From contig QHBO01000012.1 in assembly GCA_003243965.1 (NCBI GenBank), positions 75,107-139,106 on the forward strand: a stretch of 64,000 nt of DNA. The letters are read 5' to 3'. The stretch comes from Chloroflexota bacterium. Lineage in GTDB: Bacteria; Chloroflexota; Limnocylindria; QHBO01. The notes below the pieces were generated by a model. That model worked only from the letters and a program-made list of their open reading frames with translations, ran no database searches and was not told the DNA's origin. Numbering within the stretch: the first letter of the stretch is position 1; each line of letters begins with the position of its first letter. A program made the translations under genes and the position numbers. Shown piece after piece: positions 1 to 64,000 of this stretch.

Positions 1-767
<767 letters not shown>

Positions 768-845
768 TCCCAACCCGCTGACGGGGGCCGGACACCCGGC
801 CCCCGTACTCCCAGCGCTCAGCACGACCAACCGGAGGCGCAGCTG

Positions 846-1286
846 ATGACCGATTCCGCACCACCCGGCGCGGTCGGAGTGGTCGTCGTTTCCCACTCCG
901 GGCCACTGGCCGAGGCGGTCACCCAACTCGTGGCGCGGCTCGCCAACCTGCAGGTCGACGGCCCCTCGCTCGCCGCCGCCGGCGGCCTCGACGACGGGAG
1001 CCTGGGGACCGATGCGGTCCGCATTGCGGACGCCGTGCGCGCCGCAGACCGGGGAGCCGGCGTGGTGGTCGTCGCCGATCTCGGCTCGGCGATTCTCTCC
1101 GCGCGCACCGCCCTGGAAGAGCTTGTCGAGCCGGAACTCGCCTCCCGCGTGAGGATCAGCGGCGGGCCCCTGGTCGAGGGCGCCTTCGTAGCGGCCGTCC
1201 AGGCAGCGGCCGGGGATGACCTGGACGGCGTCGTGGCCGCGGCGGACGAGGCGTGTCGAATGGAGAAGCTGGAGTCCGGCCGATGA
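846..1286 (+). CDS. dhaM: DhaM-like PTS phosphotransfer subunit (EIIA-Man fold) of dihydroxyacetone kinase
   Basis: 146 aa. N-terminal VGVVVVSHSGPLAEAV with the conserved His is the DhaM/EIIA-Man signature. Stop overlaps the plsY start (ATGA). Confidence 0.65.
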   Translation: MTDSAPPGAVGVVVVSHSGPLAEAVTQLVARLANLQVDGPSLAAAGGLDDGSLGTDAVRIADAVRAADRGAGVVVVADLGSAILSARTALEELVEPELASRVRISGGPLVEGAFVAAVQAAAGDDLDGVVAAADEACRMEKLESGR

Positions 1287-1921
1287 CCGGCCTGGCCGCT
1301 GCCGCCGCACTCGGCTACCTCCTGGGAGCGATTCCCTTCGGCGTGGTGGTCGGCAGGGTGACCCGTGGCGTCGACATTCGGGACTACGGCTCGCACCGCA
1401 CCGGTGCGACCAATGCCCTGCGCACGCTCGGGACGCGCGCCGCGGCGCTCGTCTTCGGTCTCGACTTCGGGAAGGGAGCGATGGCGGTGCTGGTCGCTTG
1501 GCTGCTACCGGCGAGCTGGTCCGGAAACCTTGCCGAGTGGGCGCCCGCGCTGGCGGGCGTGGCGGCAATCATCGGGCACAACCGGTCGGTGTTCATCGGC
1601 TTCACCGGCGGCCGCGGTGTGGCGACCTCCACCGGCGCGCTCGTCGCGCTCGCGCCGTGGGCCATCGCGGTCCTGGGCCCGGTGGTGGTCGTGCTGGTGT
1701 GGCGCACTCGTTACGTGTCACTCGGTTCGGTCATCGGCGCACTCCTGGCACCGTTCGTGGTCGGGGTGCTGCATCTGGCCGGCCTCGCCTCCCTTGCCGC
1801 CCTGTTCTACGCGCTGGGGGCGGCGGTGCTGGTGACTGGATCCCATGCCGACAACATTGGTCGCCTGCGGGCCGGAACGGAGCGCAAGCTCGGGCAGAAG
1901 GAGGAGGTGCGCCACGCCTGA
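1283..1921 (+). CDS. plsY: Glycerol-3-phosphate acyltransferase PlsY
   Basis: Motifs GYLLGAIPFG, HRTGATNALR and GHNRSVF; multiple transmembrane segments. ATG at 1283 overlaps the dhaM stop. The ORF track offers an alternative start at 1253. Confidence 0.8.
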   Translation: MTGLAAAAALGYLLGAIPFGVVVGRVTRGVDIRDYGSHRTGATNALRTLGTRAAALVFGLDFGKGAMAVLVAWLLPASWSGNLAEWAPALAGVAAIIGHNRSVFIGFTGGRGVATSTGALVALAPWAIAVLGPVVVVLVWRTRYVSLGSVIGALLAPFVVGVLHLAGLASLAALFYALGAAVLVTGSHADNIGRLRAGTERKLGQKEEVRHA

Positions 1922-2230
1922 GATCGAGCTCGAGATCCGCAACCCATCGGGCCTCCACGCCCGCCCGGCGGCGACGTTCGTCAAGGCGGCGGCCGCCTTC
2001 GGATCGGACATCCGCCTCGTCAATCTGTCGCGAGACCCCGCGCGGCAGGTGAATGCGAAGAGCGTGCTCGGCCTCCTGGCCGCGGGGGTGGCGCACGGCC
2101 AGCGGGTTCGGGTCAGCGCGGAGGGGCCGGACGCATCGGAGGCGCTACGGGCGCTTGCCGAGCTCGTGGAGAGCGGCGTCGGCGAGCAGGTCGAGCCGCC
2201 AGCCGGCAGCGCACCGCCTGCGCCGGCATC

Positions 2231-2234
<4 letters not shown>
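1845..2234 (+). CDS. ptsH: Phosphocarrier protein HPr
   Basis: GLHARPAATFVKAA carries the active-site His; the domain is about 88 aa. Start is uncertain. The ATG at 1845 gives a 25-aa extension overlapping plsY. A strong SD (AAGGAGGAGG, 1896-1907) sits where the canonical HPr N-terminus (xPEIELEIRNPSGLH) would begin, but no ATG/GTG/TTG is in frame there; ACG at 1914 and ATC at 1923 are the in-frame options. Confidence 0.7.
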
Positions 2235-3912
<1,678 letters not shown>

Positions 3913-3916
<4 letters not shown>

Positions 3917-4524
3917 CGGATGTCTCAATTGCCGGTCCGCGGTTGACGTCGCTTGCCAACCTGCTGGGCATCGCCCGCATCGCGCTCACGCCGGTGGTCA
4001 TCGCCCTGCTGCTCCTGCCATTTCCGGGCGGCGGCCTCCTCGCGTTCTTCGTGTTCGTCGTCGCCGCCGCCACGGATTACCTCGATGGGCGGGTGGCCCG
4101 CGCCCGCGGCCAGGTGAGTCCGCTCGGTGTCTTCATGGACCTGACCGCTGACAAGGTGCTGGTTGCCGGGGTGCTGATCGCGATGGTCGAGGTCCGCCTG
4201 CTGCCGACCTGGATGGTGGCGACCATCCTGATCCGGGAGTTCGTGATCCAGGGCGTCCGCCAGCTGGCGGCGGCGGCGGACGTGGTGATCCCGGCGCGAG
4301 CGCTCGGCAAGGCCAAGACGCTGGCGACGCTCGCCGGCATGGCGCTGCTGCTGCTCGCTCACGACGCTCGCACCGGTGGACCGACCCACGCGCTTCTCCC
4401 GGAGATCTCGATCGGCGTCGCGGGCTTCTGGCTGATGGTGGTCGCCACCGGGCTCACCGTCGTGTCCGCGGTCGACTACGTTATCGGTGCGTTTCCGCTG
4501 CTGATGGGCCGCGGCGATGCCTGA
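3913..4524 (+). CDS. pgsA: CDP-alcohol phosphatidyltransferase (phosphatidylglycerophosphate synthase-like)
   Basis: DYLDGRVAR...G.FMDLTADK CDP-alcohol phosphotransferase motif; hydrophobic throughout. ATGA overlap with ptsI. Confidence 0.75.
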
Positions 4525-6133
4525 CGTCGACGTGGTGGTCATCGGCGGCGGTGCGACCGGGGCCGGCGTGCTGCGCGACCTCGCCATGCGCGGGCTGCGC
4601 GCCGTCCTGGTGGAGCGTGCCGACTTCGGCTCCGGGACCAGCGGTCGGTACCACGGCCTGCTGCACTCGGGTGCCCGATATGTCGTCCACGACCCCGAGT
4701 CGGCGCGTGACTGCGCCCGCGAGAACGCGGTCATCCGCCGCATCGCCCCCGCCTGCCTGGAGCTGACCGGCGGCTACTTCGTGGCCACCCCCGACGATCC
4801 GCTGGACTACGCGGAGCGCTTCGTCCCCGCCTGCGCGGCCGCGGGGGTCGAGGTCGACGAAGTCTCGCCCGCGGCGCTGCTCGACGCCGAGCCGCTGCTG
4901 AACAGGCGCATCTGGCGTGCCTTCTCGGTGGCGGATGCCTCGCTCGAACCGTGGGAGCTGATCGATGCGAACCTCGCCTCGGCGAGGGCGCATGGTGCGG
5001 AGGCGTGGCGATATACCAGGCTGACCCGGATCGTGACCGGCGAGGACGGGGCGGTGGCCGGCGTCGAGCTGGAGGCGGGTCGCACGGGCGAGCGTCGCAC
5101 GATCGCCTGCAGCGCGGTCGTCAATGCCGCCGGCGCCTGGGCTGGCCAAGTCGCGGCGCTCGCCGGCGCGCGGCTCGGCATGCGGCCGGGAAAGGGCGCC
5201 ATGCTGGTCATGAACCGGCGCCTCACAAGCGCGGTGGTCAACCGGCTGGCGCCGGCGGGGGACGGCGATATCCTCGTGCCGGTTCACACCGTCAGCATTC
5301 TCGGCACCACGGACGTCGAGGTCGCCGATCCCGATGACGTGCGGGTCACCGATGAGGAAGTGCGCGCCCTGCTCGCCGATGGCGATCGCCTCGTCCCCGG
5401 GCTGTCCGGATCGCGCGTGGTCCGGGCCTATGCGGGCTGTCGACCCCTGTACGACGAGGCGGATGTCGATGCCGCCCACGAATCGCGCGAGATCAGCAGG
5501 GCGCACCACGTCGTGGACCACGGCCAGCGCGACGGCATCCGTGGCCTGTGGAGCATCGTCGGTGGGAAGCTGACCACCTATCGGTTGATGGCCGAGCAGA
5601 CGGTCGACGCGGTCGCGGGGGCGCTGGGCGTCGCGGCTGCCTGCCGGACCGCGGATGAGGTGCTCCCCGGGTCCGAGGAGGGACGCTCGTACTGGCTGGG
5701 GGAGCGGCTCGCCGCGCTCGAGGCTGAAGGCGGCGGTGACGCGGACCTGGTGTGTGAGTGCGAGATCATCACCAGCGGCCAGCTGCAGGCCGAGCTGGAC
5801 GCGCATCCCGACTCCACGCTCGACGACCTGCGACGAGCCACGCGTCTCGGGATGGGTCCCTGCCAGGGGGCGTTCTGCACCTGCCGGGCAGCCGCGCTGC
5901 TCTCCGACCGTCAAGGGATGGGCCTCAATGGTTCCGCAACGCCGGATCCAAACGCTGCTCTGCTCGCCTTCCTCGCGGAGCGCGTCCGCGGGACCCGGGC
6001 CATCGCCTGGGGGGACCAGCTGGCCGAGCTGTGGCTGGAGGCCGGTGTCTACCGCGGCACGCTCGCAGTCGACACCATCGGCGCCGCCGGAAACGGCAGC
6101 CAGGACGGAGCGCCGTCGCATGCCGAGCCATGA
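4517..6133 (+). CDS. glpA: Glycerol-3-phosphate dehydrogenase subunit A (FAD; C-terminal BFD-like 2Fe-2S domain)
   Basis: N-terminal VVVIGGGATGAG FAD-binding fold. C-terminal CECE...GPCQGAFC cysteine cluster is typical of GlpA. Overlaps pgsA by 8 nt. Confidence 0.85.
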   Translation: MPDVDVVVIGGGATGAGVLRDLAMRGLRAVLVERADFGSGTSGRYHGLLHSGARYVVHDPESARDCARENAVIRRIAPACLELTGGYFVATPDDPLDYAERFVPACAAAGVEVDEVSPAALLDAEPLLNRRIWRAFSVADASLEPWELIDANLASARAHGAEAWRYTRLTRIVTGEDGAVAGVELEAGRTGERRTIACSAVVNAAGAWAGQVAALAGARLGMRPGKGAMLVMNRRLTSAVVNRLAPAGDGDILVPVHTVSILGTTDVEVADPDDVRVTDEEVRALLADGDRLVPGLSGSRVVRAYAGCRPLYDEADVDAAHESREISRAHHVVDHGQRDGIRGLWSIVGGKLTTYRLMAEQTVDAVAGALGVAAACRTADEVLPGSEEGRSYWLGERLAALEAEGGGDADLVCECEIITSGQLQAELDAHPDSTLDDLRRATRLGMGPCQGAFCTCRAAALLSDRQGMGLNGSATPDPNAALLAFLAERVRGTRAIAWGDQLAELWLEAGVYRGTLAVDTIGAAGNGSQDGAPSHAEP

Positions 6134-7433
6134 TGCGGTGGTGGTCGGCGGTGGTCTCTCGGGATTGACCGCCGGCCTGGCACTGGCGGAGTCCGGTGCC
6201 GATGTGGCCCTGCTGGCCAAGGGAATGGCGGCCAGTCATTGGGTGCATGGGGGGATCGACATCGCGGACAGCGGCCAGGCGTCGTCGTCCGCGGCAGCGG
6301 CAGCCGCGCTGGCGTCCCTGCCCGGACACCCCTATGCGGTGCTGGCCGATGACCTGCCGGCCGCGGTGGCGGAGGCCCTGCGTCGGCTGGCCGATGCGGG
6401 GCTTCCCTACCGGGGCGGCCTGGATGCACCCCTGGAGTGGATCCCGACCGCCATCGGTGGCCTGCGACGTGCCGCGATCCTGCCCGATGGCCAAGCGACG
6501 GTCCTCGATCCCTGGGAGGCCGATGAAGGACTCCTGCTGGTCGGCGTCGAGCGTTACCGTGACTTCTGGGCCGGATACGCTGCGCGCAACCTGGCGGCCG
6601 CCGAGTGGCCGGGCGGCCCGGCCCGCGTGCACGCGGCGGTGGTCGAGCTGCCCGGGCTGGCGCGCCTTCGCAACCTGACCCCGCTGGTCATCGCACGCCT
6701 GTTCGACGACCCGGTGTGGCGACGCTCGGCATGGCCGCTGATCAGGCAGGCGGTGCCCGCGGGGCGTTGGCGAATCGGCGTCCCCGCCGTGCTCGGTCTC
6801 GACCGCCACGCGGAGGTGCTTGCCGAGGCGGTGCGGGAGCTGGGGCCGGTCTTCGAGATGCCGAGCCTCCCACCCAGCGTGCCGGGGATCCGACTCCACG
6901 ACGCGCTTCGCCGCCGGTTCGAGGCGAGCGGCGGCAGACTCGAGATCGGGTTTGGGGTCACGGGTGTCGAACGCAGCGCGGGCGCCGTTGCCGCCCTGGA
7001 AACCGCCGCGGCGGGGCGGCCGCGACGGGTGGCCGCCGGTGTGTTCGTGCTGGCGACCGGCGGACTCGCCGGTGGGGGCCTTCGCGGCCTGCCGGGCGGA
7101 AAGCTGGAGGAGACCGTCTTTGGCCTTCCGGTCTCGTCGCCCTCTGCCGATCGCTGGTTCTCGGGAGAGCCGCTCGGCGACGGCGTGGAGCTCGAGCGGG
7201 CCGGGATCCGAGTCAATGCCGACCTCCGGCCGCTCGACACGGCCGGGCGCGTGGTGCTGGACAATGTGTTGGTGGTGGGAAGCGAGCTGTCGGGCATGCG
7301 CTACCTCTCGGAGCGCTGTGGTGACGGGGTGGCGCTGGCCAGCGGACACCGGGCGGGGCGGTTGATCGGCGTCGGTCAGCGCGCGACGGCCACCACCACC
7401 ACCACCACCACCACAAGGCGCACGGCGTCGTGA
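6120..7433 (+). CDS. glpB: Glycerol-3-phosphate dehydrogenase subunit B
   Basis: MPSHDAVVVGGGLSGLTAGLALAESG FAD fold. Start overlaps the glpA stop by 14 nt. C-terminus carries a Thr8 run. Confidence 0.8.
   Translation: MPSHDAVVVGGGLSGLTAGLALAESGADVALLAKGMAASHWVHGGIDIADSGQASSSAAAAAALASLPGHPYAVLADDLPAAVAEALRRLADAGLPYRGGLDAPLEWIPTAIGGLRRAAILPDGQATVLDPWEADEGLLLVGVERYRDFWAGYAARNLAAAEWPGGPARVHAAVVELPGLARLRNLTPLVIARLFDDPVWRRSAWPLIRQAVPAGRWRIGVPAVLGLDRHAEVLAEAVRELGPVFEMPSLPPSVPGIRLHDALRRRFEASGGRLEIGFGVTGVERSAGAVAALETAAAGRPRRVAAGVFVLATGGLAGGGLRGLPGGKLEETVFGLPVSSPSADRWFSGEPLGDGVELERAGIRVNADLRPLDTAGRVVLDNVLVVGSELSGMRYLSERCGDGVALASGHRAGRLIGVGQRATATTTTTTTTRRTAS
7389..7415 (+). repeat. (CCA/ACC)8 trinucleotide microsatellite encoding Thr8 at the glpB C-terminus
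   Basis: Sequence gccACCACCACCACCACCACCACCACA read directly, in frame, 6 codons before the stop. Confidence 0.9.
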
Positions 7434-7440
7434 GCCGACC

Positions 7441-8736
7441 ATGACCTTCACCGACGCCGCGGACCGGCACTACCCCGCCTTCTCCACCGACGCGTGCATC
7501 AAGTGCAACGTCTGCAACACCGTCTGCCCGGTGGCACGGGTGACCGACCTGTTCCCGGGCCCTAAGTACGTCGGCCCGCAGGCGCAGCGGTTCCGTGAAG
7601 CGCCGCGCTCCGCGGACCACAGCGTCGATCTGTGCAGCGGCTGTGGCTTCTGCACGCGGGCCTGTCCGCAGGGGGTCCGGATCGCCGAGACGAACAGCCG
7701 CGCCCGTGCCGAGATGGTCGAGGAGCGAGGCTCGAGCCTGCGCAACCGTGTGATCGCCGATACCGACCTGCTGATTCGCCTCGGCGTGCCGTTCGCCCCA
7801 CTCGCCAACTTCGCGCTCCGCAGCCGCATCCTGCGCTGGATAGGGGAGCGGGTGGTCGGCGTCCACCGCTCCGCGGCGCTTCACCCCTTCGCACGCCGCA
7901 CGTTCCAGGCCGCCGTCGCCCGTCGCCGGGTCAGTGACGACCGAGGACCCGACCGCACGCTGATCTACTTCCACGGCTGCGCGGTGAACGGCTTCGAGAC
8001 GAGCCTCGGCCGCGACGCGATCAGCGTCCTCGAGCGCAACGGGTTCAGTGTCATCGTTCCGCCCCAGAGCTGCTGCGCGCTGCCGATGATCAGCAACGGC
8101 CTCTACCCGCAGGCGCGCGCCAAGGCGCGGCGCAATCTGACCGTGCTGGGCGACTACGCGCGGCGCGGCTACCGGATCGTGACCACCTCGACCTCGTGCG
8201 GGTACACGCTCAAGGCCGAGTACGCGGAGATGCTCGACCTCGATGATCCGGATGCGCGGGCGGTGGCACGCCAGACATGGGACATCTGCGAGCTGCTCGG
8301 TGATCTCCATGAGCGCAGCAAGCTCGACACGCGGCTCGCGCCGCTGGACCGCGAGCTGCCGTACCACCCGCCCTGCCAGCTCAAGGCGCACGGCATCGGG
8401 ACTCCGGCGATGGATCTGTTCGCCCTGATTCCCGGCCTGCGGGCCTGGAATTCCGAGCATGACTGCTGTGGGGCGGCGGGAACGTACGGGCTGAAGCGGG
8501 AGCGCTGGCAGATCGCCCAGGACGTCGGCCGCGGCCTGTTTGCGCGGCTGCGCGAGCGTCCGGCTCCGGACATGGCATGCGACAGCGAGACGTGTCGATG
8601 GCAGATCACCGCTTCGACCTCCATCCCCGCGCGGCACCCCGTCGAGTACATCGCTGAGTCCTACCGACGCTGGGACGCGGCGCACATCGGCGAGGTGGCG
8701 CGCGCCGAGGCCGGGACGCAGCTCGGCGCTACTTGA
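7441..8736 (+). CDS. glpC: Glycerol-3-phosphate dehydrogenase subunit C (Fe-S; CCG domains)
   Basis: CIKCNVCNTVCP and CSGCGFCTRACP 4Fe-4S motifs, followed by cysteine-rich CCG repeats (PPCQLKAHGIG, HDCCGAAGTYG). Confidence 0.8.
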   Translation: MTFTDAADRHYPAFSTDACIKCNVCNTVCPVARVTDLFPGPKYVGPQAQRFREAPRSADHSVDLCSGCGFCTRACPQGVRIAETNSRARAEMVEERGSSLRNRVIADTDLLIRLGVPFAPLANFALRSRILRWIGERVVGVHRSAALHPFARRTFQAAVARRRVSDDRGPDRTLIYFHGCAVNGFETSLGRDAISVLERNGFSVIVPPQSCCALPMISNGLYPQARAKARRNLTVLGDYARRGYRIVTTSTSCGYTLKAEYAEMLDLDDPDARAVARQTWDICELLGDLHERSKLDTRLAPLDRELPYHPPCQLKAHGIGTPAMDLFALIPGLRAWNSEHDCCGAAGTYGLKRERWQIAQDVGRGLFARLRERPAPDMACDSETCRWQITASTSIPARHPVEYIAESYRRWDAAHIGEVARAEAGTQLGAT

Positions 8737-9457
8737 TCAGCTTGCGCTCCATCTGCCGCGTCGCGAGCCACATGAAGACGACGAAGAACGCGGCAAGGTA
8801 GGCGAAGTCCCACGCCTGTCCCCAGCCGAGGATCCCGGTCATCAGCCCGCGAATCAGGTTGACCGCGTGATAGAGCGGGGTGAGATGCATGAAGACCTGG
8901 ATCGGAAGCGGGTAGGCGGTGATCGGAAAGAACGTTCCGCTGAACAGGAACATCGGCTGGACGATCAACCCCATCGGGATGTCGAAGTCCTGGACCGTGC
9001 GCAGGTACGAGGTGCCCGCCAGCCCTGCGGCGCTGAACGCGGCGGAGATGAACAGCGCGGCGGGCAGCGCCAGGATCGCCAGCGGTGACAGGATCAGGCC
9101 CATGGCGGCCATGATCACCAGCATCGCGACGGCGTACAGCGCGGCGCGCATCAGGGCCCACAGCATCTCGCCCAGCGCGATCTCGGTGATGCCCATCGGC
9201 GTGGCGAGGATGCCCTCGTAGGTCTTGGCGTAGTTGAGCTTGAAGAACACGTTGAAGATGGTCTCGAACACGGCGCCGTTCATCGCCGCGCTGGCGAGCA
9301 GGGCAGGCCCCACGTAGGCCGCGTACGAAACGAACCGGCCGTCCGCGAGCTGGACACCGCCCACCAATCCACCGATGCCGAGCCCGATGCCGAACAGGTA
9401 CAGCACCGGCTCGACGACGCCCGAGGCGATCACGATCCATTGGTGTCGATAGACCAT
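8729..9457 (-). CDS. ABC-2 family transporter permease (second of two paralogs)
   Basis: About 243 aa with six predicted transmembrane segments and a FLFSGTFFP motif. The ORF track fuses it with upstream antisense sequence. ATG at 9457; GTG at 9460 or 9472 are alternatives. Convergent 8-nt overlap with glpC. Confidence 0.7.
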   Translation of the reverse strand: MVYRHQWIVIASGVVEPVLYLFGIGLGIGGLVGGVQLADGRFVSYAAYVGPALLASAAMNGAVFETIFNVFFKLNYAKTYEGILATPMGITEIALGEMLWALMRAALYAVAMLVIMAAMGLILSPLAILALPAALFISAAFSAAGLAGTSYLRTVQDFDIPMGLIVQPMFLFSGTFFPITAYPLPIQVFMHLTPLYHAVNLIRGLMTGILGWGQAWDFAYLAAFFVVFMWLATRQMERKLIK

Positions 9458-9555
9458 CACGTTCCGCTCCACCAGCCGGCGTGAGCGCCACAGCGGCGCC
9501 CAGGTCCTGGCCAGCACCCCTGGACGCGATGGCGGCAGCGAGAGGGCGGCCACGC

Positions 9556-10359
9556 TCAGGCGCGCATTCGGCGCGCGAGGTTCCGGTCCGCCAGCGCGAC
9601 ACCGACGGCGGCGAAGACGACGAGGTACAGGAGGTGGAGGGGCGCCGTCGCCGGATCGAGGCGGTTGAGGATCAAGCCGCGGATCAGCTCTGCAGCGTGG
9701 AACAACGGGGTCGCCCAGGCGGCGACTTGGAGCGGTGCCGGGAGCTGGGTGAGGGGAAAGAACGTTCCGCTGAACAGGAAGAGCGGGTTGATCACGAATC
9801 GGAAGATCCAGCTGAAGCCCAGGTCGTTGCGCTGGGTGGCGGTGAAGGCGATCAGGCTGGCCGAGAAGCCCCAGCCGGTGAGCACGGTGACCGGCACGGC
9901 CAGCAGCGCGATCGGGGTGGCCGTGATCCGGAAGATGGTCAGCACCACGAGGAAGATGGCGGCCACGGTCGCCAGCCGGAACCCGATCCAGCCAAGCTCG
10001 CCGAGGACGATGTGCCGCGTTCCGAGCGGCGTGGAGAGCATCGCCTCGTAGTTCCGGCCCCACATGATCTTGTTCATGATCGGGTAGGTCGATTCGAAGG
10101 TGGCGACCTGCATCGCGGTGGCGGCCAGCAGCCCCGGCCCCAGGAAGTGGATGTAGTCGAGGCCGCCGAATGCGGCGCGGCTGGCGACGAGCAGGCCGCC
10201 CAGCCCGACGCCCATCGCGGTCAGGAACATGAAGGGCTGCAGGAAGCCGAAGAACAGGCTCCGATACCAGATCCGCCGGTACACGAGCCAGTTGCGCAGG
10301 AAGACACGCGCCGCGGGGGCCAGGCTCCCCGAGCGCTGCATCGCGGACGGAGCGCTCAC
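9556..10359 (-). CDS. ABC-2 family transporter permease (first paralog)
   Basis: 267 aa, NodJ/DrrB-like topology, FLFSGTFFP motif. Lies directly downstream of the ATPase. Confidence 0.75.
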   Translation of the reverse strand: MSAPSAMQRSGSLAPAARVFLRNWLVYRRIWYRSLFFGFLQPFMFLTAMGVGLGGLLVASRAAFGGLDYIHFLGPGLLAATAMQVATFESTYPIMNKIMWGRNYEAMLSTPLGTRHIVLGELGWIGFRLATVAAIFLVVLTIFRITATPIALLAVPVTVLTGWGFSASLIAFTATQRNDLGFSWIFRFVINPLFLFSGTFFPLTQLPAPLQVAAWATPLFHAAELIRGLILNRLDPATAPLHLLYLVVFAAVGVALADRNLARRMRA

Positions 10360-10363
10360 GCCG

Positions 10364-11299
10364 TCATTCGACCAGGGTGCGCCCGGTCAGGCGCAGGAAC
10401 ACGTCCTCCAGCGAGGATCGGCGCACGAGCGCGCTCTCGACCGGGATCTGGCGGGCATGGACGGCGTCGAGGGCTCTCTCACCGTCATCGGTATACAAGA
10501 GCGTTCGGTCGGGGAGCTCCTCGATTCGGTCGGCGAGGCCATCCAGCTGTCCGTTGCGCCGGCCGCGGTCCGCATCCGGCAGGCGCAGCTCGAGCACCTC
10601 GCGCGTGCTGTACTGATCGATCAGCTGCCGCGGCGACCCTTCGGCCACGATCCGCGCTTTGTCCATCACCACCAGCCGATCGCAGAGCTGCTCGGCCTCA
10701 TCCATGTAGTGGGTGGTGATGATCAGCGTCGCGCCGCGCCGCTTCAGCTGATACAGCCGCTCCCAGAGGAGGTGCCGCGCCTGGGGGTCCAGGCCGGTGG
10801 TCGGCTCATCGAGGATGACGAGTTCCGGCTCGTTGATCAGGGCGCGGGCGATCGTCAGCCGCCGTTTCATGCCCCCGGACAGCGGTTCGACCTGGTCCTT
10901 CGCGCGTTCGGCGAGCTGGACAAACTCCAGGAGCTCCGAGGCCCGCTGCCGCGCCACCGCCGCCGGGATGTCGAAGTAGCGCGCGTACATCTCCAGGTTC
11001 TCGCGGACCGTGAGCTCCTGGTCGAGGTTGTCGATCTGCGGCACGACGCCCAGGCGCGCCTTGATCTCGCGTGCATCGGTGCGCGGATCCATGCCGATCA
11101 CCCGCAGCTCGCCGCTGGTGACCGGGGAGGCACAGGCGATCATCCGCATCGTCGACGTCTTGCCCGCCCCGTTGGGACCGAGGAACCCGAATGACCCTCC
11201 GGCGGGCACCTCGAAGTCGATGCCGTCCACGGCGGTGAACGCGTTGAAGCGCTTCGTCAGGGAGCGGGCGCGGACCAGCGCATCGGAGGCGGCGGGCAT
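10364..11299 (-). CDS. ABC transporter ATP-binding protein (NodI/DrrA-like exporter ATPase)
   Basis: Walker A GPNGAGKTST, signature LSGGMKRRL, Walker B ILDEPT. Confidence 0.85.
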   Translation of the reverse strand: MPAASDALVRARSLTKRFNAFTAVDGIDFEVPAGGSFGFLGPNGAGKTSTMRMIACASPVTSGELRVIGMDPRTDAREIKARLGVVPQIDNLDQELTVRENLEMYARYFDIPAAVARQRASELLEFVQLAERAKDQVEPLSGGMKRRLTIARALINEPELVILDEPTTGLDPQARHLLWERLYQLKRRGATLIITTHYMDEAEQLCDRLVVMDKARIVAEGSPRQLIDQYSTREVLELRLPDADRGRRNGQLDGLADRIEELPDRTLLYTDDGERALDAVHARQIPVESALVRRSSLEDVFLRLTGRTLVE

Positions 11300-11333
11300 G
11301 GGCCGGGATTGTACCCAGACGGCCGCCGGCCGG

Positions 11334-12041
11334 TCAGGCTTCCCAGGTCTCGCCGGGCTGGAGTGCCACCACCTGCGCCCGGGTCGCCGCCTGCAGCTCC
11401 TCGGGCGTGCCGCTCAATGCCTCGAACGTGGCGTAGTGGACCGGGATCACGGTCTGCACGGCGGTCATCTCCGCGGCTCTCGCGGCATCCCGCGGGCCCA
11501 TCGTGAAGTGGCCGCCGATCGGCAGCACGGCGATCGTCGGCGCCCAGCGATCCGCGATCAGCTGCATGTCGCCGAACAGGTCGGTATCGCCCGAGTGATA
11601 GACGGTCGTTCCGTCCTCGAAGCGGATGACCCAGCCCCAGCAGCCGACTTCGCGCGTCTGAGCGTGCGCTCCGCCGGTGAGCGTCACGCCACCGCTGTGC
11701 TCGGCGTGGACCATGGTCAGCTGGATGCCTGCGGCGTCGACGGTGCCGCCCTTGTTCATGCCGATCGCCTCAACCCCGCGTTCGGTGAGATAGACCGCCA
11801 TCTCGTGGCTGCAGATCACCTGTCCACCCGCCGCGGCGAGCTCGACCACGTCCTCGCAGTCGTTCCCGACGTGGTCGAAGTGACCATGGGTCGGCGCGAC
11901 GAGATCGACGCGTTCAGGATGCCGGTAGGCGTGCGCATAGGTCGGCGCCCCGGTCCATCGGTCGACCCACAGCCAGCGATCCGCGGGCGACCGATACAGG
12001 ATGCCACCATGGCCCAGGCCGGTGATCCTCAGGCTTGACAT
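11334..12041 (-). CDS. Metallo-beta-lactamase fold hydrolase (UPF0173-like)
   Basis: THGHFDH metal-binding motif, HSGDTD, and a later His. Confidence 0.7.
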   Translation of the reverse strand: MSSLRITGLGHGGILYRSPADRWLWVDRWTGAPTYAHAYRHPERVDLVAPTHGHFDHVGNDCEDVVELAAAGGQVICSHEMAVYLTERGVEAIGMNKGGTVDAAGIQLTMVHAEHSGGVTLTGGAHAQTREVGCWGWVIRFEDGTTVYHSGDTDLFGDMQLIADRWAPTIAVLPIGGHFTMGPRDAARAAEMTAVQTVIPVHYATFEALSGTPEELQAATRAQVVALQPGETWEA

Positions 12042-12050
12042 CTCCCCTCC

Positions 12051-12743
12051 TCAGCTGCCCAGCCGGCCGCTGCCGACCACGCGTCGCATCCAGTTCAGCT
12101 CATCCTCAACCGTCGTCTCCGGCCCGTGGCCGGGCAGGACGCGTACTTCAGCCGGAAGCTCCCGCGCGAGACGTGCCAGCGAGGCGAGCATCTGGTCGGC
12201 GTCACCGCCCTCCAGGTCCGTTCGCCCCCAGGCGCCGCGGAAGAGCGTATCGCCCGACAGCAACAGGCGATGCTGCTCCGCGTACAGGCACACGCTGCCC
12301 GCCGTGTGGCCGGGAGTGTGAAGCACGTCGAGCACCAGGTCGCCGATCCGCAGCTGCGTCCCCTCGGTGAGATGCTCGTCCGCAACAGTCGGCTCGATTC
12401 GGAAGCCGTATGGATTCACCCCCTGCAGCCGATCCTCGTCCGCGGCGTGGATGGCGAGCGGCGCACCGGATGCGCGCTTGAGCGCTGCGTTGTCGAAGAT
12501 GTGGTCGATGTGACCGTGTGAATTGGCGATCACCTGCAGGCGCAGGCCGTTCATCGCGGCGCGCTCCATCAGCGCCGCGGCGGCGCCCATCCCCGGGTCG
12601 AGGACCAGCGCCTCGGCGGAGCGGCCGTCCCAGACGAGGTACGCATTCGTCTGCCAGGGCCCAAAGCTGCCGGTCTCGATGCGCGCCGCGTGCTCCGGCT
12701 CCGCGGCGCCGTGTCCGCGCTCGACCACCGTATCGCCGCTCAC
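12051..12743 (-). CDS. MBL-fold hydrolase, hydroxyacylglutathione hydrolase (GloB)-like
   Basis: SHGHIDH, HTPGHT and LSGDTLF motifs. GTG start overlaps the lipB stop (GTGA). The ORF track fuses it to an upstream antisense ORF. Confidence 0.7.
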   Translation of the reverse strand: MSGDTVVERGHGAAEPEHAARIETGSFGPWQTNAYLVWDGRSAEALVLDPGMGAAAALMERAAMNGLRLQVIANSHGHIDHIFDNAALKRASGAPLAIHAADEDRLQGVNPYGFRIEPTVADEHLTEGTQLRIGDLVLDVLHTPGHTAGSVCLYAEQHRLLLSGDTLFRGAWGRTDLEGGDADQMLASLARLARELPAEVRVLPGHGPETTVEDELNWMRRVVGSGRLGS

Positions 12744-13564
12744 TGCTCGCGCCCGCCGGCTGGTCCGACGATGCCCGGCAGCGCACCTTCGAGCCGAAGT
12801 CCGAGGGCCGCCGCCAGCTCGGCGGCCAGCCGGTCCGCGACGTCGTCGGTCGCCACCGGCTTCCCGAGCTCGCGGACGAGCGACGTGACCTCCCGGTCGG
12901 GAATGCCGCAGGGGATCATCTCCTCGTACCAGCGGAGGTCGGTGGCCACGTTGAGGGCCAGGCCGTGGGTGGTGACCGCGCGCCGGACACGGACCCCGAT
13001 GGCGGCGATCTTGCGCCGCCCCTCGACCCACACGCCCGGCAGCTCGTCGATGCGCTCGGCAGCGACGCCGAAGGCCCCGAGGGTGGCCATCACCGCGACT
13101 TCCAGCGCCCGGACGTACCGCCGCAGATCGAGGGGATCCCGCAGCTCGACGATCGGATAGGCGACGATCTGCCCGGGGCCGTGGAACGTGACGTCGCCAC
13201 CACGGTCGATGCGGTAGAAGGCGGCACCCAGCTGCCGAAGGCGCTCGGGGCTGGCGAGCAGGTTCGCCTGGTTGCCGCCACGACCGATGGTGTACACCGG
13301 AAAGTGCTCGAGCAGCAGCAGTCGGTCGCCGATGCGTCGCTCGCGCCGCTGCTGGGCCAGCTCGTCCTGGAGCTCCCACGCCGGTTCGTAGGCAACGGTC
13401 CCGAGATGCTGCACCGTGAGCTCCCCGCCATGCGCGGCGAGGAGCGGGTGCGCGTCGCTCGGCGGTGTGGACCGGTCGGGGCCGGCCCGCCGGCCGGCCT
13501 GCCGGCGGACGGAGGTTCCGCGGTCGGACCCGGTCGCCGGCGCGGTGCTGATGTCGCGCATCAC
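12740..13564 (-). CDS. lipB: Lipoyl(octanoyl) transferase LipB
   Basis: LGTVAYEPAWELQ, FHGPGQIVAYPI and AIGVRV...HGLALNV motifs. Start is uncertain; the ATG at 13564 gives 274 aa. Confidence 0.8.
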   Translation of the reverse strand: MMRDISTAPATGSDRGTSVRRQAGRRAGPDRSTPPSDAHPLLAAHGGELTVQHLGTVAYEPAWELQDELAQQRRERRIGDRLLLLEHFPVYTIGRGGNQANLLASPERLRQLGAAFYRIDRGGDVTFHGPGQIVAYPIVELRDPLDLRRYVRALEVAVMATLGAFGVAAERIDELPGVWVEGRRKIAAIGVRVRRAVTTHGLALNVATDLRWYEEMIPCGIPDREVTSLVRELGKPVATDDVADRLAAELAAALGLRLEGALPGIVGPAGGREQ

Positions 13565-13577
13565 GGACCGGCGGCTC

Positions 13578-14636
13578 CTAGACCGCCGCGGCGATCGCCG
13601 GTTCCGGCACCTGCTCGGCGGCGTGATAGCTGGAGCGCACCAGCGGCCCCGACTGGACGTGCCGGAAGCCGATCTGCAGCCCGATCCGTCGCAGGGCCAT
13701 GAACTCGGCCGGGGTGTAGTACCGCCGCAGGGGCAGGTGCTGGCGGGACGGTCTCAGGTATTGACCGATGGTCAGCACCTCGATGTGCGCCGCACGCAGC
13801 AGCTCCATCGCCTCGAGGATCTCGTCCCACGTCTCGCCGAGGCCGAGCATCAGGCCGGTCTTGGTGACCATGCCATCGAACCCGATCTCCGTGGCGATCC
13901 GACGCCCGGTGGCGAGCACCGATACGCTGCGATCCCAGCGCGCCCTGCGTCGGACCGCTCGTTGCAGCCGTGGCACGGTCTCCACGTTGTGGTTCAGGAT
14001 CTCCGGCTGCGCCTGGACCACGGTCCGGATGTCGCCCTCGCGGCCGTTGAGGTCGCTGATCAGCACCTCGATGCTGGTCTGCGGGTTGGTGACACGGATC
14101 TGGCGGATCGTCTCGGCGACCAGCCCGGCGCCCCCATCAGGAAGGTCGTCGCGGGCGACCATGGTCACCACCACGTGCTTCAGCGCCATCCGGCTGACTG
14201 CCTGCGCCACCCGCCGTGGCTCATCCGGATCGGTGACCGGCGGTCGGCCGGTCTGGATTGCGCAGAAGCCGCAGTTGCGCGTGCAGACGCTGCCGAGGAC
14301 CATGAAGGTCGCGGTGCCCAGGGTCCAGCACTCACCGATGTTCGGGCAGCGCGCCTCCTCGCAGACGGTGTGCAGCTCCTCGGCCCGCATCAGCCGATGC
14401 AGATTGGCGTAGGTCTGGCCCGCGCCGACGCGCACCTTCAGCCACTCGGGCCGCCGTCCGTTGGGTCCTGCGTTCTCCGGAAGCGGATCGCCCGGCGCCA
14501 GGAGGCCGCCGTCGACCTCGGGGCCACCGGGATACATCACCTCGCTGGACCCGTGGTGAGCCGGTGCGATGTCGACGACGTCGAGCTCGCCGAGCGCCGA
14601 GTAGTCGAGCTGTGGCTGGGGCCGGTCGAGGGACAT
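13578..14636 (-). CDS. lipA: Lipoyl synthase LipA (radical SAM)
   Basis: CEEARCPNIGEC auxiliary cluster and CTRNCGFC radical-SAM cluster. ATG at 14636 (MSLDRPQ); the longer ORF is an upstream extension. Confidence 0.85.
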   Translation of the reverse strand: MSLDRPQPQLDYSALGELDVVDIAPAHHGSSEVMYPGGPEVDGGLLAPGDPLPENAGPNGRRPEWLKVRVGAGQTYANLHRLMRAEELHTVCEEARCPNIGECWTLGTATFMVLGSVCTRNCGFCAIQTGRPPVTDPDEPRRVAQAVSRMALKHVVVTMVARDDLPDGGAGLVAETIRQIRVTNPQTSIEVLISDLNGREGDIRTVVQAQPEILNHNVETVPRLQRAVRRRARWDRSVSVLATGRRIATEIGFDGMVTKTGLMLGLGETWDEILEAMELLRAAHIEVLTIGQYLRPSRQHLPLRRYYTPAEFMALRRIGLQIGFRHVQSGPLVRSSYHAAEQVPEPAIAAAV

Positions 14637-15037
14637 CGGCGAGAGTCTAGCCCAGCGCGCGCCGCGCGTGAGATCGCCTCTCGGGCGCCGGTCGGACCGA
14701 TGCCCGCCAGCACGTCCCGGCGGAGCGGCCGCGAGCGCCGGACCATCACTCTCCAAGCCGCGCGGCCTCGGCGCGCTCCTGAGCGTGGCGCTACCCTCCG
14801 GATCGGGGGGCTCACTGGATCTCGGTACCCTCAGCTTCGGAGCGTCGCTCGGGCTGTGGTCCGTGCCGGCCGCCGCGATCGGAGGCCCGGGGCTGCTGGT
14901 GGTGCTGTGGGTCGCGCTGCAGACCGCCGGCGGCATGGCGTGGCTGCCCGGGAGACGCTGGATGCTCGGCGAGGAGCGACGCAGGGGACCGCGACCCGGC
15001 TGACGCGGTGTCCCGGCAGAGGGTCGGCGCCACGCGG

Positions 15038-15940
15038 CTAGGCGCTGCGGGTCGTCCCCTCTGCCGAGGCGAGGAAGCTCATGACCGTAGCGGCGAACCG
15101 GTCAGGCTCCTCGAGGTTGATCATGTGCGCCGTGGGAAAGGTCTCCAGCCGCGCGCCGGTGATCTCGCCCGCGAGCCGCCGACACGAGTCATTGGTGGCG
15201 GGGTCGTCAAGCTCGCCGAGCAGCACCAGGGTGGGCACCTCAAGTTCGGCGAGCCGGCCCACCGCCGGCGGTTCGAGCTGAATGGGGATGCCCTCTTCCT
15301 TCTCGGCGCGGTAGGTCGACAGGATCCAGTCGTGGACCCGCTCTCGCAGCGCGGCATCGACGCGGTCCGGCGGCTGTTCCGGGCCATCGACCCACCACCT
15401 CGTCTCGAAGTCCGAGAGGCGCTCCCAGTCGTGTGCCTTCCACATCCGCTCCGCCTCGTCCCAGATCGACTGCCGCTCGGTGGCGGCCGGGGGCCGATAG
15501 CCACTGATCCCGCCAGCGGCCACGATCAGCGCGTCGACGCGTCGGGGATACTCGAGGGCGAAGTCGAGAGCGATGCCGCCGCCCCGCGACGCGCCGAGGA
15601 CGAAGGCCGATGCTGCCAGGCAATGATCCATGATGGCGGCGAGATCGGCGCGGTTCGAGAACTCGACGTGCTCGGACTCGGTGCGGCCATAGCCGCGCGT
15701 GTCGTAGCGGATGACCCGATGGCGCTCGGCGAAGCGGTCGACCTGGAAATCCCACATGCGCAGGTTGGCGACGCCGGCGTGCAGGAGCACGAGCGGATGC
15801 CCGGCGCCCTGCGACTCGAAGTAAATGGAGCCCCCGGGGACGGCGACGAAGCCACTCTCGCTCGTGCCCCGGCCATCGCCGCGGCGAGGATCAGCCAAGC
15901 GGGGTGTCCACGTGCCACTCCTCGAGGCGCTTGCGCACAT
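15038..15940 (-). CDS. Alpha/beta-fold hydrolase
   Basis: HPLVLLHAG, nucleophile elbow GASRGGG and a C-terminal His. The ATG at 15940 overlaps the E2 3' end by 50 nt, so the true start may be internal. Confidence 0.65.
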   Translation of the reverse strand: MCASASRSGTWTPRLADPRRGDGRGTSESGFVAVPGGSIYFESQGAGHPLVLLHAGVANLRMWDFQVDRFAERHRVIRYDTRGYGRTESEHVEFSNRADLAAIMDHCLAASAFVLGASRGGGIALDFALEYPRRVDALIVAAGGISGYRPPAATERQSIWDEAERMWKAHDWERLSDFETRWWVDGPEQPPDRVDAALRERVHDWILSTYRAEKEEGIPIQLEPPAVGRLAELEVPTLVLLGELDDPATNDSCRRLAGEITGARLETFPTAHMINLEEPDRFAATVMSFLASAEGTTRSA

Positions 15941-17390
15941 CGGCCAGGAAAAAGCCGACCTGAGCTCCGTCGAGCACTCGGTGGTCGAAGGAGCAGGTCA
16001 TGTTCATGATCGGGCGGATGGCGATCATGTCCGCGCCATCGACCTCGATCACGGTGGGGCGCTTGACGATCGCCTCCATGGACAGGATCGCCACCTCCGG
16101 AGCGTTGATGATCGGCATCGACGCGACCGAGCCGAACCAGCCGGTGTTATTGACCGTGAAGGTACCGCCCTGGATCTCGTCGAGCTTCAGGCGATTGCTT
16201 CGGGCCCGCGCCGCGAGGTCCTGCACGCGGCGGTTCACACCGTTGATCGAGAGCTGGTCCGCATCGTGGATCACCGGCACGATCAGTCCGTTGTCGACGG
16301 CGACCGCGATACCGATGTTCATGCGCTGCTTGAGGATGACCCGATCCTCGGCGAACTGGCTGTTGAGCGTCGGGTGCTGGCGGAGCGTCTCGGTCACCGC
16401 CTTGACCACCACCGCCACGTAGCTGATGCCGATCCCCTCGCGCGTCTTGTAGGCGGCCTGGTTCGCTTCCCGCCAGCGGACGACGCCGCCCATGTCGACC
16501 TCGACCACGGTGTACGCGTGCGGCACCGTCTGCTTGACCTTGGTCATCTTGGCGGCGATGGCCTTGCGCATCTGGCTCATCGGCAGCTCGGAATCGCCGC
16601 CGCTCGGGGCCGCGACGGCGGCCGGCGGCTGGTAGGCGGGAGTTGTGGTGCCGCCAGCCGATGCGGTCGGTGCGGCGGGCGGCTCCGAACCGGGGCTAGC
16701 CGCAGCGGGAGGCGCCGGCGTAGGCGTTGCCGGGGCGTCCGCCTCCGACGGGACGCGGTTCACGAAGGCGAGGACGTCATCGCGCGTCACTCGGCCGCCC
16801 GCGCCGCTGCCGCGCAGCTGCGCGACGTCGATTCCATGTTCGCGCACCAGGCGCCGTACCGCCGGCGTCATGCGGGCCGTGGCATCGGTCGGGGGAGCAC
16901 CACCCGGCGAGGGGGGACCGGCCTGCGGGGCCGCCGAGCCGGCATCTCCCTGGCCATCGGTCGGAGTGGCGGCCTCCTGTGCGGCAGGCCGCGAAAGGTC
17001 GGGGTCGGGTCCCGCGGATTGCGCCGTCGGGGTCTCGGCCTGCGGCTCCGGCACCCCCTCCCCGGGTGCGGCCGCTGCAGCAGCCGGCCCAGCCTCCTGC
17101 GGCGCCGGTGCGCTTGCCGCGGTGTCGGTCGGCTGCGGCGCGACGCCGTTGCCCGCGGCGTCGATCTCGGCCAGCGGCGTGCCGACCTTCACCGTCTCAC
17201 CATCGCGGACCATGATCCGGGTGACGGTGCCCGCGACCTCCGCGGGCACCTCGGCGTTGACCTTGTCGGTGACGACCTCGAAGAGCGGGTCGTACTGCTC
17301 GACCCGGTCGCCTTCCTTGACCAGCCAGCGCTCGATGGTCCCTTCCGTGACCGACTCGCCGAGCTGCGGCATCTTGATGGTGGTCGCCAT
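15891..17390 (-). CDS. Dihydrolipoamide acyltransferase (E2) of a 2-oxoacid dehydrogenase complex
   Basis: Lipoyl domain (VTDKVNAEV), Ala/Pro-rich linkers, peripheral-subunit-binding domain (VRRLVREHGIDVAQLRGSGAGGRVT), catalytic DHRVLDG. Confidence 0.85.
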   Translation of the reverse strand: MATTIKMPQLGESVTEGTIERWLVKEGDRVEQYDPLFEVVTDKVNAEVPAEVAGTVTRIMVRDGETVKVGTPLAEIDAAGNGVAPQPTDTAASAPAPQEAGPAAAAAAPGEGVPEPQAETPTAQSAGPDPDLSRPAAQEAATPTDGQGDAGSAAPQAGPPSPGGAPPTDATARMTPAVRRLVREHGIDVAQLRGSGAGGRVTRDDVLAFVNRVPSEADAPATPTPAPPAAASPGSEPPAAPTASAGGTTTPAYQPPAAVAAPSGGDSELPMSQMRKAIAAKMTKVKQTVPHAYTVVEVDMGGVVRWREANQAAYKTREGIGISYVAVVVKAVTETLRQHPTLNSQFAEDRVILKQRMNIGIAVAVDNGLIVPVIHDADQLSINGVNRRVQDLAARARSNRLKLDEIQGGTFTVNNTGWFGSVASMPIINAPEVAILSMEAIVKRPTVIEVDGADMIAIRPIMNMTCSFDHRVLDGAQVGFFLADVRKRLEEWHVDTPLG

Positions 17391-17404
17391 GTGGCTCCTC
17401 GTTC

Positions 17405-17827
17405 TCAGGCTCGCGCGCCGCTCGCCGGCACGCTTGCAGTGATGATGTTGCGCTCACGGTACAGGTCGCGAAGGACGCCGATCTCGCCCCCATGGTGCAG
17501 GTCGTGGTCGATCAATGTCCACAGGACGCGCCAGGTCGGCCACTCCTCGCCCCAGTTGGTCATGCGCGGAGCGTCCAGATCGCTGTCGGCGAGGCCGGCG
17601 AGTGCGCTGGCCAGGAGCTGCTGCCCGCGCTCCAACATCGCGATCGCGTCCGCCGCGGTGTGCGCCGAGTCGATCTCCGGCCAGGTGAGAGGCCGGGGGC
17701 GAACGGGCCCGCAGTCGGGGACCGGCTGCCAGAAGAACTCTTCGTCGGTCAGCCCGTCGACACGCTCGCGCACGCCGCGGTAGGCCTCGTCGAGCTGGTC
17801 GGCCAGGAGCTGCGTGGCGGTCGGCAT
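17405..17827 (-). CDS. DinB/YfiT-like (DinB_2 superfamily) protein
   Basis: 140 aa with a histidine triad in helical context (WTLIDHDLHHGGEIG). Sits between E1 beta and E2 with gaps of 4 and 15 nt. Confidence 0.55.
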   Translation of the reverse strand: MPTATQLLADQLDEAYRGVRERVDGLTDEEFFWQPVPDCGPVRPRPLTWPEIDSAHTAADAIAMLERGQQLLASALAGLADSDLDAPRMTNWGEEWPTWRVLWTLIDHDLHHGGEIGVLRDLYRERNIITASVPASGARA

Positions 17828-17830
17828 CGG

Positions 17831-18817
17831 TCAGTAGGCGGCCAGCGCCCGCGCGGCGTCCACGATCTTGGAGGGGTTGATCATGAACCAATCCTCCAGG
17901 GCGTGGTGGAAGGGGACGGCCGGAACCTCCGGTCCCGCGAGGCGGGTGACCGGACCGTCGAGGTGCTCGAAGCCGTCCTGCGCGATGACCGCCGCGACTT
18001 CCGCGCCGTATCCCCCGAACTGGTTCGCCTCGTGGACCACCAGCGCCTTGCCGGTGCGTTCCACCGAGCCGAGAACGGTTGCGACATCGAGCGGACGCAG
18101 CGTCCGCAGATCGACCACCTCGGCCTCGAGCCCGTCCTCGCGGGCCAGGACCTCCGCCGCCTCGAGCGCGCAGAACCGCATGTAGCCGTAGCAGAAGATG
18201 GACAGGTCCTTCCCGGCACGGGCGATGGAGGCGCGGCCGATCGGCAGCACCTCGTCGCCGTCGGGAACTTCCGCCTTGAACAGCCGGTAGGTCTTCTTGT
18301 GCTCGAAGAACATGACCGGATCGGGGTCGCGGATGGCCGCTTTGAGCAGGCCCTTCGCATCCGCGGGCGTGCCGGGGGCGACGACCTTCAGACCGACGGT
18401 CGAGGTGAAGTAGGACTCATTCGACTGCGAATGGTAGAGCGCCCCGTGGACCCCGCCGCCGTACGGCATCCTGATCACCATCGGCAGGCCGAACGCGCCG
18501 TTCGACCGATACCGCATCCGGCTGATCTCGCTCACGATCTGGTTGAACGCGGGATACACGAAATCTGCGAACTGCATCTCGGCGACCGGTCGCAGTCCAT
18601 AGAGCGCCGCGCCCGCCGCCGCGCCGGCGATGAGGCCTTCGCTGAGCGGCGTGTCGAGCACCCGCTTGTCGCCGTACTTGGCCCACAGCCCCTCCGTCGC
18701 GCCGAAGACGCCACCCTTCTTGCCGACGTCCTCGCCGAGGACCATCACCCGCTCGTCCCGCTCCAGCTCCTCGTCCATCGCCTGCCGGATCGCCTCGAGG
18801 ATATTCAGCTCGGCCAT
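17831..18817 (-). CDS. 2-oxoacid dehydrogenase E1 component beta subunit
   Basis: 328 aa transketolase-like beta subunit. Start overlaps the E1 alpha stop (TGATG). Confidence 0.85.
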   Translation of the reverse strand: MAELNILEAIRQAMDEELERDERVMVLGEDVGKKGGVFGATEGLWAKYGDKRVLDTPLSEGLIAGAAAGAALYGLRPVAEMQFADFVYPAFNQIVSEISRMRYRSNGAFGLPMVIRMPYGGGVHGALYHSQSNESYFTSTVGLKVVAPGTPADAKGLLKAAIRDPDPVMFFEHKKTYRLFKAEVPDGDEVLPIGRASIARAGKDLSIFCYGYMRFCALEAAEVLAREDGLEAEVVDLRTLRPLDVATVLGSVERTGKALVVHEANQFGGYGAEVAAVIAQDGFEHLDGPVTRLAGPEVPAVPFHHALEDWFMINPSKIVDAARALAAY

Positions 18818-19836
18818 CAGCGGGTCTCCGCGGCGTACACGCCGCCGGCCGCTGTCTCCGGCTCCGGATCAGGTCGCGCCTCGGCGCGGCGGGATGCCTC
18901 GTTGACCTCCGCCTTGACCTCCGCCCTGAGCCGCTCCTCGATCGGGTCGGTCAGGATCCCGAGCTGGCGGAGCTGATCCGCGAAGCGGGGTAGCGGATCG
19001 TGCTCCTTGAGCCCCTCCACCTCGGAGGGGTCGCGGTACCGGCGCTGGTCGTCGTCGCTGGAATGGCTGGTGAGCCGGACCACCTTGGCCTCGATCAGGG
19101 TCGGCCCCTCGCCGGCCCGAGCTCGCGCGTGCGCCTCGCGGGCAGCCCCGAAGCAGGCCAGCACATCGGATCCGTCGACCGTCACACCGGGCATGCCGTA
19201 GCCCACCGCGCGCGCAGCCACCGACAGACCGCCGACCTGCTTGGCCAGCGGGACGCTGATCGCATACCCGTTGTTCTCACACACGAAGATGACGGGCAGC
19301 TTGTGGACACCGGCGAAGTTCATCGCTTCGTGGATCTCGCCCTGGTTGCTCGTGCCCTCGCCGTAGAACGTGATCGCCACCACGTCGTCGCCCCGCACCC
19401 AGGCAGCCATCGCAATGCCCACCGCGTGGAGCACCTGGGTGCCCACCGGAGAGCTGACGCTGACGATGTTGTACGGCGCCCCGCCGTAGTGGCCGGGCAT
19501 CTGGCGACCGCCGGAGCTGACGTCGTCGCCCTTTGCCAGGTGAGCGGTGATGATGTCCTCCGCGCTCATGCCAAAGGTCATGGTGGCGGCGATCGATCGG
19601 TAGAAGGGCGCCATCCAGTCCTGGCCTCGGCGCATTGCCCACGAGGTGCCGACCTGCGCCCCCTCATGGCCCTGTCCGCTGATGATGAACGCGATCTTCC
19701 CGGCCCGCTGCATGAGCCACATCCGCTCGTCGACCGCTCGGGCGAGCAGCATCGCGCGGTACATGGCCAGGACCTCATCGTCGCTGAGTCCCAGCTCGCG
19801 GTGACGGGTCGTCGCGGCGGCTTTGGTGGTGGCCAC
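18817..19836 (-). CDS. 2-oxoacid dehydrogenase E1 component alpha subunit (TPP-binding)
   Basis: TPP motif GEGTSNQGEIHEAMNFA...VIFVCENNGYAIS. GTG at 19836 is preceded by the SD GGAAGGAGGG (complement of 19841-19850) and lies just after the lpd stop at 19851-19853. The upstream ORF extension overlaps lpd and is rejected. Confidence 0.8.
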   Translation of the reverse strand: MATTKAAATTRHRELGLSDDEVLAMYRAMLLARAVDERMWLMQRAGKIAFIISGQGHEGAQVGTSWAMRRGQDWMAPFYRSIAATMTFGMSAEDIITAHLAKGDDVSSGGRQMPGHYGGAPYNIVSVSSPVGTQVLHAVGIAMAAWVRGDDVVAITFYGEGTSNQGEIHEAMNFAGVHKLPVIFVCENNGYAISVPLAKQVGGLSVAARAVGYGMPGVTVDGSDVLACFGAAREAHARARAGEGPTLIEAKVVRLTSHSSDDDQRRYRDPSEVEGLKEHDPLPRFADQLRQLGILTDPIEERLRAEVKAEVNEASRRAEARPDPEPETAAGGVYAAETR

Positions 19837-19850
19837 GCGTCCCTCCTTCC

Positions 19851-21269
19851 TCAGACGTGGATGGCTGTGCCGTCGACCGCCAGGGCGGCCTCGGCGAGCA
19901 CTTCGGTCAGCGTCGGATGCGCGTGCACCGACATCGCGATCTCGCCCGTGGTGGCCTCCACCAGTCGGGCGAGGGTCGGCTCCGCGAGCAGGTCGCCCGC
20001 GTGCGGACCGATGATGTGCGTGCCGAGCAGCTCCCCGGTCTCGGCGTGCGCGACCATCTTCGCGAACCCGTCCGTTTCGCCGACGATGGTGGCCTTGCCG
20101 AGAGCCCGGAACGGGAAGGACCCGGTCCGGACCGGCAACCCTCGGTCCCGCGCCTCCTGCTCGGTGAGCCCCACGCTGCCGATCTGTGGCCGGCAGAACG
20201 TGACGCGCGGCATGAGGTCCATCCGCACCGGGTCGGGCTTGTGGCCGGCAATCGTCTCGACCGCCACCACCGCCTCGTGGCTGGCCACGTGCGCCAGCTG
20301 GAAACCGGGCACGATGTCGCCGATGGCGTACAAGTGTGGCACGCCGGTCCGCATCCATTCGTCCACGGTCACGTATCCCCGCTCGAGCCTGAGCCCTGCG
20401 ATTGCCTCGAGCCCGATGCCGTCGGTCAGTGGGCGCCGGCCGACCGCCACCAGCAGCAGCTCCGACTCGACCTCGGTTCGCGTGCTGCCCTCGTTGGCCG
20501 CGATCGCGAACCGGAGCCCGGACGCCGTGCGCTCGATCGAGGCACCGTCAACGGTCGCCGCGGGAAACAGCCTGATCCCGCGGCGCTTGAAGAGCCGCGT
20601 CAGCTCCTTGCCGATCTCGGGATCCTCGAGCGGGACGATCCGGTCCATGAACTCGACGAGGTTCACCTCGGTGCCGAAGTCGCGGTACATGCTCGCCCAC
20701 TCGACTCCGATCGCCCCCGCGCCGATGATCGTCACGCTTCCCGGCGCTCGGTCCCGGGTGAGTGCCTCGTCGCTGGTGACGATCCGCTCGCCGTCCACCT
20801 CGATGCCTTGCAGCGGTCGCGGCGCGGAGCCGGTGGCCAGGATCAGGTCTGTGGCACTCGCCGTCAGCGCTCCCGCCTCTCCGTCGGAGATTCGGACGCT
20901 CGTCGGCGAGGTCAGCGCACCGCTCCCGCGCAGGACCGTCACTCCGTTCTTCTTCAGCAGGAACTCGACGCCGCGGACATGCTTGTCGACGATCGCGTCA
21001 CGCCGCTTGGCCAGCGCACCGTAGTCCAGCGTGACGCCGCTGCCGCCGGCGAGTCCCAGCTCGGCTCCCTGCTGCGTGACACGGTGGAGCAGGTCGGCGG
21101 TCTCGAGCAGCGTCTTGGACGGGATGCAGCCGCGGTTCAGACAGGTGCCGCCGAGCCGGTCGCGCTCGACGACCCCCACGCTCATACCCAGCTGGGCGGC
21201 GCGGATGGCGCCGACGTAGCTCATGCCACCGCCCAGGATCAGCAGGTCGAACTGTCGGCCCTCGCTCAT
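19851..21269 (-). CDS. lpd: Dihydrolipoamide dehydrogenase (E3)
   Basis: GGGMSYVGAIRAAQLG FAD fold and the redox disulfide GGTCLNRGCIPSK. Confidence 0.85.
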   Translation of the reverse strand: MSEGRQFDLLILGGGMSYVGAIRAAQLGMSVGVVERDRLGGTCLNRGCIPSKTLLETADLLHRVTQQGAELGLAGGSGVTLDYGALAKRRDAIVDKHVRGVEFLLKKNGVTVLRGSGALTSPTSVRISDGEAGALTASATDLILATGSAPRPLQGIEVDGERIVTSDEALTRDRAPGSVTIIGAGAIGVEWASMYRDFGTEVNLVEFMDRIVPLEDPEIGKELTRLFKRRGIRLFPAATVDGASIERTASGLRFAIAANEGSTRTEVESELLLVAVGRRPLTDGIGLEAIAGLRLERGYVTVDEWMRTGVPHLYAIGDIVPGFQLAHVASHEAVVAVETIAGHKPDPVRMDLMPRVTFCRPQIGSVGLTEQEARDRGLPVRTGSFPFRALGKATIVGETDGFAKMVAHAETGELLGTHIIGPHAGDLLAEPTLARLVEATTGEIAMSVHAHPTLTEVLAEAALAVDGTAIHV

Positions 21270-21706
21270 CGGGCGTCCCGCGGGCGATCCAGCGCTCGGC
21301 CCTCGTATGCCGCCAGCGAGCCGCGCCAGGCTGCCTGTATCGGCTCCGGCCGGCCCCCGGCGTAGTCATAGCAGACCAGCACCGATGAGGCCTCGGCCGC
21401 GGAGCGGCTCGCCTCGCCGGCGACCACCCGATGGCTCATCCCGAACGAGCTGCGGCCGATCCAGTCGACGCGGGTGGCAACCTCGACCGGCTCTCCGAAC
21501 AGGATCGGCGAGCGGAAATCGCAGCTGATATGGGCAAGGATCATCGGTAGCCCGCGGATCGCATCGATGGCAAGCACGTCGCGCAGGTACCGGACGCGCG
21601 CCTGCTCGACATAGCTGATGAACACGGCGTTGTTCACATGACGCAGCGCGTCGATGTCGCCGAAGCGCACCTCAACGCGCGTGTGATGGCGAAACTCGTC
21701 AGTCAC
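21266..21706 (-). CDS. Hotdog-fold acyl-CoA thioesterase (4HBT/YbgC-like)
   Basis: 146 aa. GDIDALRHVNNAVFISY hotdog signature. Stop overlaps the lpd start (ATGA). Confidence 0.7.
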   Translation of the reverse strand: MTDEFRHHTRVEVRFGDIDALRHVNNAVFISYVEQARVRYLRDVLAIDAIRGLPMILAHISCDFRSPILFGEPVEVATRVDWIGRSSFGMSHRVVAGEASRSAAEASSVLVCYDYAGGRPEPIQAAWRGSLAAYEGRALDRPRDAR

Positions 21707-21718
21707 GGGGGGCCGATT

Positions 21719-22894
21719 CTACAGGGCCTCGCCCGCGTCGGCGATCAGCGCGGCGAGCAGCGCCGTGCGGGGCACGATGCTCGCCAGGTCGAGCCACTCG
21801 TCGTCGGAGTGGTCGTCGCCACCGATCGGGCCGAGCCCATCCAGCGTCGGCAGCCCGAGTGCCGCGGTCGTGTTCGCGTCGCTCGCCCCGCCGGTTGCCG
21901 CATCGTGCACCGCAAACCCGAGCTCCGCGGCGAGCCGTTGCGCGAGTCGGACGAGTCGTTCGGCTCCGGGTCCCCTCTCCATGACCGGGTGCCGAGCGAG
22001 CTGTTGCAGGCGCGTCAGCACGCCGGGGATCACGGGTCTGGCCGCCACCTCGTCCAGCGCCGCACACGCCTCGTCGAATTCCCCGGTCGACGCGGCTCGC
22101 AGATCGACCTCCAGCCGGCAGGCATCGGCCACCACGTTGGGGCGTGTGCCGCCGGCGATGACGCCGACGTTGGCGGTGACCGACGGCCAGCGCCCGTTCA
22201 GGGCGTCGATCGCGATCGCCTGGTGTGCGGCGGCCAGGACCGCGCTGCGCCCCTTCTCCGGCTCGATTCCGGCGTGTGCGGCGCGCCCGCGCAGCTCGAT
22301 CCTGAACTCGGCCACCCCCTTGCGCGCGCTGACGATGTCGCCGTTGGCCCGCGCGCACTCGAGGACGAGTGCGATGTCGTGGTCCGCTGCCAGGGAGCGG
22401 ATGATCGGTGTGCTGACCGGCGAGCCGATCTCCTCGTCCGGGTTGGCGACAAGGGTGACCGATCGCCGCACGCCGGATTCCGCCAGCGCAGCGAGCGCAT
22501 GCAGCCCTGCCAGCAGGCCGGCCTTCATGTCCGTCACGCCCGGCCCGGTGGCCCGCGCGCCATCGATGCGGAACGGCCGGTTTGCCGCAGTTCCAGGATC
22601 GAAGACGGTGTCCATGTGACCGATCAGCAGCAGGCGCGGACCGCTTCCGGCCAGGTGGCCGACGACCACATCGCCCAGCCGACCGTCTTCGTGTGCACCA
22701 GAGTCGGGGATCCGCTCGACGTCGGCGCCGATCGCGCGCAGCGCAGACTCCACAGCGTCGGCCACGCGGTTGACGCCCTCCGGGGTGTACGAACCACAGT
22801 CGATGTTGACCAGCGCCTCGAGCTCGGCGAGGTAACGGGGCAGGCGCCGCGTGACGATCTCCTGGAGGGCACGCGGAGAGGAGCTGGCCGACAT
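21719..22894 (-). CDS. M20 family metallopeptidase (carboxypeptidase G2 / ArgE/DapE-like)
   Basis: GHMDTV, DMK and EEIGS metal and catalytic motifs. Confidence 0.75.
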   Translation of the reverse strand: MSASSSPRALQEIVTRRLPRYLAELEALVNIDCGSYTPEGVNRVADAVESALRAIGADVERIPDSGAHEDGRLGDVVVGHLAGSGPRLLLIGHMDTVFDPGTAANRPFRIDGARATGPGVTDMKAGLLAGLHALAALAESGVRRSVTLVANPDEEIGSPVSTPIIRSLAADHDIALVLECARANGDIVSARKGVAEFRIELRGRAAHAGIEPEKGRSAVLAAAHQAIAIDALNGRWPSVTANVGVIAGGTRPNVVADACRLEVDLRAASTGEFDEACAALDEVAARPVIPGVLTRLQQLARHPVMERGPGAERLVRLAQRLAAELGFAVHDAATGGASDANTTAALGLPTLDGLGPIGGDDHSDDEWLDLASIVPRTALLAALIADAGEAL

Positions 22895-22911
22895 CGACCG
22901 GAGTCTAGTCG

Positions 22912-24543
22912 GTGGCCGTGCCTATACTCGGCCGCATGCCGCGGAGGGGAACGCCCAGGCCGGTCGAGCTGGTGGAGATTCGGATCCTGGATGGACCAAA
23001 CCGATTCTTCACCCGCCCCGCGGTGAAGCTCGAGTTCCGCGCGGAGCAGGCCGGCGTCGCCGCCGAGGTGGCCGCCGACGCGGGAGAGGCGGTGCGGCGC
23101 CTCCACGTCGCGCTCGATCTCCCGCCACCGCGGCTGACCGTCAGGGAATCCGTGGATCGCCTTCGCGCCGCGGTCGCCTATCCCTGGCGGCGGCGGACCA
23201 TCTCGCAGTCGATCGGGATTGCGGCGGCTCGCATCGCGCGCGGGGTCAGCACGCACCGCCGCGAGCAGGCGGCGCTGCGATCGGTGGCGCTCGGCCCGCT
23301 ACCGACCCACGCTCGCGCCAACACCCCGATCGTGGCCATCACCGGCACGAACGGCAAGAGCACCACCACCCGCCTCATCGCGCACATCGGGACCGAAGCG
23401 GGCATGCGCGTGGGCATGACGAACTCCGACGGCATCTACGTCGCCGGCGAGCTGGTCGAAGCGGGGGACTGGACCGGCTTCGGCGGTGCGGCCCGGATCC
23501 TGTCGGAGCCGCAGCTCGACCTGGCGGTCCTCGAGACGGCGCGGGGCGGCATCCTGCTGCGCGGGCTTGGCTACGCTGCCAGCGACATCTCGGTGGTCAC
23601 CAACGTCAGCGCCGACCATCTCGGGCTGCAGGGGATCGACACGCTCGACGAGCTGGCTGAGGTGAAGGCCACCGTCGTCCGCGTCGCGCGCCGCGGTGGC
23701 TGGGCGGTCCTCAACGCCGACGACCCACGGGTGTGGGCGATGCGGCGAGAGACCCGGGCGCGGTGGTACCCGTTCAGCCTGGATCCGGCGGCCGAGGGGC
23801 TCAGGCTGGCCCTCGAGCGCGGTGACCGGGGCGCGGTCCTCGATGACGGCTGGCTCGTGCTCCTGGACGCCGGCCATCGCACCCGTCTCGTGCCGGCGGC
23901 CGATCTGCCGGTGACGCTTGCCGGCCTGTCGCGCTACAATATCGCCAACGCGCTGGCCGCGGCGGCCGCCGCTGACGCGCTCGGCATCGGGCTGGAGCTG
24001 ATTCGCTCGGCCCTGCAGACCTTTGCGCAGGACACCGCCGCCAATCCGGGCCGGCTGAACCTGTTCGAGCGAGAGGGTGTGATCGTCGCGGTTGACTTTG
24101 CGCACAACGTCGCGGGTCTGCAAGGGCTGCTTGAGGTCGGTCGCGCGCTCGCGGGAGCGCGGCGGCTGCGGCTCGGCCTGGGCACCGCCGGCGACCGCAC
24201 CGATGAGGTGCTGTATGAGCTCGGCCGCCTCGCCGGCCGGGCCGCCGACGACGTGCTGATCGCCGAGAAGCGCCATTACCTGCGCGGACGCGATCTGGAT
24301 GAGATGAATGCCGTCTTCAGGCGTGGAATCGCCGCCGGCGGCTTCGAGGGCGAGGTGACCGCCGCTCCAGACGAGGTCGAGGCGGTCCGCGCGCTCGTCG
24401 AGCGCTGCGCGCCCGGGGACGTGGCAGCGGTGATGGCCCATGCCGATCGGCCGCAGGTCTTCGCCTGGCTGGCAGACAACGGCTTCGCTCCCGTCGACGC
24501 GGCGAGCGTGCTGTCCGCTCGCGCGGCGGACGCGGCGGGCTAG
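22912..24543 (+). CDS. Cyanophycin synthetase paralog with N domain plus Mur-ligase (M) domain; ATP-grasp domain absent
   Basis: N-terminal VELVEIRILDGPNRFFTRPAVKLEF parallels the CphA N domain (RIVDTRVYRGPNYWSYDPAIKLVV). It is followed directly by the Mur-ligase P-loop IVAITGTNGKSTTTR and an M domain colinear with the CphA M domain. Start is GTG 22912; ATG 22936 is an alternative. Confidence 0.7.
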   Translation: MAVPILGRMPRRGTPRPVELVEIRILDGPNRFFTRPAVKLEFRAEQAGVAAEVAADAGEAVRRLHVALDLPPPRLTVRESVDRLRAAVAYPWRRRTISQSIGIAAARIARGVSTHRREQAALRSVALGPLPTHARANTPIVAITGTNGKSTTTRLIAHIGTEAGMRVGMTNSDGIYVAGELVEAGDWTGFGGAARILSEPQLDLAVLETARGGILLRGLGYAASDISVVTNVSADHLGLQGIDTLDELAEVKATVVRVARRGGWAVLNADDPRVWAMRRETRARWYPFSLDPAAEGLRLALERGDRGAVLDDGWLVLLDAGHRTRLVPAADLPVTLAGLSRYNIANALAAAAAADALGIGLELIRSALQTFAQDTAANPGRLNLFEREGVIVAVDFAHNVAGLQGLLEVGRALAGARRLRLGLGTAGDRTDEVLYELGRLAGRAADDVLIAEKRHYLRGRDLDEMNAVFRRGIAAGGFEGEVTAAPDEVEAVRALVERCAPGDVAAVMAHADRPQVFAWLADNGFAPVDAASVLSARAADAAG

Positions 24544-27419
24544 AAGACCTCCGCGGCGAACGGTTCCTCCAGCTCTGCGAGCTCCCCGAGCTCGGTGACG
24601 GCCCGCGGCCCCCCCTCATCGCCAGCTCCGTCGTCGCCGCTGGGTCCGCCGTTGCCGCCGCCGCCGTGCTGGCGGCGCTGAAGCTCGAGCCACACGTCGT
24701 TGGCGTGATCGACGCAGACGACCACGATGTCGCCGTCGTCGGCGAGGTCGAGGGCGTGGCGCGCCGCATCGATCTCCTCGAGGCGAGTCTCGACCGTCTT
24801 GCACCGCGCGCCATCGCGCATCGCCCCGCGCACGCCCTCCTCGATCAGACCCGCCGTTTCGCCCGGCCGGCGGCCACGCGGATTGGCATCCTCGCGGATG
24901 ACGATCGTGTCGAAGTGGCCAGCGGCGACGCGGCCGAGCTCGCGGACGTCCTCATCGCGGCGATCCCCGGCAGTGGCGATGACGGCGATCCGGTGTCCGG
25001 TCACCAGGCCGCGCCGGCCGCCGGGTGCCGGCTCGGACAGGCGCTCGACGAACTCGCCAAGGGCGGCGAGGGCCGGGGGGTTGTGGGCATAGTCGATCAC
25101 CACCCGGTAGCCGTCGACCTCGAACATGTTCAGGCGGCCCGGGGCCATGAAGTAGCTGGTCGAGAAGGTCCGCAGCCCCTGGCGGATGTCGTGCAGGTGC
25201 GCTCCTGCCGCCCAGGCGGCGGCGGCCGCGGCGAGCGCGTTCTGGACGTTCATTCGGGCGCGCCCCTCGAAGGTGCTCGGGAGCAGGTGCGTCCAGACCA
25301 GCGGCATGCTCTTGCGTCCCTGGCGGAGCACGATCATCTCGCCGTTGCCGCCCTGCTCCAGGGTCACCGCGCGGCGGCCGCGTGCGGCGGCCCGCTTGAC
25401 GTGCTCGTTGTCGGGATCCATGGAGAAGTAGATCACCGATCCAGAGCTGGCGCGGGCCATGCCGGCCACCAGCGGCTCATCGGCATTCAGCACGGCCGTG
25501 CCGTAGCGCGGCACCGCCTCGACCACCACCTGCTTGACGCCCGCCAGCTGGCGGATCGAATGGATCCCGCCGAGGCCGAGATGGTCGCCGGTCACGTTGA
25601 GCACCACCGCGACGTCATTGCGCTGGTAGCCGAGGCCCTCGCGCAGAATGCCACCCCTGGCGACCTCGAACACCGCAACGTCGACCGATGGGTTCTGGAG
25701 GACCATCGACGCCGAGCGCGGGCCGCTCATGTCGCCGCGGCGGACGGTCCGGCCGTCCACGAAGATGCCGTCGGTCGAGGTCATGCCGACCTTGTGACCC
25801 ATGCCCTTGAGCACGTGGGCGATCATGCGTGCCGTCGTCGTCTTGCCGTTCGAGCCGGTGACGGCCACGATCGGGATCCGCGACGGCGTGCCCGGCGGGA
25901 AGAGCATGTCGATCACCGGTTTGGCGACGTACTGGGGCTCGCCCTCGGTCGGGTGCGTATGCATCCGGAACCCCGGCGCCGCATTGACCTCCACGATCCC
26001 GCCGCCGGTCTCGCGGACCGGACGTGACACATCGGGACAGATCAGGTCGATGCCCGCGATGTCGAGCCCGACCACGCGCGCCGCCAGCTCGGCGATCTCG
26101 GCGTTGTCGGGATGGATCTCCTCCGTTCGGTCGATGCTGATCCCGCCGGTGCTCATGTTGCCGGTCCGCCTCAGGAAGACCCGCGCTCTGCGGGGAGGCA
26201 CGTCGTCCAGCCCGAATCCCTGCTCCGCGGCGTACGCCATCGCCCCCTCGTCGAGGGTGATCCGGGTCAGGACCTTCTCATGACCGATTCCGCGCCGGGG
26301 ATCCGTGTTGGTGATCGCCACCAGCTCGCGCAGGGTGTGCTGGCCGTCGGCCTTGACGTGGGCCGGGACGCGCTGCGCAACTGCCCGCAGGGCGCCGTCG
26401 ATCACCAGGCATCGGTAGTCGTTCCCGATGAGGTACCTCTCCACCACCACCGCACCGCGTCGTGACTCACGGCGGGCCGATCGATAGGCGGCCCGCACGG
26501 CGGCATCGTCGGCTAGGTTGAGGGCCACGCCGCGACCGTGGTTGCCGTCGAGCGGCTTCACCGCCACCGGGAAGCCGATCACGTTGGCGACCTTGACCGC
26601 CTCCTCCTCGCCGCGCGCGATCTCGGAGCGGGGGACCGGGATGCCGGTCGCGGCCAGCAGCCGGTTGGTGAGCTTCTTGTCGGATGCGATATCGACCCCC
26701 AGCGAGCTGGTCTGGGACGTCATCGTGGCCCGGATTCGCTTCTGATGGCGGCCATGCCCGAGCTGGATGAGCGACTGCTCGTTGAGCCGGATGTAGGGGA
26801 TGTCGCGAAGCGTCGCCTCGTCGAGGATCGCCTGCGTCGAAGGGCCGAAGGCGGAGCGCTCCGCGAGCCGGATGAGGTCTTCGAGCTCGGCGAGGAAGTC
26901 GAAGGCGGTGTCCGCCTCGACCAGGTGGTTGACCAGCCGGACGGCAAGCCGTCCGGCGGCGAGGCCGACGCTCTCTTCCGCGTAGGAGTAGACCACGTGG
27001 TAGCGACCCGGCTCCCCGGTGCTCCGGGTCTTGCCACGACCCACCTCCGTGCCGGCCTCGCGCTGCAGCTGCAGGGCGATGTGCTCCGCGACGTGCCCCA
27101 GCCAGGTGCCCTGTCTGAGCCGCTTCTCGAATCCGCCCGGCTTGCCGGTCGAGCAGCTGTGCTCCGCCACTCCGGGCAGCAGCGACAGGAGGCCATCCAC
27201 GAAACCCGGGATCCGATTCGAGGGGAAGTCCTCGAGCACGCCGAGATCGACGACGAGCTTGATTGCCGGGTCGTAACTCCAGTAGTTCGGTCCGCGGTAG
27301 ACGCGCGTGTCAACGATGCGCAGCGTCGGCTGCGGGGCCGTCGCGACCCCCTGCGCGCGCCTCCGCCTCCTCGGAAGACGGTCGGTGCGCCGATCTCCGC
27401 GGCGCCCGTCGTCGCTCAC
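24540..27419 (-). CDS. cphA: Cyanophycin synthetase CphA (N domain, ATP-grasp, Mur-ligase domain)
   Basis: 959 aa. N domain GPNYWSY, ATP-grasp region, Mur ligase VTGSNGKTTT. GTG start overlaps the cphB stop. Confidence 0.9.
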   Translation of the reverse strand: MSDDGRRGDRRTDRLPRRRRRAQGVATAPQPTLRIVDTRVYRGPNYWSYDPAIKLVVDLGVLEDFPSNRIPGFVDGLLSLLPGVAEHSCSTGKPGGFEKRLRQGTWLGHVAEHIALQLQREAGTEVGRGKTRSTGEPGRYHVVYSYAEESVGLAAGRLAVRLVNHLVEADTAFDFLAELEDLIRLAERSAFGPSTQAILDEATLRDIPYIRLNEQSLIQLGHGRHQKRIRATMTSQTSSLGVDIASDKKLTNRLLAATGIPVPRSEIARGEEEAVKVANVIGFPVAVKPLDGNHGRGVALNLADDAAVRAAYRSARRESRRGAVVVERYLIGNDYRCLVIDGALRAVAQRVPAHVKADGQHTLRELVAITNTDPRRGIGHEKVLTRITLDEGAMAYAAEQGFGLDDVPPRRARVFLRRTGNMSTGGISIDRTEEIHPDNAEIAELAARVVGLDIAGIDLICPDVSRPVRETGGGIVEVNAAPGFRMHTHPTEGEPQYVAKPVIDMLFPPGTPSRIPIVAVTGSNGKTTTARMIAHVLKGMGHKVGMTSTDGIFVDGRTVRRGDMSGPRSASMVLQNPSVDVAVFEVARGGILREGLGYQRNDVAVVLNVTGDHLGLGGIHSIRQLAGVKQVVVEAVPRYGTAVLNADEPLVAGMARASSGSVIYFSMDPDNEHVKRAAARGRRAVTLEQGGNGEMIVLRQGRKSMPLVWTHLLPSTFEGRARMNVQNALAAAAAAWAAGAHLHDIRQGLRTFSTSYFMAPGRLNMFEVDGYRVVIDYAHNPPALAALGEFVERLSEPAPGGRRGLVTGHRIAVIATAGDRRDEDVRELGRVAAGHFDTIVIREDANPRGRRPGETAGLIEEGVRGAMRDGARCKTVETRLEEIDAARHALDLADDGDIVVVCVDHANDVWLELQRRQHGGGGNGGPSGDDGAGDEGGPRAVTELGELAELEEPFAAEVF

Positions 27420-28417
27420 TCGCTCGCCTCCTCGACCCGCCGCGCGCGCACCGCCCGACGACGACGAGCCCGCTCGACCACACGGTCGTCGGCACCCTCC
27501 GCGGCGACCCGGCGAATGAGCGCGCGCGCCCGTTTGCCGGCCGTCTCCATGGCGGCCAACTCGCGTTCGCTGGTGCTCAGCGCGCGGAGCGGCGCCAGCA
27601 GCCGCCGCCTTCGGAGGTCGAACCGGTATCCCGCCGGCAGCGAGTGGAGCAGAACGCCGCTGGCCATCATCGGTCGATGGCGCTTGACCTCGTACGCATC
27701 GGTCTGAAGCTTCGCCGGGTCGAGGATGGTGACCGACCCTTTGCCGATCACCTCCATCACTCCGTTGGGGCTCACCAGGGCCGCCGTGTCCTCGTCGATG
27801 CCCATCCCCAGCAGGGCCGGAGACTGGGCGATGAGCGCCAACAGGCGTCCGATCCGGTTGCGCTGCTCAAAATGCTGATCGATGAGGACGCCGGGGAGCA
27901 GCCCGAGTCCCGCGCTCATCTGCGTCATCCGCTGCTTGGGCGTGGCGCCGCTGGTGCCGAAGGCGACCATGTGCGTGCTCATCGCGGAGGCTCCGGCGCT
28001 GGTCCCCGCGACGATTGCTCCTGCCCGCTGACGTTCGAGCAGCGCGCGGCCAAGCAGCGTGCCGCCGATGACGCTCGCCAGCCGCAGCTGGTTGCCGCCG
28101 GTCATGAAGATGGCCGTCGCGTCATCGAGCAGGGCGGCGATGCGAGGATCGTTGGCGTCCTCCCGCGTGAGGGGGCGGATGCCGCGCACGTCGGCGACGT
28201 TCAGGGCGTGGAAGAGCGAGCGGTACAGGTCGGTCGCCTCGTCCCCGAGCGACGAGGCGGTCGAGATGACCACGATCCGGGCCTCGCTCGCACCCGCCAG
28301 CGCGATGAAGCGTGCGAGGATCTGCCGCTGGCGCAGCTTGTCCTCCGCTCCACCGATGATCAGCAGGTGACCACCCCGGGATGCCGGGCGCGGGGCAGGG
28401 AGCATGCGCGGCAGCAT
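27416..28417 (-). CDS. cphB: Cyanophycinase (peptidase S51)
   Basis: LLIIGGAEDK, MTGGNQ and GTSAGAS motifs (nucleophile Ser). Confidence 0.85.
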   Translation of the reverse strand: MLPRMLPAPRPASRGGHLLIIGGAEDKLRQRQILARFIALAGASEARIVVISTASSLGDEATDLYRSLFHALNVADVRGIRPLTREDANDPRIAALLDDATAIFMTGGNQLRLASVIGGTLLGRALLERQRAGAIVAGTSAGASAMSTHMVAFGTSGATPKQRMTQMSAGLGLLPGVLIDQHFEQRNRIGRLLALIAQSPALLGMGIDEDTAALVSPNGVMEVIGKGSVTILDPAKLQTDAYEVKRHRPMMASGVLLHSLPAGYRFDLRRRRLLAPLRALSTSERELAAMETAGKRARALIRRVAAEGADDRVVERARRRRAVRARRVEEASE

Positions 28418-28475
28418 AGCCGAACTCGGTCGCCGAACCTGGGCGAGCGGAGGCGCGCTCGGTAGACTTCACCAG

Positions 28476-29600
28476 ATGTCGTTTCGCAGCGAGGCACGCG
28501 ACTACTACGCCATCCTTGGCGCCGAGCCATCGGCGTCTGCGGCGGAGCTTCGCGGCGCGTTCCGCGAGGCGGTCCTCCGCCACCATCCGGACCGCACCGC
28601 CGCTTCCGAGATTGCGACGCGCCGCACCTCGATGCTCAACCGTGCCTGGGCAGAGCTCCGCGACCCGGTGCGCCGCCTGCACTACGACCGTGACCTCGAG
28701 CGCGGTCGCGCCGCCCTCGTGGAGTGGCCGCTCGAGGACGGCGAGGTTTCGCGCCGGCGTCAGCGCGGCCGGGTCGAGCCGCTTCCGCGCAGCCGCTGGC
28801 ACCAGCCGGAATGGCGTACCGCCCGCGGCTTTCGCGTTCCGGCCGAGGTGTTCGTCCGCGGACCGGCGGCCCAGGATCGCTGGATCGTGGAGCACCACAT
28901 CGCGGTTGACGACTGGAGAGCGCATTCCGAGCGCTACTGGCTCCGGTACGCCGCCGAGCACTACCGCGAGCGCGGCCGAGTCGACGACTGGCTTGGCTCC
29001 CTCGAGCGCCTGCTCGACGTCGACCAGAGCTATGACACGCTGGTGCAGTCCGGACTGCGTGAGGCCTACCTGGCGACCACCTCGTTCCTGAGGGGCGCCG
29101 CGCGCTTCGAGCGGATCGCGGTGCGCTACCCCGCAGGGACGCCGCAGCGCGCCTGGGTCGACCGCGAGGTCCGCGCCCTGCTCGGCGCCTTCCGGGATGC
29201 GCGCGTCCGGCGCGGCGCCGCGGCTGCGCGCGCCGAGAACGGCGAGATGCTGATGAACTACCTCGAGGTGCTCGGCATGACCCCCACCTTCGCGGATCTG
29301 CGCGCGGCCATCGTCGCGCATCGGCGGGCCGGCAACCTGGCGCGCGCCTCGGAGCTCGTGAGCCGCGCGGCGAACGAAGCGGTCACCGATCCAGCGCGCT
29401 GGTTCTCACTGGTGCAGCTGCTCACCGAGTCCGGGCAGCTGGAGCGTGCGTCGGCCCTCCTGGCGGAGGTGGCGCGCGGCGAGCACCCCGAGGCGCTCGA
29501 GCGGAAGGCGATCGGAGGCGACCCCGGTCGGCGGATCGCGGCCGCGCGCCGGCGCCTGCGTGTGGCTCGTGGCCGGGCCGCAACCGCCCACGCGGGATGA
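28476..29600 (+). CDS. J-domain protein with a C-terminal helical domain
   Basis: DYYAILG...LRHHPDR (HPD motif) at the N-terminus; about 300 aa of helical repeat follows. ATG at 28476; the ORF track has an upstream extension. Confidence 0.65.
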   Translation: MSFRSEARDYYAILGAEPSASAAELRGAFREAVLRHHPDRTAASEIATRRTSMLNRAWAELRDPVRRLHYDRDLERGRAALVEWPLEDGEVSRRRQRGRVEPLPRSRWHQPEWRTARGFRVPAEVFVRGPAAQDRWIVEHHIAVDDWRAHSERYWLRYAAEHYRERGRVDDWLGSLERLLDVDQSYDTLVQSGLREAYLATTSFLRGAARFERIAVRYPAGTPQRAWVDREVRALLGAFRDARVRRGAAAARAENGEMLMNYLEVLGMTPTFADLRAAIVAHRRAGNLARASELVSRAANEAVTDPARWFSLVQLLTESGQLERASALLAEVARGEHPEALERKAIGGDPGRRIAAARRRLRVARGRAATAHAG

Positions 29601-31093
29601 ACCTGCTGCGACCGAACGGTCGAGCGCTGGCCGGAGCGCTGGCGGGGGGCGGCAGCGCAGTGGTCGCGGCGCTGCTTGCGAACGTCGCCGGCCGCGAGAC
29701 GCCGTTCACCGCGCTGATGGTGCTGGTGGTCGCGCTGGTCGGCCTCGGCCTGGGGGCTGCCGCGGCGGTGTACGCCTATGCCGCGGCCGGCTTCGGGCTC
29801 TTTGCGTTGTCCGCCGTGGTGTACCGGGTCCCGACCAGCACGCCGGCCGACGTCCTGCGCTACGGCGCGTTCATCGTCGGGACACCGTTCGTCATCCTGC
29901 TCGCGCTGCGCGCGGAGCGGGAACGGCACGCGACCCTGGCGGCTCGGGACGTGACCGAGGCCGCAATTGCACGGGTCGAGGCCGAGCGGACCGAGACGGA
30001 TCGCGCGCGGCGCCAGGTCGACGACGCGCTGCGTGACGCGCAGCGTGAGCGTGCGCGGTTGGAGGAGGTGGCAGAGTCCATTCCCGAGCCGTTGATCGTC
30101 TACGACGCTGCATCCCAGGGCACCTACGGCAACCGCGCGGCTCTGCGCCTGTTCGGGCGCAGCTTCTTCGAGCGACCACTCGACGAATGGGGTCGCGCCG
30201 CTCGTCCCCGCGACGAGGCCGGGGACCCGCTGCCACCGGGCGAATGGCCCCAGGTCGCGGCCCAGCGATCCCCGATTCGTCGGCGGGTCATCGTCCGGCT
30301 GCCGATGTCGGGCCGCGACCTGATCGTTGACGTGGAGGGAACCCCGATCCCGGGCGGAGGCTGCGTCCTGCTGCTGCGGGACGTTGGGAAGGAGGAGGAT
30401 GAACGGCGGCGTCTGTCGCAGTTCGCCAGCTTCGTGGCCCACGAGCTGCGCAATCCGCTCGCGGTCGCAAAGGCTCGCGCGGAGCTGACCCTTCGGGAGG
30501 CCGGCCTTTCCGACCGGTCGCGAGTCCACACGGAGCGGTCGCTCGAGTCGGTAGATGCCGCCATCGGGATCCTCGAGCGACTCGAGCTCTACTCGCGGGC
30601 GGACGCCGGCCACATCGAGGCCCGACTCGAGCCGTTCCAGCTGGGCGCGGCGGTCGAGGCAGCCCTCGAGCGGCTCCGCGCCCGGGGGAGCGAGCGCGAG
30701 GTCATGGTCCGCGGTCCGATCGACACCCAGGCGCTCGGGGACCGCCACCTGGCCGAGCAGGCGATCACCAACGTGCTCACCAACGCGGACCGCTATTCGG
30801 AGCCGAACGCGCCTATCGAGATTGAGATCCAAGGCGGCGATCCGGTGGCGGTGCGGGTCAGCGACGCCGGCCCGGGGATCAGCGACGAGGTTGCGGGGCG
30901 GCTGTTTCGAGATCGGGTGGCCGGCGGCCGGGGCCTCGGCCTGGGGCTCTACCTGGTGGCCGCCACGATGAGCGCCCAGGGCGGATCGGTCCAGCTCGAG
31001 CAGCGCCGTCCGGCCGCCATCTTCGTCCTGCGCTGGCGGCGCGCATCGATCTCAGTCGGCGTCGAGGAACCGCCCGCGGTCACTCCCCGCTGA
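29597..31093 (+). CDS. Membrane sensor histidine kinase (4 TM, PAS-like, HisKA, HATPase_c)
   Basis: FVAHELRNPL H-box and G-box GLGLGLYLV. Start overlaps the J-protein stop (ATGA). No response regulator is adjacent. Confidence 0.8.
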   Translation: MNLLRPNGRALAGALAGGGSAVVAALLANVAGRETPFTALMVLVVALVGLGLGAAAAVYAYAAAGFGLFALSAVVYRVPTSTPADVLRYGAFIVGTPFVILLALRAERERHATLAARDVTEAAIARVEAERTETDRARRQVDDALRDAQRERARLEEVAESIPEPLIVYDAASQGTYGNRAALRLFGRSFFERPLDEWGRAARPRDEAGDPLPPGEWPQVAAQRSPIRRRVIVRLPMSGRDLIVDVEGTPIPGGGCVLLLRDVGKEEDERRRLSQFASFVAHELRNPLAVAKARAELTLREAGLSDRSRVHTERSLESVDAAIGILERLELYSRADAGHIEARLEPFQLGAAVEAALERLRARGSEREVMVRGPIDTQALGDRHLAEQAITNVLTNADRYSEPNAPIEIEIQGGDPVAVRVSDAGPGISDEVAGRLFRDRVAGGRGLGLGLYLVAATMSAQGGSVQLEQRRPAAIFVLRWRRASISVGVEEPPAVTPR

Positions 31094-32438
31094 CGACTGA
31101 GAGCGGCCCGAAGTCGGCCGCTTCGAGCTCCCCGCGGACGCGCGAGGAGTCGCCGGTGAGGAGAATCACGAGCTGCTCGGGCCGGATCAGCTCCCGCGCG
31201 GCGGCGTGCACCTCCTCGGGTCCAACTGCCTGTATCCGATCGCGGTACGTATCCCACCAGTCGTCCGGCAGTCCGTAGACGGCCAACGGCTCGATCGCGG
31301 CCGCAACGCCGCCGGTGCTCTCGAAGCGCAGCGGGAAGACGCCGACCAGGAAGTTCTTGACCTCGGCCAGCTCGTCGGGTTCCGGAGGCGTCCCACGCAT
31401 CCGGTCGAGCTGCGCAAGCAGCTCTTCGATCGCACGGGCGGTCACCTCGGTGTGCACCGCCGCATTCGCGACGAACGGTCCGGCCGAGCGTCGCGGATCG
31501 AACCCGGCGCGCGCCCCGTACGTGAACCCCAGCTCCTCGCGCAGGCGGAGGTTGAGGCGGCTCCCGAACACACCGCCGAGGAGGGCGGCCATGACCATCG
31601 CCGGAAAGTAGCGGTCGTCATAGCGGTCGATTCCAACGTGGCCGACGCGCAGCTCGCTCTGGACCGATCCGGGACGGTCGACGAGCACGACGCCGCGTCC
31701 GCGGGCGGATTCCGCCACGATCACCCGGTGACCGGGTCCCTGTCCCCGCCAGTCGCCGAAGACCGACTCGACGGTCGCCATCGCCGCCGTCGGATCGAAC
31801 GCTCCGGACACGACCAGGTGCGCCAGGGCCGGCGTGCAGTGGGCCGCATGAAAGCCGCGGCAGTCGTCGACGGCGAGCGTGCCCACGGTCTCGGGCAGCC
31901 CGCCCGACGGGCGGCCGTACGGCGACCCGGCCGCGTAGGCGTGGCGCAGGAACATCTCATCGGCAAGGCGACCCGGGTCGGCGCGCGACTGGAGGATGTC
32001 GGCCAGCCGCTCTGCCTTCAGGCGCTGGAACTCTGCCTCGTCCATGCGCGGCTCGCGGACCATCTCGGCCAGCAGCGCAAGCCCATCGTCGAGGTGCTTC
32101 GGCAGCGCGTGGAACGCGGCGCGCGCCGAGTCCCACGACGACTCGCTGCTGACGTCGATCCCCAGCCGCTCGGTGGCCTCTGCAAAGGCAGCCGCATCCA
32201 GACGCCGGGTGCCGGTCACCAGTAGCTGCGCGGTGAGCGCCGCGACGCCGGCCTGCTCCTCGGTCTCGGCCGCGGCACCGGCGTCGAACAGGAGGTGGAT
32301 GCTGACCAGGTCACGATCGGGCAGCGGGACCAGCCAGACGCAGAGTCCGTTCGCCAGGCGCTGCCGCTCGAAGCTGGGGAATCGGTACGGGCGAGGAGGC
32401 CCGGCGACCGGGCGGAGCGGGTTCAGGGTCCGGGTCAT
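31080..32438 (-). CDS. M16 family peptidase subunit (no HxxEH; likely non-catalytic partner)
   Basis: Pitrilysin-fold length and order without the zinc motif. Overlaps the upstream M16 gene by 4 nt. Confidence 0.75.
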   Translation of the reverse strand: MTRTLNPLRPVAGPPRPYRFPSFERQRLANGLCVWLVPLPDRDLVSIHLLFDAGAAAETEEQAGVAALTAQLLVTGTRRLDAAAFAEATERLGIDVSSESSWDSARAAFHALPKHLDDGLALLAEMVREPRMDEAEFQRLKAERLADILQSRADPGRLADEMFLRHAYAAGSPYGRPSGGLPETVGTLAVDDCRGFHAAHCTPALAHLVVSGAFDPTAAMATVESVFGDWRGQGPGHRVIVAESARGRGVVLVDRPGSVQSELRVGHVGIDRYDDRYFPAMVMAALLGGVFGSRLNLRLREELGFTYGARAGFDPRRSAGPFVANAAVHTEVTARAIEELLAQLDRMRGTPPEPDELAEVKNFLVGVFPLRFESTGGVAAAIEPLAVYGLPDDWWDTYRDRIQAVGPEEVHAAARELIRPEQLVILLTGDSSRVRGELEAADFGPLSVVSGE

Positions 32439-33787
32439 GCGCCCACCTCGGGCTCGGGCCGTTCCTCGGCGGCTGCCTGCGTTCCGGCCGCAGCGTCCGC
32501 CTCCGCGCCGACCTCTGCCCCTTCGGCGGGGACGTAGGTCAGCACCACCCGGTTGTCGGCACCCACGTACGCCCTCAGGGTGTCGCGCACGCGAGCCGCA
32601 TCGACCGCGCGGTAGCGCTCGACCTCGCTGTTGACCAGCTCCGGCCGATCGAAGAGGCAGGCATACATCGACAGGCGATCGGCGCGCTCGCCGACGCGCT
32701 CCAGGCTCGCTTCGACCGCCGCGCCATGGAGGTTGCGGACGCGCTCCAGTTCCTCGTCGCCCGGTCCGTCGGCGCTAAGGCGGTCGATCTCCGCGAAGAG
32801 CGCCCCCTCGAGCACATCGGTCGCGACGCCCGGGCTGGCAGTGACCCACAGGACCAGCATCGCCGCCCCGCCCACGAAGGGCAGGGCCGAGACGGTCACG
32901 TCCTGGGCCAGGCGTGTCTCGCGGACGAGGACCCGGTAGAGTCGCGATGCACGGCCGGAGGCCAGCAGATCCGCGGCCACCTCGATCGACTCGAACCCCT
33001 CGCTCCCGAAGGGTGGCACGCGGAAGCCGGCATAGATCCGCGGCAGCGGGACGCGATCGGGAACGATCTCGCGTTTCTCGGAGCCGAGCCGCGGGTCCAA
33101 CCGAACGTCGGGTGGGTCCGGGAGGTCGGCGTTGGCCCGGATCGGCCCGAAATGGCGCTCCGCGGCAGCGAGCGCTGCGGCAGGCTCCAGGTCGCCCGCG
33201 ATGGTGAGCACTGCATTGTTCGGGGCGTAGTAGGTCGCGAAGAAGTCCCGCACGTCATCCAGCGACGCGGCCGACAGATCCTCCATCGAGCCGATGGTCG
33301 GGTGGTGATAGGGGTGGCTCGGCGGGTAGAGCAGCTCGCCAAGCTTCTCGTCCCAGGTCCCATACGGCTGGTTGTCGACGGACCATCGGCGCTCGTTCTT
33401 TACCACCTCGCGCTGGTTGTCGAGCTTCTCCTGGTCCATCGCCGGCAACAGGTGCGCCATCCGATCCGACTCGAGCCACAGGGCCAGCTCCAACTCGTGG
33501 CTTGGCAGGGTCTCGAAGTAGTTGGTGCGATCGAACCAGGTGCTGGCGTTCAGCGTGCCCCCAGCGGCCTGGATGAGGCTGAAGTGCTCCCCCTTGGCGA
33601 CGTGCTCCGATCCCTGGAACATCATGTGCTCGAAGAGATGGGCGAAGCCGGTCTTGCTCGGCTTCTCGTGCTTGCTGCCGACGTCGTACCACAGGTTGAT
33701 GGCCACGATCGGTGCCTGTCGGTCCGGAGCCAGGATGACGCGAAGGCCGTTCTCCAGCCGATGGCGCTCGATTGCAACCTGGGCCAT
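32435..33787 (-). CDS. M16 family zinc peptidase (active; HxxEH)
   Basis: HLFEHMMFQGS inverted zincin motif. Confidence 0.8.
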   Translation of the reverse strand: MAQVAIERHRLENGLRVILAPDRQAPIVAINLWYDVGSKHEKPSKTGFAHLFEHMMFQGSEHVAKGEHFSLIQAAGGTLNASTWFDRTNYFETLPSHELELALWLESDRMAHLLPAMDQEKLDNQREVVKNERRWSVDNQPYGTWDEKLGELLYPPSHPYHHPTIGSMEDLSAASLDDVRDFFATYYAPNNAVLTIAGDLEPAAALAAAERHFGPIRANADLPDPPDVRLDPRLGSEKREIVPDRVPLPRIYAGFRVPPFGSEGFESIEVAADLLASGRASRLYRVLVRETRLAQDVTVSALPFVGGAAMLVLWVTASPGVATDVLEGALFAEIDRLSADGPGDEELERVRNLHGAAVEASLERVGERADRLSMYACLFDRPELVNSEVERYRAVDAARVRDTLRAYVGADNRVVLTYVPAEGAEVGAEADAAAGTQAAAEERPEPEVGA

Positions 33788-33852
33788 GCGCGCTCCTGCG
33801 GTGGGACTGACCGATGGGGCCGCGTGCCACGGCGCGGTGCCCCAAAAGTGGC

Positions 33853-33927
33853 TGGTGAGCGGCCAGGGATTCGAACCCTGAACCTAGTGATTAAGAGTCA
33901 CTTGCTCTGCCGTTGAGCTAGCCGCCC
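33853..33927 (-). tRNA. tRNA-Lys (anticodon CUU)
   Basis: The reverse complement folds as a cloverleaf: GGGCGGC acceptor, D arm, anticodon stem AGTGA/TCACT with loop CTCTTAA, TTCGAAT T-loop, and an encoded CCA. Confidence 0.85.
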
Positions 33928-33973
33928 GGATGCATGATGCCGTAGCCCGCCGCGGCCGCGCAAGCGAGCCGGC

Positions 33974-34660
33974 TCACTGCCGAGCCGGCGGTCCGGGGCC
34001 AGCCGCCGGCTCCGGGCCCTGGTCGTAGTGGGCATCCACGAACTTCCGAATGGCATCGGTGCTCGGCTGATCGAGGTAGAGGAGCCAGTCCCACGCGGTG
34101 ACCGCGATCGCGTGGCGGAAATCCTTGCCGCTCCACGGCGAGAGAATGACTTTGTAGCGCTCGGTGGTGACCTGCTGGCGCACGTAGTCGGTGAGCGCCT
34201 TGACGTCGGCCGGGCCGAGCTTGGCCGGTTGGTACCAGACCACGATCCCGCCGTGCTCCAGGTTGTGGACCGCGGCCGGCTCCAGGACCGGCGTGGTGTA
34301 CACACCCCAGTTCATCGGGGCCAGACCTGCCTCGTTCCAGTGCGGGCCGGACGTGGCCGGGACCGATCGGTAGCTCGGAATCTGGCCCGTCTGGACGTGG
34401 GTTCGGCCCTCGTCCGGTTGACGAGTGCCGCAGTACTTGTCGCAGCCGCCTCCGCCGATCAGCAGCGCCACCGCCACCGCCAAGGCGCCGATGGCCAGGA
34501 ACGCGCCGAAGCCGAGCAGCACGAGGTTGGGAGCGCGGCGGCCCGAGGAGCCGAGACGCTGATTGAGCGCCGCCTCGCTGGCTCGGGTGCGCCGCACGGA
34601 CTCGCCCCGTCCGGGCTCCACCGTGCGGCGCTGTGGCGCGGAGGTGCGTCGCTTGGCCAT
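33974..34660 (-). CDS. DUF3105-like membrane-anchored protein
   Basis: MAKRR N-terminus, one transmembrane helix, a CDKYC motif and a conserved C-terminal domain (NLEHGGIVVWYQP). ATG at 34660. The overlapping alternative-frame ORF 33918..34706 is rejected. Confidence 0.6.
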   Translation of the reverse strand: MAKRRTSAPQRRTVEPGRGESVRRTRASEAALNQRLGSSGRRAPNLVLLGFGAFLAIGALAVAVALLIGGGGCDKYCGTRQPDEGRTHVQTGQIPSYRSVPATSGPHWNEAGLAPMNWGVYTTPVLEPAAVHNLEHGGIVVWYQPAKLGPADVKALTDYVRQQVTTERYKVILSPWSGKDFRHAIAVTAWDWLLYLDQPSTDAIRKFVDAHYDQGPEPAAGPGPPARQ

Positions 34661-34762
34661 CGGCGGGGAGGATACCCGAGGCGTCCCCGCCGCGCCGCTG
34701 TGGCACCCGACCTGCAGATTGTTAGAATCGGTGGCCCCCCGAACCCCCGGCATGGAGGCGCG

Positions 34763-35173
34763 ATGACGAACCCCGACGCGCGGCGCACGACGAGCATCAT
34801 CGGTCTGGCGCGTGAGCTCGTCGGCGGCACGGTTGGCCTGATCCGGACCGAGATCGCGAGTGCGCGACAGGAGGCCGGCGAGGGGGCCGGTCGCCTCAAA
34901 GGCGCGGCGATCGTGCTCGCCATCGCGCTGGTTCTGGTATTCCTGACGCTGATGGCACTCGTCGTCGTGCTGGTCGCGGTGCTGGACATCTTTCTTCCGC
35001 TGTGGGCCAGTGCGCTGATCGTGTTCGTGGTCCTCGTGGTCCTCGCGGTCCTGATCGGCTACCTCGGCGTCCGGCGGCTGAGCGCGGCCCGCACGGCGGT
35101 CACCATTCCCCAGACGCGCGCATCGATTCAGGAGGACATCGCGTGGGCGAAACGCTTGCTGAAACGCGACTAG
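34763..35173 (+). CDS. Small integral membrane protein, actinobacterial holin-X-like family
   Basis: 136 aa with two long hydrophobic helices after an amphipathic N-terminus. A TAGAAT -10-like hexamer lies at 34723-34728. Confidence 0.55.
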   Translation: MTNPDARRTTSIIGLARELVGGTVGLIRTEIASARQEAGEGAGRLKGAAIVLAIALVLVFLTLMALVVVLVAVLDIFLPLWASALIVFVVLVVLAVLIGYLGVRRLSAARTAVTIPQTRASIQEDIAWAKRLLKRD

Positions 35174-35805
35174 AAGTCGAGACCCGTCGCGCGGATCTGG
35201 AGCGCAACGCCGACGAGCTGAAGGCGCGCCTTCGCCGGGCGGTGGATGTGCGAGCCAAGTTCCGCGAGAACCCCGCGCTGTTCATCGGTCTCGGGGCGGC
35301 AGCGGTCTTCCTGGTGCTGGGCGGACCGATCCGGGTCGCCCGCTTCGCCCGCCGCCGCCTGCGGCCGACAAACCCGGAGAAGGCCTACGACGTGCTGCCC
35401 AAGCCACTGCAGTCATGGGTCGACAGCATGGTCGATAAGCTGGGGCCGCGGGCGGAGGAGGCCCGGCATGCGATGGCCGCCGAGCTGATCCGCTGGCGCC
35501 ACGATCCAGTCGGCAACAAGAAGGCGCGCAAGGAGCTCGCGAAGCAGCTCGCCGAGGGGCCGCCCGGACCCGGTCGGGCGAGCTGGAAGGCGCTCGAGGC
35601 GGCCGGGGCGGTGCTGTCCGCAGCCCTGGCGCGCAAGGCGGTCGAGCGCTTCCTGTCCGGCGACGCTCCGTCCGGCATCGGCCCGCTCGACGCCGCCGAC
35701 ACGATCGGCGGCGCGGCCAAGCCGGACGCGGCGCCCAAAGGCTCGGCTGCCGACGAGGCGGCGACGCGGTCGGCGTACGCAGGCATCTCCTCTCGCCAGC
35801 GCTGA
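35153..35805 (+). CDS. DUF3618-like protein
   Basis: GTG start overlaps the end of the preceding gene. Coiled N-terminus, one transmembrane segment (FIGLGAAAVFLVLGG) and a C-terminal Ala-rich tail. Confidence 0.5.
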
Positions 35806-35890
35806 TCCAGCGCGCCGCCGGTGGAACGCCGGCCGCCATGCACACGCCGGCCCTTTGCTAGACTCGCGGCTCATCCGCCGTCGTAGCCCG

Positions 35891-35974
35891 GGGCGAGTGG
35901 CGGAACGGCAGACGCGCCAGCTTTAGGAGCTGGTGTCGCAAGACGTGCGAGTTCGAATCTCGCCTCGCCCACCA
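35891..35974 (+). tRNA. tRNA-Leu (anticodon UAG), class II with long variable arm
   Basis: GGGCGAG acceptor pairs with CTCGCCC. Anticodon stem CCAGC/GCTGG with loop TTTAGGA, 13-nt variable arm, GTTCGAAT T-loop, encoded CCA. Confidence 0.85.
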
Positions 35975-35996
35975 CCTCGCAGGAGCACACCGCCCC

Positions 35997-37355
35997 GTGG
36001 TCACCGTCTCCACCCGCCCCGAGCCCGGATCGAAGGTGGTTCTCGAGATCGGCGTCGAGCCGGCCGAGGTCAACCGGCACTTTGCGGCCGCCTATCGGCA
36101 CGTTGCCGAGCGGACCAGGGTGCCCGGCTTCCGCCCGGGCAAGGCGCCGCGGCACGTGATCGATCGGTTCGTGGGCCACGCCTCGGTGCTGACCGAGGCA
36201 ATCGATCATCTGATCAGCGACAGCTACGACCGGGCGCTGGACCAGATCGACCTGATACCGATCGACCAGCCCCAGGTCGACATCGACCCAGCGGACATCC
36301 GCGAGGGGTCGCCCGCGCGATTCACGGCAACCGTCTCGGTGCGCCCTGAGGTCCAGCTCGGAGCGTACACCGGCTACCCGTTTGGCCTCGAGATCCCGTC
36401 GGTCGACGATGGGCAGGTGGACGAGGTGCTCAACGACCTTCGCGCGCAGCAGGCCACGCTGCGGCCGATCGATGAACGCCCAGCCCAGATGGGCGACGTC
36501 GCCGCGGTCCGGTACACCGGCACCATCGACGGCGAGCCGTTCGAGGGCGGTTCCTCCGATCGCATGCCGCTGGTTCTCGGCGAGGATCGCATGATCCCCG
36601 GGTTCGAGGAGCAGGTCGCCGGGATGCGGATCGGAGAAGAGAAGGGCTTCGAGGTCAGCTTTCCCGACGACTACCGGGTCGAGCGCCTGCGCGGGAAACG
36701 GGCGCACTTCCAGGTCACGCTGGTCGACCTGCGTGAGCGGATCGTCCCCGAGCTCGATGCGGCGTTCGTGAAGTCGGTCTCGGAAGTGGACACGGTCGAG
36801 GCGCTCGGTGCGGAGATCGCGGACGCGCTGCGCCGCCGGGCACAGGAAGAGGCGCGGCACCAGTTTGCCGATCGGATCATCGAGTTCGCCGCCGCCAACG
36901 CGACCGTCGAGCTGCCCGAGGTGATGGTCGCCAACGAGATCGAGATCATGCGCGACGAGCTCGCAAACCGGCTCGCACAGCAGCAGATCGGCATGCCGCA
37001 GTACCTGGAGCTCATGAAACAGACGCCCGAGGAGCTGGCCACCGAGCTGCGCGAGCCGGCCTCGCGGCGGGTGAAGACGCTCCTGGTGCTGTCGGCGATT
37101 GCCGAGCGCGAGGGGATCGACGCCACCGAAGCCCAGATCGCAGACGAGACCGAACGCCAGCTCGCGCGCTACGGCGATCAAGCGCGGCTCCGCGAGTACC
37201 TGACCTCGCGACGCGGGCGCTCCTACCTGCGCATGACGCTTCGCAACCGTACACTCGTCGAGACGCTGATCGACCGAGCGCTGGGGACCGCCGCTCCATC
37301 GGCCGAGCCGCCCGACCCGGAGCCCACTGTCGCCACTGCCCCTCCAACGGAGTAA
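35997..37355 (+). CDS. tig: Trigger factor
   Basis: 452 aa: ribosome-binding N domain, PPIase domain (FEGG...GFE), C domain. GTG start. Confidence 0.85.
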   Translation: MVTVSTRPEPGSKVVLEIGVEPAEVNRHFAAAYRHVAERTRVPGFRPGKAPRHVIDRFVGHASVLTEAIDHLISDSYDRALDQIDLIPIDQPQVDIDPADIREGSPARFTATVSVRPEVQLGAYTGYPFGLEIPSVDDGQVDEVLNDLRAQQATLRPIDERPAQMGDVAAVRYTGTIDGEPFEGGSSDRMPLVLGEDRMIPGFEEQVAGMRIGEEKGFEVSFPDDYRVERLRGKRAHFQVTLVDLRERIVPELDAAFVKSVSEVDTVEALGAEIADALRRRAQEEARHQFADRIIEFAAANATVELPEVMVANEIEIMRDELANRLAQQQIGMPQYLELMKQTPEELATELREPASRRVKTLLVLSAIAEREGIDATEAQIADETERQLARYGDQARLREYLTSRRGRSYLRMTLRNRTLVETLIDRALGTAAPSAEPPDPEPTVATAPPTE

Positions 37356-37358
37356 GCC

Positions 37359-38039
37359 ATGCTCGTCCCAATGGTGATCGAGAGCAGCGCTCGCGGCGAG
37401 CGCGCCTTCGACATCTACTCCCGGCTCCTCAAGGAGCGGATCATCTTCCTCGGCGACGCGATCGAGGACCACGTAGCGAACCTGGTCATCGCCCAGCTGC
37501 TGTTCCTCGAGAGCGAGGACCAGGAGAAGGACATCAGCCTCTACATCAACTCGCCCGGCGGCGTGGTGACCGCTGGGCTGGCGATCTACGACACGATGCA
37601 GTACCTCAAGGCCCCGGTGAGCACGATCTGCATCGGGCAGGCTGCGAGCATGGGCGCGGTCCTGCTGGCAGCCGGCACCAAGGGAAAGCGCTTCGCCCTG
37701 CCGAACAGCCGGATCATGATCCATCAGGGCTCGGGCGGCTTCCGCGGCAACACCCCCGACGTCGAGATCCAGGTGCGCGAGATGCTGCACCTCACCGACC
37801 GGCTGATGCACATCCTCGCCGACCACTGCGGCCAGGAGTACGAGAAGGTACGGCGCGACTCGGAGCGGGACTACTTCATGAGCGCCGACGACGCGAAGGC
37901 CTACGGCCTGATCGACGACGTCTTCGCCGGGACCACCGAGTCGCTGATCAGCTTGGCCCAGGCCGCCGGCGGCAACGTGCCGACCGCGTCCGAGGCCGCC
38001 GCCGCGGACACCCCGGGGCTCAAGCCCGCCAAGAAATAG
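37359..38039 (+). CDS. clpP: ATP-dependent Clp protease proteolytic subunit
   Basis: Catalytic Ser context GQAASMGA; the His and Asp are present. Confidence 0.9.
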
Positions 38040-38203
38040 GGCGGGCCGCGCCGGAGTCGCCCCGCCCAGCCGATCCACCGCGTTCCGCGACCGCACGGAC
38101 GGGGGCCATCGGGCGCCGATGACGGTCCGGGCGGAGCCGCAAATGGCCCGTGGTATCCTCGCCGAGCAGCCATCGGCCCAGCAGCAGGAGTCGGCCCGAA
38201 CCG

Positions 38204-39502
38204 ATGACCCAGAAGACCAAGGTCCCATACCGCTGCTCGTTCTGCGGGAAGAGCCAGGAGCAGGTGCGGAAGCTGATCGCCGGGCAGGGCGTCTACATCT
38301 GCGACGAATGCATCAACCTCTGCCAGGAGATCATCGAGGAGGAGATGCTCGAGACGCCGCGTGCCAAGAGCGCACCGGCGCCGCTGCCCAGCCCGCGGAA
38401 GATCAAGGAAGCGCTCGACCAGTACGTCATCAGCCAGGAGCCGGCCAAGAAGGTCCTGTCGGTTGCCGTCTACAACCACTACAAGCGGGTCAACGCCGGC
38501 CACAACGTGGACGATGTCGAGCTCGGCAAGAGCAACGTCCTGCTCGTCGGCCCCACCGGCTCCGGGAAGACGCTGCTGGCCCAGACGCTGGCCAAGATCC
38601 TGGATGTGCCGTTCTGCATCGCCGACGCGACCAGTCTCACCGAGGCCGGATATGTCGGCGAGGATGTCGAGAACATCCTCCTGCGGCTCATCCAGGCCGC
38701 CGATTTCGACGTGCAGCGCGCTCAGCGCGGGATCATCTACATCGACGAGATCGACAAGATCGCCCGCAAGACGGACAACCCGTCGATCACGCGTGACGTG
38801 TCGGGTGAGGGGGTGCAGCAGGCCCTGCTCAAGATCCTGGAGGGGACGGTTGCCAACGTCCCACCGCAGGGCGGACGCAAGCATCCCCACCAGGACTTCA
38901 TCCAGATCGATACCACCAACATCCTGTTCATCTGTGGCGGCGCCTTCGAGGGGCTCGAAAAGCTCGTCGAGGAGCGCGTCGGGAAGCGCGGGATCGGGTT
39001 CGGCTCGCAGGCGCAACGGCCGCGCGAGGAGCGCCGGCGGGCGCTGATGGAGCAGATGATGCCCGAGGACCTGCTCAAGTACGGGCTGATTCCCGAGTTC
39101 GTCGGCCGCCTGCCGGTGGTGGTCAGCCTCGCCGCACTGGCCGAGTCTGACCTCGTCCGGGTGCTCACCGAGCCCAAGAACGCGGTCACCCGCCAGTTCA
39201 GCAAGTTCCTGTCGCTCGACAAGGTGGAGCTTGTCTTCACGCCCGATGCGCTGGACGCCACCGCCCGTCTGGCGCTCGACCGCAAGACCGGCGCTCGCGC
39301 GCTGCGGACGATCGTGGAGGAGGCGCTGCTGGAGGTGATGTACGACATCCCCGAGCGCACGGACGTGAAAAAGGTGGTCATCACTGCCGAGACGATCGAG
39401 CACGGACAGCCGCCGATGCTCTTGACCGAGACCGAGGATGCCGAGCCGCGCCGCGGACGGGGCAAGGAGCGTCCGACCGAAATCGAGGCCGAGTCCGCCT
39501 GA
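38204..39502 (+). CDS. clpX: ATP-dependent Clp protease ATP-binding subunit ClpX
   Basis: Zinc-binding CSFCGKS...CDEC, Walker A GPTGSGKT, and the ClpX C-terminus. ATG at 38204 (MTQKTKV). Confidence 0.9.
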
Positions 39503-39522
39503 GCGCGGCGCTGCCGGCGCCG

Positions 39523-40452
39523 CTAGATTTCGTCTGTCCGGGGTGCAGCCGGATCCCCGGCATGCGGTTCGCGCGCCGCGTCATCTTCCTCGCCGCCCGC
39601 CGCATCACCGGGCTCGACGTCGGGCTCGAGGCGCAGCGGATAGCCGGCCGCGCGCTCCGGGAATGCCGCAAGGATCCGCTTGCGGAGCTCGCCGGTCACG
39701 CTCCACTGCTCGCCGGCTCGCACCCGGCCGACGATCTTGATCGTGACCCCCGAATCGGCGAGCGCGTCGACCCGGAGCACCGACGGCCCGTCGATGATCC
39801 GGGTCTCCCAGTCCGGATCGGCGGCGAGATCGCGACAGGTGGCGTCAAGGAGCGCGCTCACCTCGTCGAGGTCCGTGCCGTAGGCGACCTGGACGTCCAG
39901 ATTCACGCGCGCGAACAGGCGGGTCATGTTGGAGGCGACCGTGATCTGACCGTTGGGCACCGAGTGCACGGTCCCGTCGAGATCGCGGAGGACCGTCCTT
40001 CGCAGGCTCAGCTCCTCCACGACGCCGCTCACGCCGGCGACCCGGATCACGTCGCCCCGGCTGAATTGGTTCTCGGCGAGGATGAACACGCCCGCCAGCC
40101 AGTCTCGGACCAGCGTCTGCGCGCCCAGACCGATGGCGATGCCCGCCACCCCAAGACCGGCGATCGCAGGCCCGATGTTGATGTTGAAAGTGTCGAGCGC
40201 CATCAGCGCCACGATGACCACGATCACCACCCCCGCGACACGGACGCTCAGCGCCTGGAGAGTGCGGATCCGCTTCGCTCGCTCCGCGGCGGCGATGTCG
40301 AGGCTGCCGTCATCGGTCGGCCTGGCAAGGAGGCGCCCGGCGGCGACCCGGGCGGCCTGTCGGACGCCGAGGTAGGCGGCCAGGCCGCCGAGAGCCACGA
40401 GCAGGAGCGCGATGAAGGTCTCGGTCGAGGCGAGCGGCAACGCCAGCAGCAT
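39523..40452 (-). CDS. Small-conductance mechanosensitive channel (MscS family)
   Basis: 309 aa: three transmembrane segments followed by the MscS beta-domain (GDVIRVAGVSGVVEELSLRRTVLRDLDGTVHSVPN). ATG at 40452. Confidence 0.75.
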   Translation of the reverse strand: MLLALPLASTETFIALLLVALGGLAAYLGVRQAARVAAGRLLARPTDDGSLDIAAAERAKRIRTLQALSVRVAGVVIVVIVALMALDTFNINIGPAIAGLGVAGIAIGLGAQTLVRDWLAGVFILAENQFSRGDVIRVAGVSGVVEELSLRRTVLRDLDGTVHSVPNGQITVASNMTRLFARVNLDVQVAYGTDLDEVSALLDATCRDLAADPDWETRIIDGPSVLRVDALADSGVTIKIVGRVRAGEQWSVTGELRKRILAAFPERAAGYPLRLEPDVEPGDAAGGEEDDAAREPHAGDPAAPRTDEI

Positions 40453-40605
40453 CGGGGCGCATGGTAGCAACCGGCGGTCGGTACCACCGGTGCACCGCAA
40501 CGGGGTACTTCCGGCCAATGAGCCTTGGGGTGCGCTGCGGTCTAGCATGGTGCGGCTACGCACGCAGCGACTGCGCCCAATGAGCATTACGAGAGCGAGG
40601 AGACG

Positions 40606-41709
40606 ATGACGTCGAGCCAGCGACGACCGGGGTTCCGACTTCCGTGGTCGGGCGACTCGGAGGCCGATGAGGGCCACGCGCACGACGCGCCGCCGAGGTC
40701 GTCGACCGACGCCGGGATGATCGCGGACGCGCCCGCAGCCGAGGCCGCGCCCGCGACGACGGCGACACGAGATGTCGACGCGCCTGCAGTCGAGGCCGTC
40801 GCCGAGGCGATCGAGCGGCCGAGCGAGCCACCCAACGAGTTCCTCAAGAGCCTGGTGTCGGCAATGCGTGGTGTCGCCGAGGAGTCCCGGGAGTCGAGCG
40901 TTCACGAGTTGCAGTCGACGATCGATACGCGCGTCGAGGAGATGCGCACCCGCTCTGCCGAAGAGGCAGAGGACCTCGGCCGCCGCGCGGAGGTCGACAC
41001 GGAGGCGATCGCCGAATGGTCGCGGACCGAGATGGAGCGGATTCGCCAGGAGACCGATCGCAAGACGGAAACGCGCCGCAAGCAGCTGGACCGACAGCTG
41101 AGTGAGCATCAGCAGCGCACCGAGCGCGCGATCGAGTCGATGCAGTCGCGGGTCGAGGAGTACGAGCGCCAGCTCGGTGCCTTCTTCGCGCAGCTCGCGC
41201 AGATCGAGGACCCGGCAGAGTTCGTTGCCGCCGCCAAGCGGATACCGAGCTCGCCGGTCGCGGAGATCGGCGCCGAGTCGTCCGCGACGATCCCGACCGC
41301 CGCCTCGCTCGACGCGCGCCTGGCCCAGCTCAGTGGCCCGGAGACGAAGGCGGGAACCGGCGCCGAGGCGGGCAAGAACGGGAGCGGCGCAGCGTCCCGC
41401 AGCGCGACCGACAAGGCTGCAGAGCAGCCCGATGGGGCGCCGGCTGACGACTCGGAATCGACGACACCGGTGGTGGTCAAGGGCCTGGGGAGCTTCGGTG
41501 CGATCACCACCTTCAAGCAGGCCCTGGAGCAGGTCGACGGCGTGGGCAGCGTGGCACTCAGCCTCGGCCCGACCGGGGAGTTCGTGTACCGCGCCACACA
41601 CCAGCCCGCATTCGACCTCGTCGCGGCCATCACCCGGGTCGAGCCATCCGCGTCGGTCGACGCGCAGGCCGACGGAACGCTGCGGGTGACGGTCACCCGC
41701 GGCCGTTGA
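40606..41709 (+). CDS. Hypothetical acidic coiled-coil protein with a conserved C-terminal globular domain
   Basis: 367 aa. Glu/Arg-rich heptad region (EEMRTRSAEEAEDL...RKQLDRQL), then a C-terminal 80-aa block VVVKGLGSFGAITTFKQALEQVDGVGSV...GTLRVTVTR. Confidence 0.5.
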   Translation: MTSSQRRPGFRLPWSGDSEADEGHAHDAPPRSSTDAGMIADAPAAEAAPATTATRDVDAPAVEAVAEAIERPSEPPNEFLKSLVSAMRGVAEESRESSVHELQSTIDTRVEEMRTRSAEEAEDLGRRAEVDTEAIAEWSRTEMERIRQETDRKTETRRKQLDRQLSEHQQRTERAIESMQSRVEEYERQLGAFFAQLAQIEDPAEFVAAAKRIPSSPVAEIGAESSATIPTAASLDARLAQLSGPETKAGTGAEAGKNGSGAASRSATDKAAEQPDGAPADDSESTTPVVVKGLGSFGAITTFKQALEQVDGVGSVALSLGPTGEFVYRATHQPAFDLVAAITRVEPSASVDAQADGTLRVTVTRGR

Positions 41710-41719
41710 GGATCGCTGC

Positions 41720-41960
41720 TGCCCGCCCGATGCTAGACTCGCCGCCGCGGCGGTGACCGTGAGGAGTACCCCTCCATCGGCTTTCCAGAGACGACGGGCC
41801 AGCGGCTGAGAGCCCGTCCGGGTGCGAGAGGGCGAAGGTCGCACGTGAGCCGCGCGGGATCCGCCCGATAGCGCGGAAATGAGGGCGACGGCCGGACTCC
41901 GGGGTCGCCGAACGAAGGTGGTACCACGGCCCGTTCGTCCTTCGACGAGCGGGTCGTCTG
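41720..41960 (+). promoter_or_regulatory. Probable T-box riboswitch leader upstream of valS (candidate GUC specifier)
   Basis: T-box consensus-like GGTGGTACCACGG at 41917-41929, with a UGGU bulge that can pair a tRNA ACCA end. Upstream AGAGA/GAGAG elements and GGTC at 41837-41840 fit a Stem-I specifier region. A GC hairpin precedes, and a candidate terminator lies at 41925-41960 before the valS SD. Confidence 0.5.
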
Positions 41961-41974
41961 TGTATGCGAAAGAG

Positions 41975-44698
41975 GTGGCGGGATTGTCGGCAGGCGTCGA
42001 GCAGCTCGCGCCCCGGTACGACGCGGCGGCGGTCGAGGGTCGGATCTACGCGCGCTGGCTTGGGAGCGGGGCATTTGCGCCGCCCCTCGAACCGGCGGCA
42101 GGCGCGCGCCGCTTCGTGATCACCATGCCGCCACCGAATGTGACCGGCGCCCTGCACATCGGTCATGCGCTGACCTTCACGGTCGAGGACATTCTGGTCC
42201 GCTACCACCGCATGCGGGGCGACGACACGCTCTGGGTGCCGGGCGTCGACCACGCGAGCATCGGCGCGCAGTTCGTGCTCGACCGCATCCTCGCCGAGGA
42301 GGGAGAGACGCGTGCCTCCCTGGGTCGCGAGCGATACCTGGCGCGCATGTGGCGCTTCATGGACGAGACGCGCGACGTCATCGGTCAGCAGCTTCAGCGG
42401 CTGGGCGCTTCCGCCGACTGGTCACGCAACCGCTTCACGATGGACCCCGTGAGTGCCCGCGCCGTGCGCACCGCATTCCGGCGGCTGTGGGATGCCGGGC
42501 TCGCGTACCGGGGCGAAGCGCTCGTCAACTGGTGCCCCCGCTGTCGTACCACGGTGAGCGACCTCGAGAATGTCCACCGTGAGGAGGCCGGTACGCTGTG
42601 GACCATCCGCTACCACCTTGCCGGTCCGGACGCCGGACCGGACCCCGAGCGCTGGATCAGCATCGCCACCACGCGGCCGGAGACGCTGCTCGGCGACACC
42701 GCCATCGCCGTCCATCCCGACGACGACCGCCACCGAGCGCTGATCGGCCAGCAGGTGCTGCTCCCGTTCCTCGGGAAGCGGCTGCCGATCATCGCCGACG
42801 CGGCGGTCGATCCGGCGTTCGGCACCGGGGCGGTGAAGATTACGCCGGCTCATGACCCGAACGACTACGCGACCGGCAGGCGACATGGCCTCGAGATGGT
42901 CAGCGTTTTCGATGAGGAGGCCCGGGTCAACGATGCGGGTGGCCCGTTCGCGGGCCTGGACCGCTACGAAGCCCGGCGTCGGATTCTCGACGCGCTCCGT
43001 CAGGCGGGGGACCTCGAGGCAGAGCGGCCGCACGAGATGGTGGTCGGCCACTGCGAGCGCTGCGGCACGGTGATCGAGCCTCGACTCAGCGTGCAGTGGT
43101 TTGTGCGGACACGACCTCTGGCAGAGCGGGCGCTCGCGTCGGTGCGCGAGGGGCGGACCCGCATCGTGCCAGCGCGGTTCGAAAAGGTGTACCGCCACTG
43201 GATGGAGAACATCCTCGACTGGGCGGTGGGCCGCCAGCTGTGGTGGGGTCACCGAATCCCGGCCTGGTACTGCCCCGACGGCCACATCACGGTCTCTGAT
43301 GACGAGGCCGGACCGAGCGCCTGTGCCGAGTGCCGGCTGCCGGCGACCGAGCTTCGCCAGGAGAGGGACATCTTTGACACCTGGTTCAGCAGCGCGCTGT
43401 GGCCGTTCAGCACGCTCGGATGGCCGGAATCGACGCCGGATCTGGCCCGCTTCTACCCCACCACCCTGATGGAGACCGGCTACGACATCCTTTTCTTCTG
43501 GGTGGCCCGGATGATGATGATGGGCCTGTTCTGCACCGATGCCGAGCCCTTCTCGACGGTGTACCTGCATGGGCTGGTCCGCGCTGGCGGCGGCGTGAAG
43601 ATGAGCAAGACGAAGGGCAACGCGCTCGACCCGCTGGAGGTGATCGACGAGATCGGCGCCGATGCGCTCCGCCTCGCGCTGATCATCGGTACCTCGCCGG
43701 GGAGCGACCAGCGCCTGACCCAGGCCAAGCTCGACGGCGGACGCAACTTCGCGAACAAGCTGTGGAACGTCGCCCGATTCGTACTCGGTGCGCGTCCCGA
43801 GGCGCTGGAGCTCGGCGGAGCGGCCCCCACGCTCGCCGAACGGTGGATCCGGTCCCGGCTGGCGGACGTCACGGAGCGCGCCACTCGGCAGTTCGAGGAG
43901 CTGGACCTGGCCGGATATGCGGCCACCATCCAGGAGTTCGCATGGAGCGACTACTGCGACTGGTTCGTCGAGATGGCCAAGGTTGACCTGCGGGGCGGCG
44001 GGTCCGCGGCGGATCGCGCCCGCGCATGGGTCGCGTTGGCCGATGTGCTCGCCGACCTGCTTCACCTCCTGCATCCGCTGATGCCGTTCATCACTGAGGC
44101 GATCTGGGAGGCGCTCGGCACCGCGCGCGACGATCCGGGGAGATCGAGCCTGCTGATGAGCGCTGCCTGGCCGACCGCCGGGGAGCGCGACCGTGCGGCG
44201 GAGGCCGAATACGCGGCGTCAGCCGAGCTGGTGCGCGCGATCCGGAACCTGCGCACTGAACTCGGCGCGCCTGCAGGAGCATGGCTGCCGCTCGAGGTCG
44301 TGCCGGCCGGAGCTGACGACCGCGAGCGGATCGTGCGCTCGCTGCGCTACATCGAGCCGCTGGCGCGCGTGCGGCCAATCCGGGTCGCCGAGCCAGACGA
44401 CGCGCACGCGCGCCCGGCCGCGCTCGCCGCCACCCCCGGCGCGACCGCCTGGTTCGCAGAGGTGGCGGGCGGCGAGGAGACGCTCGCCGGGCGCGATCGG
44501 CAGCGATCGGAGCTGGATACGGCCATCAGCAGGGTCGCGAACCTGCTCGCCAACGAGGACTTCCGCAGCCGGGCCCCGGCGGCGGTCGTGGCTCGTGAGG
44601 AGGCCCGCCTCGCTGACCTGCAGCATCGGCGACGGCAGCTGGCGCCATCCGACGAGGCCCAATCGGGCTATGGCGCACCCGCCCGAGGGGATCTATGA
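41975..44698 (+). CDS. valS: Valyl-tRNA synthetase
   Basis: HIGH motif (ALHIGHALT), KMSKT motif (VKMSKTKGN) and a C-terminal coiled coil. Start is ambiguous: GTG 41975 chosen; GTG 41960 and TTG 41984 are also in frame. The ORF track ATG at 41879 lies inside the leader. Confidence 0.85.
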   Translation: MAGLSAGVEQLAPRYDAAAVEGRIYARWLGSGAFAPPLEPAAGARRFVITMPPPNVTGALHIGHALTFTVEDILVRYHRMRGDDTLWVPGVDHASIGAQFVLDRILAEEGETRASLGRERYLARMWRFMDETRDVIGQQLQRLGASADWSRNRFTMDPVSARAVRTAFRRLWDAGLAYRGEALVNWCPRCRTTVSDLENVHREEAGTLWTIRYHLAGPDAGPDPERWISIATTRPETLLGDTAIAVHPDDDRHRALIGQQVLLPFLGKRLPIIADAAVDPAFGTGAVKITPAHDPNDYATGRRHGLEMVSVFDEEARVNDAGGPFAGLDRYEARRRILDALRQAGDLEAERPHEMVVGHCERCGTVIEPRLSVQWFVRTRPLAERALASVREGRTRIVPARFEKVYRHWMENILDWAVGRQLWWGHRIPAWYCPDGHITVSDDEAGPSACAECRLPATELRQERDIFDTWFSSALWPFSTLGWPESTPDLARFYPTTLMETGYDILFFWVARMMMMGLFCTDAEPFSTVYLHGLVRAGGGVKMSKTKGNALDPLEVIDEIGADALRLALIIGTSPGSDQRLTQAKLDGGRNFANKLWNVARFVLGARPEALELGGAAPTLAERWIRSRLADVTERATRQFEELDLAGYAATIQEFAWSDYCDWFVEMAKVDLRGGGSAADRARAWVALADVLADLLHLLHPLMPFITEAIWEALGTARDDPGRSSLLMSAAWPTAGERDRAAEAEYAASAELVRAIRNLRTELGAPAGAWLPLEVVPAGADDRERIVRSLRYIEPLARVRPIRVAEPDDAHARPAALAATPGATAWFAEVAGGEETLAGRDRQRSELDTAISRVANLLANEDFRSRAPAAVVAREEARLADLQHRRRQLAPSDEAQSGYGAPARGDL

Positions 44699-44728
44699 AT
44701 CCTTCGCTCATCGAATCGAGGGATTGGC

Positions 44729-45466
44729 ATGGTGTTCCTCAGGCGCCGCCGGCGAACCGACGCGTCTGGCCCTCCTCCGCCGCAGGCCGTGCAGGAAGAG
44801 GTGACGGCGCAGCAGTTCGCGCTGAAGCTGACCTATCTGGCGAGGACCAGCAACGGGCTTCGGCTGCGGGCTGATTCCCGGCTCCTGGCGCTGCTGCCGG
44901 GGATCGTCGCCCCGTTGAGCCATACGCCGGTCGAGGCGCTGCCTCCGCTGCCGGTCGAGCAGAGCGACGCATCGCCGCGGATCGAGCGCTTCGAGGAGCT
45001 GCAGCGCTGGGTGGCAGCGCGTTCCACGGTGGGCGCCATCGGCCGCCACGCGCTGTTGGTGCTGGAGCTCACCGACGCCATCGACATGACCGTCGACTCG
45101 CTCGCCTGCGGCCTCCTGCACGGCGACACCGACACCACCGGATACCCCGAGTACAACGCCATCGTTGGCGGGCTCGCCAGCCACTGGGATGAGCTGTCGG
45201 GCGAGCCGATCGTGCGCTCCGTTGTGGCGTGGGGCGGCAAGGGGGTGCGTGGTGACACGGAGCGTATCGGCCAGCGGATGCTGTCCGCGCTCTACCAACA
45301 GGTGCTGGCCAGCGGGTACACGATCGGGACCTCTGACGGCGTGCGCCTGGGTGCCGGTTCCAGACGCGGTGACGGCCTGGCCTGCACGCACTGTGGCTTC
45401 GAGACGGGGAGCGCAGCCGCCTTCTACTGTCCGAAATGCGGGATGCGGATGGCGCGCGGCGCATGA
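44729..45466 (+). CDS. Hypothetical protein with a C-terminal zinc ribbon
   Basis: 245 aa ending CTHCGFE...FYCPKCG. Confidence 0.5.
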   Translation: MVFLRRRRRTDASGPPPPQAVQEEVTAQQFALKLTYLARTSNGLRLRADSRLLALLPGIVAPLSHTPVEALPPLPVEQSDASPRIERFEELQRWVAARSTVGAIGRHALLVLELTDAIDMTVDSLACGLLHGDTDTTGYPEYNAIVGGLASHWDELSGEPIVRSVVAWGGKGVRGDTERIGQRMLSALYQQVLASGYTIGTSDGVRLGAGSRRGDGLACTHCGFETGSAAAFYCPKCGMRMARGA

Positions 45467-45591
45467 CGGGGTGGGCCGACCGTCGAGGGGTACCTTCGCC
45501 GGGGCCTCCCAGGCCGGAGTCCCATTGTCGTCAGGGTGGGTCTGGCGAACACTGGTGCGGTCCGCGACCGTAGAAGCACCAGAAGGAAGCA

Positions 45592-46812
45592 ATGGCACGA
45601 CCGATCGTCCTGCTGGCGTTCTTTCCCGATGTCTCCGGGTATCGGGAGGCCCTGGAACTCGCCGGCTTTGAAGCGCTCACCGATCCTTCGGAGGCCGTGC
45701 AGCGGATGGAAGCCGGGCGCGGTCCTGACCTCGCCGTGCTTGACACCGACGGCGCGGCCGAAGGCCTCGCGGCGACGTACGCGCGACTGCACGCCAATCC
45801 GACGGTGCCGACGCTTCTCCTGTTCAGTGTCGACCCGCCGATGTTCGAGGGCACGGCCGAAACCGCGGCAAGCGACGAGTACATCCTCAAGCCGGTGCCG
45901 CCCACCGCGCTCGTCTACCGACTCCAGGCCTCACTGATCCGCACCGGCCACGCGCTGCCCGGCGAGTCCGGGTCGTGGGCGGATGCAGAGTCGCTCGCCC
46001 AGGCGCCCGTAGCCGGCGAGGGTCATGTGATCAGCGTCTTCGCTCCCAAGGGCGGGGTGGGAAAGACCACCATCTCGGTCAATGTCGCCGTGGCGCTCCG
46101 GGAGCAGACGCGATCGTCGGTGCTCCTCCTCGACGCCGACGTGGGTGTCGGGAATGTCACCTCGGTCCTGCAGGTCCCATTTCGGATCGGACTCGCGGAC
46201 CTCGCGGACTCGCCGCCATCGGATTGGACCGACGCCGCGTTCGAGCACGTGGTCTGCACGCACCCTGAGAGCGGCCTCCGAGTGCTGACCTGGGGAAACG
46301 ACCCGGGAGACTCGGAGCGGGTGAATGTCGATCTGCTGCTTGCCGCGCTCAGGTGGGCGCGTCGGCAGCACGCATACGTGGTGGTGGACAACCATCCGGG
46401 CTACGACGACCGCACCATGGCAATGCTCACCGTCGCATCCGAGATCCTTCTGGTCGTCACGCCGGAGGTCGGGCCACTGAAGAACAGCGCTCAGTTCGTC
46501 GAGCTCGCTCGGCAGGTCGGCCTCGCCGACCACATCCGGGTCGTGGCCAATCGGGCCAACCATGGCGTCAAGGTTGCCCAGATGTCGGAGACGCTCGGCC
46601 TGCCGGTGCTTGCCACCGTGATCTCGAACGGACCGAAGGCGGTGATGGCCGCCAATGAAGGCCGCCCGCTCATCACCAAGTTCCCCAGGGAGAAGATCAG
46701 CACGGACCTGCACAACGTGGCGCGGCTGATCACGCGGCAGACGGTGACGACGACCGGTCCGGCAGGGCGACGCTGGTGGCTGCCGTTCGCGTCCCGCACG
46801 TCCCAGGCCTGA
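45592..46812 (+). CDS. Receiver-like domain fused to a ParA/MinD-type ATPase (CpaE/TadZ-like architecture)
   Basis: N-terminal roughly 120 aa is CheY-like (LAVLDTDG). It is followed by the deviant Walker A VFAPKGGVGKTTISVN and a MinD-like fold. The SD AGAAGGAAG precedes the ATG. Confidence 0.7.
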   Translation: MARPIVLLAFFPDVSGYREALELAGFEALTDPSEAVQRMEAGRGPDLAVLDTDGAAEGLAATYARLHANPTVPTLLLFSVDPPMFEGTAETAASDEYILKPVPPTALVYRLQASLIRTGHALPGESGSWADAESLAQAPVAGEGHVISVFAPKGGVGKTTISVNVAVALREQTRSSVLLLDADVGVGNVTSVLQVPFRIGLADLADSPPSDWTDAAFEHVVCTHPESGLRVLTWGNDPGDSERVNVDLLLAALRWARRQHAYVVVDNHPGYDDRTMAMLTVASEILLVVTPEVGPLKNSAQFVELARQVGLADHIRVVANRANHGVKVAQMSETLGLPVLATVISNGPKAVMAANEGRPLITKFPREKISTDLHNVARLITRQTVTTTGPAGRRWWLPFASRTSQA

Positions 46813-46972
46813 GACCCGCGCGGCCCTTCCCGCTACAAGCGCATGCCGCATCATCCGGATGCAGTGCGCGCGGCAGTCGTTGCGCGGGCCGCCATCCACT
46901 GCCATCATGCGCCGGGCCGTTCCGACGCAACGCTTCTCGTCCTGCCGCCGCCGGCTCCCACTGACCGATGAG

Positions 46973-47419
46973 ATGCCGACCTACGATTACCGCTGCCGAT
47001 CGTGCGGGCATACGATCGAAGTCATCCACTCCATGCTCGACAAGGGCCCCAGCTCCTGCGGGGTATGCGGTGGCGAGCTGAAGCGCGTCTTCTACCCGAC
47101 CGGAATCATCTTCAAGGGAAGCGGCTTCTACAAGACCGATTCACGGCGAGCGGACCGACGGCCGTCGACCGCCGACGGATCGTCCTCGGGATCGCCCGCC
47201 TCGAGCGGCGACGGATCGTCGGCGACGGCCGGTTCCGGCTCCGGTGGCTCAAGCTCAAGCTCCGGCTCCAGCTCAAGCTCGGGCTCCGGCGGCTCAAGCT
47301 CGGGCTCGGGCGGCTCCGGCTCCAGGGAGGGGGGCCACGGCGCCAACTCCACCGAAGGGGGCAGCACGAGCCCATCGGCACCGCCACGCAAGGCTTCGTC
47401 GGGCTCCGAAGGCGACTGA
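46973..47419 (+). CDS. FmdB-family zinc-ribbon protein with a Gly/Ser-rich C-terminal tail
   Basis: MPTYDYRCRSCGH...CGVCGG CxxC...CxxC ribbon, then about 90 aa of G/S low complexity. Confidence 0.65.
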   Translation: MPTYDYRCRSCGHTIEVIHSMLDKGPSSCGVCGGELKRVFYPTGIIFKGSGFYKTDSRRADRRPSTADGSSSGSPASSGDGSSATAGSGSGGSSSSSGSSSSSGSGGSSSGSGGSGSREGGHGANSTEGGSTSPSAPPRKASSGSEGD

Positions 47420-47453
47420 TCGGCGCGTGCCGCTCGGCGCCACGCGCCGATCA
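47417..47453. terminator. Bidirectional GC hairpin between convergent genes; both stop codons lie in the arms
   Basis: TGATCGGCGCGTG-(11 nt)-CACGCGCCGATCA: 13-bp perfect inverted repeat read directly. The arms begin with the FmdB TGA and end with the complement of the downstream gene's TGA. Confidence 0.45.
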
Positions 47454-49103
47454 GGCCGAACGGGTCTGAGGTGACCCGCAGCGACGGCAGAAGCGCGCCG
47501 ATGCCGAAAGAGAGAGGCCGCAGCTGTCGCAGCTCTGGATGGCGACCGCGCTGATGCCCTCGGCCACTTGGCGAGCCGACGCGTCCCAGATGGTCTCGGC
47601 TTCACCGCCGCGGCCGCGAGCTTCTCGCTCGGACCGATGCGGACCCGCACCGGACGAGCGGTAGGGGAGGCTCACCGGCTGCGCGGGCGCGACCGTCCCG
47701 CGGCCCGGATCTTCGAGCCCGAGAAGGTCGAACTGCGCCTTGCGACCGGCGAGCGACGGACCATCCGCCTCCGCCGCGAGGCGGTCGCCGGTAGGGGCGA
47801 TCGATCGACCGCGGACGAGGGTCGCGCCGATGGGGGTGATCGGACCGCGGGCCGGCATCGCCTCGACCTTGGGCTCGACATGCTCCCCCTCGGGCTCCGT
47901 GGCGGCATGGGGTGGACTCGCCGGCCGGGTGCCGGTGGGCGCACGGATCGCCGCGTCCGGGTCGAGCTCGTTCTGGGACGACTCGGGGAGCTCAGCGGCG
48001 ACGTCCTGCTCGACGCTCGTCTCGACGAGCAGGGGCGACGGCGGCGCCATGGGCCGCTCGATCGCCTCGTTGGCGGCAAGATCCTTCGAGACCGCCGCCT
48101 CGGCAACGACGTCCGGCATCACCTCGCTGTCGGCGACCTCCGGCTCCGAGACCGCCGCCGCCTCGGCAACGACGTCCGGCATCACGGCGTCCTCGGATAC
48201 GGCGGGCGCGGGTTCCGCGGCGGCGCCCTGAATCGTGGCGGGCGGTTCCAGTCGCTGGGCCCCGTCGCTGACGGACGTGATCGGCTCGGCCGGCGCCGGC
48301 TCGAGCTCGAACGCAACGTCCTGCTCCCAGCTGACCGGCACGGGGGGAGGCGCCGATTCGGTTTCGGGGCCCGCGGCGACCGCCTCGTGCGCCAGTTCGG
48401 CGAGCGTCGGCTGCGGCACAGCGTCCGCCTCGTGGATTCCCTCCTCCAGGATCACCGGAGGAGGGTCACTCGGCGCCGCCGACGGTGCAGATTCACGCAC
48501 GGTCGGCGCGATCTCAGCTGCGGGAGACTGCTCCTCTGCGGTGGGCGCCTCCGATCGAGCCGCTGCCGCCACCGGCGTCTCGAGATCGATGACTCGATCT
48601 GTCAGACCTTGCGGGTCGAAGCTGCCGACTCGATCCGCGAGGTCGCTGTGCGGCCAGGTGTCAACACGCCCCTCGCCGTCCTCTTCCACGCGCGCACCCG
48701 GGCCGGGGTCCGGCGCCGGTGGAGTGGCGAGTGCGGCGGGGACGGCCACCCCGGGCGTCGACGATGGAATGCCGGTCGGTTCGTTCCCCTCCTCCGTAGG
48801 AGCGCAGGTCCGGCAGCACCACATCGCGTCGTTCCAGCAGGCCACGCACGTGTACTGGCGGCACGTCATGCAGAAGTTGAACGACTCTCCGAACGCGTCG
48901 AGCTGGCGCGCCGCCAGGTGATCATGCTCGGTGCGGATGGCTCTACCGATCGCGTCGCCCAACGCATCCTGGCTCATGAGGTAGTTCTTCAGCCCCGCGA
49001 CCACGCCCCGGGTCCTGCGCAGCGGGTTGAGCCGGGTGGGGGAGGCGATCCGGTAGCGCGTGCCGCAGCGTTCGCAGAAGGATTCGGTGAGGGCTTGCGA
49101 CAT
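47451..49103 (-). CDS. Hypothetical protein: N-terminal Cys-rich zinc-binding module, long disordered Pro/Ala/Glu-rich region with an internal repeat, C-terminal zinc ribbon
   Basis: N-terminus has CERCG...CMTCRQYTCVACWNDAMWCCRTC. C-terminus has CDSCG...CRRCG. The middle about 400 aa is low complexity with a duplicated VMPDVVAEAA block. Confidence 0.55.
   Translation of the reverse strand: MSQALTESFCERCGTRYRIASPTRLNPLRRTRGVVAGLKNYLMSQDALGDAIGRAIRTEHDHLAARQLDAFGESFNFCMTCRQYTCVACWNDAMWCCRTCAPTEEGNEPTGIPSSTPGVAVPAALATPPAPDPGPGARVEEDGEGRVDTWPHSDLADRVGSFDPQGLTDRVIDLETPVAAAARSEAPTAEEQSPAAEIAPTVRESAPSAAPSDPPPVILEEGIHEADAVPQPTLAELAHEAVAAGPETESAPPPVPVSWEQDVAFELEPAPAEPITSVSDGAQRLEPPATIQGAAAEPAPAVSEDAVMPDVVAEAAAVSEPEVADSEVMPDVVAEAAVSKDLAANEAIERPMAPPSPLLVETSVEQDVAAELPESSQNELDPDAAIRAPTGTRPASPPHAATEPEGEHVEPKVEAMPARGPITPIGATLVRGRSIAPTGDRLAAEADGPSLAGRKAQFDLLGLEDPGRGTVAPAQPVSLPYRSSGAGPHRSEREARGRGGEAETIWDASARQVAEGISAVAIQSCDSCGLSLSASARFCRRCGSPQTRSA
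48089..48186. repeat. Imperfect tandem duplication, about 60-nt period, inside the disordered-protein gene
   Basis: gagaccgccgcc(gcc)tcggcaacgacgtccggcatcac occurs at 48089-48123 and again at 48149-48186. Confidence 0.8.
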
Positions 49104-49231
49104 CGGGTCTTCGACATCCTTCGGGAGTGGCGGCTCGGGAGCCGAAGAATACGAGCCGCCACCTGCTCTCCCAAGGACGCATTGGTACCCGTCGGGAAGC
49201 CGTTCGTACCGTGCGTGCTAGCATCGGCCCG

Positions 49232-49990
49232 ATGGGGATGCTGTCCCGGGTCGAGACGTTCCTCGAGCGCCTTTTCGAGGCTCCCGCAGGGCGCATGGGG
49301 GCGACCCTTCAACCGGTCTCGATCGCGCGCCGCCTCGAGCGGGCGATGGACAGCAACAAGTCGTTCCAGGACGACGGCGTGGTGGTGCCCAACCAGTACG
49401 AGGTGCACCTCAGCCCGCCGGACTACCAGCGCTTCGCCCCCCGCCGAGGGTCGCTCGAAGACGACCTAGCGCATGGGCTGCTGGCGCGGACCCGGCACGA
49501 GCGGTACATCCTCGTCGCGCGGCCCCGCGTCCAGATCGTGTCGGACCCGGCTGTGCGCCGCGGCGACGCGCGGATCGCGGCCAATGTCGTCGACGAGGAG
49601 GGAGGGCGGCTGCGAGCCGACGTGCCGATGCCCGGGATGAGCGACACGATGATCTTCGCCCCCGTTCGGGGCGACGAGCAGCCTCCCGACTCGGCGATGC
49701 GAGCGTATCTGCTGGTGCGGACCGATGGCGGCTCGCCGGTCCAGTTCGATCTTGGCGGCCCGCTGATCACCATCGGGCGGGCCAGCGATAACGATGTCAT
49801 CGTCGACGACGTGCAGGTCAGCCGGCACCATTGCCAGCTGAAGCTCCAGCACGGCGCCTACAGTTTTGCCGATCTCGGCAGCCGGAATGGCTCGCTGGTC
49901 AATGGCCAGCCGGTGAGCGAGATCGCGCTGGGACCGGGAGACGTGATCCGCATCGGAGGGACGGTGATCGACTTCCAGGTGCGCGGATGA
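49232..49990 (+). CDS. fhaA: FhaA-like protein (DUF3662 N domain plus C-terminal FHA domain)
   Basis: N-terminal MGMLSRVETFLERLFE (DUF3662-like). C-terminal FHA domain (IGRASDNDVIVDD..VSRHHCQL...GSRNGSLVNG). Confidence 0.75.
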   Translation: MGMLSRVETFLERLFEAPAGRMGATLQPVSIARRLERAMDSNKSFQDDGVVVPNQYEVHLSPPDYQRFAPRRGSLEDDLAHGLLARTRHERYILVARPRVQIVSDPAVRRGDARIAANVVDEEGGRLRADVPMPGMSDTMIFAPVRGDEQPPDSAMRAYLLVRTDGGSPVQFDLGGPLITIGRASDNDVIVDDVQVSRHHCQLKLQHGAYSFADLGSRNGSLVNGQPVSEIALGPGDVIRIGGTVIDFQVRG

Positions 49991-50430
49991 CCGGGGATGC
50001 GCTCCGGATTCTGCTGCTCGGCGCCCAGCTCGGTTTCCTGCTTCTCCTGTACCTGATCCTCTTTGGTTTCGCTCGCTCGCTGGTGCGCGACCTGCGCAGC
50101 GCCGAGCATGCACAGCTCGCCTCGCGCACGGGGATCGGCCGCCTCGCCGTGCTGGAGTCGCCGGAGGACGAGCCGCCCCAAGGGCGGACCATCTCCCTCG
50201 GCCCGATCAACTCCATCGGCCGCAACGTGAACAACACGATCTACGTGGAGGACGAGTTCGCGAGCGCGAACCACGCGATGCTGACCTTTCGCGGTCGCTC
50301 GTGGTTCGTCGAGGACCAGGGAAGCACCAACGGGACCCTGGTCAACGGTCACCGCATCGACCGACCGGTCGCGCTGTCGTATGGCGACGAGATCTCAGTC
50401 GGCCGGGTCCGCATGCGGCTGGAGCGCTAG
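49987..50430 (+). CDS. fhaB: FhaB-like membrane-anchored FHA-domain protein
   Basis: Transmembrane helix LLLGAQLGFLLLLYLILFGF, then an FHA domain (IGRNVNNTIYVEDEFASANHAML...GSTNGTLVNG). ATGA overlap with fhaA. Confidence 0.7.
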   Translation: MTGDALRILLLGAQLGFLLLLYLILFGFARSLVRDLRSAEHAQLASRTGIGRLAVLESPEDEPPQGRTISLGPINSIGRNVNNTIYVEDEFASANHAMLTFRGRSWFVEDQGSTNGTLVNGHRIDRPVALSYGDEISVGRVRMRLER

Positions 50431-50437
50431 CCGACCG

Positions 50438-51757
50438 ATGCGCCTGGCCTGGCGGGGGACCGAGCTCTGGCTGCTGCTGCCCCTGCTGCTGCTGGTGCCG
50501 CTCGGGTTTGTGATCACCCATGTCGCCGAGTCGCAGGTGCTCGAGCCAGGGCCGCTGGGCCTGGCCACGGCCTACGTCGCACTCGTGCTCGCAGCGCATC
50601 TGGTGTTGGTGCTCTCCGGCCACCGCGGCGATCAGCTGTTGCTGCCGCTGGTCGCCACCATCGGCGCGATCGGGATCGTGATGCTCAACCGTCTGCCGGG
50701 CGGCACCTCGCTGCTCGGGCTGAACATTGGTCTGGCGGTGACCCAGGTGGCGTGGTTCGGGATCGGGCTGATCGCCATGCTGGCGGTCGCCATCGGCTTC
50801 CGCGATGACGGCCTGCTGCGCCACTACAAGTACACCTGGGCCGCGGGCGGAGTGGCGCTGCTGGTGTTCACCATCCTGTTCGGCACGGAGATCAATGGGG
50901 CGCGGCTGTGGATCTACATCGGGCCGATCGGCTTTCAGCCGGGCGAGTTCATCAAGATCGTACTGGTCATCTTCATCGCCGGCTACCTCGCGGAGAATCG
51001 CGCGCTCCTCGCCGGGGCGAGCTACCGGATCGGCCCGATCTCGGTGCCGCCGCTGCCCTACCTGCTCCCGATGCTCGCCATCTTCTTCGGCGTGATGCTG
51101 GTCGTGGCAGTCAGCAACGACCTGGGAACGGCGCTGCTGTTCTTCGGCATCTTCCTGACGATGCTCTTCGTCGCCACCGGCCGGCGGAGCTACGTGCTGA
51201 TCGGCCTGCTCCTGTTCGTCACCGGCTCGTACGTGGCATATCGGCTCTTCGCTCACGTGCGGCTCCGCGTCGACGTGTGGCTCGACCCGTTCGCCGATCC
51301 AAGCGGCGCGGGCTACCAGATCGTCCACGCGCTGTATGCGTTCGGCCGCGGAGGACTCTTCGGTGACGGGCTGGGGCGCGGCCTGCTGCCGACCGTGCCG
51401 GGCTTCTTCGCGATCCAGACTGACTTCATCTTCACCGCGATCGCCGAAGAGCTCGGGCTGGTCGGGGCGTTCGCGCTGCTGGCGTTCGCGGTGTTCCTGG
51501 TGTTCCGTGGTCTACGGGTCGCGGTGCTCGCCCGGGACGAGTTCAGCAGCCTGCTCGCCGTCGGGCTGACCACCAGCATCGGGCTGCAGACCCTGATCAT
51601 CGTGGCGGGCAACGCCAAGCTGATTCCGCTCACCGGCATCACGTTTCCGTTCCTGTCGTACGGTGGCTCGAGCATCCTGGCCAGCTTCCTGATCATCGGT
51701 CTGTTGCTCTCGATCAGCCACCGCGCGGCCGCTGAAGGCGACCAGGTGCCGCGGTGA
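50438..51757 (+). CDS. rodA: SEDS-family peptidoglycan glycosyltransferase (RodA/FtsW)
   Basis: 439 aa with about 10 transmembrane segments and SEDS motifs (GAQRWI-like GARLWIYIGPIGFQPGEF, IFTAIAEELG). Confidence 0.8.
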   Translation: MRLAWRGTELWLLLPLLLLVPLGFVITHVAESQVLEPGPLGLATAYVALVLAAHLVLVLSGHRGDQLLLPLVATIGAIGIVMLNRLPGGTSLLGLNIGLAVTQVAWFGIGLIAMLAVAIGFRDDGLLRHYKYTWAAGGVALLVFTILFGTEINGARLWIYIGPIGFQPGEFIKIVLVIFIAGYLAENRALLAGASYRIGPISVPPLPYLLPMLAIFFGVMLVVAVSNDLGTALLFFGIFLTMLFVATGRRSYVLIGLLLFVTGSYVAYRLFAHVRLRVDVWLDPFADPSGAGYQIVHALYAFGRGGLFGDGLGRGLLPTVPGFFAIQTDFIFTAIAEELGLVGAFALLAFAVFLVFRGLRVAVLARDEFSSLLAVGLTTSIGLQTLIIVAGNAKLIPLTGITFPFLSYGGSSILASFLIIGLLLSISHRAAAEGDQVPR

Positions 51758-53304
51758 TCGTCACCAACGCGCGCCGGCTCGGCCTCTACCTCCTGCTCAG
51801 CTTTGCCCTTGTCTCGGGCGGCCTTGCGTACTGGCAGGTGGTCGATGCGCAGCAGCTCGCCAGCCGGCCGGACAACCCAGAGGTCATCGCGGCGCGCAGA
51901 AGCGCTCCTCGCGGCTCGATCTTCGATGCCACCGGAAAGCTGCTGGCATCGACGGCCATCAGCGCCGGCCTCGCGCGTCGGACCTACACCGACGCCGCGT
52001 TCACCCACCTCCTCGGCTACGCCAGCCTACGCTTCGGGGCGACCGGATTGGAGCAGGCATTCGACGACGTGCTGAGCGGACGCAGCGACCCGAACCCGCT
52101 GCGCGACATCCTCGACAAGGCGCTGTCCCGCCCGCCGGAGCCCAAGGACCTGAGCCTCACCCTTGACCAGAGGCTCCAGGACTTCGTCGCCAAGCAGCTC
52201 GGAGCCTCGGTCGGTGCGATCGTGGCGCTCGACCCGAGGACCGGTGCCCTCCTGGCCATGACCTCGACACCGACGTTCGACGCGACACCGATCTCGGGGG
52301 ACCCAAACAGCGCCGGCGGCGCGATGACACGCCTCCAGTCCGCGGCGGACAGGCCACTGATCGACCGCGCCCGGCAGGGCTCCTACACGCCGGGGTCGGT
52401 GATGAAGGTCTTCACCGCTGCCGCGGCGCTCGACGCCGGAGCCATCACGCCGGAGACGACCTTCCCCGACCAGCCGAAAGAGGAGACCCAGGGCTTCACG
52501 GTGCAGGGCTTTCGGATCACCGAGCACGACCTCGGGCAGGGAGTGCAGCCTGCGCTTTGGCCGCTTTCGCCCGCAATGCAGGTGAGCAGCAACATCTTCT
52601 TTGCCCATGTCGGCCTGAAGCTGGGTGCCGAGCGTTTCCTGGAGTACGCGCGCCGCTTCGGGTTCTGCGCGCCGCTCCAGATCGGTGATTCGCCCAACGC
52701 GCTTCCGGTTGGAACGTCCTACGTCACCGCGCGAGCCTCCGGCGGGGGCTGCACGCCCTTCGCCGATGACGTCGAGCTGGCCTCGGCGTCGTTCGGACAG
52801 GCGCAGGTACATGTGACGCCGCTGCAGATGGCGCTCGTGGCGGCCACCATCGCCAACGGCGGTGTGATGCCGCACCCGTACGCGGTGGCCGATGTGCGGG
52901 CCCATGCCGCCGGTGCCCAGCGCAGCGATGCGGTCGTCCAGCGCTACAGCGGCGGTGGAGGCAGCCAGCTGGTCGGCGGACAGGTCGCCGACGAGGTTCG
53001 GAAGGCGATGGTCGACGCGGTGCAGGCGCCGCTCGGGAGCCTGTATGCGGGCGCCGCAGCGGTTCGCCTGTACGGGGTCAGCGGGGTCGACACCGCGGGG
53101 AAGACCGGTACCGCGCAGCGTGGCGGCAACCTCGCGCCCCACTCGTGGTTCATCGGCTTCGCCCCCGCGCAGGGCGGCGGCACGCCGTCGATCGCCGTCG
53201 CGGTCCTGATCGAGGGAGGCGGGCCAGGCTCGGGCAATGCCGCGCCGATCGGCGGGAGGGTGATGGCGGAGTGGCTGCGACTGCAGAGCGCGTCGGGCGG
53301 TTGA
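51754..53304 (+). CDS. pbpA: Class B penicillin-binding protein (PBP2/PbpA-like transpeptidase)
   Basis: SxxK (GSVMK), SxN (SSN) and KTGT motifs. N-terminal signal-anchor. Overlaps rodA by 4 nt. Confidence 0.85.
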   Translation: MIVTNARRLGLYLLLSFALVSGGLAYWQVVDAQQLASRPDNPEVIAARRSAPRGSIFDATGKLLASTAISAGLARRTYTDAAFTHLLGYASLRFGATGLEQAFDDVLSGRSDPNPLRDILDKALSRPPEPKDLSLTLDQRLQDFVAKQLGASVGAIVALDPRTGALLAMTSTPTFDATPISGDPNSAGGAMTRLQSAADRPLIDRARQGSYTPGSVMKVFTAAAALDAGAITPETTFPDQPKEETQGFTVQGFRITEHDLGQGVQPALWPLSPAMQVSSNIFFAHVGLKLGAERFLEYARRFGFCAPLQIGDSPNALPVGTSYVTARASGGGCTPFADDVELASASFGQAQVHVTPLQMALVAATIANGGVMPHPYAVADVRAHAAGAQRSDAVVQRYSGGGGSQLVGGQVADEVRKAMVDAVQAPLGSLYAGAAAVRLYGVSGVDTAGKTGTAQRGGNLAPHSWFIGFAPAQGGGTPSIAVAVLIEGGGPGSGNAAPIGGRVMAEWLRLQSASGG

Positions 53305-53419
53305 TGTGGTCTTAAGTGGCGCGCGAACCGTCTGTAACGTGGTGGGGTATTGTCCATAGACGAATCGGCGCGTCGGCTGCCGCCCAACCCCGAGCACTGA
53401 CCTTGAGGAAGTTCCGACC

Positions 53420-54379
53420 GTGAAGAACGTCCAGGAATCGGCGGAGCGCGTCGTCGCGAACGTCGAGCGCGTGATCGTCGGCAAGCACGCCGAAGTCCGA
53501 ACGGCGCTCGTGGCGCTGCTGTGTGAGGGGCACATCCTGATCGAGGACGTCCCCGGCGTCGGCAAGACAATGCTCGCCAAGGCCCTCAGTCGCAGTATCG
53601 GCTGCACGTTCCGCCGCATCCAGTTCACGCCCGACCTGCTGCCGTCGGACGTCACCGGCCTCTCGATCTTCAATCAGAAGGTCCAGGAGTTCGAGTTCCG
53701 GCCCGGGCCGATCATGGCCCAGGTGGTACTCGCCGACGAGATCAATCGCGCGACGCCTAAGACGCAGAGCGCGCTGCTCGAATGCATGGAGGAGCGCCAG
53801 GCCACGATCGACGGGGTGAGCTACGCGATGCCGAGCCCCTTCCTGGTGATCGCCACCCAGAACCCGATTGAGTACGAGGGCACCTTTGCCCTCCCGGAGG
53901 CGCAGCTCGATCGGTTCATGCTTCGCCTGCGCCTGGGCTACCCCAAGCCGATGGAGGAGCTGGTCATCCTGGACGAGCAGAAGCGCCTGCACCCGATCGA
54001 CAGCATCGCCCAGGTGCTCGGTGTCGAGGAGCTTCGGCTGATGCAGACCGCCGTCAAGGAGGTCTATGTCGACCAGGCAGTCGCGGAGTACATCGTCCGG
54101 CTGGTGACGGCCACGCGGGAGCATCCCGACGTCTACCTCGGGGCCTCGCCCCGCGGCTCGATCAACCTGTACCGCGCCTCTCAGGCGCTGGCCGCCCTCG
54201 ATGGTCGCGACTACGTCATTCCCGACGACGTCAAGACACTGGCGGTCGCCGTCCTGGCGCACCGGCTGATCGTCAAGAGCCAGGCGTCGCTGCGGGAGAT
54301 TGATCCGGACGCCATCGTGCGCGAGGTGCTGGCCGGAGTGCCGGTCCTCGAGCCCGCCGCTGCCAGACCATCGGCCTGA
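53420..54379 (+). CDS. MoxR-family AAA+ ATPase
   Basis: Walker A GVPGVGKT, Walker [10 protein letters not shown], and the MoxR-specific C-terminal lid. GTG start. Confidence 0.85.
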
Positions 54380-54401
54380 TCGCCACCAGAGCGAACGCGC
54401 A

Positions 54402-55631
54402 GTGCTCGCACTTCTCCGCCAACTCCGCTTCGTCTTCCTCGGCACCGTGCTGGTGGTGGCGGCCTTCAGCACCGGCATCAGCTTCCTGTTCTTCCTCGTC
54501 TACCTCCTCGCGGCGCTGGTCCTCGGATCCTGGCTCTACGCCCGCCGCGGCCTGCGCGGCCTGCGCGCCGGGTACCACATCCTCAACCCGCGGGCCCAGG
54601 TCGGCGACGTGCTGGAAGGGGTCTATCGCATCGACAACGCGACCCGCTGGGCCAAGCCGTGGGTCGAGCTCTGGAACGAGTCGACACTTCCGGCGCCGCT
54701 GCCCGGACGGGCGATCGGCGTGCGCCCCCTGGGGAGTCGCCAGTGGCTGGCGAAGGTGGGTCTCACCCGGCGCGGCACGTACCGGCTCGGGCCGCTGCGC
54801 GTCCGCACCGGCGATCCGTTCGGGCTGTTCACGTCGGAGATGGTGGTCGGTCAGCCGACCGGGGTGGTGGTCTTTCCCAAGGTCCACCCGCTGCCGCACT
54901 GGCGCCTCCCGCCTTCCCCGGTCGACGGGACGATGCAGAGCCGTCGGCGCTTCGACGCCTCGTCGCCGCTGGTCAGCACCATCCGTCCCTACGTCCACGG
55001 CGACGCGATCAACAAGATTCACTGGCTGTCGAGCGTTCGCCACAACGAGCTGCATGTGAAGGAGTTCGACCTCGAGCAGACGGCCGACCTGTGGATCACC
55101 CTCGATCTCGAGCGTGGCAGCCATGCCGGTGCAGGAGATCGCGCCTCGGTCGAGGCAGCCGTCAGCGCCGCCGCCTCGATCGCGGTCCACACGCTCGGGG
55201 AGAATCGCGCGGTGGGCCTCACCGCGTCGTCTCGGCGTATGCAGGTGCTGACGCCCGACCGCGGTCACCGGGTTGAGCAGAAGATCCTGCACCTGATGGC
55301 CAACGTGCAGGCCGATGGCTCGCAGCCGCTCGCCGAGGTGGTGGTCGGGACCCTCCCACAGCTCCGGCGGGGAATGACCCTGTGCCTGATCACCGGCTCG
55401 ACCGAGCGGGACTGGGTCCGGGCTCTCGCCTCCCTGCGCCGGCGGGGAATCGGCACCGTGGTGGTTCTGGTCGATCGCGCCTCGTTCGTGGAGCGCGAGG
55501 ACGAGGACAGTCGTGCCGAGCTGGCGGCGGTGCGCCACGCACTTGCCGAATACGACATTGCTCACCACGTGGTTGCCGCGGGCGACGACCTCGGCGAAGC
55601 GCTGGGCGGAAGGCAGGCCGTGCGTGTCTAG
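54402..55631 (+). CDS. DUF58 family protein (MoxR partner)
   Basis: N-terminal two transmembrane segments, then a DUF58 core (IRPYVHGDAINKIHW). Confidence 0.75.
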   Translation: MLALLRQLRFVFLGTVLVVAAFSTGISFLFFLVYLLAALVLGSWLYARRGLRGLRAGYHILNPRAQVGDVLEGVYRIDNATRWAKPWVELWNESTLPAPLPGRAIGVRPLGSRQWLAKVGLTRRGTYRLGPLRVRTGDPFGLFTSEMVVGQPTGVVVFPKVHPLPHWRLPPSPVDGTMQSRRRFDASSPLVSTIRPYVHGDAINKIHWLSSVRHNELHVKEFDLEQTADLWITLDLERGSHAGAGDRASVEAAVSAAASIAVHTLGENRAVGLTASSRRMQVLTPDRGHRVEQKILHLMANVQADGSQPLAEVVVGTLPQLRRGMTLCLITGSTERDWVRALASLRRRGIGTVVVLVDRASFVEREDEDSRAELAAVRHALAEYDIAHHVVAAGDDLGEALGGRQAVRV

Positions 55632-57933
55632 CGTCCGCGAGCGCTTCCTGCAGCCGCGAGAGGGCCTGCTGAGCCTCGGCCTGTTGGCGGTCATGCTGGT
55701 CTCCCTGACCTGGGCCGTCCAGTCCGCGGGGTGGCTGGAGAAGCTCGACTTCCTGCTCCCGGTAGCGCTGGTCGGGGCGCTGCTGGGTGCGATCCTGGGC
55801 CTCTCAACGCTGCGGGTGGTGCTGACGCTGCCGATCGGGGCGGTCGCTGGCGCGACCCTGGTGATCTGGACCGTCGGCGGTGAGTACCTCGCCAACCAGA
55901 GCCAGCTCAGCCGGCTGGTCGGGCTCCACGAGGACCTGGTCACCTGGCTGGCGGTCGTCGCGCGCCGCGGGTATCCGACCCAGCTCAGTCCCTACGCACT
56001 CGGGCTCGGCGTGGTGATGTTCGCCATCGCCTTCATGGCCGCATACGCCCTGTATCGGCACCACCGGGCACTCGATGCGATCCTGCTGGTGGGCGCGGCG
56101 CTGATCGCCAACATGTCGGCCACCTTCGCCGATCTGTTCGGCTACCTGGTGATCTTCGTGCTTGCCGCCCTGCTGCTCTGGCTGCGTGCCGCGCTGATCA
56201 CGCGCCAGGAGGGCTGGACCTCGCGCCGGGTGAACGAGAACCAGGAGGTGCCCGCCTCGATCATGCGCAGCGGCGTGATGTTCATCGGGGTCAGCATCAT
56301 CCTCGCCTGGGTGCTGACCAGTGTCGCGGTGGCAGCTCCGCTGACCGTCGTGTGGCGCAACCTCGACACCGTCTGGTCCGATGTCCGAGATCGGTTCGAT
56401 GGGGTCTTCGGCAATCTCACCAATCCAAAGTCACGGATCAGCGGGACATCGTTCGGGTCGAAGTTCACCGTTTCGGGGACCTGGTTCAGCAACAACGACC
56501 CGGTGATGACGGTGGGCTCGACGCGCGCGTACTACCTCCGGACAGTGACCTACGACGTCTATACCGGCCACGGTTGGGACAGCACGCCGGGGCGAGAGCG
56601 GCAGGTCGACAGCGCGCGTCCGGTCTTCCCCGGCGTGTCGCCCGAGCGACCGGTGGTGGGGCAGGCCTTCGACCTCGAGACGATCACCGTGCGCTTCGAC
56701 CATGCCATCGGACCGAACCTGTACACGCCGGGTTTCCCGACCAAGTTCTTCGCGCCCGTGCTCGTCACCGAGCCCGGCGGTCGCCCGATGCTCGGTCGGG
56801 TGAAGGCTGCCAATGGGCTCGGCGACGGCGAGGGGTACTCGGTCACCGCGGCGATCTCGAAGGCGACGGAGGCACAGCTGGCGCACGCCGGGCAGGCCTA
56901 TCCGGCGGACATCCAACGGCTGTACCTGGACACCGAGGGTGTCACCGATCGGACCCGCCGCCTCGCGCGCCAGATCGCGGACCTCGCCGGCGCGACCGAT
57001 GCGTACCATCAGGCGAGGGCGCTTGCGACCTTCCTGAGCAGTGACCCGAGCTTCCGGTACGCCACCTCGGTGCCCAGCCCGGACCCGAGCCGAGACCTGG
57101 TCGACCAATTCCTGTTCGACCCCAACATCGGTCGCGAAGGCTATTGCCAGTACTACGCGTCCGCGATGGTGATGATGGCGCGCTCGCTCGGGCTGCCGGC
57201 CAGAATGGCGGTCGGCTTCGCCCCAGGTGAGCGTCTGAGGGAGAACCAGTACCAGTACCGTGAGTCGAATGCGCACGCCTGGGCCGAGATCTACTTCCCC
57301 GGCTACGGGTGGCAGATCTTCGAGGCGACGAAGTCGATCAACCCGCAGTTCGCGCGGCTCACCGGCGACGCCACCAGGCTGCCGCCTCCGGTCAACGGCA
57401 CCGAAGACCGCAAAGGTCCGTTCGACGCGAACATCGACTCGCCGTCCAAGCTCTCGACGCTGCCCTCGATGCGACCGATTCCGGGCGGTATCCAGCCTGG
57501 GCAGCAGGATTCCGGCACAGCCGGCGATCCCCGCACCGGAAACGGCTGGATCTTCCTCATCGTGCTGGCGGTCGGGGCGCTGGTGGTGGTCTGGCGACTC
57601 GGCCGCGCTGGACGCCGCATCGGCGTCATGCCACCGGTCGATCGACACTGGGCACGACTGCGACTCGCCGCCAGCCGGGCGGGCGTCGCGCAGCGCCCTT
57701 CGGAGACGTATTACGAGTACGCCGGATGGCTCGAGGAGCAGATCCCGTCACGCGCGCCCGAGATCCGGACCATCGCGGCCGCCAAGGTCTGGAAGAGCTA
57801 TTCGGGGAGGTCCATCGGCGACGAGGCCCTCGCCGGCATCGAACGCGCATGGCGCCGGCTGCGGCTGCCGCTCGTCTGGCTTGCCGCCCGGCGGCGTGCC
57901 CAGCGGCTCGCGCGACGCGATATCCGGCCCTGA
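55624..57933 (+). CDS. Transglutaminase-like membrane protein (DUF3488 / TGase core / DUF4129)
   Basis: Six N-terminal transmembrane segments. TGase Cys box GYCQYYASAMVMMARSLGLPARMAVGF. C-terminal transmembrane segment plus DUF4129-like tail. Confidence 0.8.
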   Translation: MSSVRERFLQPREGLLSLGLLAVMLVSLTWAVQSAGWLEKLDFLLPVALVGALLGAILGLSTLRVVLTLPIGAVAGATLVIWTVGGEYLANQSQLSRLVGLHEDLVTWLAVVARRGYPTQLSPYALGLGVVMFAIAFMAAYALYRHHRALDAILLVGAALIANMSATFADLFGYLVIFVLAALLLWLRAALITRQEGWTSRRVNENQEVPASIMRSGVMFIGVSIILAWVLTSVAVAAPLTVVWRNLDTVWSDVRDRFDGVFGNLTNPKSRISGTSFGSKFTVSGTWFSNNDPVMTVGSTRAYYLRTVTYDVYTGHGWDSTPGRERQVDSARPVFPGVSPERPVVGQAFDLETITVRFDHAIGPNLYTPGFPTKFFAPVLVTEPGGRPMLGRVKAANGLGDGEGYSVTAAISKATEAQLAHAGQAYPADIQRLYLDTEGVTDRTRRLARQIADLAGATDAYHQARALATFLSSDPSFRYATSVPSPDPSRDLVDQFLFDPNIGREGYCQYYASAMVMMARSLGLPARMAVGFAPGERLRENQYQYRESNAHAWAEIYFPGYGWQIFEATKSINPQFARLTGDATRLPPPVNGTEDRKGPFDANIDSPSKLSTLPSMRPIPGGIQPGQQDSGTAGDPRTGNGWIFLIVLAVGALVVVWRLGRAGRRIGVMPPVDRHWARLRLAASRAGVAQRPSETYYEYAGWLEEQIPSRAPEIRTIAAAKVWKSYSGRSIGDEALAGIERAWRRLRLPLVWLAARRRAQRLARRDIRP

Positions 57934-57967
57934 CCCGCCGGCCCTGACCCGCCGGCCCTGACCCGCC
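57926..57967. repeat. 3 x 14-bp perfect tandem repeat (GGCCCTGACCCGCC) spanning the transglutaminase stop codon
   Basis: Read directly. Each unit carries a TGA; because 14 is not divisible by 3, the three TGAs fall in all three reading frames. Confidence 0.9.
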
Positions 57968-57982
57968 GGCACCGGGGCTCGG

Positions 57983-58651
57983 TCACAGGGCGAGCGGCTC
58001 GCCCTCGCGCTCGTCGATGTGCAGGGGCTGCCTGCGCAGCAGATGCGCCATGTCATTCCACGTCCGCAGGCCCCAGCCCTCCTGGAGCCGCTCGAGAACC
58101 GAAAGCGAGGCGTTGTCCAGATCCAGGCCCCAGGCTTGGCGCAGTTGGAGGCCGAGCAGCTCGCGGGCGAGCAGGCGGAGCGTGCCGCCGTGTGACACAA
58201 GGCAGATCGGACCGCCGTCGAGCCCGGGTTCCAGCTCGGCGAGGCAGGCCAGGGCTCGTTCGCGGACGGCCTGCAGAGGCTCAGCCCCGGGGGGTTGATG
58301 GCCATCGGCCCGCGAGCGCCATGCGGCGTAGCGCTCGGCATCGTCGCGCTCGAGCTCGGCGTGCGTCCGTCCCTCCCAGTCCCCCTGTCCGATCTCCATC
58401 AGTCGCGGGTCGGTCGATAGCCGACCGCCGGTCAGTCCGCGGGCCAGGATCTCGGCGGTCTGGCGCGCCCGCGCGAGCGAGGAGCTGACGATGCGGGTTG
58501 GGCGCAGCGGGTCCCGGGCCAGGCGAGCGGCCAGAAGCGCGGCTTGGCGGCGTCCCTGTGCGTCGAGTGGCGGATCCGCGTGGCCCTGGAACCGGCCCTG
58601 CCGGTTCCAGTCGGTGATCCCGTGCCGCACCAGCAGCAGGAGACGGCTCAC
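57983..58651 (-). CDS. Histidine phosphatase (phosphoglycerate mutase family)
   Basis: LLLVRHGITDWN RHG motif and a second His in LVSHGGT. GTG start overlaps the aminotransferase stop (GTGA). Confidence 0.75.
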   Translation of the reverse strand: MSRLLLLVRHGITDWNRQGRFQGHADPPLDAQGRRQAALLAARLARDPLRPTRIVSSSLARARQTAEILARGLTGGRLSTDPRLMEIGQGDWEGRTHAELERDDAERYAAWRSRADGHQPPGAEPLQAVRERALACLAELEPGLDGGPICLVSHGGTLRLLARELLGLQLRQAWGLDLDNASLSVLERLQEGWGLRTWNDMAHLLRRQPLHIDEREGEPLAL

Positions 58652-59841
58652 CCCTGAGCGGCGACGGGCGTCGCGACGCCGCCGTCGAAATGCTCCTCGA
58701 AGCCTCTGCGCGCTGCCGACGCCACGCGTTCGGGCGACGCGGCGTGCCCGAAGTGGGCGAGGGCATCGGAGAGGATCTCCAGCGCGTCGGTCATCTCCGC
58801 GATGCCGACGTCGCCCATGTGCCCCAAGCGCAGGATCTTCCCCGTCCACTTGCCCTGCCCGCCGGCGATGATCGTTCCCTGGGCGCGCATGCGGGCGTTG
58901 AGCGGTCCCCACTCGAGCCCATCGGGGAGCCAGGCTGCGGTCACCGTGGCGGATCGATGCGGCGCGCTGGCCACGAGCTGAAGGCCGACTGCCTCGAGGC
59001 CGGCCTGCACCCCGGCAGCCACGGCGGCGTGACGCGCCCAGGTGGCCTCTCGGCCCTCGGCCAGCAGGCGGGCGACTCCGACCCGCAGCCCAAAGAGGAC
59101 GCTCACCGCGGGCGTCCACGGCGTCTGGCCCTTCTGCGCCCAGCTGCGGGCCTCGCGGAAGTCCCAATAGAAGCGGGGCATCTGCGCGGTCTCGATCGCG
59201 TCCCACGCCCGCGAGCCGAGCGCCGCGATCGCGATCCCCGGTGACGCCATCCAGGCCTTCTGGGAGGCGCTGACCACCGCGTCGACGCCCCAGTCGTCCA
59301 TGTCGAACGGCATCGCGCCGAGGCCACTGATGCCGTCGACCAGCAGCAGAGGCGCGCCGTGGGCGGCGTGGACGACCGCGGCCAGCTCACGCAGCGGATT
59401 CGCCACCCCGGTGGAGGTCTCGTTGTGGGTCAGCAGCACGGCGCGGAACGGTGCCCGGTCGGCCAGCCGTGAAGCGAGCTGACCGGGATCCACCGCTGAG
59501 CCCCATTCGACCTCGAGCCGCTCGACCGATGCGCCGAACTGCTCGGCGATGCTCGCGAACCGATCGCCGAATGCGCCGATGCTGACGGCAAGCACGCGGT
59601 CGCCCGGTGAGAGGGTGTTGACCACGACCGCCTCCAGCCCCCCGGTCCCCGAGCCGGTGAGCAGAAGCACCTCCCCCCGAGTCCCGATCAGGGTGGCGAG
59701 ACCGCTGGTCGTCTCGCGCAACAGCTCCGCGAACTCCGTTCCGCGATGATCGATCATCTGGGCCGCCTGGGCCGCCCGCACCGCATCGGGGAGAGGCGTC
59801 GGACCGGGGACGCGAAGGTTGTATTGCATGGCAGGCATCAT
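58648..59841 (-). CDS. Class V aminotransferase (serine-pyruvate / alanine-glyoxylate aminotransferase-like)
   Basis: PLP-lysine context SASQKAW and a fold-type I length of 397 aa. The long upstream ORF extension is rejected. Confidence 0.8.
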   Translation of the reverse strand: MMPAMQYNLRVPGPTPLPDAVRAAQAAQMIDHRGTEFAELLRETTSGLATLIGTRGEVLLLTGSGTGGLEAVVVNTLSPGDRVLAVSIGAFGDRFASIAEQFGASVERLEVEWGSAVDPGQLASRLADRAPFRAVLLTHNETSTGVANPLRELAAVVHAAHGAPLLLVDGISGLGAMPFDMDDWGVDAVVSASQKAWMASPGIAIAALGSRAWDAIETAQMPRFYWDFREARSWAQKGQTPWTPAVSVLFGLRVGVARLLAEGREATWARHAAVAAGVQAGLEAVGLQLVASAPHRSATVTAAWLPDGLEWGPLNARMRAQGTIIAGGQGKWTGKILRLGHMGDVGIAEMTDALEILSDALAHFGHAASPERVASAARRGFEEHFDGGVATPVAAQG

Positions 59842-59850
59842 AATCGGCCG

Positions 59851-61212
59851 ATGCCCGCTCGTAGGCCCGCGCCCCAGGTCACCGAACCGCTCTTCGACGC
59901 CGATGTCACCGCCGCGGATGCGCCGCTCGCGGCTCGCATGCGGCCACGAACGCTCGACGAGTTCGTGGGCCAGGAGGCGTTGGTCGGGCCCGAGGGCGCG
60001 CTCAGTCGCGTGGTGCGCCCCGGCTTCCTGCCCAGCATGGTCCTCTGGGGGCCGCCCGGCAGCGGCAAGACGACGCTCGCCCGACTGCTCGCTGAGCGTG
60101 CCGGCGGGAGCTGGCGGCCACTCAGCGCGGTCACCAGCGGCGTGGCCGATGTCCGGCAGCTGGTGGCCGAGGCCAAGGCGCGACGTCAGGCGGGCGGTCG
60201 GACGGTGGCCTTCATCGATGAGCTCCATCGGTTCAACAAGGGCCAGCAGGACGCGCTGCTGCCGCATGTCGAGGACGGCACCATCGCCCTGATCGGTGCC
60301 ACCACCGAGAATCCGTACTACGAGATCAACTCGCCCCTCCTGTCGCGACTTCGCGTCTACCGCCTGGAGCCCCTCGGCGAAGAGGAGCTGGGGCGTATCG
60401 TCGAACGGGCCCTGGGATCGCCGGATGGAATGGCGGGACGCGTCCGCCTGTCGGCGGAGGGCCGCGCCGCCCTGCTGCAGCTCTCCGGCGGTGACGCGCG
60501 CCAGGCGCTGAACATCCTCGAATCGGCCGCGGCGGTGGCCGAAGAGGGGAGCGAGCTGACGGAAGAGCAGATCGCCGAAGCCGCGCAGGAACGGCTGTTG
60601 GCCTACGACCGCGTCGGCGATCAGCACTATGAGGCTGCCTCCGCGCTCATCAAGAGTATGCGCGGCAACGACCCTGACGCCGCCCTCTACTGGTGCGCCA
60701 GCATGGTGGCGGCCGGCGAAGATCCAACCTTCATCGCGCGGCGGGTCGTCATCGCGGCCAGCGAGGACGTCGGCAACGCCGATCCCCGGGCACTCCAGGT
60801 CGCCGTTGCGGCCATGCAGGCGGTCGAGATGATCGGCCTGCCGGAAGCGCAGTACGCCCTCGCCCAGGCGGTTGCCTACGTCGCCAGCGCTCCGAAGTCG
60901 AACCGAGCCGGCGCCGGCTACTTCGCGGCGCTCGCCGACGTGCAGGAGCACGGCCGGCTACCGGTGCCGCTCCACCTGCGTCCGAGCGCCCACCGCCGGC
61001 TCGCTCGGGAGCATGGCTACGGCAAGGGCTATCTGTACCCGCACGACTTCGAGGGCGCCGACGTCGAGCAGGAATACCTTCCCGATGCGCTCGTCGGCCG
61101 CGTCTACTACGAGCCGAGCGAGGAGGGACTCGAGTCCAGAATCGCCGAACGCCTGGAGCGGCTGCGTACGGCCCGGCGTGCCGCCCGGCGCACCGCTCCT
61201 CGGGGCTCCTAG
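59851..61212 (+). CDS. rarA: Recombination factor RarA/MgsA (AAA+ ATPase)
   Basis: Walker [10 protein letters not shown], Walker [11 protein letters not shown], and the MgsA C-terminal domains. Confidence 0.85.
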
Positions 61213-61568
61213 CCGCGGCCGAGCCCGGTCGCGCTGAGGATCACGAAGGCGACCAGCAGGATCGCCCCCATCAGCGCCACGAGCACGCCGATGTTGCGGA
61301 GGTCACGCCCGACGTAGTGGTACTCCTGGCGTGCCCGATCGCCGAGGCGCGACGGGCCGGTGAGGGACAGCCGGGGATCGGGGCGAGCGCGCTGCGCGGT
61401 GGCAGACCGCGCTGCCGGCGCGGCGCTGGTCGACAGCGACGCGACCGGCGGCTGCGTCGGGGCGGCGGACTCGGTCGGTGGAATCGTCGGCGGGCGCGTC
61501 TGGCCGGAGCGCTCCCGTCGTCGCTGCCGTGCCTGGCGGCTCGCCGCCTTGCCTCCTCGTCGGGCCAT
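61209..61568 (-). CDS. Hypothetical tail-anchored membrane protein (basic Pro-rich N-terminus, single C-terminal TM)
   Basis: 119 aa. The only support is the ORF plus a single transmembrane helix IGVLVALMGAILLVAFVILSA. Confidence 0.4.
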   Translation of the reverse strand: MARRGGKAASRQARQRRRERSGQTRPPTIPPTESAAPTQPPVASLSTSAAPAARSATAQRARPDPRLSLTGPSRLGDRARQEYHYVGRDLRNIGVLVALMGAILLVAFVILSATGLGRG

Positions 61569-61650
61569 GGTCCTCGTCGCTCGGAATCGGTCTGCAGATC
61601 GCACGCGCACCCGGCCGCGTCGGCCGGGTGGGGCGGTATGATACCGCGCC

Positions 61651-62175
61651 GTGCCGCTGCTGAACCAGATGCTCTCCGAGAACCTGGCGCTCGCGTTCGG
61701 CCTCGTCGCCCTGCTCCTGCTGCTGCTGATCGCCGCGGTGGTTGTCCAGAGCGCGCGGCTGGGAAGGGCGACGCGGGCATATCGGGCGCTGATCGGGGGC
61801 GCCGGCGGCAGCGGCTCGCTCAGACAGGTGCTCGATGCGCACGTGGATCGGGTCGAGCAGGTGAGCGGCCGGCTCGAGGAGCTGAACGCTCTTCACGCAG
61901 ATCTGGAGCTGCGGTCGCGCGGGAGCCTCCAGCACATCGGCATGGTGCGCTTCAACCCGTTCGACGATACCGGGTCCGACCAGAGCTTCGCGATCGCGCT
62001 GCTCGACGACCGGCGCGACGGGATCGTGCTCTCCAGCCTGCACGGACGCGCCAACACGCGCCTCTTCGCCAAGCCGGTCGAAGCCGGGACCTCGCGCCAC
62101 GCGCTCTCCGAGGAGGAGGCGCAGGCCATCAGGGTCGCCGTCGAGGGAACGCGCCCGGCCACCGCCGCGCGCTGA
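61651..62175 (+). CDS. DUF4446-like protein
   Basis: N-terminal transmembrane segment, then a conserved MVRFNPFDDTGSDQSFAIALLD block. Confidence 0.6.
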   Translation: MPLLNQMLSENLALAFGLVALLLLLLIAAVVVQSARLGRATRAYRALIGGAGGSGSLRQVLDAHVDRVEQVSGRLEELNALHADLELRSRGSLQHIGMVRFNPFDDTGSDQSFAIALLDDRRDGIVLSSLHGRANTRLFAKPVEAGTSRHALSEEEAQAIRVAVEGTRPATAAR

Positions 62176-62184
62176 CCGCGGGCC

Positions 62185-62808
62185 TTGGATCCGACCGAGC
62201 GGCAGGTCACTGAGCTGCAGAGCGCCGAGCGACGGATCGTGGGCGAGCTCCGCCGGCGACAGCGGGAGCGCCCTCTCCAACCGGAACTGCGCATCGATGT
62301 GCTGCTGCGAGCGGTGCGCGATCGCGCGGACCGGAGACCAGCCGGCCATCGGGGGCGGCAACCGGTCCGGCTCGGTGACCGGGAGCTGATCGCGCTCCTC
62401 GGCGACATGGCGGCGCGCGGTGTTGTGCGCCGGGAGGGACGACGCGTGCAGCTGGCCGCCGAGCGCGCGCTCGACCCGGAGCTGGCGCGACGAGTCGACC
62501 GCTTCCTCGCCGACCTGGCGGCCTTCGGCGCCTCCCCCCCGCGCGTGGAGCAGGTCGCCAGGCGCGCCGGGGTTCCGCCTCCGATCCTCGCTCAGCTGCG
62601 CGGCTCTGGACGGCTGGTGGTCCTGGCTCCGGGAATCGAGTACCCGTCCGCGGCCCTGTTGCCGCTGAGGCGGGAGATCGAGCGGATGGCAGCCGCCGCG
62701 CCCCTCAGCGTGGCGCGCGTCCGTGACGCGCTCCACACCAGCCGCCGCCACGCCGCGGCACTCATCGCCGACCGCAACCGCGACCGCGACAACCGACCTG
62801 TCGAGTAA
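62185..62808 (+). CDS. Standalone protein resembling SelB C-terminal winged-helix domains
   Basis: Arg-rich helical repeats with a spacing pattern typical of SelB winged-helix modules. Inferred from composition and pattern only. Confidence 0.45.
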   Translation: MDPTERQVTELQSAERRIVGELRRRQRERPLQPELRIDVLLRAVRDRADRRPAGHRGRQPVRLGDRELIALLGDMAARGVVRREGRRVQLAAERALDPELARRVDRFLADLAAFGASPPRVEQVARRAGVPPPILAQLRGSGRLVVLAPGIEYPSAALLPLRREIERMAAAAPLSVARVRDALHTSRRHAAALIADRNRDRDNRPVE

Positions 62809-62866
62809 GTCGACGATAACGGCGGAGTGACGCCCCTCTCGACTACCATCCAGCCCGTGCCAGCCG

Positions 62867-64000
62867 TGCCCGCCCCGAATCAGCTCCCGATCTTCGAGGA
62901 GCTCTCCCCCCCGGCTCGGCCACGACGGCCTCTGCTTCGGCTGCAGCCTCCTCTGCTCGCAGACCTGACCCCGCGGCAGCGCAAGGCGGTTACTCACGGG
63001 GACGGGCCGCTGCTGATCGTGGCCGGGGCCGGGACCGGCAAGACCACGGTCCTGACCCGACGAATCGCCTGGTTGATCGCCGAGAAGCGAGCGCGTCCGT
63101 CGGAGATCCTGGCCCTGACGTTCACGGAGCGCGCGGCGCTGGAGATGCAGGAGCGTGTCGATCGGCTGGTGCCGTACGGATTTACCGACACGGCGATCAG
63201 CACCTTCCACGCCTTCGGGGACCGGCTGATCCGGGAGCATGCGCTCGAGGCGGGACTCTCGGACCGATCGACGGTCCTCTCCCAGTCGGAGCAGATCATC
63301 TTCCTGCGCGAGCACCTGTTCGAGCTGCCGCTGCACCGATTTCGGCCGCTCGGCAATCCGACACGCTTCCTCGGCGCCCTGGTGACGCTCATCAGCCGGG
63401 CCCGGGACGAGGGCATCTCACCCGCCGACTATCGGGCGGCGGCGGACCGCCTGACCGATGAGGCGGCCGCCTCGCCGCAGGACTCCGCCCTCGCCGAGGA
63501 GGCTGCCAGGCAGGGCGAGATCGCCGACCTGTACGAGGTGTACGAGCGATTGATGCGGAGCAGCGATCGGCTCGATTTCGGCGACCAGGTGACCCTCGCG
63601 CTCCGCCTGCTGCGCGACCATCCCGCCGTCCTCTCCGCGGAACGCGCCAGGGTGCGATACATCCTCGTCGACGAGTTCCAGGACACCAACCGCGCCCAGT
63701 TCGAACTCGTGAAGCTGCTGGCCGGCAGCGCGCGCGCGAACGTCACGGTGGTCGGCGATGACGACCAGAGCATCTACCGATTCCGCGGCGCGGCGCTCTC
63801 CAACATCCTCGGCTTCCACCGCGCGTATCCACGGTCCGCCCAGGTCGTGCTCGTCGACAACTTCCGCAGCCGCCAACCGATCCTCGATTCGGCCTATCGT
63901 CTGATACGCCACAACGACCCGGATCGGCTCGAAGCGCGCGAAGGGCTCGACAAGCGGCTTCACTCGCGCCTGCGGCCGTCGGAGTCGCCCTCATCCGCCA
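62867..64000 (+). CDS. ATP-dependent DNA helicase UvrD/PcrA family, N-terminal part (continues beyond the window)
   Basis: LTPRQRKAV, Walker A AGAGTGKTTVL, motif II VDEFQDTN, motif III VVGDDDQSIYRFRGA. An in-frame stop at 62828-62830 limits the start to GTG 62867 or 62876. Confidence 0.8.

Follow-up and report, generated by a model that had tools for sequence, protein, structure and literature searches.

A lineage-restricted type III J-domain protein encoded upstream of an orphan sensor histidine kinase in Limnocylindria

A gene for a J-domain protein that overlaps the gene for a membrane sensor histidine kinase raises the question of whether the co-chaperone is there to serve the kinase. The two genes lie in a 64-kb stretch of DNA (the window, all of which was analysed) from a soil Chloroflexota genome of the class Limnocylindria, and we found no description of such a pair from Limnocylindria in the literature. 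If the kinase were gated by a dedicated J protein acting with DnaK, the pair would be the first operon-encoded case of chaperone-controlled two-component signalling in bacteria, and would hint at what an orphan kinase takes as its input. What was found points to a more ordinary case, namely a lineage-restricted type III J protein with an accessory kinase encoded downstream.

Both open reading frames are present at the coordinates in Table 1, and a GC3 of 0.86 in each marks them as coding. The original prediction described a J gene directly upstream of, and overlapping, a kinase gene, with a DnaJ-type J domain that carries the HPD motif, a long helical C-terminal domain, and a PAS histidine kinase with four membrane helices; the overlap was confirmed and each of these features was recovered in the analyses below. 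Related loci were collected with the J protein as the query, from genomes that are all uncultured and metagenome-assembled, some of them mis-binned. Approximately 20 kb around the J gene is syntenic across Limnocylindria, and adjacency of the J and kinase genes is therefore expected from common descent alone and carries little information. There is no dnaK gene in the window, and neither the J protein nor the kinase matched any of the PADLOC models.

Table 1. Positions in the window of the J and kinase genes, their domains, and the neighbouring promoter elements and genes.
Feature	Position	Strand	Basis or detail
Type III (class C) J-domain protein, 374 aa	28476..29600	+	Pfam DnaJ, the sole domain above cut-off
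J domain, residues 9-71	28500..28688	+	PF00226, 50.9 bits, E 1.7e-13
Predicted C-terminal TPR-like alpha-solenoid, residues 123-373	28842..29594	+	
ATGA overlap	29597..29600	+	Kinase start codon over J stop codon, read in the sequence
Orphan membrane sensor histidine kinase, 498 aa	29597..31093	+	Pfam PAS_8, HisKA and HATPase_c above cut-offs
Four membrane helices, residues ~8-105	29618..29911	+	Kyte-Doolittle and AlphaFold2
Cytoplasmic PAS domain, residues ~153-265	30053..30391	+	PAS_8 153-207, PAS_4 160-265
HisKA (DHp), then HATPase_c	30413..31006	+	HisKA 273-338, HATPase_c 381-470
-10-like hexamer TAGACT	28463..28468	+	7 nt upstream of J start codon
-10-like hexamer TATGCT	28413..28418	-	7 nt upstream of cyanophycinase ATG (28405-28403)
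Cyanophycinase/cyanophycin synthetase operon, divergent from J	24540..28405	-	NCBIfam
Cyanophycinase cphB/cphE	27416-28405	-	NCBIfam, 254.7 bits (cut-off 126.6)
Cyanophycin synthetase cphA	24540-27419	-	NCBIfam, 1154.8 bits (cut-off 850)

The first gene encodes a member of the J-domain (Hsp40) superfamily, as defined by its J domain and HPD motif. The match to PF00226 spans profile positions 1-63 of 63 and lies well above the cut-off of 27.8 bits, and the same profile matched all 25 family members tested. The HPD motif (H37-P38-D39, nt 28584-28592) is kept in 81 of 81 family sequences, and among PDB structures a profile built on the family picks out the J domains of DnaJ, CbpA and DNAJB proteins. 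The whole protein has a pI of 10.8, consists of 17% arginine and has no hydrophobic segment. AlphaFold2 predicts the C-terminal part to be all-helical (pLDDT 87), and a Pfam scan of the 25 members gave weak matches to TPR families. The predicted solenoid terminates in a conserved basic helix (residues 350-373) and is presumably the domain that binds a client or partner.

Like DnaJ and CbpA, the protein has a canonical J domain, but it differs from them in lacking, as far as Pfam detects, a Gly/Phe-rich region, a zinc finger and a DnaJ C-terminal domain. Assignment to the better-known families was rejected in each case. The type I/II DnaJ model TIGR02349 gives 42.5 bits where 377 are needed, and NCBIfam DnaJ models as a group score 42-44 bits against cut-offs of 377-585. 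Many orthologues are labelled 'curved DNA-binding protein CbpA' by JGI, a label that J-domain similarity has produced artefactually; NF007618, the CbpA model, reaches 30.1 bits of the required 403. The DjlA model NF006948 scores 19.1 bits against 162, and the hydrophobic segment is missing and the J domain N-terminal.

More than 120 orthologues, at 63-70% identity, were found, all from Limnocylindria-type Chloroflexota, and in a search of 1.84 billion representative proteins the C-terminal domain matched only its own family. Three seemingly distant relatives of this domain (P0264, P0267 and P0269) turned out to come from the same locus, through gene calls that were frameshifted or antisense. 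In these searches the family is confined to the uncultured class Limnocylindria. The J proteins form a new and well-defined family, modelled with confidence by AlphaFold2, and belong to the conserved core of this uncultured class, which is abundant in soil and fresh water. Its closest analogue in architecture is perhaps Synechocystis Sll1384, a type III DnaJ that combines a J domain at its N-terminus with a C-terminal TPR domain and serves DnaK2 as co-chaperone for RbcL (PMC9948308). Both are soluble bacterial proteins in which an N-terminal J domain with HPD is followed by a linker and by a helical C-terminal domain, putatively of repeats in the Limnocylindria protein, thought to give client specificity. 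Outside the J domain, however, there is no detectable sequence relationship, and the Limnocylindria protein differs in its longer (~250 aa), very basic solenoid and in its genomic context of kinase and cyanophycin genes.

The second gene encodes a class I sensor histidine kinase, with a HisKA domain that includes the histidine, a HATPase_c domain, a PAS domain and a membrane anchor. Pfam scores are 25.5 bits for PAS_8 (cut-off 21.8), 44.5 for HisKA and 54.1 for HATPase_c. An NCBI entry annotated 'Chloroflexi bacterium', DLM71_02705, matches the sequence at 100% identity, and the N-termini of 24 orthologues (MxLLRP...) agree with the ATG at 29597. Kyte-Doolittle hydropathy has four peaks, near residues 20, 48, 66 and 95, and AlphaFold2 places helices at residues 8-30, 38-52, 54-75 and from 83 on (83-161); in this model the loops between helices appear too short to hold an extracytoplasmic sensor domain. 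A long signalling helix (106-161) precedes the PAS domain, for which AlphaFold2 predicts an alpha/beta fold with a beta-sheet (residues 166-262, pLDDT ~90). Among the 24 orthologues, the PAS domain is the best-conserved part of the sensor region, with many invariant columns, the phospho-accepting H-box residue His282 (nt 30440-30442) is invariant, and the motifs FVAHELRNPL, NADRYS, DxGPG and GRGLGLGLYL vary little or not at all. The kinase resembles generic class I PAS-HisKA kinases, including many that sense within the membrane or the cytoplasm, in its phospho-acceptor histidine, its N, G1 and G2 boxes, its cytoplasmic PAS domain and its minimal-loop membrane anchor. Unlike members of the named NCBIfam kinase families, it reaches no equivalog cut-off, its best match being to a heavy-metal sensor subfamily (88.9 bits against a cut-off of 292.6), and no regulator is linked to it in 82 related loci.

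That no response regulator lies nearby had been noted from the outset, and it holds for the entire window and for the 82 loci, which covered ~10 kb around the pair. Pfam Response_reg had no matches among the ~70 window ORFs scanned, and a receiver-domain HMM that recovered its positive controls at 1e-37 and 5e-31 gave no match, at a threshold as loose as E<=10, in six-frame translations of the window and of the 82 loci. The interval between the kinase and M16 genes in other species contains a TrpR-like gene and a histidine biosynthesis operon, with no receiver domain. The locus is not a canonical two-component operon, in which a kinase adjoins its response regulator.

Upstream of the J gene, candidate promoter elements emerged only from comparative alignment; a scan of positions 27800-31600 for consensus promoters and terminators found nothing. 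The hexamer on the J side reads TAGACT in 62 of 77 relatives, TATCCT in 9, TATGCT in 5 and TAGCAT in 1, and in every one of them stands 6-8 nt ahead of the start codon in the alignment, which favours the start at 28476 over a longer ORF from 28404. With only 7 nt between hexamer and start codon in the window, a leaderless J transcript is implied. On the opposite strand, a matching hexamer precedes the conserved ATG of the cyanophycinase gene in 58 of the 77 relatives, 50 of which have the 7-nt spacer. The two hexamers stand back-to-back with a median separation of 29 nt, and we infer leaderless starts from these spacings. This precisely mapped, probably leaderless, promoter of the J gene and the new J family together are of practical value.

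The kinase gene lies downstream of the J gene in 59 of the 76 testable species (78%). A 4-nt overlap is possible in 25 of these 59 loci, and the others have gaps of ~0-60 nt, with one of 122 nt. As judged by comparison of these loci, the pair is a real and tightly spaced unit that is almost certainly co-transcribed. The kinase was never seen without J upstream, in 70 of 70 testable metagenome loci and in every kinase-bearing genome locus, a pattern that fits dependence of the kinase on J and simple non-mobility equally well. Conservation of the two genes as neighbours, the lack of which had been named as refuting the original prediction, gives a divided answer: they adjoin in most species and are not neighbours in 22%. 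J occurs without the kinase in 17 of the 76 species, as scored beside J, where a copy elsewhere in the genome would not show. One clade of 11 species is among them, and parsimony on the J tree gives at least seven independent losses.

The J proteins of the kinase-less species look like those of the rest. The HPD motif is intact in 17 of 17, and sequence entropy is 0.711, compared with 0.760 +/- 0.029 in size-matched kinase-positive samples, so that J appears neither relaxed nor more variable in these species than elsewhere. A co-chaperone dedicated to the kinase, as had been proposed, is at odds with this retention of an intact J protein after repeated kinase loss, which implies that the kinase is not the main client of J, or at least not its sole one. 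Also of practical value, the same 17 species constitute a clear natural experiment for finding both the regulator that the kinase uses and the client of the J protein.

Other signs of a functional link were sought in the sequences of the two proteins. We found no residue change in J that tracks kinase loss across independent events; positions 106, 113 and 283, which are invariant in kinase-positive species, change only in one 9-species sub-clade and reflect lineage effects. A mirror-tree test used distance matrices of J, kinase, CphE, M16b and M16a from 41 species, of which the M16a matrix is unreliable, probably through paralogue cross-hits. The partial distance correlation of J and kinase was 0.095, with no excess co-evolution, although at 60-70% identity and with 41-77 sequences this test and the entropy comparison are weak, and a small interface would be below their reach. 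No J-kinase fusion protein occurs among the 120 best J relatives. The one long entry, P0025 (503 aa), owes its length to a gene call extended too far at the N-terminus, antisense through cyanophycinase. Taken with the kinase-less loci, these comparisons do not indicate that J and kinase are functionally coupled beyond the background of synteny.

We modestly favour an explanation in which a type III J protein specific to the class serves a client of its own, and its gene is co-transcribed with that of an accessory orphan kinase. The canonical N-terminal J domain would bind DnaK and activate the DnaK ATPase, and a particular client or partner would be held by the C-terminal solenoid, which is very basic and putatively TPR-like. 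The J mRNA would be leaderless and made from a conserved promoter back-to-back with that of the cyanophycin operon, and the downstream kinase gene would be carried on the same transcript. The two-gene unit was probably ancestral to Limnocylindria, with the kinase as an accessory passenger that has been lost repeatedly without visible consequence for J. Where present, the kinase would sense through its membrane helices, its cytoplasmic PAS domain or both, autophosphorylate on His282 and signal to an unlinked response regulator. The ATGA overlap would then let the two genes be expressed together, and in this genome perhaps couple their translation, with no obligatory partnership.

Hsp70-gated signalling or a chaperone-assisted membrane sensor, the possibilities raised originally, would make fuller use of the pairing. 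The J solenoid would bind the cytoplasmic part of the kinase and deliver DnaK, such that the availability of DnaK, and hence proteotoxic load, would gate kinase dimerisation or activity; in a variant, J and DnaK would be required for folding or membrane insertion of the kinase. Eukaryotes provide the conceptual model. The mammalian TPR-plus-J protein p58IPK (DNAJC3) binds and inhibits stress kinases, and the J protein ERdj4 loads the Hsp70 BiP onto the membrane sensor kinase IRE1, leading to its repression. The kinases in both cases belong to unrelated families, and p58IPK has the reverse domain order, with its J domain C-terminal and that of the Limnocylindria protein N-terminal; homology ends at the J domain, the only part in which structure 2y4t was matched. 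Consistent with such a module are the ATGA overlap in the window, retention of the pair in most species with gaps of ~60 nt or less at all loci except one, the constant presence of J upstream of the kinase, and a kinase that has neither a linked regulator nor an extracytoplasmic domain to explain its input. However, J persists with unrelaxed constraint where the kinase has been lost, excess co-evolution and fusions are absent, and the 20-kb synteny makes adjacency unspecific. The overlapping gene pair on which the idea was built stands, but J outlives the kinase, and we regard gating by Hsp70 as possible but unlikely.

A bacterial J protein is documented to act on a phosphorelay through DnaK. 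E. coli DjlA, also of type III, modulates the Rcs His-Asp phosphorelay with its J domain, DnaK and GrpE, and is the sole bacterial precedent that we found for Hsp70-dependent control of two-component signalling (PMC11709261). DjlA is membrane-anchored, with a C-terminal J domain and a TerB-like middle domain; it is encoded apart from the rcs genes, it targets the RcsD/IgaA interaction and not the kinase, and its effect on Rcs was seen on overproduction (PMC11709261). The Limnocylindria J protein, unlike DjlA, has an N-terminal J domain, no membrane segment and a gene beside that of a kinase.

The most constant neighbour of J is not the kinase but the cyanophycinase operon, which adjoins J at 76 of the 78 genome loci that could be tested and at all 32 of the metagenome loci, as counted from the J side, with J as the search query. 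J might bring DnaK to either enzyme, cyanophycin synthetase or cyanophycinase, or to the insoluble granule, with expression coordinated through the shared divergent promoter region and with the kinase as a separate or nitrogen-related passenger. The -10-like elements are close enough (~29 nt) to imply steric interaction of the two promoters, and one could speculate that the very basic solenoid binds the acidic polymer backbone. This role is improbable, since one species (L008) is without the entire cyanophycin cluster and retains J and kinase, J and cyanophycinase are 1.3 kb apart in another (L046), and this adjacency too is expected from synteny alone. Furthermore, the interval between the hexamers shows no conserved operator, and a link between a J protein and cyanophycin was not found in the full-text literature.

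A compromise would have J act as an adaptor that loads DnaK onto the PAS/DHp region of the kinase, which would then read free DnaK, with a second client, possibly in cyanophycin turnover, accounting for the kinase-less lineages. Such an adaptor would parallel ERdj4-BiP-IRE1 in a bacterium and amount to a DjlA-Rcs system hard-wired in the genome, and we consider it distinctly unlikely.

Finally, it is highly improbable that the basic helical repeats bind nucleic acid in the manner of PPR proteins, making J an RNA- or DNA-associated co-chaperone unrelated to its neighbours, comparable to CbpA or to J proteins linked to ribosomes and RNA: a J-plus-PPR architecture is known in Synechocystis (PMC9948308), and summed matches to designer pentatricopeptide repeat proteins reach E ~2e-13 over profile positions 259-369, but none of the single matching stretches passes on its own, Pfam PPR families match 0 of 25 members, in which TPR families are weakly matched instead, and the high arginine content that accompanies the basic pI is expected in a genome of 70% GC.

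The original description of the locus encoding the J-domain protein (J) and the sensor histidine kinase is confirmed in every detail. J carries a complete DnaJ domain (residues 9-71; 50.9 bits against a Pfam cut-off of 27.8) with its HPD motif and a long helical C-terminal domain, the J stop codon and the kinase ATG overlap, the kinase is a four-TM PAS protein, and no response regulator is nearby. Both ORFs have a GC3 of 0.86 and the codon-position GC pattern of real genes in a window of ~70% GC. Coordinates are collected in the table.

Features of the J-kinase locus and its surroundings (window positions unless a related locus is named)
Feature	Position	Strand	Remarks
-10-like hexamer of J	28463-28468	+	TAGACT; comparative alignment
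J ORF	28476-29600	+	374 aa
HPD of J	28584-28592	+	H37-P38-D39
ATGA, kinase ATG over J stop codon	29597-29600	+	read in sequence
Kinase ORF	29597-31093	+	498 aa; PAS_8, HisKA and HATPase_c over cut-offs (Pfam)
tRNA-Lys(CTT) gene	33853-33927
TrpR-like/his block region	L044 12690-19100; L083 7565-13467; L001 12623-13774

J is best read as a type III J protein whose TPR-like domain would bind a client, an architecture known from Synechocystis Sll1384 (PMC9948308). An AlphaFold2 model built with 25 orthologues (pLDDT 87) shows the J domain, a small beta element (82-122), a disordered stretch (94-102) and then 13 helices to residue 373. The sole other Pfam match is a sub-threshold TPR_19 (residues 284-334), and the NCBIfam DnaJ, CbpA, DjlA and HscB models match the J domain only, far under their cut-offs. 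Hydropathy marks the protein as soluble, and its pI of 10.8 makes it very basic. Designer PPR proteins match the family profile only when repeats are summed, with no single stretch passing alone; among 25 family members no Pfam PPR model matched any, and weak TPR models did. That J is a nucleic-acid-binding variant is highly improbable.

By hydropathy, residues 8-105 of the kinase contain four hydrophobic segments, and its AlphaFold2 model (pLDDT 82.6) is consistent with these; the model continues with a long helix and a PAS fold, then two DHp helices and a catalytic domain. Its assigned start is supported because orthologues open with the same MxLLRP motif. No Response_reg match occurs among the ~70 window ORFs (Pfam). 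A receiver-domain HMM made from five textbook sequences, which recognised two held-out regulators at E 1e-37 and 5e-31, had no match at E<=10 or better among the 14,268 six-frame segments taken from 82 related loci and the window; the kinase is an orphan throughout the class. The 3' ends of the kinase gene and a convergent M16 peptidase gene (31080-32438, -) overlap by 14 nt (31080-31093), where no intrinsic terminator-like structure was detected.

We surveyed one genome per GTDB species, giving 80 J loci, and sought the kinase by tblastn. In 59 loci it follows J directly, and 17 loci with enough downstream DNA lack it; four end too soon to be scored. The expectation that the two genes are conserved neighbours thus holds for the 59 and fails for the 17. 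The junction permits a 4-nt overlap in 25 of the 59, and otherwise has a gap of ~0-60 nt (122 nt in one), so that the strict stop/start overlap is not universal. Because such junctions are too short for a separate promoter and terminator, J and the kinase are likely co-transcribed. A neighbour-joining tree of J places the kinase in the ancestor and requires at least seven changes to account for the absences; one clade of 11 species wholly lacks the kinase. When metagenome contigs were scanned in reverse, from the kinase, J was immediately upstream in 70/70 testable loci, and two more kinase orthologues on long contigs likewise follow J. Dependence is asymmetric: the kinase always occurs with J, and J often occurs without the kinase. 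This fits J as core and the kinase as accessory and immobile, and would equally fit a kinase that needs J.

Across the class the entire region is collinear: pyruvate/2-oxoacid dehydrogenase genes, a thioesterase, an M20 peptidase, a Mur-ligase-like gene, cphA and cphB are followed by J and the kinase in opposite orientation, two M16 peptidases, DUF3105, trigger factor, clpP and clpX. Descent alone would thus produce conserved adjacency, and only breaks in gene order are informative. These are the repeated deletion of the kinase, the presence or absence of a TrpR-like gene and his operon between the kinase and M16 genes, and a single deletion of the cyanophycin cluster (related locus L008) that kept J and the kinase.

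HPD is intact in all 17 kinase-less species. Mean column entropy of J is 0.711 without the kinase versus 0.760 +/- 0.029 in size-matched kinase-positive samples, and the J-kinase partial correlation in a mirror-tree analysis controlled for neighbouring genes is 0.095. Three J positions are invariant with the kinase and variable without it; we rejected them as markers of kinase loss, since they change inside one sub-clade only and not in other independent losses. J thus appears unchanged when the kinase is gone, with no sign of a dedicated partnership, although the entropy, residue and mirror-tree tests are weak.

We lean, by a little, towards J as a class-specific type III co-chaperone that would act on a client of its own, co-transcribed with an accessory orphan kinase that would signal to an unlinked regulator. 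For the proposal that J is a co-chaperone dedicated to the kinase, DjlA is a genuine precedent, its J domain activating the Rcs phosphorelay with DnaK and GrpE (PMC11709261), but lineages that keep J unchanged without the kinase argue against it, and we consider it unlikely. A link between J and cyanophycin metabolism is as possible and as unproven, and equally unlikely. Cyanophycinase directly adjoins J in 76/78 testable genome loci and 32/32 metagenome loci, a more constant link than that of J to the kinase.

The cphB-J intergenic region was aligned from 77 sequences. All 77 have a -10-like hexamer (TAGACT in 62) upstream of the J ATG by 6-8 nt, and in 58/77 a mirrored TATGCT hexamer precedes a conserved cyanophycinase ATG (28405-28403) by 7 nt; the median spacing of the two hexamers is 29 nt. 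The alignment fixes the J start at 28476 and makes Met5 of the longest ORF, the ATG at 28405 rather than 28417, the likely start of cyanophycinase. It also indicates putative promoters arranged back to back, for leaderless transcripts. Between the hexamers no conserved operator can be seen, and scanning for consensus promoters and terminators gave no hit. The compact divergent region shared by the two genes (28403-28478) recurs in related loci L003-L082.

NCBI DLM71_02705, from a metagenome-assembled genome labelled "Chloroflexi bacterium", matches the kinase at 100% identity. J has hundreds of orthologues at 60-70% identity, the named ones all Candidatus Limnocylindria or Chloroflexota. Residues 81-374 of J gave 36 matches among 1.84 billion representative proteins, all of the same family, its fragments or frameshifted calls; the family is therefore confined to one uncultured class. 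The J gene family is undescribed and the J-kinase bicistron unreported; the components are all of known kinds, and a new mechanism is not supported by the evidence. Public protein entries P0025, P0264, P0267 and P0269 are over-extended or frameshifted calls that cross the cyanophycinase gene in antisense and run on into J; such spurious long ORFs, common in high-GC DNA, inflate the apparent diversity of the family. Several Limnocylindria-type loci (L004, L006, L016, L023) are on contigs filed under Steroidobacteraceae, Dormiibacterota or Methylomirabilota bins, probably through binning errors in public metagenome-assembled genomes.

In many relatives, the TrpR-like repressor gene is followed by hisG, fused hisD-hisC, hisB, hisH, hisA and hisF; this block is missing from the window genome, and in some relatives only the aminotransferase is left. 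A 543-aa protein (22912-24543, +) has no ATP-grasp domain, and its match to cyanophycin synthetase is confined to the Mur-ligase (M-domain) half (TIGR02068 positions 472-848; 389.6 bits, under the 850 cut-off). Its gene adjoins full-length cphA, with overlapping 3' ends, and an M20 glutamate-carboxypeptidase-like gene (21719-22894), an arrangement kept in most related loci; the protein may be a stand-alone cyanophycin-modifying ligase. A proteostasis cluster ~5 kb downstream of J, at 35891-39502, comprises tRNA-Leu(TAG), then trigger factor (35997-37355), probable clpP (37359-38039) and clpX (38150-39502), the latter two named from orthologous loci. Genes for an FhaA-like FHA-domain protein, an FtsW/RodA-family protein and a penicillin-binding transpeptidase (49127-53304) lie in a cluster reminiscent of the actinobacterial one for cell-wall signalling.

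What the first reader, a model, noticed from the sequence alone, without database searches (positions are those of the whole stretch)
44729..49103. Receiver-ParA/MinD-like ATPase flanked by three zinc-ribbon proteins, directly upstream of fhaA-fhaB-rodA-pbpA
Four consecutive genes have no Tad-pilus or chromosome-partition context: a 245-aa protein with a C-terminal ribbon, a TadZ/CpaE-architecture ATPase, an FmdB ribbon with a 90-aa Gly/Ser tail, and a convergent 550-aa protein with a Cys-rich N-terminus, a 400-aa disordered repeat-containing linker and a C-terminal ribbon. They sit beside the FHA/SEDS/PBP cell-wall module. This looks like an undescribed positioning or regulatory system for cell-wall synthesis.
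Basis: inference. Interest (0 to 1): 0.6.

Follow-up and report, generated by a model that had tools for sequence, protein, structure and literature searches.

The report
Orphan MinD-like ATPase gene set
An uncultured soil Chloroflexota lineage keeps a MinD/ParA-type "positioning" ATPase that is not part of a pilus or chromosome-partition system. The ATPase shares a conserved upstream DNA motif with a coiled-coil protein and a zinc-ribbon scaffold protein next to the cell-wall synthesis operon, which points to a possible new cell-organising system that has not been shown experimentally.

Summary
**Observation: confirmed.** All four ORFs are coding and are conserved, in the same order, in about 80 genomes of the class Limnocylindria.

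**The four proteins**
- B is a two-domain protein: a receiver-like domain plus a MinD/ParA ATPase. It has an invariant KGGVGKTT motif and a conserved basic/aromatic C-terminal tail that resembles a MinD membrane anchor.
- No tad or parB genes lie within 10 kb in any genome, or anywhere in the window.
- C is an ordinary FmdB-family protein with the layout described for Ruc.
- A and D belong to no known family.

**Interpretation: partly supported.**
- Synteny is uninformative, because the whole 22-kb block from tig to the transglutaminase is frozen across the class.
- B's nearest relatives outside the class (31–37% identity) are orphans in unrelated contexts, often followed by a DUF6812 gene.

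**New evidence found here.** A sense-oriented element, GTACnnnBGG, lies about 100–115 nt upstream of exactly three genes:
- B: 77 of 79 loci
- D: 37 of 51 loci
- a coiled-coil protein, cc367, 5 kb upstream: 24 of 35 loci
- each of 13 control genes, including A and C: 0–2 hits

D's copy abuts the fhaA −10 element.

**Best reading (confidence 0.42).** B, cc367 and D form a co-regulated MinD-type positioning module. A and C are unproven neighbours. The link to cell-wall synthesis is inferred only.

**Verdict.** New variant of a known kind; moderate interest.

The parts
40480..40514 (+). Two tandem GGTACnnnCGG elements (GGTACCACCGG at 40480-40490, GGTACTTCCGG at 40504-40514) upstream of cc367. A candidate -10 (TAGCAT) lies at 40543-40548.
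   Evidence: GTAC is found at -90 to -130 in 32 of 35 orthologous loci, and the extended motif in 24 of 35. A GTAC...TAGGAT/TAGCAT-type layout is present in 50 of 58 loci.
40606..41709 (+). cc367, a 367-aa coiled-coil protein. It has a conserved N-terminal basic peptide (MT.NQRRPGFRLPW), an acidic disordered stretch, a coiled coil and a conserved C-terminal domain of about 70 aa. Candidate partner or activator of B.
   Evidence: (Apolipoprotein-like coiled coil, below cut-off). The C-terminal domain resembles the small protein encoded just upstream of a distant B relative (hhalign probability 60-80%). It carries the same upstream element as B and D.
44729..45466 (+). A, a 245-aa conserved protein of unknown family. 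It has an N-terminal MSFLRRKK motif followed by a poly-Pro stretch, a conserved core and a C-terminal C4 zinc ribbon.
   Evidence: No Pfam or NCBIfam family. The AF2 model is unusable (pLDDT 42). No GTAC element upstream (0 of 74 loci).
45489..45553 (+). Control region of B: GGTACCTTCGC at 45489-45499, GTCCCATTG at 45519-45527 (containing a TTGTCG candidate -35 at 45525-45530), and AACACT candidate -10 at 45548-45553.
   Evidence: Class-wide invariant bases in the A-B spacer. RNAalifold finds no consensus structure. GTACnnnBGG is present in 77 of 79 loci.
45592..46812 (+). B, a 406-aa protein: receiver-like domain, disordered linker, MinD/ParA ATPase, and a conserved C-terminal tail (RRWWxRFGxRTSxA).
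46973..47419 (+). C, a 148-aa FmdB-family protein (TIGR02605, Zn_ribbon_8): zinc ribbon plus a 90-aa Ser/Gly tail.
   Evidence: The family description of Ruc is in PMC7448276. No GTAC element upstream (0 of 79 loci).
47451..49103 (-). D, a 550-aa protein. It has an N-terminal 8-Cys domain, a variable Ala/Pro/Glu-rich linker carrying conserved short motifs (WPxxDL, ARRAQLDLLGLGDPG, LPYRSxGA, FWEASAREVA), and a C-terminal C4 ribbon.
49146..49210 (-). Control region of D: GGTACGAACGG (49210 to 49200), GGTACCAATG (49189 to 49180), and candidate -10 TATTCT (49151 to 49146; TATACT in most of the class).
   Evidence: GTAC is present in 51 of 51 loci and the extended motif in 37 of 51.
49216..49224 (+). 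Extended -10 of fhaA (TGCTAGCAT), starting 5 nt after D's element and ending 7 nt before the fhaA ATG. The mRNA is probably leaderless.
   Evidence: A TAnnAT hexamer ends 6-10 nt before the start codon in 56 of 56 loci.
49232..53304 (+). fhaA (49232-49990), fhaB (49987-50430), rodA/ftsW-family SEDS gene (ORF 50381-51757), and a pbpA-type transpeptidase (51754-53304).
   Evidence: FhaA_N plus FHA; FHA; FTSW_RODA_SPOVE; PBP_dimer_2 plus Transpeptidase. (FhaB_Rv0019c, 94 bits, below the cut-off of 125).

Best explanation
**What it is.** B is an orphan member of the MinD/ParA ATPase family with the two-domain layout of TadZ/CpaE.

**Proposed mechanism (inferred).**
- B acts as an ATP-driven switch: ATP binding dimerises it through the signature lysine of KGGVGKTT.
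- The dimer attaches to the membrane through its short basic/aromatic C-terminal tail.
- The receiver-like domain serves as a protein-binding surface rather than a phosphorylation site. It keeps the Asp and the Lys-Pro but lacks the acidic pair and the Thr/Ser.

**Who works with it.**
- B is transcribed from its own conserved promoter. That promoter carries an upstream element also found, at the same distance and in the same orientation, before two other genes.
- The first is cc367: an N-terminal basic peptide, a coiled coil and a C-terminal domain. This is the layout of an ATPase-activating scaffold such as PomX.
- The second is D: zinc modules joined by a long disordered linker with conserved short motifs, which suggests an adaptor.
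- These three genes are the likely functional unit.
- A is a tightly conserved neighbour that may be a second partner, since it also has a conserved basic N-terminus. C is an ordinary FmdB-family protein, with the layout described for Ruc.
- The unit probably organises division or elongation in space, because D's control element abuts the promoter of fhaA-fhaB-rodA-pbpA.

**Shown:** domain content, conservation, absence of Tad or Par neighbours, and the shared cis-element.

**Inferred:** membrane binding, partner identity, and the target process.
For: **B's family and features**
- B's ATPase domain is closest to MinD and FlhG/FleN, both in sequence and in fold. Its whole length aligns only to 3FKQ.
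- K153-T160 (KGGVGKTT) is invariant, as are D51, D53, K100 and P101.
- The C-terminal tail is conserved after a variable linker. Its hydrophobic moment is 0.77, above the 95th percentile of B's own 10-mers, and its net charge is +4.
- Many 30-37% relatives end in similar basic/hydrophobic tails.

**Context**
- No tad or parB genes lie in the window or around the orthologues.
- None were seen around eight distant relatives.

**Shared cis-element**
- GTACnnnBGG in sense orientation at -80 to -130: B 77/79, D 37/51, cc367 24/35.
- Controls: 0-2 hits for each of 13 other genes, roughly 540 gene-locus pairs in all.
- The distance from the element to the candidate -10 is the same, about 59-60 nt, in all three promoters.
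- GGTACNNNCGG occurs 5 times in the window against 1.5 expected. Three of the five are in these promoters.

**Candidate partners**
- cc367 and A both have conserved basic N-terminal peptides. This is the hallmark of ParA/MinD activators described in PMC7993993.
- cc367's C-terminal domain resembles the protein encoded just upstream of a distant B relative.
Against: - No experiment exists and the organisms are uncultured.
- The cis-element is a sequence pattern only. No transcription factor is known and no transcription start sites have been mapped.
- The motif was defined from these same loci. The orthologous sites are not independent, so the real sample is three promoters.
- Chance placement of the 10-mer in one further spacer of this region is about 0.03 by my own estimate.
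- In the window itself, B's copy has one mismatch.
- The similarity between cc367 and the neighbour of the distant relative is marginal (hhalign probability 60-80% against a single sequence) and was seen in only one or two of eight contexts.
- The whole 22-kb block is syntenic across the class, so adjacency to fhaA carries little weight.
- Whole genomes were not inspected, so a Tad locus, or MinC/MinE, could lie elsewhere.
- The MinD tail sequences used for comparison were recalled from memory.
Confidence: 0.42

Rival explanations
1. The genes are functionally unrelated neighbours in a slowly rearranging chromosomal block. B is an orphan ATPase of unknown role, C is a chaperone, and A and D are unrelated lineage-specific proteins. 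The fhaA operon only happens to be next door.
For: - The whole region from tig, clpP and clpX to moxR, DUF58 and the transglutaminase keeps the same order in all 80 loci. Housekeeping genes such as valS are therefore just as 'linked'.
- C belongs to a ubiquitous family.
- A and C lack the shared element.
- Outside the class, B's relatives sit in unrelated contexts.
Against: - A conserved, oriented element at the same distance upstream of B, D and cc367, and of none of 13 control genes, is hard to explain without common regulation.
- cc367 and A carry the N-terminal basic peptides typical of ParA/MinD partners.
Confidence: 0.3
2. B is a true TadZ/CpaE that positions a Tad (Flp) pilus machine encoded elsewhere in the genome.
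For: - Source annotations call most orthologues 'pilus assembly protein CpaE'.
- The two-domain layout matches 3FKQ, which from my own knowledge is a TadZ.
- A weak hit to TIGR03815, the actinobacterial CpaE homologue.
Against: - According to the preprint read, TadZ is found in Tad systems. No tad genes lie within ±10 kb in the gene lists, in the 64-kb window, or around eight distant relatives.
- TIGR03815 scores 46.8 bits against a cut-off of 154.
- In sequence, B is nearer to MinD and FlhG than to 3FKQ, which was not among the PDB sequence hits at 1e-5.
- B has its own promoter, which it shares in design with non-pilus genes.
Confidence: 0.08
3. B is the lineage's Min-type division-site selector only: it inhibits or recruits FtsZ. 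It has no specific connection to FhaA/FhaB/RodA/PbpA, and A, C and D are irrelevant.
For: - The best family hits are archaeal and bacterial MinD.
- The tail resembles a MinD membrane anchor.
Against: - Scores fall far below the MinD equivalog cut-offs: 83.5 against 201.75, and 70.8 against 212.9.
- No minC or minE is adjacent.
- MinD does not carry the extra receiver-like domain.
- The element shared with D and cc367 argues for dedicated partners.
Confidence: 0.12
4. The cluster is a proteostasis or stress module: a Ruc-like chaperone (C) with zinc-ribbon redox sensors (A, D), close to tig, clpP and clpX.
For: - Ruc-family genes often neighbour chaperone and protease genes.
- tig, clpP and clpX lie 5-9 kb upstream.
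- All three ribbon proteins have Cys4 sites that could sense oxidation.
Against: - C lacks the element shared by B, D and cc367.
- A MinD/ParA ATPase has no known role in proteostasis.
- valS and an MscS channel gene lie between the Clp genes and the cluster.
Confidence: 0.05

Closest known systems
TadZ/CpaE (the ParA/MinD-like ATPase of Tad pilus systems; PDB 3FKQ, which from my own knowledge is a TadZ)
   Same: Both have an N-terminal receiver-like domain followed by a ParA/MinD ATPase. 3FKQ is the only solved structure that aligns over B's whole length.
   Different: - B is not encoded in a tad locus.
- It shares only 12% identity with 3FKQ, and the domain orientation does not superpose (rmsd 13.5 Å).
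- TIGR03815 scores far below its cut-off.
- B keeps the full KGGVGKTT motif and has a conserved C-terminal tail.
MinD of the MinCDE system, and the related FlhG/FleN
   Same: - These are the best sequence and fold matches for B's ATPase domain.
- B has the deviant Walker A with the signature lysine.
- B ends in a short basic/hydrophobic C-terminal tail, like the MinD membrane-targeting sequence.
   Different: - B has an extra receiver-like domain and a disordered linker.
- Scores are below the MinD equivalog cut-offs.
- No minC or minE gene is adjacent.
PomXYZ of Myxococcus xanthus (PMC7993993)
   Same: This is a resemblance in design only. Both have a ParA/MinD ATPase, a scaffold with an N-terminal basic activating peptide and a coiled coil (PomX here, cc367 there), and a second largely disordered partner (PomY here, D there). 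PomXYZ positions cell division.
   Different: - No sequence homology of cc367 or D to PomX or PomY was tested or is claimed.
- PomZ works on the nucleoid, whereas B is predicted to bind the membrane.
- B has a receiver-like domain.
FmdB/Ruc family (M. tuberculosis Rv0991c; PMC7448276)
   Same: C has the family's N-terminal four-Cys ribbon of about 50 aa and a hydrophilic disordered tail. It scores above the curated cut-offs of TIGR02605 and PF09723.
   Different: - The tail is 90 aa, longer than the 7-61 aa range reported.
- Direct alignment to Rv0991c was not done.
- Chaperone activity has not been tested.
The actinobacterial fhaA-fhaB-pstP-rodA-pbpA-pknA-pknB operon (PMC11898655)
   Same: The same core is present in the same order: FhaA_N plus FHA, FHA, a SEDS protein, and a class B PBP.
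   Different: - No phosphatase or Ser/Thr kinase genes are in the cluster.
- fhaA is short (252 aa) and probably leaderless.
- It is preceded by D, which is transcribed divergently.

Membership tests
TadZ/CpaE | Encoded within, and functioning with, a Tad/Flp pilus gene cluster (tadA/cpaF, tadBC, flp, rcpA) | tested here: not met
   - No such genes in the window genes scanned.
- None in the ±10 kb gene lists of two orthologous contigs.
- None around eight distant relatives.
- Whole genomes were not inspected.
TadZ/CpaE | N-terminal atypical receiver domain followed by a ParA/MinD-like ATPase domain | tested here: met
   The AF2 model shows this layout. Foldseek aligns 3FKQ over 408 columns. 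Response_reg gives a weak hit (E 0.039). The acidic pair and the Thr/Ser are not conserved, but D51 and K100-P101 are invariant.
TadZ/CpaE | Match to a curated family model (TIGR03815, the actinobacterial CpaE homologue) | tested here: not met
   46.8 bits against a cut-off of 154.45.
MinD (septum site-determining ATPase) | Match to the equivalog models TIGR01968 and TIGR01969 | tested here: not met
   70.8 bits against 212.9, and 83.5 bits against 201.75.
MinD (septum site-determining ATPase) | Deviant Walker A (xKGGxGKT) with the signature lysine | tested here: met
   P152-K153-G154-G155-V156-G157-K158-T159-T160 are invariant in 56 sequences.
MinD (septum site-determining ATPase) | C-terminal amphipathic membrane-targeting sequence | tested here: inconclusive
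   The tail RRWWxRFGxRTSxA is conserved, with a hydrophobic moment of 0.77 and net charge +4. The AF2 model has low confidence in that region. Membrane binding has not been tested.
MinD (septum site-determining ATPase) | Partner genes minC and/or minE | tested here: not met
   Not in the window or in the flanks of the loci. The rest of the genome was not seen.
ParA/Soj chromosome or plasmid partition ATPase | Adjacent parB (or another centromere-binding partner) and a match to partition ParA models | tested here: not met
   No ParB_N gene is nearby. NF041546 scores 58.8 bits against a cut-off of 180.
ParA/MinD superfamily (P-loop NTPases with a deviant Walker A) | Pfam ParA, CbiA and AAA_31 above the gathering score, plus a MinD-like fold | tested here: met
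   48, 47.3 and 46.8 bits, all above their cut-offs. Foldseek probability is 1.00 to MinD, FleN, Soj and McdA.
FmdB family (protein C) | CxxC...CxxC ribbon matching TIGR02605 and PF09723 above the curated cut-offs | tested here: met
   60.8 bits against 31.3, and 52.6 bits against 34.4.
Ruc (redox-regulated chaperone; protein C) | Hydrophilic, disordered C-terminal region that is not conserved in sequence | tested here: met
   The 90-aa tail is 39% Ser and 26% Gly and is not conserved between orthologues.
Ruc (redox-regulated chaperone; protein C) | Zinc binding and oxidation-activated chaperone activity | not testable with these tools
   This needs biochemistry. Direct alignment to Rv0991c was also not done.
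PomXYZ-type positioning system (analogy only) | Partner with a conserved, positively charged N-terminal peptide that activates the ATPase | tested here: inconclusive
   cc367 (MT.NQRRPGFRLPW) and A (MSFLRRKK) both have conserved basic N-termini. ATPase activation has not been tested. The criterion comes from PMC7993993.

The most novel reading that the evidence does not exclude
B, cc367 and D (possibly with A) form a previously undescribed MinD-type positioning system specific to the class Limnocylindria. A dedicated transcription factor controls it through phased GGTACnnnCGG sites, and one of those sites also gates the leaderless fhaA-fhaB-rodA-pbpA operon. The system would place or time SEDS/PBP-dependent wall synthesis or division in a lineage whose cluster lacks the PknA/PknB/PstP genes of the actinobacterial operon.
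Probability: 0.25. Interest if true: 0.7.

Novelty: new variant of a known kind. Interest (0 to 1): 0.48.

Why it matters
- ParA/MinD ATPases organise many bacterial cargos, but their partners are not conserved and have to be found case by case.
- Chloroflexota cell biology is almost unexplored, and this class is abundant in soils yet uncultured.
- A MinD-like ATPase with new partners, wired by a shared cis-element to the FhaA/FhaB/RodA/PbpA operon, would offer a testable entry point into how these bacteria place division or wall growth.
- It would also be a second example, after PomXYZ, of a scaffold-based ATPase system.
- If the rival holds and the genes are unrelated neighbours, the finding reduces to one more orphan ATPase subfamily and three uncharacterised lineage-specific proteins.

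Tried and rejected
- **Structure of A.** The AF2 model from 45 homologues was unusable (pLDDT 42), so no fold search was run. The profile of A against PDB sequences gave nothing.
- **Structured RNA in the A-B spacer.** The conservation is strong, but RNAalifold found no pairs and Rfam found nothing in 38-56 kb. I read the spacer as a promoter/operator instead.
- **Promoter and terminator scan.** The generic σ70 and terminator scan of 44.4-49.4 kb was uninformative.
- **Partners of distant relatives.** hhalign of the A, C and D families against the neighbours of distant B relatives (DUF6812, small upstream proteins) showed no similarity. Only cc367 gave a marginal match.
- **Synteny outside the class.**
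  - Every best-first list is saturated by Limnocylindria.
  - Only B's 50%-identity representatives reached further.
  - Most of their contigs are short.
- **Alternative promoter readings.** I considered σ54-type and ECF-type readings of the GTAC elements. The spacings do not fit B or cc367.
- **Literature.** No papers were found on DUF6812. One taxonomy paper mentions Limnocylindria together with cell division, and I did not read it. The search on Limnocylindria and pili found nothing relevant.
- **Unused search.** The third large protein search was not used, because its top-120 output could not have reached outside the class.

Full report
**Source and gene map**

- The window is about 70% G+C. 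It comes from an uncultured Chloroflexota bacterium of the class Limnocylindria.
- The ATPase region is 97% identical to a contig of MAG 'KAP bin26'. Protein A is identical to a 'Chloroflexi bacterium' protein, DLM71_02775.
- All four ORFs of the finding have the codon-position G+C pattern of real genes.
- The local order is: tig, clpP, clpX, an MscS channel gene (minus strand), a 367-aa coiled-coil protein (cc367, 40606-41709), valS, A, B, C, D (minus strand), fhaA, fhaB, rodA, pbpA, moxR, DUF58, transglutaminase.

Yes, in every particular. There are two small corrections.
- C starts at ATG 46973, giving 148 aa.
- D's 'repeat' is a single 63-nt tandem duplication. It lies in a stretch that most orthologues lack.

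A has no family, but its four C-terminal cysteines are invariant. D has eight conserved cysteines in its first 100 residues and four at the C-terminus. Between them is an Ala/Pro/Glu-rich, indel-rich linker that still carries conserved short motifs: WPxxDL, ARRAQLDLLGLGDPG, LPYRSxGA and FWEASAREVA.

**The ATPase (B)**

- *Family hits.* Pfam and NCBIfam place residues 145-385 in the ParA/MinD superfamily. MinD models score best, but all equivalog scores fall far below their cut-offs, including the actinobacterial CpaE homologue. In PDB sequences the nearest are MinD and FlhG/FleN.
- *Structure.* The AF2 model (mean pLDDT 73, about 85-93 over most of the N-terminal domain) shows a receiver-like β-α fold without helix 4, a disordered linker (121-142) and a MinD fold. 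Foldseek gives MinD-type ATPases for the C-terminal domain. Only 3FKQ, deposited as an 'NtrC-like two-domain protein' and to my knowledge a TadZ, aligns over the whole length.
- *Conserved residues.* KGGVGKTT is invariant. D51, D53 and K100-P101 of the receiver-like domain are invariant, but the acidic pair after β1 and the Thr/Ser after β4 are not conserved. I therefore read this domain as a pseudo-receiver.
- *C-terminal tail.* After a variable linker, every orthologue ends in RRWWxRFGxRTSxA. This short, basic, aromatic segment has a high hydrophobic moment. Many 30-37% relatives end in comparable tails such as GGFLKKLFR or GLLGRLFGG. This resembles the MinD membrane-targeting sequence. The MinD sequences used for comparison are from my memory.

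**C is ordinary**

It passes the curated cut-offs of the FmdB family. It also fits the description of Ruc (Rv0991c): a four-Cys ribbon plus a hydrophilic, unconserved, disordered tail. That family is reported in 100% of the Chloroflexi genomes surveyed (PMC7448276). Imperfect nucleotide repeats encode the Ser/Gly tail.

**Neighbourhood conservation**

- B's orthologues (59-67% identity) were found in 147 species-level genomes. All of the 80 best either belong to Limnocylindria or are short contigs binned elsewhere.
- In every locus long enough to judge, the order valS-A-B-C-D(-)-fhaA-fhaB-rodA-pbpA is kept. So is everything from tig to the transglutaminase.

**Relatives outside the class**

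- In a library clustered at 50% identity, all orthologues collapse into one cluster. The next full-length relatives are only 31-37% identical.
- I recovered the contexts of eight of them. None has tad genes and none has an FHA/SEDS/PBP module.
- Four are followed by a small DUF6812 gene, often with overlapping stop and start codons.
- In one such locus, and perhaps a second, the gene just upstream encodes a small protein whose C-terminal domain resembles that of the window's cc367. The hhalign probability is 60-80%, which is marginal.

**A shared control element**

This is the main new result.

- *The A-B spacer.* It has nearly constant length (109-184 nt) and invariant bases across the class. 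RNAalifold finds no structure, so the conservation lies in the DNA sequence.
- *The motif.* It is GTACyTTyGG, about 105 nt before B's ATG. The same 10-mer lies about 100 nt before cc367. On the minus strand it lies about 107 nt before D, as GGTACGAACGG.
- *Counts across the 80 or so loci.* Sense-oriented GTACnnnBGG at -80 to -130 is present upstream of:

| Gene | Loci with the element |
|---|---|
| B | 77 of 79 |
| D | 37 of 51 (bare GTAC in 51 of 51) |
| cc367 | 24 of 35 (bare GTAC in 32 of 35) |
| each of 13 other genes | 0-2 (A 0/74, C 0/79, fhaA 2/56) |

- *Stricter form.* The stricter 10-mer, GTAC[CT]T[CT][CT]GG, occurs 95 times in 1.2 Mb of loci (both strands). All of these lie outside the 16 mapped genes, and 75 lie upstream of B.
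- *Common layout.* The distance from the element to the best -10-like hexamer is about 59-60 nt in all three promoters. cc367 and D have a second copy at about 38 nt, and B has a degenerate one (GAGTCCCATTG).
- *Within the window.* GGTACNNNCGG occurs five times against 1.5 expected. Three of the five are in these promoters.
- *Caveats.* The motif was derived from these data. The orthologous sites are inherited, so the independent sample is three promoters. No regulator is known.

Even so, a common transcription-factor site is the simplest reading. It redraws the unit as cc367 + B + D, with A and C left outside it.

**Link to the cell-wall operon**

- D's distal element (49200-49210) ends 5 nt before the extended -10 of fhaA (TGCTAGCAT, 49216-49224).
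- That hexamer ends 6-10 nt before the fhaA start codon in 56 of 56 loci. fhaA-fhaB-rodA-pbpA is therefore probably transcribed as a leaderless mRNA.
- A factor bound at D's element would sit on the fhaA promoter. Apart from adjacency, this is the only specific evidence connecting the module to wall synthesis, and it is inference.
[quoted passage not shown] The terms ParA, MinD and Ssd did not turn up an ATPase partner in that paper. The kinase and phosphatase genes are missing from this cluster.

**How it probably works**

- ParA/MinD ATPases cycle between monomer and ATP-bound dimer. A partner stimulates them, usually through an N-terminal stretch rich in positive charges grafted onto an interaction domain (PMC7993993).
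- Two candidates have such a stretch. cc367 has a highly conserved MT.NQRRPGFRLPW, followed by an acidic disordered region, a coiled coil and a C-terminal domain. A has a conserved MSFLRRKK followed by poly-Pro.
- I therefore propose the following. Membrane-bound B-ATP dimers interact through the receiver-like domain and the dimer cleft with a cc367 scaffold and the D adaptor. cc367, and/or A, triggers hydrolysis. The resulting pattern positions a division or elongation component.
- By design this resembles PomXYZ. By ancestry B is a MinD/TadZ-like protein. No homology between the partners is claimed.

**Verdict**

- B is not a member of TadZ in the functional sense, nor of MinD or ParA by the curated criteria. 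It is a new, class-restricted subfamily of the superfamily.
- The partners A, D and cc367 belong to no described family. C is a known kind.
- The shared cis-element lifts the case above mere adjacency. Function, membrane binding, partners and the tie to wall synthesis all remain untested, and the organisms are uncultured.
- Overall: a new variant of a known kind, of moderate interest.

Noticed in passing
window 49216-49234, and the orthologous position in 56 loci: A TAnnAT -10-like hexamer (with an extended TG) ends 6-10 nt before the fhaA start codon in 56 of 56 loci. The fhaA-fhaB-rodA-pbpA transcript is therefore probably leaderless across the class.
   Followed up: partly
L084 11269-11613, L086 12169-12666, L088 7564-7860; also the contig of P0249: In other Chloroflexota, the nearest non-orthologous relatives of B (31-35% identity) are followed by a small DUF6812 (PF20660) gene, often with overlapping stop and start codons. 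This is a recurrent two- or three-gene module with no literature.
   Followed up: partly
window 46813-46972 (B-C spacer): Class-wide conserved blocks (TTGCGC ... CTGCCATCATGCG ... GCCGTTCCGACG) that fit a σ70-like -35/17 nt/-10 promoter for C. C therefore probably has its own promoter.
   Followed up: no
window 47237-47325: Imperfect 6-27-nt tandem repeats at the DNA level encode the Ser/Gly tail of C. This could make the tail length unstable.
   Followed up: no
window 48092-48217: A 63-nt (21-aa) tandem duplication inside D's linker, with 76% identity between the copies. It lies in a stretch that most orthologues lack.
   Followed up: partly
window 53420-57933: A MoxR AAA ATPase, a DUF58 protein and a transglutaminase-like membrane protein (TgpA_N plus Transglut_core) lie directly after pbpA. 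The arrangement is conserved in all loci long enough to show it.
   Followed up: no
window 22912-28417: A cyanophycin synthetase-like gene (959 aa), a cyanophycinase (Peptidase_S51) and a separate Mur-ligase-domain protein lie side by side.
   Followed up: no
window 28404-31093: A DnaJ-domain protein is immediately followed by an orphan histidine kinase (HisKA plus HATPase_c), with no response-regulator gene seen next to them. It is the only kinase in the window that could in principle address B's receiver-like domain, but B lacks the acidic pocket.
   Followed up: no
window 8919-9221: A 100-aa ORF with extreme codon bias (GC3 0.96, GC1 0.46) and no Pfam family.
   Followed up: no
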